A program made the translations under genes and the position numbers. This document shows positions 1 to 64,000 of a DNA stretch of 64,000 bases, in pieces (position 1 is the first letter of the stretch; the number at the start of each line of letters is the position of its first letter). The notes beneath the pieces are model-generated. The model worked only from the letters and a program-made list of their open reading frames with translations, searched no databases and had not been told where the DNA came from. The stretch comes from Eledone cirrhosa (Eukaryota). The stretch spans positions 98,084,001 to 98,148,000 of the forward strand of contig OZ024741.1 of assembly GCA_964016885.1 (NCBI GenBank). The letters are read 5' to 3'.

Positions 1-135
1 GATATAGTGAAACAAGGAACGTTATGTAATTCAAATTCGACCATTTGTGATGACGAAAATGTCATTTCCTTACAAACTGATTCTGGTAGAAACAAACCAA
101 AAGCAGTACAGCAATTAATATTAAGTAAACACTAA
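1..135 (+). CDS. Possible terminal coding exon of an unidentified host gene (DIVKQGTLCN...LILSKH*)
   Basis: Frame 1 is open for 44 codons from the window edge to TAA at 133-135 in AT-rich DNA, followed by about 2 kb of repeat-poor, UTR-like sequence. No homology recognised. Confidence 0.25.
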   Translation, partial: DIVKQGTLCNSNSTICDDENVISLQTDSGRNKPKAVQQLILSKH

Positions 136-2100
136 TTAAACGTGTTCATCTGCACGATGAAATAGTTGTAAAATCTAAATAAATAACTTGAATGTATGAA
201 AACATACTCTATTTCTCGTTCTTTCTTTATATAAATTTGAATGTCTGATAACTGTTGTGGTTTAAAGCATCTAACCTGTATCTGGAAGATTTGGAGTTCG
301 ATTACTCATAGCAGCCAGTGGCAATTTTTATCCTTCTATAAGAGTCTTCACATTTTTCTCATAAGCTACTTTGCAGCATCTTCGCGCATGAGCATTCCAT
401 ACTTTATATTAACTGTTGCATTTTTATTTACTTATGGGAACAAAGTAGAATGAAAATAACCAAAAATTAATAAGAATTCGTTTTCATTTATCTTAAAGAA
501 GATTTAGTCCATTTCTATTTAATGCAAAATCTTGTGAGTATTAAGTAAAGTAATTATCCATATTCAAACTTCTATTACAAACTAGCATATCAAATTAGAA
601 GTCGTAAATTTATACTGAACGTCAAAGAAATGCCTCATACTTAATTTGCAAACATTATTTACAAGTAGGATAAGCATGCTATGGTTTTGCATGAAGATTA
701 GGAACCCAAAATACCCTGCTTTCTTCGTTGATTTAGGGTCATTTTGTATGAGGAGGAATAGGCAATTATGTTTTATTTGACAAGAAAATCTGAATCCTTA
801 ATTCGAGATGAGAGAAATAGAGCAAATACGATCAATTTATGAACATGTTCCTTTGAGTTAGAAGAAATGTCAAAACAGATTCGTAGGAAAAGTCGATAGA
901 CAGGCCAATGAAAAACTGGCAGAAATATAGAAGATAATAGTTTACAAAGAAATGTGAAATGTGTTGACATAATATAGAAAATCCATGAGTTCATCCCTGA
1001 AGAATGAGCTGGAGCTGGGGCAGCTGTATTGATAGGTTTATAGAAATTGGCAGTAAAATAAATATCGCACGTTAGAGATGTTTTATGTTAATGTTAATTG
1101 TTGTGGGAGGGAGTGGGGAGGAAGTAATGACTGACGTAATAGTATGCGATTAAAGTATTTGGCTCTGAAACCTGTTGAAATTTGGTAAATGGTGCCGTAT
1201 AAGAAGGTATTACTGAAATACTTCCTAATAGAATTATCACCTTGGTTCACCTGCTTTGTTATGTCACTTCTATTCTGATAGTATCCTAGTGCATGGTGTT
1301 AGAGGACATAGATGTTAAGATGTTGAGCACATTTACAAATGGAAAAAAAGATCTATATTCCAGCAACACGTCTTCACAAATAAACTGATAGAGTTGATCT
1401 TAACTTAGTCATGTGTCTATGTTGAGCTAACTTGTTTGATCGCAGTATTTGTACTTTATTTAACTAAAATGGGGCTTAAGATACGCTATTCAGAAACTAG
1501 CAGATGAGTGTTCAATTCCTCCAGATGGCATAGATGTGTTACAAGAAATGGGAAATAAATAAAAGGAAACTGCATCTTGTGTATATGAGTACCACCAAGC
1601 AACCTTTTCATAAATTTCTATATGACAAATAGCACGTGCTTAAATCCGCTGCAACAATTCCATTGGGTGCGTTACAAAACACTCGTTTCTTGTAATTTGA
1701 CTGCAAGAAGAAGTAAGATACCAACATTCTCTAGGAATATTACATTAATACATAAGAAATAAGATTCATATCTAAAATATGATTCTCTTTAGCCATATAA
1801 AGCTTTGACTGATGTTGTTCATTGTCAATCAAAATATCACTTCATATTGGAGACTAGTCTGAGAGCTGCAGGATACCTCCAGGCAGGCTGACAAAGCATT
1901 GTCATTTTACCCTTCACTTAAACCATTTTACTTCACTTTTGTTAATAATATCGTTGGTTAAATGTTTAAAATTACTCTTCCTAATCCACTTAATTTTACA
2001 TTGAATCTTTACGCCTAATCAAATTGAACCGAAACTTGATAAACCTTAAGAAGCCTATGACGTAGTGATGTTTACAAAGAACCAAACACAAATGTTTTAC

Positions 2101-2268
2101 ACAGTATCGGTAGAGGGTCAGACGCCAAGCATAGAGTTATGGCCCTTGCCATTCAGAGTTCAAATCCTGCCGAGGTTAACTTTGCCTTTCCTCCTTATGG
2201 GGTCTATTAAATAAAGTACCAGTAATACACTTAGATAATTGCTGGCCTTGTGCCAAAAGTAAAAACAA
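2101..2268 (+). mobile_element. tRNA-derived SINE with Nin/Deu-like domain, slightly 5'-truncated
   Basis: B-box-like GAGTTCAAATCC, central GCCTTTC.TCCTTA.GGGGTC.AT.AAATAAAGTACCAG, 3' end GGCCTTGTGCCAAAAGTAAAAAC. Matches the copies at 12056, 16617 and 28064. Confidence 0.8.
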
Positions 2269-2867
2269 TTATATCCTATATTTTAACATTCAAAAGCAAT
2301 GTTGTATCATATATGTAGTGGATTATATTTTGTCAGAGATACGGGACCTACTTACCTTTTACAAAGTGGTGAAAAAAAACTTTGTCTCATCAAGCATAAC
2401 AAAAAGAATATCAGTAACACAAGAAAAGTGAAATGAGTGCGGCTAAAGATGGCAAATCGTTTGTTGACTTGGTTCGAGTAGAAGGTTACCGAGTACATTA
2501 TGACACACCCTCTGTTTCAAGTGTCAGCTATTTTAAAGCTAGATTTAAAGTGAGGTAACTAAATATTGCAAAGGTATTTTGTCCGTCAATCTAATGATAT
2601 GAGTGTAGAAATGATTAATTGTTGAAGAAATTCATTTCACAACAACGCGATATCTGATTCAATTCAACAGCGTTACACATTTGGTACATATCATCAAACT
2701 TAAAACTAGGTCGGGCTTGTGAGTGAAATTTGGTAGAACGAAAACTTGGGAATTTCCTCACAGGGACAAACGTCTTTTTTCTTAACGGGAACATTTCTTT
2801 AATACAATAATGAGTAACTACATGAATGAATGACTATAAAATAATTACAAAAAAACACTACAGCTAG

Positions 2868-3135
2868 TTAAAAACAGAAAAGAAAAGGAAATGTAAGGGA
2901 TCTAGAGCCACATAAGAATGGGAGGGGGAAGGGGTGATGGTCTCTAGGCCTAGAGCATGCTAGTGTTGGTGCTGCGCCCTGCGACACCTGCTGCGACAGC
3001 TGCCCTATCTCGCGGGGCTCTTCCCTAAGACGGGCTGCTAATGTTCCGATCATGTGGAGGAGCGCGGCAGAACGAGGCGGGGGGTTACACCTGAGGTCTC
3101 GATGGCGACAGGTACGAAGAGGAAGCGGTCCGGAC
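2868..3135 (-). mobile_element. Degenerate 3' end of an RLE-type (CRE-like) non-LTR retrotransposon
   Basis: GC-rich island. Translation ALLHMIGTLAARLREEPREIGQLSQQVSQG resembles the C-terminal 'IGxxxxxxxGEPRExxxLxQxxSxAxQRGNA' helix of CRE-type RLE proteins. Confidence 0.35.
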
Positions 3136-3782
3136 AATTTGTTTTTTTTTCTTTTCTCTGCTTTGTTGGCCGCAGTACCGGGGTTTGTGACCGAATTCAG
3201 TGACAGATTTAATATGTTGCACGGTTTGAGACTACCAACTAAACCGTGGAGCCTTTAGTAGTACTTAGCAGCCTCGCTAAATCAACTAGTAAGGAGCATC
3301 AGTGCTGAACTTCCTACTCTTTATAGGCCAATGTAATATTTTTCCCATCCATCTTCATCTCTATAATCAATATAATCAACGTCTTCATCACCGTCCTGAT
3401 TCTCAAGATATTGTACGACACACTTTAGAGATAACCATGATTAATATCTGACGGCTCTCATTAGCGATTATCACCTGCCACCTTCATCCCTCTCTCTCTA
3501 TCTCTCCAATAACCCTCTTAGATCTCTTTTCCACTAGCCGTTCAATATATATTAGCAAAGACTCTAAAATAAAATGGCGTTAAATTTATTTGCAAAGTAG
3601 TAGTGCGAGCTGAAATCAGATAGATACATATTTGTAACATTGGTATTTTATATTTAGTTTAATGCTCTTGATTTCTGGGTATAGCTCGTATTTTCAATTT
3701 CTAAATTCACTTTTTTGGATGGTGTGTGTGGGGGGGGGGCATTTGTTCTGTTTATGTATACACACACATATATATATATATA

Positions 3783-3826
<44 letters not shown>

Positions 3827-4367
3827 TGTGTGCGTTTATATTTGTTTATACGTATATATTGAACAGATTGAGACCAATTTAATGGAAGATGGATGATGGG
3901 AAATATGGAAAAATAAACAGGGAGTACGGGTGGTTCGGTCGATAGCATAATTAATACGCAAAAGAGAAGTCGCCAGTTCTTTTCATTTCACTGATGAAAT
4001 GTTTTGTCAATGAATAAGACACTTAATCAAATGACCCATTCTGTCAAACCGAGAATATCTCCTTTAAAGTAGGAATAGGTTGTCTTCGTTCGAAAGCATA
4101 GCGCTATAAATTTTTATCTATTTCGTTAGTCCACTGTGCTGAGTTCATGTCATCTTGTAGGAATGATGAAACGAGAGATTGAGATATCATGGTCTTATCT
4201 AGATATTTATAGTTATGATTTCTTATTAGTTAAATATGAGCAGATAATTGTGGTGATCTTTTGGACGAACGTGATCATCTTTACACACACACGGAATTGA
4301 AAGTGAGCGAAAGAGGAAGAAAATGAGAGAGCGATAGAAAGAAAGAGATACAGATATATATATATAT

Positions 4368-5170
4368 ATATCCTCTTCCGACCACCGCTTCTTGGATTAC
4401 CCACACGCGTTTTGACTTCCAACCAAAATCTCCATACATCCGTGTAACTTACCACTTTTCAACCATCCTCTAACACCATCACCTATATAACTCACCCACA
4501 CACACATCCCAAAACAAATTTTTTTATCCACACGCCACCCACACCCACAACACGCTTAAACCACACACACGTGCTTCCCACCACATATTTACACCCTCAG
4601 CCCCCTGATTCCTCTCCCCCCACCCCCTATCCACACACGCACAGACCCTCCGACACACAAAAACACCCCCCACACACACCTTCCTGAACATGCAACCCCG
4701 TTCTTCCCCCAACCCTCACTTTCACATACACACACACACACACACACGCACACCTAACCACACACCACCTTCAGCCCTCCTCGCTCGGACACCCCGTCTC
4801 CCTCTCCCCACTCCACCCGCCTCCACCTCTACTCACCCCACACCCTTCCACCACCTGTTTACCCCCCTTTTAATTTCAGTTTATTTTGATCATGCCTTTA
4901 TTTTTAAATGTTCTCATTCCTTGTATTTTGATCATGCTTTATTTTTATTTATTATTTATTATATTTTTGTCTTTATTTGTTAATTTTTCATTCGCACCGT
5001 TTCCTTTCGCTATATGTCTCTCCACCACTCCCCTACACACCTTTTGAACTCTTACCTGAAGAAGGGCTTATGCCCGAAACGTCGTCCTCCACCTACCCCC
5101 CACTCTCCTGAGCGTGAATCTAATAAACATTTATCGTACTGCCTCTCTGTTCTGTCCCTGTTCAATTTTT

Positions 5171-5178
<8 letters not shown>
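4368..5178 (+). mobile_element. Solo pseudo-LTR/3' fragment of the C-rich PLE family (full-length copy at 50354-55888)
   Basis: Colinear with 55082-55888 and flanked by (TA)n. Contains HHR-like CTGAAGA-AGGGCTTATGCCC-GAAA-CG-TC at 5056-5083. Confidence 0.85.
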
Positions 5179-5264
<86 letters not shown>

Positions 5265-5762
5265 TAATTTAATATAATGCAAGAATACAGCAAAAGCTTG
5301 TGACGTTATAGAAACTCGACTGAAACAAGTAGATAGATATATGTACGACAATGGAAAATAGAATACAGAGGTAGAGGAGGAATCAGTTGGGAACTAAAAA
5401 GTTTCATTGTTTCAATCGTTAAAGCACCAAACGAAATGTCATCGTTATATCGTTATAGCTCTTTGTGATAGCTCAAATATCGACAAGTTTAACTTTGCTG
5501 TTCATTTCTTCCTACATACCTTTGTAGACAACAGACAGTTTTAACATTCATATAAGCATCCAATATGGAATTATAATATCTGAAGTTTGATAACTTAGAA
5601 TGCATACGTAATGTGTAAAGAAGTGAACATTAAAATATAATCTTCACCAAGAAGTATGTCATGAATGAATCAAATATTTCTTAAGATGGCTCGGCATTTA
5701 AAGATATGCTCATAAAATGTAGATATAGCAGAGGCGAGATATAATTCTGCTTTCCATGTATG

Positions 5763-5832
<70 letters not shown>

Positions 5833-7474
5833 CCTTGTGTCAGAAAGATGGGTGGTTTGGATGGGTGTGTCTCTAAATACCTGGTGAGAAGCAATGTGGC
5901 TATCACATTTAGTTCATTTACATTTTATCTTTCTTTTCGTAACCTACTCGTCTTTTAGATGTATTATAGATTTATTCAATCTCTTACTCTATCTAGCTTC
6001 TTCCACCATGCATTTAATCTGTCTCTCTTTCTTTCTTTCAATCTCACTCTCCCCCTCTCCCTCTCTCTTGCACTCTCACTCTCTCCATCTATCTATCTAT
6101 CTTTCTCTCATGATATATATATATACATATTCATATTCACACATAAAGGAAAGCAAACAATTACGCACAAACACACACTCATACGCATATTCTCTGCTAT
6201 ATGGCGAACTTCACCAGCCTCACCCTGTCTCACAGTCGTTCGGTATGAGCTCTCTAACAGCAGCACCACTACCACCACCATCTCCAGAAGTTCTAAGTTA
6301 CTTACATCACGTCTGTCTGCCAGTGAACACACATCATCTATCATTATTTACAACCATCTCATCACAGTATCCGCGTAATCCATCATATTTTGTCACTTGT
6401 TCGGGTTTGTTTGCAACATCTTCCTCTGTTAATGCTTCTGTTTGAACCTGTCTACGGTTTCATTATAATTCGCATGATGGTTTTGTGTGTTGATAAGGAG
6501 TCCCTTCACTACCCGAATGGGTTCGCATTCGAGTTTGATTATATATGGTGCATTTCTTTTATGAATGCATTTTCTTTTTACACTTCTCCCTATAGAAAAA
6601 CATGTACCATAGAGAACTAAGTCTGTCGAATTACCTCAGCAACAGGAGTTAACTAATGAAATAACTACACATCCTTACTTCAGCCTATTACTATATTTGT
6701 TCCATTGGGGTGGAATACGTTAAGCTGACGTGTACAGTGTACGCAGGCCATAACTCTTGTGGGGCTAAGAAGTTAACGTTTTGCAACTAAGTGGATTTCT
6801 CTACGTGACTCATTGCTCAAATATCGTCTACCACAAACTTCGGTTGGCCAAAGTGTGAATCGTTTAGTAGGCGAAATCTGTGGAAACTTGTCAGCTATCC
6901 GGTGCTCTTCTTGGTTGGTAAATATAATACATTGCCCGGTTTAAAATCTCAGCTTCGCCATTGCAAATATTCGATCCAGACCCTCGGCTTGAAGATACAT
7001 TTTTCTCTCCCCATATGTGTCTAAGAGGCAATGAAAAATTGCTGTGACGGTTGGCCTTCAAGTACAATAAATCATACATAATGTTCGCTTTAACGAAACC
7101 ATCTGATGCACCACTAAAACGTTGGATTAGCATAGGAATTATTTTTATTCTCAATTCAGAAGTTATGGATCAAACACCAACAACGAAATTCCAGTCGTTA
7201 CCTTGCGAACATTTTCTACGGAAACAGTTTATGTAGGACTACATTATTCAAATTTCAATGGTCTTTCTAAAGACAGCTGAGAGTGAAGTTAATGAAATTT
7301 AACTTTTATTCATTACCAGACCTGTATGTGCGAAGATCTTCCCTCGTTGGCACCCAACAAACAACTACATAGAGCAAGAGTGATGAATCTTTTTAGTGCC
7401 ACAACTAAATTGCAATTAATTAAGAACATGCATCAATTCTGGGAGAAATAATTAGCCATTCATTTATTAAATCC

Positions 7475-7532
7475 ATGGGTGTGTATATTCTGTTAAATAA
7501 TTATATAATTATTTAACAGAATATACACACCC

Positions 7533-7534
<2 letters not shown>
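7475..7534. repeat. Perfect 60-bp palindrome abutting (TA)n
   Basis: atgggtgtgtatattctgttaaataattat|ataattatttaacagaatatacacacccat with no spacer and no mismatch. Confidence 0.95.
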
Positions 7535-7607
<73 letters not shown>

Positions 7608-7639
7608 AGAACAAAAGATGGTTAAAAGAGTTCCATGTA

Positions 7640-7706
7640 TTTTATTATGCGCATTTCAAAAACAAATATCATCATGCAATAATATTTGTGTTTTCATCAG
7701 ATAAAA
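7640..7706 (-). ncRNA. Type I hammerhead ribozyme motif (mirror copy in the inverted pLTR)
   Basis: Reverse complement of 9268-9334. Confidence 0.8.
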
Positions 7707-9267
7707 CAGGAAGACATGATATGAAGGTTAAAAAACACTTGTGGATAGTTCAGTTTTAAATCAACATATGAAAAGTAGTTTTAGATTGATGTGTGATATT
7801 GGGAAAAATAATTTATTTAGTGGGGGGGTTGGAAAGGATGAAAAAGAGGAGGAGATGAGAGTAAAAACTATCGCAAATAACTTCTCCAATCCAATTCCTT
7901 CTATAGATAACACTAGGTCACTCATTAAGAATCTCTCTAATCGCAATTGCAATTGCCCTATTAAAAATAAATGTCCTCTCAACAACCATTGTCTTGATAA
8001 AAACTTAATTTACGAATGTAAAGTTATAACTGACACCAATTCCTTCACCTATTTTGGCTCCACTTCCACCTCTTTTAAAGCTCGTCTTTATAACCATCAT
8101 TCGTCTTTTAAATACAAACTTAAAAGAACCAACACGGCTCTCTCAGAACTCATATGGTCCTTGAAAGACAAAAATATTAAATATAGCATCTTTTGGAAGA
8201 AGGTTTCTTCTGCGTCTTTATACTTGAACAGTTCTCTATCCAAAATTTGCAATCTCTGTCTAAATGAAAAATTTACCATTATTTCTAATTTAGATTCTAT
8301 AATAAATAGACGCACTGACTTGTTTTCTATCTGCTTGCATAAATTCCATAAAACATTTCACAAAGTATACAGCTAAGATTAAATTCTTTATCAATTTAGA
8401 ATCTTTTTCTCAAAGGCACATATATATATATATACACTTCTTTTAAAAATATACCCATCTTTCTACCTTATTTCAAAGGTTATTATACATTCTATAATAC
8501 TTGTTACTCATTCTACATCGCCCCTATTTATCACTTCCCTTTCTTCTCTTCTTCTTTTAATGTCTAACCCCTAATCTGTACCTTTTCTCACTCTTGCCTA
8601 ACATAGAATCAATTATTACATAATACAATACACTCTTACTCTATATCAACTTGTAAAAATCCTTCGTAAACATATACACATTTTTTTGACGTTAGATTAT
8701 TCATCCTCAATTCATTATCTTTTCTCCCTTTCATCTAACTCATTCATGCTCATCTCAATATTTCCTTACTTAAATAACCTGTTATTCCTTTTAATAATAC
8801 ATATCAACATTTTCTTAACATCGCACATATTATTAAACCTTAAATATTATTATTCTCAATACATATTAACATTTTCTTTTTCATCGCACATATTATCAAA
8901 CCCCTCAATATACAAACCTTAACTTGACATTATTTTTCTCTTCGTTAATTTTCAAATTCTTTTAATTTATACATTATCTTCCAACGGTTTTCAACCTCTC
9001 TATGTAAAACAATATATCTTTCTCAGTTATAAAGCTATCTCTCCCTCTCTATCACCCATCTCTCCTCCTATATCATCCTTCCTCATTATACTCCTCCCTC
9101 TCCACTTTTTACTCTCATCTCCTCCTCTTTTTCATCCTTTCCACCCCCCCCCTCTAAATAAAATATTTTTCCCAATATCACACATCAATCTAAAACTACT
9201 TTTCATATGTTGATTTAAAACTGAACTATCCACAAGTGTTTTTTAACCTTCATATCATGTCTTCCTG

Positions 9268-9334
9268 TTTTATCTGATGAAAACACAAATATTATTGCAT
9301 GATGATATTTGTTTTTGAAATGCGCATAATAAAA
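9268..9334 (+). ncRNA. Minimal type I hammerhead ribozyme motif
   Basis: ttttat-CTGATGA-stem II (aaacacaaatattat/atgatatttgttttt)-GAAA-tgcgca (palindromic stem III)-TA^ataaaa. Stem I is ttttat/ataaaa. Confidence 0.85.
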
Positions 9335-9459
9335 TACATGGAACTCTTTTAACCATCTTTTGTTCTTATATATTATGTATACTCCAGTCCTACAAACTGT
9401 AGAGCGCTTCTTATCCGATATATGCATTGCTTTATTGTACTACAATAAAACTCACCTCC

Positions 9460-9533
<74 letters not shown>

Positions 9534-10497
9534 CAGAGAGAGAGAGGGGGGTGAGAGAGATAGTGAGCCCACACCGTCAGATTTGACGATAATTCACATA
9601 TATGCCAATAGTTATTCATGATGCATGCGAAAAAATTACGATGTTTAACGCTCCGGCAATGGATGAATTGAAGTAGAATGGGGGAGGCTGACTATTTAGA
9701 AGGATAATGACCATTCGAATCCTTCAAAATATACGTCGTTAGGTAATTAGAGACCAATATTATATTGACGTGTGTTAGTATTACAATTGCTTTAAATATA
9801 TAACATTTAACACGATAGAGATATGGCCGTTGACTGGACACTCATATAGTTCAAATAATGCTGGTTCAACTTTTAAATAAACTGCGTTCATCTTTGCTTT
9901 ATCTAAATCCATTTTAATGCATATTTTTCTGTCAAATCAATATCTCTCTCTCTTTCTCAGCACAATAGCAGAGCAGCATCAATGAGAAAGAAGCAGAGGG
10001 CGTTTTATAAATTTTTGTGAAAATGATGGGTAGATATAAAGAGAGAAATACATAGCGAGAGAAGAAATAAGTGGAGTGATAACCTACATATAATTTGTGA
10101 AAGGACAGAAAATTAATTTATATATACCCGATGCACGATTCGCGTCATTAAGTAAGTACTCCTTATTTAACTATACACTCTTCCCAGTCGTTTTCGAAAA
10201 TACATCCATAAATATATCAACAAGTCTGCTAATATGCAAATCAGGCCGATCAGTCACTGTATACTTTTGAAAATAGCATATATGTTCACTAGCTCTGACA
10301 GTTGGCAGGTGAACAGTGAGCTGTACTGATGAAGGGTGATACCCAGAAATATTAGAGTCTGTAGTTCTGTTCACAGGCCAACACAAGAGCAAGAATGAAG
10401 AGTTCATTCTACTGACATTGGTTTGAAAAAATGAGGTGTGTGTGCATAATTGCAAACGTTTCGAATTTTACTATTAATATTCGAAAAACTTGGATTA

Positions 10498-10546
<49 letters not shown>

Positions 10547-11299
10547 AGATGCACTCAGGGCTTCGAACTCACTCCCACTGTATAGCAACTTGGACACTTA
10601 TCAGCTTGGGCACTTATCAACTTGGGCACTCATCAGCGACAAAACTGTTCCCGATAAAATATGTATCACAGACATGAAAAAATAAGTTCATATGGTCGAT
10701 TTAATCTCTTCGCGGCGATCTCCTATCATGGCTGTAGTTTAGTGCCTGGAACCAGTGAAGAAATAAAAGAATAAATGTATAGTCAATTAGAAAATACGTC
10801 AGTGGGCAGATTCGAATGTGTATGAAGGTTGAAGGGTCTTCACCACTGGCACAGACGCTCCCTTGTTTGGCTCATACTGGCATTTATTCTGTTTATCTGC
10901 TTTTATTCGTTCAGCTCCCAACACACAAAATAAACGTTTTATTAAAAACAACAAACGAAAAGAAAAGCCTAAAACAGCTGAGAGGTACTTTGTAGACACT
11001 TAAGCTACTTATTGAGTATGTTACTCTATCACAATGCCTTTGCTAAATGAAGCATACGAATGTGTTAACCGTATTTTTCTTGCTGTTTTTAGGTGGTGTT
11101 TTTGTTGCTGTTGTTAGTATTTTTTTGTCATTTAACGAGTGACATTTTCAGCAGTCTTTGTAATTATCTTATATTGATATCTAAATTGTTATCGTTTACT
11201 CTGTCATGATTTTCGCGTGATGTGAATAGGAATGGCATTTTAAACAAGTTTTCTTCCATTCCATATGTTCCCCCTTCCTCCCCACCTTTTGTTTTTGGC

Positions 11300-12539
11300 T
11301 TTATATCGTTTTAGTGATTGTTTGATTGTTGTTGTTGCTACTCCTGCAATTGTTGTTGTTATTCTGCAGTTTATCGCCTGGCTTTTATTCTTTGAAATCA
11401 ATTCTTGTTGGTTTGCATTTGTTAATATGGTACAATGTTCAATGTTCAATTCTGTTTCCCATTTTATTCTTATATATTTATTATTTATTATTTTTTTCGT
11501 GTGGGTCTGCTTTATATTAATAGAAACAGTGATGATGATAATGATGATGATGATAACGATGCTGAAGGTGGTGGTGGTGGTGGTGGTGGTGGTGGTGATT
11601 CTGATAATGGTGATGGTTTTTGTGATTGTGGTGATTGTGGTGGTTTTAAGAGTGGGTGTGGTGATAATGATGATGATATGCTGCAAGGGAAGAAGAAGAA
11701 GATAACAATGGAAATTAAAATAATAAAAACAATAACCAATCGATAAGAATATCAGTCGTAGTATCAATAGTAACACTATTGAGATTACAATGTGATTTAT
11801 TATTGAACTGACTATATTTTTATAAATATTAACATCATAATAGAAAGAAAATCGAATAATAATGGTAAATGTAGCTGATAATAACAACACCATAATTATC
11901 ATCATCAACAATATCATCAACATTATCAGCATCAACTTAATAATCATCATAACTTCCATCATCATTTACAACATAAACATCGCCATAATTAGCATAAACA
12001 TTGTCAACAAAATTATTAAAACCATCGTTATCACGATCATCATTATCATCGACGTCGGCGGTGGATTGCCAGTATCGGTAGAGGGTCGGACGCCATGCTT
12101 TGCAGCATAGAGTTACGGCTCTTTATGATCTGAGTTCAAATCCAGCCGAGGTTAACTTTGCCTTTCATCCTTACGGGGTCGATAAAATAAAGTACCAGTA
12201 ATACACAGAGATAAATGCTGGCCTTGTGCTAAAAGTAGAAACAATCATCATCGTCGACGGCGTCTACATCTTCATCATCCTCATCCTAGTGATCATCATC
12301 ATCAATGTCATTATCGCCATAATCATAAGCATTACCATCAGCACCATATCCATCATCAATACCACCAGCGTCATTGTGGTTATTCATCATCGGGTGCTGT
12401 AGCAGCACCACCACCACCACCACCAACATTATCATCAATATGAACGTTATTATCATCAGCATCATCAGCATCATCATCATCATTATCATCCCTCATCCTC
12501 CTCCGCTTCCTCACCATCATCGTCATCATCAACATCATT

Positions 12540-12573
<34 letters not shown>

Positions 12574-12690
12574 CCCCCATGCTCTCACCCCCTCCCCCTC
12601 CTCAGCAGCAGCAGCAGCATCGTCGCCATCGCCCCTCTCCAACCCCGCCTCCTCCTCATCACCATCAACACCGCCAACAACATTATTATC
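11300..12690. repeat. Compound trinucleotide low-complexity region (GAT/GGT/ATC/CAC/CAG)
   Basis: Degenerate simple repeats that explain the long spurious ORFs here. Confidence 0.85.
12056..12244 (+). mobile_element. Full-length tRNA-derived Nin/Deu-domain SINE
   Basis: GGCGGTGGATTGCCAGTATCGG head, GAGTTCAAATCC B box, GCCTTTCATCCTTACGGGGTCGATAAAATAAAGTACCAG domain, and ...GTAGAAAC followed by an (ATC)n tail. Confidence 0.85.
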
Positions 12691-14695
12691 ACAATGAGCA
12701 ACATTAGTAGCACATATGGTATAATTATTTATTCAGCTGTGAACATTTTTGCAATGTTTCAGCACAGACAAATTAATTGTTTTCAATGTTTTGTACGATC
12801 ATTGACAAGAATTTCAACAAGACAAAAGCACCTACATACACAAACATATCGTTTAAATATATTGAAAGAGAATATGAAAACCAAGTAAATTAGTGTGTAA
12901 AAACGATATATATGTTGAGAGGAAGGTCTGAAAAATTTGGTGTATTCTAATGATTGCATGTTATTGTTTGTATGGGTATCGAGACTATTGAGGTAAAATA
13001 AATTGCATATATTTTTATTTTTATTATGAGGGATCGCTAGCGGCTACAATCCATTTCAGAACCCTATTGACCGTTTGGGGGTAGGAAATATGAAATAATC
13101 AGCCCGAGGACTGTCTCGTATGCATGCAGAAATGTGGGATCAGCAAAAAAGTATCAAAAGGCCAGCTGGCAACTATTAATACAGGTGATAGATTAAATCT
13201 AACATCTAAGTAGGACATGACATGATTTGAACACCGAATTGAATGCTCCAGAATAAATATGGCAAGGCATCTATGACGTCCAGGTGAGTACTCTGTTTTA
13301 TTGACCTTTAAAGGCTGAAAGGTAAAGACGACGTGAAGTAACAGTCCCCGTAAAGTCTAATTAAACTGTATTGTATGATGTCAAATGTTTAATGTCAACC
13401 GTTTCATTGACCTTGTTAGTCGTATCATGCACCATACAGCAAAATCATTAATTGATTACGTAAAAATACATTTATATAATGAGAAATTTATTTAGTTTTA
13501 TTCAACTGTAAACATTTCTCAAAAATGCACTTTGTTTGCGATAAAACGTCTGCATACAATAAGAAGCCAGAGATTTTAAAATATTTGGCTAGGTTTTGTC
13601 AAAGATTGGTGGAACAAATGCCATGTGATTTTGCTGAATTGAAAACGATTTGTAGATATTCAGCTGCTAGTGTAATCTTTACGACAACTATGTGAAATTA
13701 AATACTTTAGGAAACCATTCAAGCAGGCGTATATACATCAACGCTTACTCTGTTTAGATACTGTTTGACATGTCTTCCTATCTTTATTCACACATAGCAG
13801 AAAACAAATGCATGTTTGAGTGAGAGCAACTGTGGATGTATGTACATGTATATATGCATATATATCTACATACACATGCATACACACGTGTGTGTGTCTC
13901 TGTGTGTGTGTGTGTGTTTATGCATGTAAGAATATCACGTAAAGGAAAAGCGCCTAAGAGGGAGAAGGTGAAAGGCAATATGTGTCTGCATTAAATGAGA
14001 AATAGTGACTATTTTTTAATACTGAAGGATGAATGTATTAGCGAACACATGCGCACACCAATGAAAGTACTTTTAAACGGTTATATAATAGACAGGCAGA
14101 GAAATAACATAAATATTGGGTCGAAAAAAATTAAGTTCTAGAAGGTGAAGGTAAAAGGAAATGCGGCAAAACTTCAGCTCCGCCTCGCGGAAAACATGCC
14201 GAAACCATTGACGTGTAGAACATCCTGGGATTTACACTACACCAGCATTTCCACCCCATGGGTTACCTTTCTCTGGGGGATGGTCTCCTTCTATTTGCAA
14301 AGTAAAATGGGACTCGGTGGACAGAAGACACCGGAGTTCTTTATGGCAACCAGGACAGAGAAAAAGTAGTTGGATATCTTTTTTCCTCTTCGATACATGC
14401 AGAGCTTCCTCTGTTTTGTCATCAAAGAGCATTCTATCACATATGTATTCTTAAACTCACTTACACGCACACACGCACATACACTATATGCGTGTGTGAA
14501 TGTGTATGTGTGATATTGACGGACGTGAGAATATATATTTAATACTGAATCAGTGTTGAAATATTATTTATTATGGTTATGTGATGAGTCTTGTTCCACT
14601 GGAGCTTCATTCAGCACTCACAGCATCATCATACATGATGTCATGTCTGTCGATCCTATGAGGGCAATGCTGAAACTCCAAAGTAATAAGACTCA

Positions 14696-14786
<91 letters not shown>

Positions 14787-14788
<2 letters not shown>

Positions 14789-16268
14789 TAAATAGGGAGA
14801 AAGAGACCATTATTAAGAAGAAAAATGTCTTTTTCCTTTATTTTTTTCTCTTTTTTCTGGGTTAGAAAATGTTTAAAATAAAATATTTTACTTTGTGTGA
14901 AGTGTTAAGGAATTAGTTAATTTATTTATTAATTAACAATAACATTGATTTATTGATTTATGACACCATCCTCCAGAACATTCCTTTACTAAAAATAGAC
15001 CCAAGAATGAACAAAATCCTCCAAACACACAACATCATAAAGATCAAAAGACAACCTAAATCCATAAAAAACATCCTCACACAAGCCAAAATCCAACCAA
15101 CCCTCACAATGAACCCTACAGTAAAAAAATGCAGAAGGCCTAACTGTGGTATATGCATACATCTAATAGAAGGTTCAACATTCTACTTTAAAAAAAAAAA
15201 ACATTTCAAAGTTAAATACAACTTTACATGTGCATCTGAAAACCTAATCTATGTTTTCACTTGCTCAGGTTGTCGATAGCGCTACTTAGAATAGACAAAA
15301 AAAATCAGCCTCCGACAACGTATGACCGTCCATAGATCACAAATCAAAATACAGGAATACAGAAATATTGCTTTTAGTGAACATATCGGCAATTGTTCAC
15401 CTAACCAACAAACAAACTTTAAAATTTTCCCCATTTACAAATTCATAAATAACGCTTCTTCAATCCATCGTGCCAATAATGAAACGTATTTCATTAACAA
15501 ATTCCAACCTCTACTTAACGGACTTAAACTTCGGACTAAACTAACTGGAACGAACAATGAACCAAAGCCCCAAATTCCTACGTTCTCTAAAGAGTTACGT
15601 CCCTTACAGCCTACTTAATCCTTTTTCTTATATAAATGAATTACCCCTCTCATCTCTCTCCTACCAGACCACCCTGAATTACCTCCCCCTGCATATTAAC
15701 GCTCTAAAAAGGGAAAATATATCCAAACTCAGACTACCATTTGCCTCCATCATTGATCAACCAAGCGCTCTTGCCATAATAACACTTTTTGAACTGCTAA
15801 TCCTCAAGAACTATGCCTGTAAATAATATTATTTCATTCCCATTATCTTATCATGTTCCACATCGCCTTCTTTTTTTCTTTTTTCTTTTTATTTCAAAAA
15901 CCTTGTTTGTAAATAATATTATTCTTTCTTTCCCATTTCATTAACATGTTCAACATCACCTTATCTTCTCTCCTACATGTTATACCAATACAAATTCCCC
16001 CCTTTGATAATGCATAAAATGCTGAAACCGGTAATAGACAATTATTAAATATATAAATACATAAATAAATGCTATTGTTAATTAATAAATAAATCAACTA
16101 ATACCTTAACACTTCACACAAAGTAAAATATTTTGTTTTAAACATTTTCTAACCAAGAAAATAGAGAAAAAATTAAAGGAAAAAAAATATTTTTCTTCCT
16201 AATAATCGTCTTTTTCTCCCTATTTTCATATATATATATATATTCCAACTCGTGTGCTCCTTCTCCAC

Positions 16269-16272
<4 letters not shown>
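14787..16272 (+). mobile_element. 5'-truncated Neptune-type PLE with inverted pLTR and degenerate GIY-YIG
   Basis: 14787-14952 is inverted relative to ~16062-16228. CRRPNCGIC...FTCASENLIYVFTCSGC...LRQRMTVH with stops. Degenerate HHR TTGATAA..GAAA-ccgg-TA near 16004-16036. Confidence 0.85.
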
Positions 16273-16322
<50 letters not shown>

Positions 16323-16540
16323 ATATTAAATGGAAACTATATTTATAAAACCATATTTATTCTATTATATATATTTCTAAGGTACCAACATTTTGGTACA
16401 CTATCATCAGATAAAATACGAAGTGTGTTTTATATATTGTTACATAACCAAGGAAAATATACCTTAACGGTTCAACTTTTCCTTAGACCGTTAAGGTATA
16501 TTTTCCTTGGTTATGTCAAAATTTATAAAACACACTTCGT

Positions 16541-16599
16541 ATTTTATCTGATGATAGCGTACCAACATTTTGGTACCCTTGAAATATATATAATTGAAT
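16541..16599 (+). ncRNA. Type I hammerhead motif (mirror at 16359-16417, minus)
   Basis: attttat-CTGATGA-..gtaccaa catt ttggtac..-GAAA-tatata-TA^attgaat. Confidence 0.75.
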
Positions 16600-16616
16600 A
16601 AATATGGTTAAATAAA

Positions 16617-16805
16617 TAATTGTTTCTACTTTAGGCACAAGGCCAGCAATTACCCAGTGCATTACTGGTCCTTTATTTTATCGGCCCCGTAAGGATGAAA
16701 GGCAAAGTCAACCTCGGCGGGATTTGAACTCAGATCGTAAAGGGACGTAACTATGCTGGAAAGCATGGCGTCCGAACGTCTAACGATACTGCCAATCCAC
16801 CGCCC
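16617..16805 (-). mobile_element. Full-length Nin/Deu-domain SINE
   Basis: Reverse complement of the 12056 family, flanked by a tatggtt duplication. Confidence 0.85.
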
Positions 16806-16949
16806 TATGGTTTTATAAATATGGTTTTATAAATAATGTTTCCATTTAATATCATTGAATATTATACTCCAGAATATCTGTCGAGTGCTCTGAATCAGTT
16901 ACAAACATTTAGATTTGTTGAATTACCAACAAATTGAATATCCCTTCTG

Positions 16950-16987
<38 letters not shown>

Positions 16988-17260
16988 AACGGAAAAAATG
17001 AAACGAAATTTCATTTCCCTCTCTTAGTACGGCTGTTACTTAAATATAAGTATGTACACGTACATACATATATGTATACAGACGTACAGTAGTATGTATA
17101 TATATATATAAATACATGCACACATATATATATATATGTACGTATGATGGATTCACTGAACATTTATTATAATGCTCGGTGTGTTTGTAAACAAACATCC
17201 CGTATTAAGCCGTAGTGTCTAGCAACCATCGTTGCTCGTTTGTTCAACACTGACAAAGGA

Positions 17261-17303
17261 ACGCTGTACTAGTTTCAAGCTTATTAGCTATCGTCAGCAA
17301 TGT
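17261..17303 (-). ncRNA. Hammerhead motif, retrozyme unit 1 (diverged)
   Basis: acattg-CTGACGA-tagc taataa gctt-GAAA-ctag-TA^cagcgt on the minus strand. Confidence 0.8.
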
Positions 17304-17479
17304 ATACCTTCCTGCCAGATTGTTGAACGTATATACTTACCTTATGCATATTAACGGCTGAGTAGCCCAATTTGCATATCGAGTGGGTTAATCGGCCGGG
17401 TGCACCGAAAACGATAAACGGAAAAAATGAAACGAAATTTCATTTCCCACTCTTACTACGGCTGTTACTTAAATATAAG

Positions 17480-17710
17480 GTGGTCAACTGGATTGGTCCC
17501 ACCCGCGACAATAGTCGTTCTACATAGCCCCACAGGTCGGTAACGCCCGGGAAGTGTACAAATGCGTGTGCGACGGTTTCCTCGTCGCGCACGCATCTCT
17601 GACAGATTTTTTCGAAGGGTTCTTACTCGGGCACCCGTGTTCGTAGAGATTATCTCGAACTGGTAGAGCTCCTCGGTAGCACTGCCAGGCCAGGGACTTT
17701 TGGAAGTTGA
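17480..17710 (-). mobile_element. Internal fragment of a Tx1-like ORF2
   Basis: Encodes NFQKSLAWQCYRGALPVRD...ETVAHAF...DLWGYVERLLSRVG, homologous to ORF2 at 32278-35697. Confidence 0.85.
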
Positions 17711-17721
17711 ATATATAGATA

Positions 17722-18330
17722 TGTTTCTTTTATTTGCCACCAGGGCATCAAAAGTGGGACAAGTACAATGGGGGGAGTTTACAAAACAAGGCGTCCTCAA
17801 TAAGGAGGAGGTAATAACAATATATAAAAATAAAATAAAATATAACAAAAAATAAAATTTATAACAAAGTCCTCAATAGAGAGGAGGTGCCTTGGGGGGT
17901 CGCACACACCCCCGAAAAAAGTGTGCAACCCTTCTCCTCAGGAGCACAGAGAAGGGGTGCTCCCTTGGTCTTTCATCTTCCTCACCTATAGTCTGATGTA
18001 GAGTGAAGGCCCATTCACACGGGCCATTCTCGCCACTTTCACCCATCTTTCATAGAAACGCCTTCTTCCGAAATGATATCGGAAGAAACGGACCAGTTGT
18101 TGGCCAGAGAGAAAGGTGTCTGACCTCAGTCCTTTCAGACGCGTCCACCATACAACCTCATTCGCCATGGCTATTACGCACAGAAACACCGCCTCTCCTT
18201 CGTTTTTGAAGAGGGGAGGCGGCTTGATCGTTACAATAGACTCGGTGGTCAACCGGATTGATCCCACCCTTGACAGCAGTTGTTCGACATAACCCCACAG
18301 ATCGGCAATGCCCGAGCAGTGTACCAATGC
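17722..18330 (-). mobile_element. 5'-truncated Tx1-like LINE (different subfamily) with 16-bp TSD
   Basis: ORF2 C-terminus ALVHCSGIADLWGYVEQLL...VNGPSLYIRL*, then a 3' UTR. TSD gttgaatatatagata at 17706-17721 and 18331-18346. Confidence 0.85.
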
Positions 18331-18441
18331 GTTGAATATATAGATAGATAGATAATTAGATAGATACATATCTATATATGTATATGTAAGTATGTATGTA
18401 TACGTACATACATATATGTATACAGACGTACAGTAGCATGC

Positions 18442-18484
<43 letters not shown>

Positions 18485-18638
18485 CATACAGGTACACATA
18501 CATATATGCATGCATCAGTTTAGCGGACGCTTATTATAACGCCGCTTTGTTCGTTTGTAAACAAACTGAACAGCCTGAATTTATGCCATACGGTGTTAAG
18601 GCAACCACGTCATCTTTTTGTTCAACACTGACACAGGA

Positions 18639-18681
18639 ACGATGTACTAGTTTCAAGCTTTTTAGCTATCTTCAGCACCGT
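18639..18681 (-). ncRNA. Hammerhead motif, retrozyme unit 2
   Basis: acggtg-CTGAAGA-tagc taaaaa gctt-GAAA-ctag-TA^catcgt on the minus strand. Confidence 0.85.
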
Positions 18682-18917
18682 ATACCCATCTGCCAGATAG
18701 TTGAACGTTCGAAAGTATATACTTTCCTTATGAAAATTAACGGCTGAGCAGCCTAATTTGCATATTGAGTGAGTTAAATAGGTCAGGCATACCGAAAACG
18801 ATAAGTTGAAATAAAATGAAAACGAAATTTCATTTCTCACTCTTAGTATGGCACTTACTTAAATGTAACTATGTATGTATACGTACATACATATATGTAT
18901 ACAGACGTACAGTAGCA

Positions 18918-19035
<118 letters not shown>

Positions 19036-19200
19036 TATATATATACATACAGGTACACATACATATATGCACGCATCAGTTTAGCGGACGCTTATTATAA
19101 CGATTTAACTTACTCAATATGCAAATTAGGCTGCTCAGCCGTTAATTTTCATAAGGAAAGTATATACTTTCGAACGTTCAACTATCTGGCAGATGGGTAT

Positions 19201-19243
19201 ACGGTGCTGAAGATAGCTAACAAGCTTGAAACTAGTACATCGT
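19201..19243 (+). ncRNA. Hammerhead motif, retrozyme unit 3
   Basis: acggtg-CTGAAGA-tagc taacaa gctt-GAAA-ctag-TA^catcgt. Stem I has 6 bp including one G:U. Confidence 0.85.
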
Positions 19244-19649
19244 TCCTGTGTCAGTGTTGAACAAAAAGGTGACGTGGTTGCCTTAACACCGTATGGCATA
19301 AATTCAGGCTGTTCAGTTTGTTTACAAGCGAACAAAGCGGCGTTATAATAAGCGTCCGCTAAACTGATGCGTGCATATATGTATGTGTACCTGTATGTAT
19401 ATATATATATGCATGCTACTGTACGTCTGTATACATATATGTATGTACGTATACATACATAGTTACATTTAAGTAAGTGCCATACTAAGAGTGAGAAATG
19501 AAATTTCGTTTTCATTTTATTTCAACTTATCGTTTTCGGTATGCCTGACCGATTTAACTCACTCAATATGCAAATTAGGCTGCTCAGCCGTTAATTTTCA
19601 TAAGGAAAGTACATACTTTCGAACGTTCAACTATCTGGCAGATGGGTAT

Positions 19650-19692
19650 ACGGTGCTGAAGATAGCTAACAAGCTTGAAACTAGTACATCGT
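19650..19692 (+). ncRNA. Hammerhead motif, retrozyme unit 4
   Basis: Identical to unit 3. Confidence 0.85.
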
Positions 19693-19833
19693 TCCTGTGT
19701 CAGTGTTGAACAAAAAGATGACGTGGTTGCCTTAACACCGTGTGGCATAAATTCAGTTTGTTTACAAACGAACAAAGCGGCGTTTTAATAAGCGTCCGCT
19801 AAACTGATGCGTGCATATATGTATGTGTACCTG

Positions 19834-19953
<120 letters not shown>

Positions 19954-20293
19954 TGCTACTGTACGTCTGTATACATATATGTATGTACGTATACATACAT
20001 ACTTACATTTAAGTAAGTGCCATACTAAGAGTGAGAAATGAAATTTCGTTTTCATTTTATTTCAACTTATATATGTAGATATATATATATATATATATGG
20101 GGGGACATGTGTGTGTGTGCGCGCGTGCCTGTGCGTGTAAGTAGAGAACGTACATTAAGGAACATCTGAAATGGAAAATGTGTTAATTTACTATCATCTA
20201 GTTATGTATACATTAATATGAAAAAAAAAACCGTAGCAGCCTATTAGATATTTTGCAAATTAGTATAACAACTGGCAGAAATCCCGCTCGCAC

Positions 20294-20466
20294 CCTCATA
20301 TTTCTCTTGTCTGTTGTCTCTCCTCTAGGGTGTAATTTCCCAATTTTGAATTCTTGAGATTCAGACCATTGATTTCCAATGATCGGGTCGTCTGTCACTA
20401 TCCCAATATTATCAATAACCCGACAATGCGGGAAGATCACAAGTGAGTCAAATATTTTCCGATAAT
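20294..20466 (-). CDS. Candidate internal exon of an unidentified host gene
   Basis: catag|AT...AGG|gtgcga, open frame YRKIFDSLVIFPHCRVIDNIG...KRNMR, phase-compatible with 23014-23136. Confidence 0.25.
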
Positions 20467-20512
20467 CTATGTATGTGCTTGTACAATTATAGGGAGAAAA
20501 TGCATTTTTAGT

Positions 20513-20605
<93 letters not shown>

Positions 20606-20967
20606 CTGTAAATTATAAGTATCTGTAAATTAGCTACATGTCTATATATGTGTATGTATTTATGTGTAAACATTTTCTTTTACATCATTAAGAAGAATTT
20701 GCGTCAATGAACTTTCATCAAATAGCTAATAAAATAGAATGTTTGCTAATAGTTTAACAAATCCTGTTATATATATTTTCTCCTGGTATCGCGTGTGTTT
20801 ACACATAAATATATGAAATTATTCCTTCGTTTCTCACACAAGCCCCTATATCTTTGTTTTACAATTCAGTCTATGGTTATTTTGTTATACTATTCTGTGT
20901 GTGGGTGACTAGGAAGAATTGTTGATGGTTCACACATCATTCTCTTCAAAGTGAAGCCTAAGAATGG

Positions 20968-21000
<33 letters not shown>

Positions 21001-21004
<4 letters not shown>

Positions 21005-21614
21005 CAAGAAAGAAGGTTGACATGGTTTGCTATGTTCCACAACCCTCTGCAAAAAAATATGGGAACTGAAGGACAGCAGCACTAACTACAGTATCAACTG
21101 GTCGAAGTTGTCGGCTGCTAAAACCTATAGTACAGGAATGTCCCACTGCGGGCTATGTGATCTTGAGCTATTGTATATCCTCAAAAATGTAAAAAGGCTA
21201 CTTAACAATAAGTTAGAAAGATCTATCTTCTGCAGACATAGAATTGCCACTAAATTCATAAGATTCAAACCTCCGTGAATCGAACCAACACAACATAGCT
21301 TTAAATTAGGATACCTACTACCCACAGAAATATATTCATTAAGTATATTATATCCTTCACAAGTCTATACCACACAGATGTCTGTAAGTACCTCATCAAC
21401 CCACAAACTTATTCCTTCTCAGCTGCTGCCATCATTTGATCCTAAATCCTAGTTTTTCTCAAATCACTACTACAATGTAACTTTACCTTCCTTTTGCCAT
21501 AATTACAATTAGCACGCTTATCTCTTTGCATGTATGTATATTTTTGTACGAGTGAATATTGATGTGTATGTATGTGTCTATATACACATGCATGTGTATA
21601 TATATATATATATA

Positions 21615-21689
<75 letters not shown>

Positions 21690-22401
21690 ATATGCGTATA
21701 ATACTTCGTTAACCTCTGTATTAACTCAACAACTATTTAGCTTTGACAGTGTTGTACCACTCATGTATGCTATTGAAGATGAAAAGAAAGACTGTAAACA
21801 CTGGCTTATCTTTATAGTTTAACATTTAAAATTGATACACACTTCGATACTCTGTACATGCCAAACTCTTACTTTTGCCTCATGACAGCTAGTTTTACAC
21901 GCCGTAATGTTAGATACATTATACCCCCCACCTAAGTAATGTCAGGGTCAAATAATTTATTAATAGCATTGTTGTAATTGTTGTTATTGTTCTAATTGAA
22001 TGCCATTACTACTTCATATAGTAGCCTGTATTTTCTTTTCTTGCCTGTGTATTCTCTTCATTCTCGCATGCTCCGAAGATCTGACTGGTTATAATTTTGT
22101 ATTGGCGATCGATTAACGTGAAAATAAGCGAATAGCGATCTCTAGACCTACCAGTTCAGAGAAACAATTGTCAGCTATGAGATTAAAAACCTTTTTTGTA
22201 TAGCAAACCATGTCAACCTTCTTTCCTGATTTATTATTACTCCAAGTGTTTACAACATAGGAATTACGGCATACCCGCAGCATCACTATGAAAACGCCTT
22301 GTTGAGTCAAACCAAGCCAAGCGTTAATATCATCCACTACCTGGAATACCATAACTGGACTATACCTAAGTGGACTGCATTTAACTATTATTTGTTACCC
22401 C

Positions 22402-22402
<1 letters not shown>
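21001..22402 (+). mobile_element. 5'-truncated PLE: short inverted arm, GIY-YIG C-terminus, HHR-bearing pLTR, ~165-nt tail
   Basis: 21001-21033 is the mirror of ~22200-22233. STTLCKKIWELKD...YSINW...CGLCDLE...CRHR. (TA)n flanks. Confidence 0.85.
22070..22175 (+). ncRNA. Hammerhead motif with U4C core and extended stem II
   Basis: gct-CCGAAGA-tctgactggt...(~60 nt)...accagttcaga-GAAA-caattg-TC^agc. Confidence 0.7.
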
Positions 22403-22438
<36 letters not shown>

Positions 22439-22441
<3 letters not shown>

Positions 22442-22680
22442 ATAATAATAAAATTGAAGACTAAAATCCAAAGAGGGCTCGATAAGGAAAATATATATCA
22501 AATATATAAAAACCGTAGAGCAAATATTTATTAAAATAACAGATTAAAGTTTAAGCAAAGAATCGCTGTTTTCACCCTTAACGGGATCTTCTGAAAGTTT
22601 CAGAAAGTTTCAGAAGATCCTGTTAAGGGTGAAAGCAGCGATTCTTTGCTTAAACTTTAATCTGTTATTTTAATAAATAT
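22439..22680 (-). mobile_element. Mini fold-back PLE derivative in (TA)n
   Basis: Arms 22523-22596 and 22608-22680 plus an unpaired tail. HHR-like CAGAAGA-tccYgttaaggg-t-GAAA starts at the fold centre. Confidence 0.7.
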
Positions 22681-23013
22681 ATATATATATATATAGTTGT
22701 TATTTAGTAAGTTGTATTATTGGTTCTGTAAAACGGTCCATTAAATTTATGTTATCAATATTAAGTTCTCCACGCTTTTGTATATCTCCAATGCCATTCA
22801 AGGAAACAGCTAGATGATGTAAAACAGAGTATAAGTATCAAAATGAATATCTGAAGGCAAGATAAAATTCCAATCATTTTAATCACGACACATGTTTCAA
22901 TAAGAGATAGATCGATTGTAAAGCCATGATCAATTATCACTGATCTCATCAGGTGAAAATGAATTGTCTTCAAATTCTTAATATGAGGGAGAAAATTACC
23001 AATGATCACTCAC

Positions 23014-23136
23014 AGAGTTTATTCTCCCATATGAAGATCCAGTAGTCAGAAATACGGCGACTGCTATCAGCTTCAGTTAGGGTCATAAAACTGTCAAATC
23101 TCCATAACTGCAAAGGACGCTGGGCATTAATCAGAT
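23014..23136 (-). CDS. Candidate 123-nt phase 1-1 exon of an unidentified host gene
   Basis: Acceptor ctgtatttctacag|AT, donor CTCT|gtgagt, open frame LINAQRPLQLWRFDSFMTLTEADSSRRISDYWIFIWENKL. Confidence 0.4.
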
Positions 23137-23154
23137 CTGTAGAAATACAGTCGC

Positions 23155-23352
23155 TCACAGTTAATGTGAGTGGGTACACACACACTCAACACCATACACA
23201 CCGGCTCGAGGTCATAGAAAAAAAAAATATATATATATATATATACATATCAACACAGCATCAAACCTGTAGACCTATACAAGGTCACAATTAGTGTGAG
23301 TGGGTACACACACACTTGCTCACACACACCGAAGCGATGTCATAGAAAAAAA
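23155..23352 (+). repeat. Imperfect direct duplication (~70-nt core, ~130-nt period)
   Basis: gtgagtgggtacacacacac...gtcatagaaaaaaa occurs twice. Confidence 0.7.
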
Positions 23353-23493
23353 CAACAAATATAAGAATAAGAATATAGCAACACAGCATTCACCGAAAGT
23401 TCGTTTACAAAACAACAAATGCTACATTGGTTAAATCTCCATTTGACGATGTAAATTGGAAATATTGGGTTAACCACAGCCACACACACACAG

Positions 23494-23548
<55 letters not shown>

Positions 23549-24119
23549 AGAACGTAAGTTCAGTTCAGTGTTCTGTTATACATGTATAGATTGAATTGTA
23601 ACATCCGTATCTTCAAGTGTATGTTATGGTATATACACATCCGTATCGAACTCAGTATGTACCGCTGTCCCATTGAGAGTATGAGTCCCCAAAACCGTGC
23701 GTACAAGCAACCGCAATGTAGGCCAGCAAGGGGCTCCGTGTAGGGTTGGGTATTTGGGTTAATGTGTCAGTAAGTTCGATTTCCGGTCAAATGGGCCTTT
23801 CGGCTTTTAAGAAAGGTGTTTGAGTGATGGGGGTGTGTTATCAAACACAAAAGGTAAAGTAAATAACAAAGTATAGGAAAACTCAGAGGATGTGTGTAGG
23901 CCCATTAATGGTCTGTAAGTATTATTGTTCAATCCGTAACTGTGAGCACTCTATTGTTAGATGATCACGGATCAAAACCTAGTGTAGTGTTCAATCGGTA
24001 GGAAGGTGACCAGTCGCAACTGTGGGAACTCAATGTCTAAAGAAAACGGGTACTGTGTGCAGATTTATGTATAGAGAGCGTAATCCGTCCTAACTGAGTG
24101 TGCACTACGTATATATGTG

Positions 24120-24196
<77 letters not shown>

Positions 24197-24200
<4 letters not shown>

Positions 24201-25615
24201 TAAGTTACGACTTGAAATAACCATAGATACTAACCTAAACATTGCCAACTTCTTTGATGTAAATTTGAATTTAGCTACAGTTACCCATAAATCATACCAT
24301 GAGCCTAAACGAAAAAATAGGATGTATTAATATATTACTGCCCCTCTCCGTAATTTTCAAATTTTTTGCCTCTGATATAAACCGTAGGATCTCTAAATTC
24401 TCCTCCACCAAGCAAATGTTTAATAGGGAGGCCACACGATCAAACAAAGCACTTACAGATAGAGGCGTCTGCGACAAAATTAAATATATATCTAATACCA
24501 CCAATCAAAATATACGTAAAATTATGAAAAGAAATATTTAGTTTCCTCCTACTTAGAAGGATAACAGGCAAAATGTCTTGAGAGGGGTTTGCCCCGGTAC
24601 ATAACTAGAGGAAAGGTTTCAACAGGCAGTGAGTGAAAATCATTTTTTATAAAATAAAAAAAGGACATAATGTACACCAGGAATGTTCATGCAAAAAGAA
24701 ATAAGAATACTTTCTGGATAATAATTAATGTCAGATCGATCGTATACGAAACTACAATCACATCAGCTACAGCCAACTATAAAGCGATCAGAGAATCATA
24801 TGTGCTTGTGAAACACAACTGGTTTAAACAACGGTACTACTTTCATATGGCATCTTTCAAGTATAAAGAAATGAAGACTGCCAAATCTAGTATGGGAACT
24901 AAAGGATAAATGAATGCTATGTATGATTAGATTGAAGATCCTCGATGGTCATGCCCTTATATTAAAGGAACAAAGAAGATGTTCATTTATGTCTAAAGGA
25001 AAAATTAAGAAAACTACAGGGTCTGAAGGACGCTGATAAATACCTGGAATACAAAATATTATTTAGAAGATATTCTTATATGTGTACGAACATATACATA
25101 TCAGATAACATGTCCTCTCAGCATAGAAGCATACAGGCCCAGACACACAAGACAACGGTATCATACACCCGGCTTAGTCCACTAAGTTGGTTTCAGCCCT
25201 ATATACACATCACATTACACCCAAACACAGTTAACTACAATAAGCTATATATATAATATACACAAACCTACACATACACACACATACAATCACACAAATA
25301 CACAGCTTATACAACAAATTCACATATACACACCACACAGACGCTTTATCAATACTAATTATTGTTACATAAAAAAAATATAAGCTTACAGTGTTAGTAC
25401 TACTGAATAAGAAAATATAGCATCTTGGTTGTTAAATTATAATTAATTCTTTCCCCCTTAACGAGATTTCCTGTTTCAAATAACGTCGGCCATCGTGGTA
25501 TTGCCTGAAAGACAACCAGCTCTAGCAGATATAGCATCTCTATAACCTATGCTAGAGTAAGGTTTGAAATATTAGGTAACATGCATCGGTGATGAGAATG
25601 ATTTGTGATATATAT
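24197..25615 (+). mobile_element. Highly degenerate PLE (RT thumb, GIY-YIG, 3' region)
   Basis: LEITIDTNLNIANFFDVNLNL, DINRRISKFSS, IVYETTIT...WFKQRYYFHMASFKY. Degenerate HHR with long stem II at 25501-25579. Confidence 0.7.
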
Positions 25616-26303
25616 ATAAATGGGGACTTGGCGTACGAATACGGGGAGCGCGATAAAATCTTCAATATGCCTGGTCCTGCTTCGCAATTTCAAGACTAAA
25701 ATTCCTTTCAGGACCTTTTAACATCATGAACAGTAAGCAAGGGAGTGAACTTGTATATCCTAGGTTTATCCAATTCCTCTTTTTTCACCTTCGTTTAATT
25801 TGTTTTAACCTCTTATGTTACTGAATTGCCTGTCCCTTCTTCCACATTGTCTCTGTGGTTCTATGTGTGTCGTATACATACACATACACACACACACACA
25901 CACGCACGCACACGCGCGCACACACACACACACACACATACACACACACTCATTTATATATATATATATATCTATATATATATATGAATGAAAAATGGCG
26001 TGCTGTGTTGGTGCAAATGTGATTATATATATCTATATATATATGTATGTATGTATATATTATATATATCTCCGTAGAAAGGAAATGTTTATGAGAGTGG
26101 GGAAAGAAAAATACAATAAAAAATATGATCAATATACTAACAATGAAAATCAAGTAAAATTGGATATCGCCATAAGAACAAGCATTATCCAATTTTAGCA
26201 GAAGTTTAATAGGAAACAGCTGGTGATCCTGTAGAGTTAGAGCTATCAGCGTTGGTGGAGATACGATGGGTGTAACGGCTTGTATTTTGATTGTTATGCG
26301 TGT

Positions 26304-26404
<101 letters not shown>

Positions 26405-26454
26405 ATATGTATGTATATATATATATATATAGATATACATATCTATATATTTAT

Positions 26455-26670
26455 ATATATGATTTTGTCATTTATTTTGTCTGACCTGTTTAGCTTGGCT
26501 TTGGTGGTTACTGCCTTCTTGACCGCCTTCTCAGTTTGTATGGCGTTTATAACATATGTTTATAGCTCTGGTTTTTTAAACTATGGAGTGCTTGCTCGCA
26601 TGACTCTGAATTTGCGTTATGTTTCGCTTTTTCTTCCCGCTGAAATGCGACTGTCGCTGAATTTATATTT
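26455..26670 (+). repeat. Dispersed repeat; inverted homolog at 62345-62555
   Basis: tttattttgtctgacctgtttagcttg...cgctgaatt matches the reverse complement of 62345-62555. Both copies are adjacent to TA-rich tracts. Confidence 0.75.
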
Positions 26671-26992
26671 ACACATATATATATGTATATATCTAGCGAG
26701 TGTAACTTGGAGTTACTCTAGGTTCACCCGGGTGAGCACTCGATGTTTAGGTTCATTTCTGTGTCAAGGTGTAGAACTATACAGAGTGTTTTATATTGAA
26801 AAGATAACAAGGACGATTGGTTACTCCTTCATTACATTTATTGGTAGGTGACGCGCGTTTCGCTACTGATCAGCTCAAGGTTCGATCTGTATCGATCTTA
26901 CCCGACTCATTAATCCGCAGCTCGATGGACCCCTTAAAATGCTAGTAGAAAAAATATATATATATATATATGTATGTATGTATATATGTATG

Positions 26993-27026
<34 letters not shown>

Positions 27027-27027
27027 T

Positions 27028-27374
27028 AGTTTTGCGAGGTTTTTTGATTTGAAATCGTGTGTCGAAACAAATATTGTTATACTTGGGGAGGGTCATATTT
27101 GTGTAATAATATTGCCAGAATTAATAACAGAACACACTCACTGTTTGGTTGGTTTTCGTTTCTGTATCTTTTATATCAGTTAATTTCATTTATTCGGTCC
27201 TCAATGTTACCATTGACTGACCAAGGGTAAAAAATACAGATATAATATAGACACAAACACATATATATAGTCTAACAATATAAAAGATACAGAGCGAAAA
27301 CCAACCAAACAGTGAGTGTGTTCTGTTATTAATTCTGGCAATATTATTACACAAATATGACCCTCCCCAAGTAT

Positions 27375-27382
<8 letters not shown>
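27028..27382 (-). mobile_element. Fold-back element in (TA)n
   Basis: Arms 27071-27176 and 27278-27382, ~100-nt spacer and ~43-nt unpaired tail. No intact HHR core found. Confidence 0.7.
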
Positions 27383-27410
<28 letters not shown>

Positions 27411-27415
<5 letters not shown>

Positions 27416-27645
27416 AAGTTTTATTTAAATTGTTGGGTTACAACGAGTAAATATTTATAACTGATATAAAAGCACTCAACAAGTATTTGGAGTATATTTA
27501 CGATATTAAATAAATGGAAACTATATTTATAAAACCATTTTGTCTGAAGAAGGCATACCATATTTTTAATATGATATCCCTGAAATATATATAATGAAAT
27601 AAATATGGTTTTATAAATATAGTTTCCATTTATTTAATATCGTAT
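27411..27645. mobile_element. Mini fold-back of the same family as 16318-16952, with HHR at 27537-27600 (+)
   Basis: attttgt-CTGAAGA-agg...cct-GAAA-tatata-TA^atgaaat. 27500-27538 mirrors 27606-27643, and the tail is homologous to 16858-16950. Confidence 0.75.
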
Positions 27646-28063
27646 ATATATATATATATATATAGACAGAGAGAGAGAGAGGGGGAGAGAGGGAGAAAGA
27701 GAGAGAGAGAGAGAGAGATGGATAGATATATGCATCATTTTTGTATTTGTTGATTATTATTACGGGTAGGGAGGAAAATATGGATGAAGTTGAAGCTGCT
27801 GATGATAATGATGAAGACGATGACGGCAACGATGATGATGGCGGTGTAGATAATGTTAATGTTAATGATGATGATAGATGGGGTTATCATGTTGTTGGTG
27901 GTGGGGTTGGTGAAAATATTTGGGGGAGCTGTGACTGATGTAGGTCGTTCTAGTATCTGTGTTAGTAGCTAGCTAAAATAATGGAAATAGAGGTGGTAGT
28001 AGGGATAACTACTGCAGCAGCAGCAGTTAGTTATAGTAGTAGTAGTAGTATCAGTAGTAGTAA

Positions 28064-28246
28064 TAATTGTTTCTACTTTAGGCACAAGACCACAAATTAC
28101 CCAATGCATTACTGGTACTTTATTTTATCGACCCCGTAAGGATGAAAGGCAAAGTCAACCTCGGCGGGATTTGAACTCAGATCGTAAAGGGACGTAACTA
28201 TGCTGGAAAGCATGGCGTCCGACCCCCTACCGATACTGCCAATCCA
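28064..28246 (-). mobile_element. Nin/Deu-domain SINE
   Basis: Same family as 12056 and 16617; its tail merges into a (TTA/CTA)n repeat. Confidence 0.85.
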
Positions 28247-28410
28247 CAATAATGATGTTAACCGGGATATTGAATCAAGTGACTATTGTGTAAAGAACGG
28301 AATATATAGATTTACCTTCTGTGTGCTTGTTTGCTGGTGTGTGTATATGAGATTATGTACCTGCTTGTCTGTATATATATATATATATATATATAACGTG
28401 TCTGTGTGTG

Positions 28411-28504
<94 letters not shown>

Positions 28505-28520
28505 CACACACAGACACGTT

Positions 28521-28564
<44 letters not shown>

Positions 28565-29319
28565 AGAGCGTGAACCTAATAAACCTTTATTTGTCTGCCT
28601 CTCTGTTTTGTTCTCGTCCAAATTTGCACTATATATATGTGTGTATATATACATACTCACACACACATTTATATGTGTGTGTATATATAAATGTGTGTGT
28701 GTGTCTGTGTGTGTATGTCTGTTTCTGTGTGCGCGTGTCTCTGAGTGTGTACACGAGTGTGTGGTGTATGAAACCTATGTGATTTCTATGGCGATTGTGG
28801 AGGAAGTGTTTGAGATCATGAGGCTGGTGGTGACAGACTTGTTCATTCGGTAAACAATAGATGTCATGGCCTGTTTATTCAGTCCCTTAAAACATTATAA
28901 AACAACAAACCTTTCTAATTAGTCGAAGGTCAGTAGCAGGGCACTCGGGTACAGTGCTCTCTCTCTCTCCTTCTCTTACTCTCTCATAAACGCATATAAA
29001 TAGTCTTTCACTCGTTCTCTTTCTCACTCTGTTTCATTGGCAACCAGATTTAAGAACACTCCATTTCTACTGCCAATACCACGACCAGCGCTGATTATAT
29101 TGTTTTGTATGTTTTAGCATTATGGAATTGTTTCCATTGTAATTGTATATTTAGAATTCCTGGTGTTGAATAAAGAATTGGAGAGCAGTAGTGGAACGCA
29201 AAATACTTGAGTAAGATTTCCTTATCGCCCGAGCTCAAATCCTATCTAGATATCATTTGTAAATTATTGTTTTGGAGTTTATAACATCAATACCAATCAT
29301 GTACTAAGTTAATATTAAT

Positions 29320-29378
29320 TGTTTCTACTTTAGGCACAAGGCCAGCAATTATCCAGTGCATTACTGGTACTTTATTTT
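29320..29378 (-). mobile_element. Severely 5'-truncated SINE with 21-bp TSD
   Basis: TSD atgtactaagttaatattaat at 29299-29319 and 29379-29399. Confidence 0.85.
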
Positions 29379-29479
29379 ATGTACTAAGTTAATATTAATG
29401 TATGTTCGTCTGGTCTTATTATTCTATTAAGTTTCGCCAATAGAGAGAGAGCATGTTTCTATCATAGAAACAAAACAGT

Positions 29480-29845
29480 TTCTTCTTCTTCTTCTTCTTC
29501 TTCTTCTTCTTCTTCTTCTTCTTCTTCTTCTTCTTCTACCGGTTGGTTTTGCCCGTAAAATCCACCCAACGATTCTTTTCTGAGACATTCTAAACAGATC
29601 CCCAAAGTATCAGAGCTGTGATCTCTCAATTCGTAGAAGCAGCTCTACCTGGGATAACGGTTTGATCTCTGAGCTACGCAATCTATCGAGTAACATCACT
29701 CCAAAGACCCTTCGGAGGAACCTAATTTCGGCTGTTTTTATTCGCGTTGGTATTCTTTCGATTATTACCCAATATCCATGACCATATTTAAATGTTGGAA
29801 CGAATACCGAATTGAAGAAATTCAGCCTCCTGCCTTCAATCACTC
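29480..29845 (-). mobile_element. RTE-clade (Expander-like) LINE 3' fragment with (AAG)n tail
   Basis: SVFVPTFKYGHGYWVIIERIPTRIKTAEIRFLRRVFG...LLLRIERSQL is a typical RTE C-terminal region. Confidence 0.8.
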
Positions 29846-31206
29846 GTGAACACGGCCCAGAGACACCTGAACTTTCTACCTGATTCCAAATCCAATAATG
29901 AGATTTTTTTTAGTAAGGCATACAGTTATTTGCAGACCTGTGTGTCAGAATGTTTCTATCATATCCCACATATTGGAATCCTTCCTCAGCTGAGCCACAT
30001 CCCCTTGGTGCGCATGATTGATAATGGTCTGTCTGTGGACCGCTGCAGTAAAGAGCTAACCACATCTCTGACGAATATGGCGAGCGCAATATCTAAACTT
30101 TGTAGTTTGCCAAAATAACCGCATTCGAGCGCATCTCCGAAATTTGGATCGTACTAATGGCTTGATCTATATGTAGTGACCTCTAATAATGTTTATAATA
30201 TCTTTTTGCCACGATAACAATGACAAAAACAAACACAACATCAACAACAACAGTTATCACGTGGACAGTATTTCGTGCGTTTTTTGATAATAGTATATTT
30301 GATTCACTGATGAGAATAATAATACAATTAATGCCATTTACTTCTAAAGACTGGGAATAAGGACAATAATTTTACAACTAAATATTGAAAAATGAAAAAT
30401 AAAAATAATGAATGATAATTATATTTAATTGTATTCTTTTCAAAGAAAATACTAATTATTCAGAGACATTTAGTCATTTTAATAATTTCCATGCATTTGG
30501 AATTGATGGGTTTTAGTAAAAACACCGATATGGACACTTGAATATGGATGATTCTCATATACATATCAACACAAGCATGCATGCGCCTATATACACGCAC
30601 ACATAAAGAAAAACGTTGGGGAATGTACGTTTAATTAGAGATATATAAGTACACATACATATTCATATATGTATGTATGTATGTTTCATGCAGAAACATG
30701 TATGTGTGCTTGTATACGTCTATATGTTTGTGAGTGTATAGAAGTGAAACTACAATAAAAACACAGCAGCTATGAAATTTATCAGTTTATGAGAATTTAA
30801 TTTAGACGTTCCATCAATCATTGATTGTTCTGCAAATGATGAGTTGTGAACAGTTTGTTAACAGACAAATGTATAGAATGAAGGCGAATAACCAATTCTT
30901 CTATAAGCAGGAATCAAGAAAAATCAACAATATATATGGTCAGGAAAAAATATAAACAATATATGCTGATAATTACTTCCATTACTAATTAGTAATAAAA
31001 ATAAAAATAACAATGATATGTAATTATTATTGATATGTTATTGAATAGTGAAATCAAAGCATAAAATGATGAAACGGTTCAATTGGTACAGAGATGAGTG
31101 AAGGAATAATAGAGAACAAGGTGAATAGGTGTGTAAGTAGGAATATTGGAACAGAGGTTTGATACGTGTTTACAGGAAGAATATTAGAATAGACTTTAGT
31201 TGGGAC

Positions 31207-31280
<74 letters not shown>

Positions 31281-31829
31281 CGGTGATGATGAAGATGAAG
31301 ATGATGATGATGATGAGGAGGAGGAGGAGGAGGGGAGGGATGGGAAAAGGAGGAGTAGGAGGAGGGGGAGGGGTAAGTGGAGGAGGAGGAGGAGGAAGTG
31401 GAGGAGGAGGAGTGGTGGAAGAGCTGCAGTACTCGTATTGATTTTGTAGGTGTATGATATATATTACTATATATCTGTGTTGATAAAATTATCGTATTGT
31501 TCTCAGACTATATATTCTAATGAAAGGAGTTCCAGCTAGGAACATTTTGCATTTATAGTGGAATAAAATATCTAGAACTACACCATTATTCAGTGTGTTC
31601 TTCTTTTACGGTAGAAAGTTTGGATATGGGGAAAATTTGGCTGTCATTTCTTACAGGTGAAATAACTTCGTTGAGTATCATTACCTAAATCGGACAACAT
31701 AATGTAGCAATACTTAGTGTCAATGCTATTCTTACCGATGATGTGCTATTGCAGTTACGCTTTATCTTTAGTTCTAGGCTACTGCTGATGGAATAGAACT
31801 TTGATTGATAGACAATCAAGCCATGAGCA

Positions 31830-31870
<41 letters not shown>

Positions 31871-31960
31871 TTAGTTAAGCAAAACAAGACCACAGATTTC
31901 ACAAGGAAGACATTATTAAAGGATTGTCAACATATTTTAGTTTGATGCAAGGAATGTAGA

Positions 31961-32017
<57 letters not shown>

Positions 32018-32277
32018 TTTCTTTATTAACCACAAGGGTTTACATAAAGTAGACATTAAGGACAGTGCAGGACAATGCAGGACGGTACAAATGGGCATTT
32101 CTGCGTGTAAAAAAACAAAAACAGAGGATGTAACAAAAATAACAATGAAAATAACAATGAAAAATTCCCCAATAGGGGGGAGACTTCGGAGGGACATTTG
32201 TGGAGAAAGCCCAGTAAAAAGCCACAATGACCCTGACCACCAAGGCAAGTGCCCTCTCCCAGTTTTCCACCTTTAGT

Positions 32278-35200
32278 TTACAGATATATACTCAGAGTCG
32301 GCCCATTCACTCGGGCCATTCTTGCTTCTCTCACCCATCTTTCAACAAAATGCTGGGAAGAGAGCACTTCCTTCTCTACTCTGATTTTCCTTTTCAAATG
32401 AAATTTGAAAAAGTCAATCAGAGCATCACCGAAGAGGTAAGTGCTCGTCTTCAGCCCTTTCAAACGTGTCCACCATACTATCTCTTTCGCCATGGCCACC
32501 AGACAGATAAAAACTGCCTGCCCATCCCGGCTAAAGGAGGAGGGCGGGGCAATCCTCACGATGGACTCAGATGATAGCTGGATCCGTCCTAAACGCGACA
32601 GCAGGTGTTCGACATAAACCCACAAGTCAGCAATTTTCGGACACTGGACGAGTGCGTGCAGGACGGTTTCGTCGCCCTGCGCGCATCTCGGACATGCCCG
32701 GCTGACGACACCTCCATGCCTGTAGAGTTTATCCCGAACTGGCAAGGCTCCTCGGTAGCACTGCCAGGCCAGAGATTTCTGGAAGTTGTCCATAGGCCCT
32801 GGCCCGAAAGTTCTTCCGAAGAGATTGGCTAGTTGATTTTCGTCGACGCCTAGAGTTTCCCCATGTACGTCGTAGCTCTTCCCCTCCACTAATCCTCTAT
32901 AGAACGCCGAGGTGGAGTTTCCACCGATCACATTGCCCGATTGGTCGAGGGCTGTGAGCGCCTGAAGACATTCCAGTCTCCAGGCGCTCCCTCTCGGTTT
33001 TCGCTTGACCCAGGACTGCAGCTCCGTCAAGGAGACGAGCTGGGGAAAAACGCGTCTAGCAAACGGCGACCACACCTGATCACCGTCGAGGAAGAGGTGG
33101 AGATGTCGTAGCCTGAGCGCGTGCCTGCGCATCATCAGCCACGGCATGCCCAGCCCTCCACGTAGCGGGTGTTGACAACAGATGGACCGCCTGACCATCG
33201 GAGCACGTCCCTTCCACAAAAAGCGAAAGAGCAAACGCTCCAGCGCAGTCAGGCGAGGCTTAGGACAAGGTACGACGGTTAGGCGGTAGCAGATGACAGA
33301 CGCGATGTACGCGTTAGCCACCTCCGCTCGACCTTTCAGGGATAGCTTCCTCTCCGCCCATTTCTGGGTGAGAGAAGCCACCCTGCTCGTCACCTCGTCC
33401 CAGTTTTTGTCCGTCTGGAGGTCCGGACCGAACCAGACCCCTAGCAATTTAACCGGTCCGTCCGTCCAGCGCCCGACGACGCTGTTGGACGGCATGGACC
33501 TGCCTCTCCAGGTGCCGAGCTGCAGGCCCACTGACTTTTCCTGGTTGATCATTGCTCCTGTCACCGCTTCGTATTCTCTTAGTGTAGTGCCGATCGCCTC
33601 GATGTGTTTGGCGTTCGACACCACTACGGTGACATCGTCCGCATATGCTGACACGGATCTTCCGCATCCTAGTTCGCGCGGGACTCCCCTCAACGTCTCC
33701 AGTTTGTGCAGTAATGGCTCGAGAGTCAATACGTACAAGAGGGACGAGAGGGGACATCCTTGGCGGACCGAGCGCATGATGTTGAACGGTTCCGACAGGT
33801 GACCGTTCACTCTCACCACAGAGCAGATGTCGCTGTGCATGGCAGCGATCCAGCCTCTGAAGACGGGCCCAAAGCCAGCCGCCCTCAGGACTGCCGCTAG
33901 GTAACGATGGTCGACCCTATCGAAAGCTTTCGACTGATCTAAATTGATCAAGGACCCACCCGTGCCAGGTTCCCTAGCTACCCTCTCTACGATGTATCGC
34001 ATGAGGTGGAGGTTGTCGTGGATGGATCTGTCGGGAATGGCGCATGTCTGCGCCTCTCCCACCAGACCACCAACGACAAGCGCCAACCTCTTTGCTAGCA
34101 CCTTGGCCAAAATCTTAAACTCTGTGTTTAGCAGAGTTATGGGCCGGAAATTGTCTATGTTATCCCCCTTGTTCGGATCCTTTCTCAGCAGTGCCACCGC
34201 TCCTCGGCTCACAGAACTGGGAATTCTCCCGTTCTGTTGCCAGTTGCAGTAGACGTCCGCCAAGAGGCCTCCGAACAAGTCTGGCATCTGTACGTAAAGT
34301 TCATAGGGCAGACCATCCAAACCAGGCGATTTACCCCTTGTGCAGCCAGTCATTGCCTCCCGTACTTCAGCGGTTGTTATCGGCTTTTCGCAACACTTCG
34401 CCTCAGTGGCCGAGAGCCGCGGCAGTCCGTCGAGGTAGACACTAAAGTCCATCCCTCTACCCGGCCCCCCGCTGCCCCCGAACAGCTGAGCGAAGTGTCG
34501 CTGAAAAGCTTCACACATTTGCCCGGGATCGAGTAGCATGCGCCCGTCGTGGTCCACCAAAGACCGGATCGTGGCTTTGTTGCCACGACGCGCCTCCGCC
34601 ACTCGGGCCCATTGAACGGCTTTCGTCCCCTCGTGTCTGAGAGCACGCACCCTAGCTCTGACAACGCAGCCTTCGTGCTTTGCATTGAAGAATTGGTCAA
34701 GGGCCAATTTCGCCGCAAGCACGTCGGTCGCAATGCCTTTGCTAAGCGCCTCGTCTAATTTTCTAACTAGTTCTCCCTCTGCTCTATTTTTCTCTATTGC
34801 TAAAGCCTTACTAAACCTAATCGATTCTATTCTAATCGCTCTTTTCAGAGCAAACCACCACTTGTTGTTGACGATGGCCCCCGTCAACGCCCGCTTAACT
34901 AGTTCGCTAATCCGGTCTCTGTAGGCCTTGCGCGCTGGTAAGGACGCGTTTAGCTTCCAGTAGCCGGGTCCTCGTCTATGAAGCCTATCTAGGTCAAGCA
35001 CACACATCACGAATTTGTGGTCCGTGTAGCTGACTATCTTGAATTGTGGACAGCCTATGCTAGACCTATCTATTTCCTTACAAAATACTCTATCTAGATA
35101 TGATCTGGATGACCCTATGCGGTTTGTCCAAGTCCACATTGGCACATTCGGGAAATCCAATCGGTACCTGTCAGACAGTTCAAAACGCCTGAGCAGGTTG

Positions 35201-35697
35201 GTGAGGCTCTTGCACCCTCCACCCCTATCCGCTAATCCCACACAGTCCCAGCGTGCATCTAAGATCCCGTTCCAGTCGCCCACTAACACTAAAGAGCGGG
35301 ACGTTCCAAGAAAGGTCTCCAGACGCCGGAAGAAATCAGGCCGCCCTGCTCCTGTCGGGGCATAGACGGCCACTAGCCTGAAAGCTTGCCCGTCTCCGCT
35401 GGTCACGTCCAGCACCACCAGCTTACCCTCTGGGTCCAGGAAGATGGCCCGTATGGCGAGATCCAAACCTCTCCGAAAAAGCACAGCAACTCCTCCACCC
35501 GATCCAGGACGGCTGGGAGATGCGTACACATCGTAGCCGCCGAATATCGGTGCGAAGGCCCGTGCTTCGGAGATTCTGGTCTCGCTGATGGCCACTACAT
35601 CTATGTTTAGTGACCTGAGGTCGTTGAGCAGGTGACCCTGCTTCCATGACGACCCCAAGCCACGCGCATTTATGCTGCCTATTCTGAGTGAGGTCAT
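32278..35697 (-). CDS. ORF2p: APE endonuclease + reverse transcriptase + CCHC zinc finger (1139 aa)
   Basis: SINARGL, SETR, VYAP, GDWN, YLDR, TDH (APE); KSPGLDG, FRPITLLN, DQSKAFD, VRQGCPLS, YADD (RT); CPRC..ETVLHALVQC. Confidence 0.95.
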   Translation of the reverse strand: MTSLRIGSINARGLGSSWKQGHLLNDLRSLNIDVVAISETRISEARAFAPIFGGYDVYASPSRPGSGGGVAVLFRRGLDLAIRAIFLDPEGKLVVLDVTSGDGQAFRLVAVYAPTGAGRPDFFRRLETFLGTSRSLVLVGDWNGILDARWDCVGLADRGGGCKSLTNLLRRFELSDRYRLDFPNVPMWTWTNRIGSSRSYLDRVFCKEIDRSSIGCPQFKIVSYTDHKFVMCVLDLDRLHRRGPGYWKLNASLPARKAYRDRISELVKRALTGAIVNNKWWFALKRAIRIESIRFSKALAIEKNRAEGELVRKLDEALSKGIATDVLAAKLALDQFFNAKHEGCVVRARVRALRHEGTKAVQWARVAEARRGNKATIRSLVDHDGRMLLDPGQMCEAFQRHFAQLFGGSGGPGRGMDFSVYLDGLPRLSATEAKCCEKPITTAEVREAMTGCTRGKSPGLDGLPYELYVQMPDLFGGLLADVYCNWQQNGRIPSSVSRGAVALLRKDPNKGDNIDNFRPITLLNTEFKILAKVLAKRLALVVGGLVGEAQTCAIPDRSIHDNLHLMRYIVERVAREPGTGGSLINLDQSKAFDRVDHRYLAAVLRAAGFGPVFRGWIAAMHSDICSVVRVNGHLSEPFNIMRSVRQGCPLSSLLYVLTLEPLLHKLETLRGVPRELGCGRSVSAYADDVTVVVSNAKHIEAIGTTLREYEAVTGAMINQEKSVGLQLGTWRGRSMPSNSVVGRWTDGPVKLLGVWFGPDLQTDKNWDEVTSRVASLTQKWAERKLSLKGRAEVANAYIASVICYRLTVVPCPKPRLTALERLLFRFLWKGRAPMVRRSICCQHPLRGGLGMPWLMMRRHALRLRHLHLFLDGDQVWSPFARRVFPQLVSLTELQSWVKRKPRGSAWRLECLQALTALDQSGNVIGGNSTSAFYRGLVEGKSYDVHGETLGVDENQLANLFGRTFGPGPMDNFQKSLAWQCYRGALPVRDKLYRHGGVVSRACPRCAQGDETVLHALVQCPKIADLWVYVEHLLSRLGRIQLSSESIVRIAPPSSFSRDGQAVFICLVAMAKEIVWWTRLKGLKTSTYLFGDALIDFFKFHLKRKIRVEKEVLSSQHFVERWVREARMARVNGPTLSIYL

Positions 35698-35732
35698 GTT
35701 TAAAATAGAGTGGAAAAGATGGGAAAGACCAC

Positions 35733-37829
35733 TTACCGTACTTTTGGTAGAGGAGGGATGGTTTTTACATCCCTTTTCACTTGATCGTCTGGTGAAGGGA
35801 CCGTTGAATCGTCCCTTCGGCTGGTCGTCGGCTCTTCTAAGAGAATGTCTGAATATACTCTTCGATTGATGGTTCCTCCTAGGTCCCTGAAATCACCAAC
35901 TGCGTTGGGGAATTTCGTTTTAATGTTTGTGTAATGTTTCTGTGCTATTTTTAGCAGTCTTATGTTAGTTGGCGTTTTGATTGGTGCTGGTATTATGTAG
36001 TCCTGTTGTGAAATGTCTGTGTGTTCAATTATGTAAGTCATTAGTTTCTTGTTGTGTGTATTTATTGCCGTGCATTTGTTTTTCTGGGGGTGGGGTGTGG
36101 TTCTGCTATTTTCTTGTCGTTGTTGCTGGGTGTGTGTGTTTTGTTGTTGTGTTTGCGATGTTGGTGCTTGTGGTGGTGGTGTTGAAGGTGTTGTTGGCGG
36201 TGGGGTTGTCGCCGGTGGTGATGGTGGCGCTAGTGTGGGTGGTGATGGTGTTGGTGTTGTTGCTGCTGTGGGTCTCTTTGCAGTAGACTTTACCCTTTTC
36301 TCATTTCTCTCCTCCCTTTTCAAAGGCGACGATGCGCTGCTTCTGCGTTTGTGCCTTCTTACGACCTTTTGCCATCTCTCTCCCACCTCACACTCCATGT
36401 CTGATTCTGTGAGGTCGGGGAGGGGTACCAACTCCACTCTTTCACTTGTTGTTGTTGGTGATGTTTGCACTGGAGTCTCTGTTGCAGCTGCATTTGGTAT
36501 TGCTGTTGTTGTTGTTAGTATTTCCACTGCTGCTGCTGTTTTTGATTTCCGTGGAGTGGGTATGGGTGCCACGGGCCTATCGTTCCTGGTTGCCGCTTGT
36601 CCTGTTGCTGGTAGCCGTGGAGCCGGATTCGGAAGGAGGGGGGTTTTCTCCTTTCTCAGGGTCTTCTCGTTGCAGAAGGCCCTGAGGTGAGTCTTCGATC
36701 CACAGCGAAAGCATTTCGGGCGTTTGCCCTCAACACTTATGGGCAGTTGAGTGCCGTTATCGAAGTCTATCACATCCGGGATAGCTTCGATGCACTCCTG
36801 GTTGGTTTGGATTAGCATCTCAATGGAGGAGCCGACCCAATCTTCTCTTACTTTTTTCTGTACTTGCAGTACAGTTGTTTTGTCCTCGATTCCGACGAGG
36901 ACAGACGCGGCCAGCCAAGAAGGGGTCATTCCGGGGGGGACGTGGGTCAGTTTGACCCTCACAATTTTTTGCCCACAGTAGGAGGGCACCAACACCATTT
37001 CCTCGCTCCTTAGGGTCACTACTGATTGGGCCTTTGCCTCCTGGGGTGTGGCAAAAAGTACGTCTACGGTGGCATATTTTTTGCCTCGGGTGATGTGCGT
37101 TTTCCGCTGCCACACAGACCCCAAGGCTTTTTGTATTTGGGCCTCTGTGGCTCTTTCCACCCTACGGGATTTTGTACTTACTGTACGGTACGTGACCGTA
37201 CAGTGCTCTTGGGTTTCGAAAAAATGTTTCGCTGCCTTGCAGATTGCTCGGTGTCCGTTCTTTGTCACCATCTTCTTCGCTTCCTCTAATTCCTCATTTG
37301 TTATGAGGATTGTTTCCAAGTTTTTCGCAATACCTGCAAATGAGATTGGTTTTTCTCTGCTGTTGTTGTTGTCGTCAGAGCTGCTGGTACTTTTGTTGTT
37401 GCTGCAGGTACTACGACTACTGCCTCCGCCGCTGTTGCTGTGGTTGTTGTTGGTGTTGCTGCTGCTAATGCTGTTGTTGTTTATGCTGCTGGTGATGCTG
37501 TTGCGGCTGCTACTGTTGTTTTCATTGTCACTGTTGCTGTTGTTATTACGGCTGCTACTGCTATTATTCCTGACGTCAGACGAATGAACTGGGTTTTCGT
37601 ATTTCCCGCACACCTGTTTCGTCGCTGTCGTCGTCGTCGTGGAGAAACCTTGCACGCTTTGCACGAGACTTTTCTTTTCTTTCGTCACTTGCGAAAGAGA
37701 AGGGAGGGAGAGAGACACATTTAAAGAAGGGAGGGAGAGAGACAATCTTCTCTCTGCTGTAGTGATGATTGAGGAAGAAGAAGACGGAATGAGTGGGAGT
37801 GACGTATGAAATTTCTTTTTCGTAGCCAT
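35733..37829 (-). CDS. ORF1p, gag-like nucleic-acid chaperone (698 aa)
   Basis: Zinc knuckle CFRCGSKTHLRAFC, an upstream RRM-like region and low-complexity linkers. Confidence 0.88.
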   Translation of the reverse strand: MATKKKFHTSLPLIPSSSSSIITTAERRLSLSLPSLNVSLSLPSLSQVTKEKKSLVQSVQGFSTTTTTATKQVCGKYENPVHSSDVRNNSSSSRNNNSNSDNENNSSSRNSITSSINNNSISSSNTNNNHSNSGGGSSRSTCSNNKSTSSSDDNNNSREKPISFAGIAKNLETILITNEELEEAKKMVTKNGHRAICKAAKHFFETQEHCTVTYRTVSTKSRRVERATEAQIQKALGSVWQRKTHITRGKKYATVDVLFATPQEAKAQSVVTLRSEEMVLVPSYCGQKIVRVKLTHVPPGMTPSWLAASVLVGIEDKTTVLQVQKKVREDWVGSSIEMLIQTNQECIEAIPDVIDFDNGTQLPISVEGKRPKCFRCGSKTHLRAFCNEKTLRKEKTPLLPNPAPRLPATGQAATRNDRPVAPIPTPRKSKTAAAVEILTTTTAIPNAAATETPVQTSPTTTSERVELVPLPDLTESDMECEVGERWQKVVRRHKRRSSASSPLKREERNEKRVKSTAKRPTAATTPTPSPPTLAPPSPPATTPPPTTPSTPPPQAPTSQTQQQNTHTQQQRQENSRTTPHPQKNKCTAINTHNKKLMTYIIEHTDISQQDYIIPAPIKTPTNIRLLKIAQKHYTNIKTKFPNAVGDFRDLGGTINRRVYSDILLEEPTTSRRDDSTVPSPDDQVKRDVKTIPPLPKVR

Positions 37830-38044
37830 GTTGTTTTTTGTTTAAAATGAAATTTTGGGTACAAAACCACAATAACTGATTATTTAACCCCGAAGGGCCA
37901 AATAACGGACAGAAAGACCCCTCTCACGAGGAGGAGGGTGTCTTTATCAACAATTTGGTTCAAGTTTTAAACAATTTACGATTGTTTTAACGGTTAAAAA
38001 TTACTATACCTTACAGAGCCGAGCCTCCGTCAACCATGGCATTC

Positions 38045-38081
<37 letters not shown>

Positions 38082-38323
38082 TTTTCTTTATTAACCACAA
38101 GGGTTCACATAAAGTAGACATTAAGGACAGTACAGGACAATACAGGACGGTACAAATGGGCATTTCTGCGTGTAAAAAAACAGAGGTTGAAATAAAATAA
38201 CAAAGAAAAATTCCCCAATAGGGGGGAGACTTCCAAGGGACATTTGTGGAGAAAGCCCATTAAAAGACCACAGTGGCCCTGACCACCAGGGCAAGTGCCC
38301 TCTCCCAGTTTTCCACCTTTAAT

Positions 38324-41300
38324 TTACAGACACATACTCAGAGAAGGCCCATTCATTCGGGCCATACTTGCTTCTCTCACCCATCTTTCAACAAAATGCT
38401 GGGAAGAGAGCACTTCCCTCTCTACCCTGATTTTCCTTTTCAAATGAAATTTGAAAAAGTTAATCAGGGCATCACCGAAGAGGTAAGTGCTCGTCTTCAG
38501 CCCTTTCAAACGTGTCCACCATACTATCTCTTTCGCCATGGCCACCAGACAGATACAAACTGCCTGCCCTTCCAGGCTAAAGGAAGAGGGCGGGGCAATC
38601 CTCACGATGGACTCAGCTGATAGCTGGATCCGTCCTACACGTGACAGCAGGTGTTCGACATAAACCCACAAGTCAGCAATGCTCGGACACTGGACCAGTG
38701 CGTGCAGGACGGTTTCGTCGCCCTGCGCGCATCTCGGACATGCCCGGTTGACGGCACCTCCATGCCTGTAGAGTTTATCCCGAACTGGCAAAGCTCCTCG
38801 GTAGCACTGCCAGGCCAGGGATTTCTGGAAGTTGTCCATAGGCCCCGGCCCGAAAGTCCTTCCGAAGAGATTGGCTAGTTGATTTTCGTCGACGCCTAGA
38901 GTTTCTCCAAGTACGTCGTCGCTCTTCCCCTCCACTAATCCCCTATAGAACGCCAAGGTGGAGTTTCCACCGATCACATTGCCCGATTGGTCGAGGGCTG
39001 TGAGCGCCTGAAGACATTCCAGTCTCCAAGCGCTCCCTCTCGGTCTTCGCTTGACCCAGGACTGCAGCTCCGTCAAGGAAACGAGCTGGGGAAAAACGTG
39101 TCTTGCAAACGGCGACCACACCTGATCACCGTCGAGGAAGAGGTGGAGATGTCGTAGCCTGAGCGCGTGTCTGCGCATCATCAGCCACGGCATGCCCAGC
39201 CCTCCACGTAGCGGGTGTTGACAGCAGATGGACCGCCTGACCATCGGAGCGCGTCCTTTCCACAAGAAGCGAAAGAGCAAACGCTCCAGCGCAGTCAGGC
39301 GGGGCTTAGGACAAGGTACGACGGTCAGGCGGTAGTAGATGACGGATGCGATGTACGCATTCGCCACCTCCGCTCGACCTTTCAGGGATAGCTTCCTCTC
39401 GGCCCATTTCTGGGTGAGAGAAGCCACCCTGCTGGTCACCTCGTCCCAGTTTTTGTCCGTCTGGAGGTCTGGACCGAACCAGACCCCTAGCAATTTAACC
39501 GGTCCGTCCGTCCAGCGCCCGACGACGCTGTTGGACGGCATGGACCTGCCTCTCCAGGTGCCGAGCTGCAGGCCCACTGACTTTTCCTGGTTGATCATTG
39601 CTCCTGTCACCGCTTCGTATTCTCTTAGTGTAGTGCCGATCGCCTCGATGTGTTTGGCGTTCGACACCACTACGGTGACATCGTCGGCATATGCTGACAC
39701 GGATCTTCCGCATCCTAGTTCGCGCGGGACCCCCCTCAACGTCTCCAGTTTGTGCAGTAATGGCTCGAGAGTCAATACGTACAATAGGGACGAGAGGGGA
39801 CATCCTTGGCGGACCGAGCGCATGATGTTGAACGGTTCCGAAAGGTGACCGTTCACTCTCACTACAGAGCAGATGTCGCTGTGCATGGCAGCGATCCAGC
39901 CTCTGAAGACGGGCCCAAAGCCAGCCGCCCTCAGGACTGCCGTTAGGTAACGATGGTCGACCCTATCGAAGGCTTTCGACTGATTTAAATTGATCAAAGA
40001 CCCACCCGTGCCAGGTTCCCTAGCTACCCTCTCTACGATGTATCGCATGAGGTGGAGGTTGTCGTGGATGGATCTGTCGGGAATGGCGCATGTCTGTGCC
40101 TCTCCCACCAGACCACCAACGACAAGCGCCAACCTCTTTGCTAGCACCTTGGCCAAAATCTTGAACTCTGTGTTTAGCAGAGTTATGGGCCTAAAATTAT
40201 CTATGTTATCCCCCTTGTTCGGATCCTTTCTCAGCAGCGCCACCGCTGCTCGGCTCACAGAGCTGGGAATTCTCCCGTTCTGTTGCCAGTTGCAGTAGAC
40301 GTCCGCCAAGAGGCCTCCGAACAAGTTTGGCATTTGTACGTAAAGTTCATAGGGCAGACCATCCAAACCAGGCGATTTACCCTTGTGCAACTAGTCATTA
40401 CATCCCGTACTTCAGCGGTTGTTATCGGCTTTTCGCAACACTCCGCCTCAGTGGCCGAAAGCCGCGGCAGTCCGTCGAGGTAGACACTAAAGTCCATCCC
40501 TCAATCCGGCCCGCCACTGCCCCCGAACAGTTGAGCGAAGTGTCGCTGAAAAGCTTCACACATTTGCCCGGGATCGAGTAGCATGCGCCCGTCGTGGTCC
40601 ACCAAAGACCGGATCGTGGCTTTGTTGCCACGACGCGCCTCCGCCACTCGGGCCCATTGAACGGCTTTCGTCCCCTCGTGTCTGAGAGCACGCACCCTAG
40701 CTCTGACAACGCAGCCTTCGTGCTTTGCATTGAAGAATTGGTCAAGGGCCAATTTCGCCGCAAGTACGTCGGTCGCGATGCCTTTGCTAAGCGCCTCATC
40801 TAATTTTCTAACTAATTCTCCCTCTGCTCTATTTTTCTCTATTGCTAAAGTCTTACTAAACCTAATGGACTCTATTCTAATTGCTCTTTTCAGAGCAAAC
40901 CACCACTTGTTGTTGACGATGGCCCCCGTCAACGCCCGCTTAACTAGTTCGCTAATCCGGTCTCTGTAGGCGTTGGGCGCTGGTAAGGGCGCGTTTAACT
41001 TCCAGTAGCCGGGTCCTCGTCTATGAAGCCTATCTAAGTCAAGCACACAGATCACGAATTTGTGGTCCGTGTAGCTGACTATCTTGAATTGTGGACAGCC
41101 TATGCTAGACCTATCTATTTCCCTACAAAATACTCTATCTAGATATGATCTGGATGACCCTATGCTATTTGTCCAAGTCCACATTGGTACATTCGGGAAA
41201 TCCATTCGGTACCTGTCAGACAGTTCAAAACGTCTGAGCAGGTTGGTGAGACTCTTGCACCCTCCTTCCCTATCCACTAATCCCACACAATCCCAGCGTG

Positions 41301-41746
41301 CATCTAAGATCCCGTTCCAGTCGCCCACTAACACTAAAGAGCGGGACGTTCCAAGAAAGGTCTCCAGACGCCGGAAGAAATCAGGCCGCCCTGCTCCTGT
41401 CGGGGCATAGACGGCCACTAACCTGAAAGCTTGCCCGTCTCCGCTGGTCACGTCCAGCACCACCAACTTACCTTCTGGGTCCAGGAAGATGGCCCGTATG
41501 GCAAGATCCAAACCTCTCCGAAAAAGCACAGCAACTCCTCCCCCGATCCCGGACGGCTGGGAGATGCGTACACATCGTAGCCGCCGAAGATCGGTGCGAA
41601 AGCCTGTGCTTCGGAGATTCTGGTCTCGCTGATGGCCACTACATCTATGTTTAGTGACCTGAGGTCGTTGAGCAGGTGGCCCTGCTTCCATGACGACCCC
41701 AAGCCACGCGCATTTCATTTATGCTGCCTATTCTGAGTGAGGTCAT
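38324..41746 (-). pseudogene. ORF2 of copy 2 with several frameshifts
   Basis: cattt duplication at 41711-41720 and indels near 41540, 40501 and 40385 split the frame. Confidence 0.9.
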
Positions 41747-41780
41747 GTTGAAAAGGAGTGGAAAAGATGGGAAAGACCAC

Positions 41781-43750
41781 TTACCTTACTTTTCGTAGGG
41801 GAAGGACGGCTTTTCCATCCTTTTCACTGCTTGTGGCCTCCTCAGGAAGGATGTCCTTATAAATTCTCTTGGAGAGTGCTTGTCGGAAGTCTCCGATGTC
41901 TTTGGGGAATTTTTGTTTTAGTGTCATGTACGTTTTCTGTTTGATGCGAGTGATTTGTATGTGTGGAGGTGGTGTGAATTTTGGGGTTGTTGTGTAGTCT
42001 TTTTCTGTGATGCTGGTGTTGTGTTGGATGTAGTGTAATAATTGCTTGTTGTTCAAATTTAATGCTGTGTAGTGTGTATCGTTTTGGTTGTTTTGTTTTG
42101 TTTGCGTTTGTTGTGGGTTTGTTTCTGTTTCGCATTTTGGTGACTTTTGTGGTGTAGGTGATGGTGATGGTGTTGGTGTTTGGGTTGATGGGGTTGGTGA
42201 TGCTGGTGTGGATGGTGGCATATCTGTCCTAACTTTTTTGTTTCTTAGTTTATTTGTTTCCCTCAGTATTTTGTTTTTGGAGGGGGAAGGAAGAGAATTT
42301 TTTCTTTTTTGGTTTCTTTTTTTTTTCCGGATATCGTTTCCCACTCCACGTCGTCACAATCTGTCTCCAGTTGTGATAGGCCGGGGAGTGGAAAATCCTC
42401 CACAGCCGTTAGTTTTGGTTGTGGTGTGGTGGATGGTGTAGGCGCTGGTGCTAGTTCTGAAGCGTTGGGTGGTGGTGGTGTTGGTTTTGCTGGTGGTGGT
42501 AGTGGTGTTGGTTTTGCTACTGTTGCTGGGGTTGTTGCTGTTATAGTTGCTTCTGTTGTTGCTGCTACAGTTTTTGCTGCCATCTCTGCTACTGGTGGTG
42601 TTGATGGTTGTGTCACTGGGGTGGGTAGGAGAGGTGGCCTCAACCTTTTAGCCTGAGGGCAGAAAGCCCTTAGGTGGGTTCCTTCACCACAAACGACACA
42701 CCTAGGTCTTCTGCCCTCGACAATTACCGTGAGGTGGCTGCCGTCAGTGAGGTCTATTACCTCTGGGATCTCCTCAATGCTTTTTTGGTCCGCTTGGATT
42801 AGGAGCTCCATCCCAGATCCGGACCAGTTTTCCTGCTTTTCTTTTGCTACTGCTATTATTTTCGTGTTGGCTTCGATGCCGGCGAGGACAGCCGCTATTA
42901 GCCAGGGAATTTCGATGGCCGGTGGAACGTGGGTCACCCTGATCTTTACGAGTCTCTGGCCACAATAGCTTGGGACGAGTGTGAGGTCGTCACTTTTTAA
43001 TGGGGCCATGGAGTGTTCTCTAGCCTCCTCTGGTGTTTCAAAGAACACATCCACGGTTCCATACTTTTGCCCACGTCTGATGTCGGTTTTTCTTGCCCAC
43101 ACATGTCCCAAAGCTTTTTGGATTTGGGACTCGGATGCCCGTTCCACTCGGCGCGATTTTACATTTATTGTTCTATACGACACGGTGCACAGGCGCCGAT
43201 GCTCCATTTTATTAGGTGGGGGGTGAGGCTGACCCTGTACCCATCTTTCTTTACCATTTGTTTGGCATTTTCTAAATCTTCTTGAGTTACCGTGAACGCT
43301 TCGAATTGTTTTGCTACGATGGCGAAACTGAGGGTCGGTTTTATAATGTCATTGTTGTTGTTGTTGCTATCGTTATTTGTGTTAATATTAATTTTAGTTT
43401 CAGTTGTGGTGGTAGTGACGTCAGTCGTCTTTGGTGTGGAAGAGTCCATTTTGCTTAATTTCAATTCGACATCACGAGTTAATTTATTTTTTTCTTCTTT
43501 TGTTTCTGTTGTCGCGGTGGTGGTGGGGTGGTGGTTGTCGCGGTGGTGGTGGTGGTGGAGGCTTTAACATCTGCAGTCATTGGTAATGGCGGGAAATGAA
43601 TGTCTGCCTGAGACAAATTTAAAATATTGCTACTGCTTATATTTTTTTTGTGTTGGCAAACGTAGTAACATTTACAATGGTGGTGTCGGTGTGAGGTGTT
43701 ATTTTGTGAGGAAGGCTTTCAGCTGCTTCGAGCAGAGGGGAATTAGCCAT
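41781..43750 (-). pseudogene. ORF1 of copy 2, frameshifted
   Basis: Pieces 43637-43750, 43165-43464, 42263-43207 (CVVCGEGTHLRAFC) and 41781-42344 (ends KVR*). Confidence 0.85.
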
Positions 43751-43957
43751 TTTTTTCAAAGAAATTTTTGGATAATAATAAAAGTTAAAATTTTGGGCAC
43801 AAGGCCCCAATCTTTTTGGGTGTCCTTTTCGGAAAACAATGTATGTGTGCTTATAAACAGTTAACAATAAAATTTTCCATAAATGGCAATTTTTAACAAA
43901 CGGAAATAACAAACCTTTGCGGAGCTCACGATGATACGATTTACTACGTAGGTCGCC

Positions 43958-43991
<34 letters not shown>

Positions 43992-43994
43992 TCC

Positions 43995-44113
43995 GTTTAC
44001 AATTGTTTCGCTACTCCATATAATATTTCTGGATCAAATGATTATATATCATTATTGATCTGGTTCAGTTGAAAATAATTAACTTAGATACAATTAGAGC
44101 GGCTCATCGGAAC
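43995..44113 (-). ncRNA. Hammerhead motif (U4C, long stem II), pLTR copy 1
   Basis: Mirror of 45565-45683. Confidence 0.7.
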
Positions 44114-45564
44114 TTCAAAAGGAATATAAATTAAAATAAAGAAAGAATGTTACATAAATTTAATGTTCCATATGTTGGTATTTCACTATGGTGTCCTGGG
44201 TATATAGTGGAGCAGTATTCTTCTCTCGAGGCTGCATTGTGTGAGATCTCCCTATGGGTAACACGATGGAGGTCAATGGACATATTTACCTTACTAATTA
44301 GAGGGTGGTTTCAGGGGAAGTAACTCCTCGAGAAATTAGAAATTGTGGGTAGTTTATAGTTAAGAAGTGCTAATTTTTTTAATTTTTTAATTGAGAGACA
44401 ATGTAAGGGAGGTAACTTATAATTATGTAAGTTAGTTATAGCTATTTAACTTATTAGCTACAAGTAAAAATGGGGCTAGATGACTATGTTGGATCAACTA
44501 TTCTGTTGGCGAAGGAATTAGCCCTTCGATGTGAACAGCTAATAGTTACCTCCGTTCTATCGTTAATCGGTAGAGGTCGTGATAGAGTTATGTAATATGC
44601 TTCGGTAAGACAGAGGTCACAAGTGTTTCTTCGTCCCTTGAACGGTTGGGCCCCAGCTAAGATATCCCATGTTAGTGAGTGTTCAATGTTGGTTAATTTA
44701 AGGTTTTTAATGAGCCTAGCTAGAGATGTCGAACATATGTTGTTAGGGTCTCGGAAGGAAAAAGAGTGCGCGTTATAGCGTACCTTAAAAGGGTTAGAGG
44801 TAGAAGCGATATAGGAGCTGGTATGCTAAGCAGTTTTAACTGTGCACCTATAAACTATATTGGGCGTCAGGCAATGTCCATTTAGTGGGCATGGATTAGG
44901 GTAACGGCAGTTGCAGTTACTTCTGCGGTTAGTGAGAGTAGGTTTTTTGAACTAAACGGTTGGTCCGTGTAAGAAGGATAAGATGGGGTAGGTGTGCTAC
45001 TAGAGTAATTATTGGTGTAGTGGCGTGGTGTATTTGATGGGGGTCGTGGTACCGCGGTGTGGGAGTTATACTGTCTTAGCTTATGATGGTTACTGAATAC
45101 GATGTGGCTAGCTAGGTTAGGTGTTGTGGAGAATGATATTTTAATGTTGCTTTTATTAAAGAGTTTGTAATATCTATGGATGGGGGGCATGTTTAGGTAG
45201 GATAGAGAAGAAGCGTTTAGGGATATTAGTGGCTAGATTAGATGATAATGGGGGGGGTTAAGCCAGGTGATATTTCTAGGCCTATTCCTTCTAGGGGTTC
45301 TAGTGGAGATGGCAGGGGACTTCATAGGGTTATTATTACCTGGGCATTTGTTATTTGTCATCCCATTGCTCATTCCTATTCTAGGGTTGATTTTTAGTTT
45401 GCTACTTTGAGTGGGAAGCCACCATTAAGGTTCCCTGTAAAATTACGGCGAATCTGGCTATATGCTAAGGTATTTCTAGTTCTAGTGTTAAGTTTATTAT
45501 GGTTGTGGTGTAGGGCTGTTTCATGTAACATTCTTTCCTTGTTTTAATTTATATTCCTTTTGAA

Positions 45565-45683
45565 GTTCCGATGAGCTGCTCTCATTGTACGTAAGTTAAT
45601 TATTTTCAACTGAACCAGATCAATAATGATCTATAATCATTTGATCCAGAAACGTTATATGGAGTAGCGAAACAATTGTAAAC
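45565..45683 (+). ncRNA. Hammerhead motif (U4C, long stem II), pLTR copy 2
   Basis: gtt-CCGATGA-gctgctct...(~78 nt)...ggagtagc-GAAA-caattg-TA^aac. Confidence 0.75.
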
Positions 45684-47272
45684 GGACATTAATATTATTA
45701 ATATTATTATTATTATTTTCTACATTTCTTACATCAAACTAAAACTATGTTGACAATCTTTTAATAATGTCTTCCTTGTAAAATTTGTGGTCTTGTTTTG
45801 CTTAACTAATGAATATTTCCAGCTCTGTGCACCTAACCTCTGCATGAACCCAGCCACCTAGCTGCCTTCCACTGCATATTGCACATTGAACACATGACTT
45901 TACGCTTTGGCTTCTAACTAATTCACGAATCTCTCTTCTCCTCTCCTATCTCCATCTCTCTCTTTAAGATTTGTTAATCTTGAACTGTGTATACTTGAGC
46001 TTACGTAGTTGCGCTATCTACTGTTAGAATTCACCATGTTGAGCAAGCAAGAACTCAGGATATCACTTAAGTCCATTCCTATCCCACACAGGAAGACATA
46101 CCTCAAACTCCTAATACAGAGTGTCAACTCTTTCATCCGAAGAATACGATGGAAGGCCTTCCACTTCGACCGTGCGCGTGCTGCTGACGCCGGAAGTACA
46201 GCAAACAGATATGGATTTACCACCGGCAAGAACCCTCCACACAACATCCTGCTGGACCCCTTTGAGAAAGATCTATTCAACTTCGACAGGACCATTAAAT
46301 TCAAAAAGCATTATAGACACAAGAATAATTTCCTCACAAAATTAGCAACATCTATAAAAAAATTTAAAGATAGCCACCTCTTACATGTTATGTCTGACAA
46401 AACTAAACATCTATACATCATGACTCCTGAAACTTACAACTCTTTCCTTCTTAAGGTATTTAATAAAAACTATTAAAAAACTATACCCTCCAGTGTAAAC
46501 TTACTTAACCGAAAAGCCCAGGCTTTGGTTAAGGACTTGCATCTGGATAGATTTACCCACCCTTATGTACCTACAACCCCAAGGTTTTCTCTCAAGGATC
46601 ACAAGCCAAACTTTATAGAGAACCCATCTATTAGACTTATAAGCCAAACCACATCTGACTTGGGTCGTATCAGTAAGAACATCCTAGTAATATCACCTGG
46701 CTTAACCCCCATTCTCATCTAATCTAGCCACTAATATCCCTAAACGCTTATTCTCTATCCTATCTAAACATTACCCCCCCACCATAGACATTACAAACTC
46801 TTAAATAAAAACAACATTAAAATCTCATTCTCCACAACACCTAACCTAGCTAGCCACATCGCATTAAGTAACCATCATAAACTAAGACAGTATAACTCCC
46901 ATTTTTACTCATAGCTAATAAGTTAAATAGTTATAGCTAACTTAGATAATTATAAGTTACCTCCTTTACATTGTCTCTCAATTAAAAAAATTTAAAAATT
47001 AGCACTTCTTAACTATAAACTACACACAATTTCTAATTTCTCGAGGGGTTACTTCCCCTGAAACCACCATCTAATTAGTAAGGTAAATATGTCCATTGGC
47101 GGCTATCTTGTTACCCATAGGCAGATCTCACACAATGCAGCCTCGACAGAAGAATACTGCTAAACTATGGCAGACAATAGATATACCAAGGACACCATAG
47201 TGAAATAACAATACATGGAATATTACATTCATGTAACATTCTTTCTTTATTTTAATTTATATTCCTTTTGAA

Positions 47273-47391
47273 GTTCCGATGAGCTGCTCTAATTGTACGT
47301 AAGTTAATTATTTTCAACTGAACCAGATCAATAATGATCTATAATCCTTTGATCCAGAAACATTATATGTAGTAGCGAAACAATTGTAAAC
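47273..47391 (+). ncRNA. Hammerhead motif (U4C, long stem II), pLTR copy 3
   Basis: Same motif as 45565-45683. Confidence 0.7.
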
Positions 47392-47396
47392 GGAAC

Positions 47397-47466
47397 GGAG
47401 TCGATAAAATAAGGTACCAGTAATAGACTGGGTAATTGCTGGCCTTATGCCAAAAAGTAGAAACAA
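47397..47466 (+). mobile_element. 5'-truncated SINE inserted in the (ATT)n of a pLTR
   Basis: gtcgataaaataaggtaccag...ggccttatgccaaaaagtagaaac-aattattatt. Confidence 0.8.
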
Positions 47467-47605
47467 TTATTATTAGTAGTATTATTATTATTTTCTACAT
47501 TCCTTACATCAAACTGAAACTATGTTGACAATATTTTAATAATGTCTTCCTTGTGACATTTGTGATCTTGTTTTGCTTAACTAATGAATATATATATATA
47601 TATAT

Positions 47606-47798
47606 ATAGGAGTAAGTAAGACCCCGACGGCTGAGCTCAAGCCGTTTCGACGGCTAATTCTGTACTGAATTAGCCGTCGAAACGGCTTGAGCTCAGCCGT
47701 CGGGGTCTTACTTACTCCTATTACCCACTCTACTACCCTAAGTATTGAGTACTTTGGTGCGTTATGGTCCACCTGGTTCCTTACCACTTTTCCTTCGC
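47606..47798 (+). mobile_element. Mini fold-back: perfect 55-bp arms, 6-nt loop, 77-nt tail, in (TA)n
   Basis: 47606-47660 is the mirror of 47667-47721. Contains the 3' half of an HHR: GAA-acggct tgagctc agccgt-C^gggg. Confidence 0.8.
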
Positions 47799-48551
47799 TA
47801 TATATATATATATATATATACTATATATATATTTAACGAAGGGTAAATAATGAAATGTTAGAAAAGATATATGTGGTTATTTAGATATGTGATAATAACA
47901 AAGTATAATAGGTATAGGTGTAATGACGAGAATATAAGTATATAAAGAATACTAAGAATAAATGATTTGGTTATATATTGTTTACTTCACGTGAATGAAT
48001 TAAACGGTACAATAAACAAGTTACCATAAGTTGTAAAGATTGACAATATTACTTTGCTGTTGATCTGAAGGCTGTTGTAGTCTGTTGTTGTTGGTGTGAA
48101 AACAGTGAGCGACAGATAATTGTTTTTGTTGTTGGATTTCAGAGAGAGTGGTAGTAGTTGTGAGACCGTGTTAGTAAGAGAGAGAGAGATATGGTCTGTA
48201 GTAACCGAGAAATACCGTGAACTGCATATAGCGATGAATCTTCTACATTTGTGTTCTGTATAGCAGGGTTCCAATCGCTCTGGGTGTCTCTGAAGACATG
48301 ATGGGGTCTGTTGAATAGTGGTGAATCTTTACATAGCTTGTTGTTGGTGAGGTGCTCCGGTGTCTCTGTCTGTAGACCCTTTGGGTCTATTGATAGCAGT
48401 ACATTCTTACATAGCTTTTTATGTAGTGCATATTGTACATTGAGCACATGCATATACGCTTTGGCTTCTAACTAATTCACCAATCTCTCTTCTCCTCTCC
48501 TATCTCCTCTCCTATCTCCATCTCTCTCTTTAAGATTGGTCAATCTTGAAC

Positions 48552-48623
<72 letters not shown>

Positions 48624-48628
<5 letters not shown>

Positions 48629-48985
48629 TATTAAATTAACAATGGTTTATTTTATTATTGTTTTACGATGAAGACGGTCTGATCGAACCTATATATGAGG
48701 TCTGATAGTATACAGTTATATAACTGTTATAGATCAAACAATATGTTAATATGATCGGCCCTCCGAAACGATCGTAAAACAATGATATGAACAGGTAAAA
48801 TAAATTGAATTTGTTGTTTTTATTTTCATTGTTAATTTAATACATAATACTCCGTATATAAGGAATTAAATCAGTGGAACACAGAACTTCTCTATGGATT
48901 TCACTGGATTACTCGCCATTGGATTACATTGATTTCTATCTAAGGTACGGACCCTACCACCAGAGGTAGACCACACTGAAAAAAA
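48624..48985 (+). mobile_element. Mini PLE derivative: short inverted arm + HHR (48668-48783) + tail
   Basis: (A)TGAAGA-cggtctgatc...gatcggcc..-GAAA-cgatcg-TA^aaacaat; the tail starts cataatactcc. Confidence 0.65.
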
Positions 48986-49374
48986 AATATATATATATAT
49001 GATGTGAAACTCTTTAACCCCATTTCCACTCTTTTTAACTCTCTTTATTATCGCACTAACTTACTGTATTTTATTTTGTTCTATGTTTTATTGATAGTTT
49101 GATTTATTCTTGTTTTATATTTTGTTATACGAAAATACAATTTCTATAATGAACTTTTTCATTACTGAATTCTACCGCGTGGTGGATAGTCACTTCCACA
49201 AACAATTATAAACTTTCTGAAGAAGTGTGATAAATAATTAAGTATTACATATGATTGAACAACACATATTGTAGTCAACATGTACAGACAATTGTAATAG
49301 ACACAAAAACAAATGTTAAAGCAAATAAATTCCTATTCTCGCCGAAGTTTATATTATTCCTGGTGCAATACTTG

Positions 49375-49494
<120 letters not shown>

Positions 49495-50353
49495 TAATAA
49501 TAAATTTCAAGACTAAACTTTAATCTGTTATTTTAGTAAATATATATATATATATATATATACATATACACATATCCTGTGGATGTTCGTTTATTTGTCG
49601 CTTATTCCGGTGATGAGCATTCAGTTATTTCATTGTTCGAGGGTATTCCTACATGGATGATAATTCCACAGAGACGTGTATCCACAACATGTCTCTCCCA
49701 AGTCGACCCAATTTCTTTCACAAAGCTACGGTAAAAGTATTTATTCAGGATGTCTTTTAATGTATATGGAGCATAATCCTTAATCATTCATTTATTGCCC
49801 CAGAATATTAGAATGTAGAAGTTTTCCAACGCAGTGTCACGACTATGTTTCATTTGCCCTGCTGATTTCAACTTATTTTTGGTTCTATTTTCGAATATAA
49901 GTATCTAATATAGAAATGGCTACTAGAAGTGTCTCATTCGGAAAAAATCATCGGGATAGCCCTTTCCTGATAGGTTCTCCTGAATGAAACAATTCTAGTC
50001 CTGTAGAAGCCAATCCTATATTATATATATATATATATATATTGATTTGAACACAACTTTGAACATTTTATAATTTATTTATAATTTATTTATATACTTT
50101 TTTAACATAAAAACAGGTAGAATTCCCAAAACTAATCAGATCAGAGCAAACAACACGGACACTCTATCTCAAAATTATTTTTGAAAAGCATTTAGAAATG
50201 CGCAACCGGTAAAAACTTAAAACCAAAACTGAATACTAACCAATCCAATTACTAATACTCTTTTATTCCTAATTAGACTATTTTTCAACTGTGAACAATT
50301 TGTCAGCATTTTCTATTCCGTTTACCAATATATATATATATATATATATATAT

Positions 50354-53300
50354 CAACATTTCAACCATCCTCTTACGGAATCACCTATATAACTCACCCA
50401 CACACACAACCAAAAAAATGTTTTTCTCCCACACGCCACCTACACCCACAGCACGCTTAAACCCCACGCACACGTGCTTTCCACCACATATTTACAGCCT
50501 CAGCCTCCTGATTCCTCTCCCCCCGCCCCTCTATCCACACACGCACAGACACTCCGACCTACAACCCCCCCCCCACACCTCTTCCTGAGCATGCAACCCC
50601 GTTCTTCCCCCGGCCCTCGCTTTCACATACACACACACACACACACTACACCTACACACACACACCACCTTCAGCCCTCCCCGCTCGGACACCCCGTCTC
50701 CGTCTCCCCACTCCACCCGCCACCACCCCTACACACCCCACACCCTTCCACCACCTGTTTTACCCCTTTTTAATTTAAGTTTATTTTGATCATGCTTTTA
50801 TATTTATTTTTATTTCATTCCTTTTATTTTGATCATGCTTTATTTTTATTTTTATTTTTAATTTCATTCTCACCGTTTCCTTTCGCTATATGTCTCTCCA
50901 CCACTCCCCAACACACCCTTTGAACCCTGTTCCCACACACTTCTCACCTGAGGAAGGGCTTATGCCCGAAACGTCGTTCCCTACCACCACCCCACTCTCC
51001 AGAGCGTGAAATTAATAAACATTCGTTGTACTGCCTCTCTGTTTTGTTCCTGTTCAAATTTTTCCATTATATATAATACACGCCATTACGGCTTCCATTC
51101 CTTTGGAACATAACTTAACTACCGGCTCAACCCCGATCTAATCCGCCGTGACAATTCTCCGAACTTTACACACCTTCCCGCACTTGGTCTTTCCTTCCAC
51201 GCATTACCTTTGTTTGATTTTGTTACTGTACTTGTTTATTTCCGTATATGATTCTTTGCCTGTGTTCTTACAATTTTATTTCTATGATTTTTTGTTCACG
51301 ATTGCCTGTGTTTTACCTTTATGATTTTTTGTCTTTAATTTTCCTGTGTATGCTCCCCCCTCCTTACGTTTTTCTGTTTCATTTTTCCTTCCCCGTCTCT
51401 GCCTATCCTGCGCACTCACTCCTTCGTTCACTCCACCCCGCTTCACACCCCTGCTTTCTCATCCCCCCCCCTGCTTTCACCCAACGCCCACCATGCCCAG
51501 CCTGAGATCCTTTCTCCACCAACTACATAATCGCCTCAAACTTTTCCTCACCCCCTTCCTCCCACCCTGCTATCACCCCTCTGCCCTTCAACTCTCCTAC
51601 CTCTCTTCGCCAAAACCCGGCACTCCAGCCACATCCATTTCCTCAGCCACTGCCTACGCCTCCACCTTATCCCCCTCGGCTTCCGTCTACACTTCCACCC
51701 TTCCCCCGCCACTTCCCCCTCACGCAACGTATCCTCACCCGATCCTCACGCCTCCTGATGCGCAACTCCATCCGCGCCTCCCGTTCCACCCTCCGCCAAC
51801 TTGACAATCAACTGACCCCCACCCTCCTGCGCCTTAACTCCACCTGCCACCCCCTTCTCGCCCAAGCCATCATCTCCTTCATCCAAAACCTCAACCACAA
51901 CCTCTTCTCCTTCCTCAGCTCCACCAAAGCCCGCAAGCTACACTCATCCTCCCAACCACCCTCATCCACCACCACCCGCCCATCCCCATACGCCCACCAC
52001 TCTCCACCTCTCCCTCGACCCACACCCCTACCCAATCTCCACCCTCCACCTCACCCCTCACCCCCCCACACACACAAACCCCACCACTTGTTGTCACCAT
52101 ACCCCCTGACCCCCCCCTCTCCGCACCTGAGCGCTCACTCCTTAGTAGAGACCTTCGCTTCATACCCCACACTCCGCACAGCGACGAGTTCCGCACCCGA
52201 ACGGAAGTCGAGCGATTCGTGCGACGCACTAAGCTACAGGCACATTTCGGCCGAACGCCACCGGCTCCGGACGCCCCGGACCCGTTTCTCGCCCTGGGCC
52301 GACGACCATCTTCTTGGACGCCGGCCCCAGGGCAATTTAGCACCCTGGACGCGTTCGTCGATGCCAGCCGTAGCGCAGTAAATCGTTTCGACTTCCGCCA
52401 CCGTTCCAAACGGTACAATATCTCACGGGGCGAACTCCTCGTTCTCCGCTCCCTCCGTAGCCGAGATGACATCGTCATCAAACCGGCGGACAAGGGAGGC
52501 GCCGTGGTGGTGTGGCGCGCGGACCTCTACACGGCCGAAGCCCTCAGGCAGCTCTGTAACCCCCTCTTCTATCGCCCTCTACCCTCCGATCCCACGCCCC
52601 TCTACCAACAACAAGTCTCCTCCACCATCCAAGACCTTATCGCATCCTCCCCCCCCCCCACCGCTTCCCACCTCATCGTCCACATACCCCGCACCCCCAC
52701 CATCTACTTCCTCCCCAAACTCCACAAACCCGACAACCCCGGCCGCCCCATCGTCTCCGCTTGCAACTGCCCCACCGAACTCATCTCCGCCTTTCTCGAC
52801 TCCATCCTCGCCTCCCTTGTCACCACCCTCCCCTCCCACATCTCCGACACCAACCGCGCCCTGCTCCTTTTCGACTCCTTCACCTACCCACCCGGCCCAC
52901 AGCCCTTCCTCTTCACCCTAGACATCAAGTCCCTCTATACCGTCATCCCCCACGCCGACGGCCTACGCACCCTAAAACACTACTTCGACCTTCGCCCCTC
53001 CCCCATTCCCTCCACCCCCACCCTCCTTCGCCTCGCCGAGCTGGTCCTCACCCTCAATTGTTTCTCCTACTTGGGTGTGTTTTACCAACAGGTCACGGGG
53101 GTAGCCATGGGTACAAGAATGGGCCCGAACTATGCCAACCTTTTTGTTGGCCATGTTGAGGCCCAAATCTTTGCCCAGTACACCGGCCCCACGCCCGAAC
53201 TGTACGGTCGTTACATTGACTACTGTATCGGAGCCACGACCCTCACCCGAGAACAGCTCGACTCCTTTCTCTCCTTCTTCTGCTCCTTCCACCCCTCCCT

Positions 53301-55888
53301 CCACTTCACCACCTCTATCTCCACCACCCACGTCCACTTCTTAGACATCTCCGTCGCCTTCGACCCCTCCCACCACTCCCTCGTCACCTCCGCCTTCTTC
53401 AAACCCACTGGCTCCCACTCTTACCTCGATTTCACCTCTTCCCACCCCATCCACACTAAACACTCCATTCCCTACTCCCAACTCCTCAGGATCCGCCGCA
53501 TCTGTAGCCGAGATACTGACTTCGAGTCCCAGGCCCTTTCCCTTGTCAGCCATTTCATCCGCAGAGGTTACCCCCCTCTCTCTCGTCCACACCGCTCTCA
53601 CCCGCGCCCGTGCTGTCCACCGCCCCACCACCCTCACCCCACGCCACCGCACACCCACCCACCGTCTCCCCTTCCCCATCACCTACCACCCCTCCACCTT
53701 ACCCCTCCACCGCACCACCCTCCGCTTCTTCCGACGCCTCCAGTCCGACCCCTCCACCTCCCACATCTTCCCAACTCCACCACTCCCCTCCTTCAAACGC
53801 GCACGCAATCTCCGCACCCTCCTCGTCCACAGCTCCCTACCCCCAACCCACGCTCTGTTTCCCCTCCCTCCGGTTCCTTTCCCTGTTCTAGGCCCCGCTG
53901 CAACACCTGTCCCCACATCACCAACACCACCACCTTCCAGGGTCCCAACGGCCACTCTCTCTCTGTCCGGCATGCCTTCCGCTGCACCTCCTCCAACCTA
54001 GTCTACGGACTTCGCAGCACGGAGTGCAGCGCGACCTATGTCGGACAGACTGGACGTCGCCTGGCGGACCGATACACTGAGCACCTCGTCTCGGTGGTTT
54101 TTCCCCCATCGCCCGCCACTTTGGTGGCCCTGGACATTCCGTACGCCATCTCACAGTCTGTGGCCTACTCCAATGCCACGGAACACCCGCCAATCGCCTT
54201 AGAGTCGAACAATGAACTATCTTCATCTTACAGACCCACACTCCCCCCGGCCTGAACTCCCCACTCTTATTCCTTTAGCCTTCGACCGCCCCCCTTCCCC
54301 CACACTTATCCCCACTAACACCACTAACACACCCCTCCTTTTCACCGCCCACCCCACAACTAACAATACTAACACCTCCACCTCACCCCTCATCCGACCA
54401 CCCTTCCCCAACTAACATACTAACATCCCTCCTTTCTTCTCCTCCTCCCCCCTCCTTATCACACGCACACACCCACCGGCACATATATACACGCGCTCAC
54501 ACTAAACACACACCCTACTACCAAAACTAACCCTCACCCCACACCTCCATCCCACCACCCCGCAACTAACCTCACTAACACCCCCTGACCCCAAGTACAC
54601 GAACACACGCACCCACTTACACCACCCACCCCACACGCAAATAACATCACTAACACCCCCGAACCCCACGTACACGTACCCACACACCCTCGTACACCAC
54701 CAACTCTAGACACCCTACCACCACTAAACCCCACTCACACCTGCATTCAACCCTTTCCCCAACTCTCGTATACTAACACCCACTAACACCCCCTTCATCA
54801 AACTACACACACACCAGTACACCACACTCCCTCCATAGAACTACACACACCCTTCTCTCCCCGCTCCACCCACACCCTCGCTCCACACTCACTCATCCCA
54901 CTAACACCTCTACTAATACACACACACACCCTCCTCACTCCAACATTCACACCTACCCATCCTCGCCCCTTTACCATTCCACCTGGCTGCTGCTGTGCCC
55001 TCTGACCGCCTCCCGGCGCAGACAGACACACAGCACTCCTACCGCTTGACCACTTCCTGTTGCGCGCGCGCCCCACATCTCTCCTCTTCCGACCATCTCT
55101 TCATGGAATACTCGTATGTGGAACTTGACCACTATGGAATCTACTAAACATCATAGGAATTTACCAACATTTCAACCTTCCTCTTACGGAATCACCTATA
55201 TAACTCACCCACACACACACTCAAAAAATGTTTTTTCTCCCACACGCCACCTCCACCCACAGCACGCTTAACCCCACACACACGTGCTTTCCACCACATA
55301 TTTACACCCTCAGGCTCCTGATTCCTCTCCCCCCGCCCTTCTATCCACACACGCACAGACACTCCGACCTACCCCCCCCCCCCCACACACACACCTCTTC
55401 CTGAGCATTCAACCCCGTTCTTCCCTCGGCCCTTGCTTTCACACACACACACACACACACACGTACACCTACACACACACACCACCTTCAGCCCTCCCCG
55501 CTCGGACACCCCGTCTCCGTCTCCCCACTCCACCCGCTACCACCCCTACACACCCCACACCCTTCCACCACCTGTTTTACCCCTTTTTAATTTAAGTTTA
55601 TTTTGATCATGCTTTTATATTTATTTTTATTTCATTCCTTTTATTTTGATCATGCTTTATTTTTATTTTTATTTTTAATTTCATTCGCACGGTTTCCTTT
55701 CGCTATATGTCTCTCCACCACTCCCCTACACACCCTTTGAACTCTGTTCCCACACACTTCTCACCTGAGGAAGGGCTTATGCCCGAAACGTCGTTCCCCA
55801 CCACCACCCCACTCTCCAGAGCGTGAAATTAATAAACATTCGTTGTACTGCCTCTCTGTTTTATTCCTGTTCAAATTTTTCCATTATA
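50354..55888 (+). mobile_element. Near full-length Neptune-type PLE with ~720-bp direct pLTRs in (TA)n
   Basis: pLTRs at 50354-51070 and 55165-55888, each with CTGAGGA-AGGGCTTATGCCC-GAAA-CG-TC (50948-50975, 55765-55792) and AATAAA. Confidence 0.92.
51493..54255 (+). pseudogene. PLE reverse transcriptase + Cys-rich linker + GIY-YIG endonuclease, frameshifted
   Basis: IKPADKGGAVVVW, LPKLHKPDNPGRPIVS, LDIKSLYT, GVAMGTRMGP, RYIDY (YIDD mutated), CSRPRCNTC, NLVYGL..YVGQTGRRLADRYTEH. Confidence 0.92.
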
Positions 55889-57461
<1,573 letters not shown>

Positions 57462-57463
<2 letters not shown>

Positions 57464-58022
57464 AGATAAATCTACCAAAAGTTTACGGTAGTGTCCAATC
57501 CGCATGAAGAACTCAATGTAATCCGGATATCATGGAAAGAAGAGATGCATTCAAAAATCACTTTCGGTGAAAGATAAACGGAATGCAGAGTCAAGATAAA
57601 ATATTAAAAAAATAATGAATAAAACAATGAAACAGTTCCTTATATTAAACAAAAAAAGTTCATTATTTAACGATCGTTTCTAGGACATATATGTGTTAGA
57701 ATTGGCATGCATATTCAACAGATCTATGTACAAAATTATACAAAATTATACAAACTATCAAATAGAATATACATACCAACACATACATATGCCGTCTTCA
57801 GAAATAATCAATTATTTCTGAAGACGGCATATGTATGTGTTGGTATGTATATTCTATTTGATAGTTTGTATAATTTTGTATAATTTTGTACATAGATCTG
57901 TTGAATATGCATGCCAATTCTAACACATATATGTCCTAGAAACGATCGTTAGATAATGAACTTGTTTTGTTTAATATAAGGAACTGTTTCATTGTTTTAT
58001 TCATTATTTTTTTAATATTTTA
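57462..58022 (-). mobile_element. Fold-back element: ~211-bp arms with a 2-nt spacer, each arm an intact HHR, plus tail
   Basis: 57598-57808 is the mirror of 57811-58022; tail at 57462-57597. Confidence 0.85.
57811..57957 (+). ncRNA. Type I hammerhead with ~114-nt stem II (mirror at 57662-57808, minus)
   Basis: attattt-CTGAAGA-cggcatatgtatgtgtt...aacacatatatgtccta-GAAA-cgatcg-TT^agataat. Confidence 0.8.
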
Positions 58023-58026
58023 TATA

Positions 58027-58280
<254 letters not shown>

Positions 58281-58399
58281 CTACCTGGATTTGCGACCGA
58301 TAGATAGTACTAGCAACTGGAAAGACCAAGGGAAACATTGTTTCCTCGGTCCGATTTGACGAAAGTCGATCGATAAAAAAAAAAATATATATATATATA

Positions 58400-59012
58400 T
58401 ATATAAAATGACTGCCCCCTCGTTATCGAGTATGGCCATTGCACGATATACCATTATTAATAATTAATAATTAATCCTATCGTTCAATGCCTGTGCTAGA
58501 AGATATTTTTTTAAAGTGAGGAAAGACTGTGCACTGAGACAATCCCACTCTCTGAGCGACAGTAGCCCATAACACGAAAAGAAGAAAAGATCAACATCAT
58601 CGGTAACTACTGAGCCGCAGGTTTTATATCGGAATTATCCCAGTTTCCTGAGTTGCCTTCTACTAGAAGTATTCCCTGAGACAGGCTAGGGGTCCTTCAC
58701 TCCCAGTGTTTTAACCACGCGATCGGGTGTCCAGCCCGACTATTTCTATTTCCCCGCGCATATACATACACACAAGTATATACACATACATATGTACATG
58801 TGTATATACATATTTACACATTTTTGTATGGCCATTGACTCTTGTGAGTTCTTCCGTCCTTTGTCAGGTTTTGTTTTTTGTCCTGCAGGGTGTCCAAAAT
58901 CGCCCTCGTCACCAAGTAAACATGGTGGGGTTGCCGGTTTAGTCGCCGACGACCCGACCATGCGACAGGTTGTACTGGGTTTACATGTTACCAGTAGCAC
59001 TCAAGAGTGACC

Positions 59013-59087
<75 letters not shown>

Positions 59088-59555
59088 TACATAAATACAT
59101 CCAACCATACATTTAAGCATACACACATACATACACACATACATACATTCATGGTGGCTGCCAACTCGTTTTCGAGTTCGGCCACTACTTTATATCCATG
59201 TAGGAGAACACCTACCGATGCGCTGAACAAGTGTGACTTTTTAGTCCAGCCAGCAACTTGAAAACTCTGGTACAAACACTACACTTGTGACAATTATTGA
59301 CACATAGTGCTGGGCCCATGGTACCATGTGACGACAAGTACAGAGAGATCTCCAGATATAAAGCAATGCCTGTGCCGTGAAGCTTTTATAGTGAGCAAAG
59401 GCACTGCACAAAACGAGTCCCACTCTCTTAACCAAGATGATATTTACCAAAAAGAAGAACAAGTCAACATCATTGGATACCATCAGGGTTGCAGGTGTTA
59501 TATCAGAGTTTTCCTTCTCCTAGAATTCTGCCTTGACAAAGGCTAAGGGGTCATC
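58400..59555 (-). mobile_element. Degenerate LINE 5'-UTR-like fragments (RTE-like)
   Basis: Two similar motifs on minus, ctaggagaaggaaaactctg and ctagtagaaggcaactcag, plus ggcaacccca. Family assignment is from memory and weak. Confidence 0.3.
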
Positions 59556-59650
59556 TCTCCCGGAAATTCGTACATTCATACATACATACATACATACATA
59601 CATACATACATACATACATACATACATACATACATACATACACACATACA

Positions 59651-61012
59651 TGGACCCATAAATAAGGAGAGAACCAGAACTGAATACCTCAGAAGAGTAA
59701 AGAAAATATGGTCATCAGAACTGTCAGCATACAACAAATACATTGCCCACAATACTTATGCTGTGCCAATTCTAACGCCAACATTTGGCCTACTGAACTG
59801 GTCATTGCAAGAACTAAGTGAGATGGATGTTAGAACTCGAAAACTTCTCAGTGTTACTGGGAACTTTAACATCAATGGTGATGTGGATAGGCTATACTTC
59901 TCACGCAAGGAAGGTGGCCGGGGTCTAAAATCAATATTAACAACATATGAGACCCGGATAGTAACACTGAAGCAACACCTTCAACAGAGGAGAAAGGTTG
60001 GCAAACATCTTGCCCAGGTTTATGACCATGAAAAAAGAAATATCATTAGAATAGCGACTGATCTGGAGGAGAGATATGGAATAAAGCCTGATATAAATCT
60101 CTCACCCAGAGAAATCGGAAGATCCTATTCAATGTTCAAACAAGATAAAAAAATTGACCAATTTACAGAAAAAGTTGTGCATGGATACTTGAGGCGTAAA
60201 ACACAGACTATAGAGGGGATAAACCGCTCAAAAAGCCTGGCATGGAGTTCCGACAAGTTTATGACATCACACCTTGAGGGATATCTCTATGCAATACAGG
60301 AACAAGAACTCCCTACCAAATATCTGCTGCACAAAAGAGGAGGGCCAGCAGCTGACAATAAATGTAGGCTATGTAAAACAAAGATCGAGGATGTAAGCCA
60401 CATTGTTGCCAGCTGCGAAAGAATGTCATCTCGCTACTACCTCCCCATGAGACACGATGGGATAGCTAGAACCATCTGGAACGCACTTCGGAAAACAAAA
60501 TTAACAACAAACGAGGAAGAATATATTGAGACAGATGGCACTAAGGAATACTGGTGGAACCTGAAAATAAAAACTGCCACCAAATTAAAGCACAACCGGC
60601 CTGATATTGTAGTTTGGGACCATACATTGAAAACGTGTTCTGTTGTGGAGATCAGCTGCCCACTTGATGTAAACGTTGTCAGAAAAATACAGGAGGAGGA
60701 CATCTACGGACCATTGATGAGGAGTTTACAAATCCAGTATCCAAGATACACCTTTAGCTTCATACCCATCATTATTGGTGCTACTGGTTATATACCAACC
60801 CGCTTGGACCAAAGTATGACTGAACTTGGATTTGCGGACAAAAAGCGCAGCTCCCTAATTCATAGTCTACAAATGGCTGCGACAGCTGGCACCTTCAAAA
60901 TTTGCAAAACATTCTTGCGATTCAAGGGATTACAATTTCTTTTCTTTTACAACCTTGCCACCAGGAAGGTGGCCGGTCAAAAAAATATACTCGAAATTAA
61001 GAGAAAGAGAAA
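59651..61012 (+). mobile_element. 5'-truncated R4/Dong-like RLE non-LTR retrotransposon in (CATA)n
   Basis: Open frame from 59652: RT thumb, DRLYFSRKEGGRGL, CRLC...HIVASC, RHD, NRPDIVVWD...VEISCP (PD-(D/E)xK). (TACA)n at 59571-59650 and 61013-61038. Confidence 0.88.
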
Positions 61013-62293
61013 ACATACATACATATATACATACATACACAGTGATAGATGGAATGAGAGTACATTGGACCAGAAATATCTCTTGACGTATTGGAGTACT
61101 GGAATTAGAATATTCAGGCAGAAAGAGAGGGAGAGAGCGAGAGAGATAAAGATAGGAAGGGGGGGAAGAGATATAGAGAGAACGAAGTCAAAGGAAAAGG
61201 AAAGAAACAGTTGAAATAATCGTAAACATAGTACTTTTTCTATGGACCAAATTTATTGCTGAAAGTAAATAAGAACCGTTACACATCACCACACTTATTT
61301 TGTAGCCAAGTACATTTCTACAGAAACATGTTACATATAATGTAAACGACCTGGAAAAAACATGAAATTACAGGGCTGTGCATGGGCCTGCACGACTATA
61401 TATTCAGCTTGAAGATACTTTACAAACAGGATCTACGAAAAGACGAAGCTTTAGCTTATTCGGATAAAGAATACACGTTGTACTATGTAGTCATTCGTTA
61501 GAAACATATCTTAGTGTAACGGACGTACGGATTGAATGACGTTAAATTACTTCAAAACTTCTTTTTACTTTCGTATCTTTTAGCCCTACCTTGAAATGTG
61601 TAATGTTTCTATTTCGTTTTAGTAACTCAAGATAATTTTACTACACATCTTAACAACGTTAAGCAAAGTTTATAACCCATATCAATTTCTAGATAGCTCA
61701 AGAGGAGCGCAATACTTCATAAAGTATTTCCTACTACTGCCCATCTCCCATCCTTTCAGCTTTCACCTTCTAGCATGCTCGTTGTATTTCTTGCTATAAT
61801 TCATTTCCTTTGTCATCAGCTGGAAACCAAAGTAAGGTTTCTTGCATTGAAGCAGAACTTGAAGGAGAATGCTGCTCATCATCTCAAGATGCTTTTCTTA
61901 CGAATCTCATTTCTGGTGGTGAAAGTTACCTATAATATAAAATATATTACTTGCTTCTTAATCGCAAAGTGCAACCAGATGATCACTACAATTTTTCTTT
62001 TTTTTAAACACACGTTTAACAGCATTGGTGATTATTATTGTAATTTTAGTGTTTCATAAGACACCGCGGCGTAAAAATATGTAGAGACGTTATTATAATC
62101 ATTAGTATTCATTGAGCTCCGGTGAAAATGTTACATGTGCAAAACAACTGAGAAAACGATGTCTACCTTACATAATCCTGGAGGACGATAGAATAAGTAC
62201 TAGCTGAGTACTAAAATAATTCCGATTGTATAGAAGACCATTCCTATCACTCTCTCTCACACACACACACACACACATATATGTACATGTGTC

Positions 62294-62349
<56 letters not shown>

Positions 62350-62888
62350 TAATTCAGCGAGAATCGTATTTCGGCTGGTAGAAAAAGCGAAACGAAATGC
62401 AATATCGTAGAAATGCTGGCAAGCGCTCAATAGTTAAAAAACTAGAGCTAAACAATATGTTAAAAGGCCATACGAACTGAAAAAGTGGTTAAGTAGGCAT
62501 TAACCACCTAAGCCAAAAAACAAATCAAGCTAAACAGGTCAAACAAAATAAATTATATAAACCTGGACCCAAATGGAATTGGTGGTAAAATCCAAATGCA
62601 GTGTTTCTAAGACACCTATATATATGTAGTTGCAGGCCGAGAGAGAAGAGTGTTCAATGCCGAAGTGGAGGTTAAATATTCAGTTTATTAAGGCGAATGA
62701 TCCTGTGAGGAGCAGGCGAAAATCCAGATAACAAAACTCACTATGTAGCCTTAATAAAATATATATATATAATTTGGCGTACGATTGAATAAGTAGCAAC
62801 TACGTACTAAAGTCAGCCCGGATGTAATGAAGACATTCCTCTGACTCATACAGAAACACACACATACACGCACGCACGCACACACACA

Positions 62889-62967
<79 letters not shown>

Positions 62968-63572
62968 GCGCGCATGAGTTAAAATGTGGCAAGGTCACTG
63001 GGGAGGATGATATTCGGTCCGGAATGTTAAAAACCTTAAATAAAGAAGCTTTTCTCTGGCTGACTCTTGTGCGTCGATTGCTCTTGATCTCAAGAAATAT
63101 TGTTGCAATTGTAGAAGGATATTATTGAAAGCCCCCCCCCCCCCAGTAAAGTCTATGTCAAGTGTAACAACGATACTGTAGATTCCAAGCTAACTGACAA
63201 ACAGTGTATCATTTGCTCCGGAAGCAGCACGGCCTATCTAAAATTCACAGGTCTTGGATCAGATATTTCAAGTACAGGTCCATCATCTCACGAGGCATAC
63301 ATATGGCGTGTTTGGTCTTAGATAAATCATTTTGACATCAGTTGAGATGCTTTTTTTTTTTACCTTGGCATATCTTTGGCGAATTTGCCCCCCATTGCTA
63401 AGTCAATTATGTGGGATTCAAGGTAGATTATCCTTAAACTCCTCTCATTGTCGAGGCGGTTTTATTGTTGATGGTTTTGCTAGTAGTAATAGTTTTAGAC
63501 ACCATCGCTGTATACATTCAGATCAGCCTACATACGTTCAAAGACATTCAAGCTGACCCAAATTATTTTTTT

Positions 63573-63794
63573 TTATACATTGGTCTGATTTAAACAACGC
63601 GCCCTTCCATGTGGGTATATTATTTGGATACTACTTCTAGAAGTTTCAATGACTGCATAAGATTCATTCAGGGATTCAGTTTGGCTGCTATTATTTTTTG
63701 ATGATTTTACTGTTGCTACTAACACTGTTATTAATACTATGGCTGATACCGTCACTGGTAATGTTTTCTTTGACATCCCACAGCCCTGTCTCAT
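63573..63794 (-). CDS. Candidate first exon with a signal-peptide-like N-terminus
   Basis: MSKKTLPVTVSAIVLITVLVATVKS followed by NNS, NES and NQT sequons. No homology recognised. Confidence 0.2.
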   Translation of the reverse strand: MRQGCGMSKKTLPVTVSAIVLITVLVATVKSSKNNSSQTESLNESYAVIETSRSSIQIIYPHGRARCLNQTNV

Positions 63795-64000
63795 ATTCGT
63801 AATTCAACACATGTCATGTCCATATCTATTTTTCTGACTAATTTTCGTCAGACGGAAACTCCACGTTTTGGATCAGTTTAAATATCGCTTACAGTCATTG
63901 ACATGCATTCTTCAGGTTTTCTTCTTTATTCATCTAAACATTTTTTACCCTTACTTTTTTCTATTTGTTAGGTTGGGGAAAAACAGAAGTGTGGTTCACT

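Follow-up and report, generated by a model that had tools for sequence, protein, structure and literature searches.

Two Tx1-like LINEs and a SINE that shares their terminal hairpin were probably drawn into the pLTRs of a Penelope-like element (PLE) by a short target, AC|ATT(A), and not by the PLE or its ribozyme, with the pLTR as a passive carrier. The analysis covers one 64-kb stretch of DNA (the window), whose features are listed in Table 1. The initial annotation had proposed an (AAT)n-specific Tx1 that uses a PLE-borne target; the target preference is supported, while a target borne by the PLE as such is not, because five of the six SINE copies in the window lie outside pLTRs and the window holds no free ATT tract for comparison.

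Table 1. Features of the nested locus and of related copies in the window.
Feature	Position	Strand	Remarks
pLTR copy 1, downstream half	31864..31961	-	(TA)n at end
(ATT)18, right junction	31962..32015	-	
LINE TxA, 6029 bp	32016..38044	-	intact, Tx1-like, apparently the younger insertion
TxA 3' hairpin	32028..32040	-	4-bp stem, CUUGU loop, directly before AAUAAA
TxA ORF2, 1139 aa	32278..35697	-	APE endonuclease, RT, zf-RVT; catalytic motifs present
TxA ORF1, 698 aa from Met	35733..37829	-	CX2CX4HX4C knuckle and RNA-binding-like region
TxA 5' UTR hairpin	37858..37868	-	UUUGU loop, 3-bp stem
(ATT)12, separating TxB (3' end) from TxA (5' end)	38045..38080	-	
LINE TxB, 5877 bp	38081..43957	-	full length, frameshifts and stop, different 5' UTR/ORF1
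TxB 3' hairpin	38093..38105	-	CUUGU loop as in TxA
TxB 5' UTR hairpin	43795..43807	-	CUUGU loop, stem covaried relative to TxA
(ATT)11, left junction	43958..43990	-	native to pLTR copy 1, GGAC just before
pLTR copy 1, upstream half	43991..44158	-	
Hammerhead-like motif, copy 1	43995..44113	-	core U4C, one mismatch within a long stem II, loop III palindromic; cleavage before 43997
PLE body, inverted	44159..45519	-	5'-truncated, decayed GIY-YIG-like C-terminus (44487-44951)
pLTR copy 2, empty	45520..45816	+	tract 45688-45717
Hammerhead-like motif, copy 2	cut before 45681	+	
PLE 5' region and ORF	45817..47227	+	ORF decayed, internally deleted (ATG 46036)
pLTR copy 3 with SINE fragment	47228..47591	+	tract 47466-47492
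Hammerhead-like motif, copy 3	cut before 47389	+	
SINE, 5'-truncated, 71 nt	47395..47465	+	at 5' edge of copy-3 tract; hairpin and A-rich tail end
Older related LINE, 3' fragment	17722..18339	-	55% aa identity to TxA, same terminal hairpin

Self-BLAST and alignment agree with the initial annotation that pLTR copy 1, on the minus strand, is split at its repeat by two full-length LINEs, the interruption lying between 43991 and 31961. The two halves are 92-96% identical to pLTR copies 2 and 3. Both LINEs lie head-to-tail on the minus strand, so that the repeat is (ATT)n in the element sense; the spacer first given as (AAT)12 does separate them by 12 units, and only its reading changes, to (ATT)n on the minus strand. 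The junctions read AC(ATT)11, AC(ATT)12 and TC(ATT)18, and these tracts are the only ones of more than 6 units among the seven perfect AAT/ATT runs of at least 12 nt in the 64 kb. In pLTR copies 2 and 3 the tracts have 10 and 9 units, respectively, and the summed repeat at copy 1 reaches 41 units versus ~10 in the other copies. Copy 2 was confirmed to be empty, with an interrupted tract of 30 nt. Judged by inspection, the chance arrival of two independent LINEs in ~30-bp tracts within 64 kb is not credible.

The host shows the arrangement of an EN+ PLE, with pLTRs in partial tandem plus an inverted 5'-truncated copy. None of four fragments of the PLE ORF had a Pfam match and its N-terminal piece had no homologue at E 1e-5, while the Atlas related the ORF at 0.93 to a cluster in which 15% of members are GIY-YIG. 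As far as the available text of the two sources goes, EN+ PLEs likewise have a partial tandem with an inverted copy, a pLTR hammerhead with palindromic loop III and (TA)n flanks, whereas the element studied here is decayed, with a stem II insert of ~85 nt and C at core position 4 (PMC4209133, PMC8557442).

The Tx1 clade is characterized by an ORF1 with an RNA-binding domain and a CCHC knuckle and by the absence of a poly(A) tail. The LINE 3' ends have no poly(A) tail, and the TxA ORF1, which had no Pfam match above the cut-off, has Atlas features at 0.91-0.93 to CCHC/ZCCHC3-type clusters. Exo_endo_phos, RVT_1 and zf-RVT were identified in ORF2, which among solved structures matches L1 ORF2p best, at 181 bits (R2, 78 bits), and ORF2 similarity puts TxA in the L1 group. 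In an RT tree of 35 rows built with FastTree, from which 15 of 46 near-length matches were left out, TxA and TxB fall in one clade with array-forming relatives of 41% identity (SH 100); the homologue matches contain no named Tx1 sequence, and the Tx1-like label is used with no named reference in the tree. The length of the endonuclease loop was tried as a Tx1 marker and proved uninformative, the TxA hairpin being L1-like, two residues shorter than the LTX-chimera loop. A protein from Argonauta, 58% identical, is also among the matches and suggests a cephalopod host.

Although both LINEs are full length, as first described, TxB is dead and the two represent different subfamilies. The TxB ORF2 carries three small indels and one stop, and its ORF1 is in pieces. 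ORF2 is ~96% identical between TxA and TxB while the 5' UTR and ORF1 are ~55% identical; in 250-column windows, identity is 39-63% over the 5' 2.2 kb and 95-99% across ORF2. The pN/pS of ORF2 is 0.18 over 1135 codons, indicating purifying selection. With ORF2 changes that are mostly synonymous and 5' halves that are dissimilar in DNA, a local tandem duplication of one LINE is ruled out, and TxA and TxB are separate insertions of sister subfamilies, TxB presumably being the older one. Each has its own 5' UTR of ~210 nt, in which plain folding revealed no evident common ribozyme-like fold.

The SINE copies help to define the target. The fragment in pLTR copy 3 has the same relative orientation as initially annotated but abuts the tract on its 5' side instead of lying within it, and no clear target duplication flanks it. 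Among the five copies outside pLTRs, three have clear duplications (18/18, 21/23 and 14/16), one a weak duplication (7/9) and one none. All four SINEs with a duplication start at C|ATYA, three of them at AC|ATYA; this target word, which was defined only after inspection of the sites, occurs as ACATYA at 110 sites in the window and in the stricter form ACATYAWT at 27. Every SINE copy is followed by ATT- or ATC-like bases, and after the exactly duplicated SINEs the ATT bases are part of the duplicated target. ARAGORN found no tRNA gene in the SINE, and the four long copies carry a word that we take to be B-box-like. For the LINEs, both copies of the TxA/TxB kind (2/2) are at ATT tracts, and these two insertions at one locus are the whole evidence base for that family; by comparison, the available part of PMC4494074 calls a Tx1 family target-specific when one sequence type occurs in >20% of genome-wide flanks.

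A covarying hairpin with a CUNGU loop on both SINE and LINE 3' ends is new here. A scan for the hairpin gave 10 matches, compared with a mean of 2.3 and a maximum of 7 in 30 shuffles, and eight of the 10 are three LINE 3' ends, three SINE 3' ends and two LINE 5' UTRs. In the alignment of 11 ends, pairing holds in every one of the 33 cells and each of the three pairs varies on both sides, a covariation score equalled in none of 500 shuffles, for a stem of only 3-4 bp and for related rows from which the structure itself was derived. Of the 39 distinct 3' junction strings from the 41%-identity relatives, 38 also have the hairpin, the 39th being incomplete, and the stem-loop of the SINE has exactly the letters of that in the distant Tx1-like relative. 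The final 30 nt of all six SINEs match those of the older LINE in register (p 0-0.007, 1000 shuffles). Their match to TxA and TxB themselves is weak (p 0.013-0.39), so a different member, or an older one, would have been the partner LINE. Since the hairpin is common to both kinds of 3' end, the SINE was probably mobilised by this Tx1-like lineage, and a partnership with a Tx1-like LINE based on the common tail is reasonably likely.

These observations suggest the following order of events. An old PLE insertion, now decayed and consisting of an inverted copy and a pLTR-ORF-pLTR unit, would have offered ~10 ATT units just past its hammerhead motif. Among Tx1-like LINEs, one lineage probably favours AC|ATT(A), above all where an ATT tract begins, with each insertion regenerating the site. 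Its ORF2p would bind the CUNGU hairpin and prime from a nick that it makes in the AAT strand at the edge of the tract, helped by an RNA end that resembles the target. TxB may have inserted first, duplicating or lengthening the tract; the TxB 3' end and the repeat would then have rebuilt the site, and the use of this rebuilt site by TxA would give the head-to-tail pair. Because 41 units exceed two simple duplications of 11-12 units, slippage or added repeats would also be needed. The SINE would borrow the LINE machinery through the common hairpin and hence show the same but looser preference, with copy 3 struck once among six SINE copies. The pLTR would carry a good site passively, and the ribozyme would be a bystander.

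The tract does lie 7 nt past the ribozyme cut site, as initially annotated, with 43997 as the base that begins the 3' product. The further proposal that the ribozyme trims read-through RNA before the LINE is not supported. Custom scans found a hammerhead-like motif in all three pLTR copies, each with C at core position 4, so that the canonical C3-U4-G5-A6-N7-G8-A9 / GAAA / NUH core is not intact. The stem filter passed copies 2 and 3 and failed copy 1, and the forced hammerhead fold lies 5-8 kcal/mol above the free fold. An Rfam search of the whole window at E up to 1 gave 128 weak matches, none to a hammerhead or other relevant family. A 59-nt intron in loop II was also considered; its acceptor is weak, and skipping it left the hammerhead fold unpreferred. 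A type I hammerhead with a short palindromic helix III requires a dimer partner, and the copy 1 motif is the only one on its strand. A role of the ribozyme in LINE or SINE biology is unlikely because of the U4C core, the stem II mismatch, the lack of a same-strand dimer partner and the fact that the adjoining LINE is TxB, the dead copy. U4C is described as a natural variant with far lower in vitro activity that retains viroid infectivity (PMC3088659, available text). For another PLE, the available text reports a ribozyme that is dispensable for insertion and cleaved only with protein, with no RNA-seq reads ending at its cut site (PMC11167929).

It is quite unlikely that the LINE and SINE target the pLTR of this PLE specifically, using its promoter with or without ribozyme trimming. 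In the window, the pair accounts for eight insertions, three of which sit in a tract of this pLTR, all three in the ribozyme sense, and the available text of PMC4494074 describes Tx1 families aimed at other transposons as well as flank-driven transcription proposed for SINEU. Taking two independent pLTR arrivals among seven insertions, a hand sum over the ACATYA sites gives p ~0.014, but over the ACATYAWT sites it gives p ~0.18, in a window chosen for this cluster. Most SINEs lie elsewhere, what lies upstream of TxA is TxB and not the pLTR, each LINE brings its own 5' UTR, and of the three ribozymes that of copy 1 has suffered the most damage, to which the findings cited above add that the ribozyme of another PLE was dispensable for insertion. 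A pLTR promoter that drives TxB is possible. Distinctly improbable is the broader picture in which LINE and SINE parasitise PLEs genome-wide through the ATT tract, use the pLTR promoter and the ribozyme for expression, recognise their RNA by the CUNGU hairpin at both ends and swap 5' UTR/ORF1 modules; there the ATT tract would lie in a possible pLTR 5' UTR intron, so that the PLE tolerates insertions.

Annealing of a tail to its target is known in other LINE clades, and it would explain the repeat with no endonuclease specificity if an (AUU)n tail of the element's own annealed to nicked ATT-like DNA, the SINE then coming from an RTE or CR1/L2-type LINE with a convergent hairpin. The right-hand tract is indeed the longest, the total exceeds simple duplication and ATT- or ATC-like bases follow every SINE; according to the available text of PMC13282606, octopus has active RTE and CR1 LINEs. 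Nevertheless, this account is unlikely. The older LINE fragment has the same terminus followed by TA-rich DNA with no ATT tail, the ATT bases of exactly duplicated SINEs belong to the target, the copy 3 tract is no longer than that of empty copy 2, and the SINE stem-loop is identical to that of the distant Tx1-like relative. The initial annotation had allowed that the repeat might be a mere self-encoded tail; the 5' flanks, which are also (ATT)n, the older fragment and the distant relatives speak against it. Those relatives form head-to-tail arrays at a spacing of ~6.4 kb, with varied junctions free of microsatellite and no ATT/AAT tract of at least 4 units in their loci (472 kb, overlapping). 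A lineage-wide (ATT)n tail is ruled out by them and the older copy, and on the same grounds the ATT preference is not lineage-wide. One ORF2 type occurs at 35 of 36 array loci, joined to 12 clusters of 5' module; a telomeric site was rejected, as 45 loci contain no telomere-like repeats, and no Rfam family was found in seven array loci (eight loci scanned). The building of such arrays fits the arrival of TxB-TxA as one read-through dimer, or the targeting of a relative's 3' end by TxA regardless of ATT, so that only one event hit the pLTR. Both versions are very unlikely: the several lesions of TxB beside an intact TxA suggest that the two differ in age, the copying of a full 12 kb is improbable, and an ATT tract is present at all three junctions.

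The nested arrangement has a close parallel in crocodilians. In the available text of PMC4494074, Tx1-Mar and SINEU occupy the same site of an older transposon, Mariner-N4_AMi, with sequential tandem insertions that sandwich the target duplication, and expression from the flank was proposed; at the present locus the insertions sit at the edge of a microsatellite within a PLE pLTR. SINEU, which carries U1/U2 heads and ends in poly(A), is tied to Tx1 through common targets, no LINE with the SINEU-1 3' end having been found according to that text, whereas the tie here is a common 3' hairpin. The Tx1-Mar preference was measured genome-wide and the present one is read from one locus. According to the same text, microsatellites are also the targets of APE-type LINEs in the Kibi, Koshi and crocodilian (TTCC)n/(TTTC)n Tx1 families, the unit here being ATT, and Xenopus Tx1 is nested at a fixed site of the DNA transposon Tx1D, where the host here is a PLE. 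Stringent-type SINE/LINE pairs, including maize and sorghum pairs of the L1 clade, have a short common tail with a compensatory stem and a conserved loop, as here; in the available text none is noted with a Tx1 partner, and unlike in those pairs the hairpin motif recurs here in the LINE 5' UTR (PMC3747384).

Preference of Tx1 for microsatellites or transposons, tandem stacking and use of the same target by a SINE are thus already described. A literature search, conducted mostly outside subscription papers and Repbase Reports, returned no (ATT)n-specific Tx1, no Tx1 in PLE pLTRs and no SINE with a Tx1 3' tail. PLE-specific targeting or ribozyme use, if true, would amount to transposon-on-transposon dependence of a new kind, but the evidence does not favour it. 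The locus adds a probable ATT-edge target together with an intact element that has an endonuclease amenable to assay, and a covarying 3' hairpin of minimal size, kept to 41% ORF2 identity, that ties a SINE to a Tx1-like LINE. This hairpin offers a direct test of RNA recognition by the clade, and the Tx1-like LINE becomes a candidate driver of a SINE that is abundant in this probable cephalopod genome. Dong, a member of the R4 clade, targets TAA repeats, the repeat that is also the probable target of TxA and TxB, but it has a restriction-like endonuclease and a single ORF and belongs to a different clade.

Self-comparison of the window agreed with the initial annotation's map of the locus and resolved a single Penelope-like (PLE) insertion, bounded by (TA)n runs, in which pLTR copy 1 is interrupted at its ATT tract by TxB and TxA. 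The arrangement of an inverted, truncated copy with a pLTR-ORF-pLTR unit is known for PLEs, as described in the available text of PMC8557442. The three pLTRs are 92-96% identical and the ORF has decayed, which marks the PLE insertion as old. In the element sense, the LINE junctions read AC(ATT)11, AC(ATT)12 and TC(ATT)18; the tract has 10 interrupted units in pLTR copy 2 and nine in copy 3. Seven perfect AAT/ATT runs of at least 12 nt occur in the window, with more than six units only at the three LINE junctions. A looser scan gave six ATT-like tracts, five at pLTRs or junctions and one in plain AT-rich DNA; the window thus offers no free tract for comparison with the pLTR-borne one.

Features of the window and their positions
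Feature	Positions	Strand	Remarks
Inverted, truncated PLE copy	45519 down to 31864	minus	self-comparison
pLTR-ORF-pLTR unit	45520-47591	plus	self-comparison
pLTR copy 2	45520-45816	plus	
pLTR copy 3	47228-47591	plus	
TxA	32016-38044	minus	
TxB	38081-43957	minus	
SINE 3' fragment in copy 3	47395-47465	plus	71 nt
Older related LINE	17722-18339		
Hairpin, TxA 5' UTR	37858-37868	minus	
Hairpin, TxB 5' UTR	43795-43807	minus	
Candidate PLE intron	45591-45968	plus	378 nt; GTAAGT donor at 45591, pyrimidine-rich AAG acceptor at 45968
Repeat of its acceptor region	48427-48556		
Further hammerhead-like motifs	22068-22177, 48660-48780, 57939	plus	long stem II, palindromic loop III
Further hammerhead-like motifs	26850-26950, 57680	minus	long stem II, palindromic loop III
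Second PLE-like element	50348-55892	plus	better preserved; 735-bp direct repeats, 95% identity, flank the frame below
RT/GIY-YIG-like frame	51838-54255	plus	805 aa
Third copy of 735-bp repeat	4371-5203		
Palindromes in (TA)n	16333-16626, 18381-19471, 22524-22680, 27071-27382, 27493-27650, 28389-28525, 47606-47721, 57596-58023		long, near-perfect
Recent dispersed repeats	7593-7867 / 9106-9381; 21236-22438 / 55903-56976		unclassified, 93-99% identity
Truncated LINE frame	59547-61214	plus	zf-RVT; unrelated to TxA by tblastn; C-terminus presumably restriction-like endonuclease-type

TxA has an intact ORF1 of 698 aa, with a CCHC knuckle and Atlas features resembling CCHC/ZCCHC3-type clusters, and an ORF2 of 1139 aa with APE, RT and zf-RVT domains, whose nearest solved relative is L1 ORF2p (181 bits vs 78 for R2). 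The closest named animal match is from Argonauta hians (58% identity), which points to a probable octopod host, and recent activity of L1-Tx1 families is reported for Octopus vulgaris in the accessible part of PMC13282606. The best label, a provisional one, is "Tx1". TxA and TxB share 95-99% DNA identity across ORF2 (pN/pS 0.18, 1135 codons) but 39-63% in the first 2.2 kb; the best-aligned ORF1 block reaches 56% protein identity. They represent two subfamilies and separate insertions. TxB ORF2 carries three small indels and one stop, a decay suggesting that TxB was probably inserted before TxA.

Searched with the ORF2 alignment, genome_contigs gave 45 loci, 40 of which (L001-L038, L041 and L043, on contigs up to 94 kb) belong to one record set, CAXXMW01, filed as a bacterial MAG. 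The contigs are evidently eukaryotic repeat DNA, likely contamination of the MAG. All but one of the 40 carry a single ORF2 type, 40-43% identical to TxA and clustering with TxA/TxB at SH support 100 (FastTree, 35 rows). These LINEs make up most of the contigs, in unusual head-to-tail arrays spaced at ~6.4 kb (6.4-6.8 kb units). Their ORF2 is near-identical, one type (35/36 loci) being paired with at least 12 clusters of 5' modules; the loci overlap, derive from a single source and are not independent samples. The lineage thus habitually stacks in tandem and exchanges 5' modules. No ATT/AAT tract of at least four units was found in 472 kb of overlapping array loci, and the older related LINE has the same terminus followed by TA-rich DNA; (ATT)n is therefore not a lineage-wide tail. 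No telomere repeat was seen in the arrays. A second covarying hairpin lies downstream of the CUNGU hairpin in the CAXXMW01 LINEs. At another locus (L039), a 28%-identical LINE sits between two U1 snRNA genes (3036-3199 and 9961-10137), with an snRNA array as its possible target.

Five of the six SINE copies in the window lie outside pLTRs, and their target duplications are clear in three (18/18, 21/23 and 14/16), weak in one (7/9) and absent in one. All four duplicated targets start at C|ATYA and three at AC|ATYA, a word also present at the edge of the pLTR and at the 3' junction of TxB. The SINE fragment of copy 3 sits at that pLTR edge; it lacks a target duplication, and a short ACGGA repeat marks its 5' junction. 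The initial annotation had proposed a PLE-borne target; insertions do occur at the ATT edge of the pLTR. Two independent pLTR insertions among seven have p ~0.014 by hand calculation if 110 ACATYA sites compete, but p ~0.18 with 27 stricter sites, and the window was selected for this cluster. Enrichment for the pLTR beyond the short word is therefore not established. Targeting specific to the pLTR is distinctly unlikely.

For each of the six SINE copies, the final 30 nt match the terminal 30 nt of the older LINE in register (p 0-0.007 by shuffling), the match to TxA/TxB being weaker (p 0.013-0.39). A scan for a YUKGU loop with at least three closing pairs gave 10 matches vs 2.3 in shuffles; eight fall at the 3' ends of the three LINEs and of three SINE copies, and in the TxA and TxB 5' UTRs. 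Across 11 aligned ends every cell pairs, all three pairs vary on both sides and 0/500 shuffles equalled the score, in related rows and with the structure read from the same data. Loop and stem are identical to the SINE's in 38/39 distinct junction strings of the array relative, and likewise in a second family among the scanned loci (L031). The same pattern is found in stringent SINE/LINE pairs, as far as the available text of PMC3747384 describes them. We infer that the SINE was probably mobilised by a member of the TxA/TxB lineage, in a comparison restricted to LINEs of that lineage. Tail annealing without specificity, with another partner for the SINE, is unlikely. The 5' UTR hairpins lie 30-45 nt upstream of the ORF1 start in otherwise unrelated UTRs, differ by a compensatory change, and are followed by CAAAATTT in both.

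Overall, hairpin binding with insertion at the ATT edge is the best explanation, and a reasonably probable one. It starts from the observed junctions, independent insertions, common hairpin and short target word in the SINE duplications. ORF2p would bind the hairpin of LINE or SINE RNA, nick the edge of the tract on its AAT strand and prime there; insertion would duplicate or lengthen the ATT tract and, at the 3' end just created, restore the site that the next element would use. Slippage or added repeats would be needed too, given 41 repeat units vs ~10. Transfer of TxB-TxA as a dimer is very improbable. The nearest known parallel comes from crocodilians, with Tx1-Mar and SINEU inserted in Mariner-N4, where the accessible part of PMC4494074 also describes sequential tandem insertions about a duplication; Kibi and Koshi have microsatellite targets. 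The literature searched, with Repbase and most subscription papers beyond its reach, yielded no (ATT)n-specific Tx1, no Tx1 within PLE pLTRs and no SINE with a tail in common with a Tx1. Nesting at the locus is ordinary for the LINE clade; the parts worth pursuing are the hairpin common to SINE and LINEs and the intact TxA element.

In each of the three pLTRs there is a hammerhead-like motif whose stem II is long, whose loop III is a 4-nt palindrome and whose predicted cut falls 7 nt upstream of the tract; counting these, the window has eight hammerhead-like motifs vs 0.5 expected. Core position 4 is C in the three pLTR motifs, a natural variant with much lower in vitro activity (PMC3088659, in the text available), and likewise in the PLE-type motifs at 22068 and 48660, which suggests a variant common to PLEs of the Eledone cirrhosa genome. 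PLE-type motifs are described as weakly active and acting as dimers (available part of PMC4209133). In copy 1, the only pLTR on its strand, stem II of the motif contains a mismatch, and the motif when forced to fold lies 5 kcal/mol above the free fold. Cleavage of this motif would give TxB, a dead element, a 40-nt leader; TxA lies 5.9 kb further, downstream of the TxB AAUAAA. For a lizard PLE, the accessible text of PMC11167929 reports the ribozyme as unnecessary for insertion, with no RNA-seq ends from it. A putative pLTR promoter could have driven TxB. As a lead only, splice-site motifs suggest a candidate 5' UTR intron spanning the 3' half of the ribozyme and the ATT tract, like the 398-bp intron of Chlamys-3 (PMC8557442); its donor is altered in copy 1. 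Many long palindromes lie in (TA)n, and at least the one at 57596-58023 contains half-motifs of a hammerhead and is a possible remnant of a PLE fold-back.
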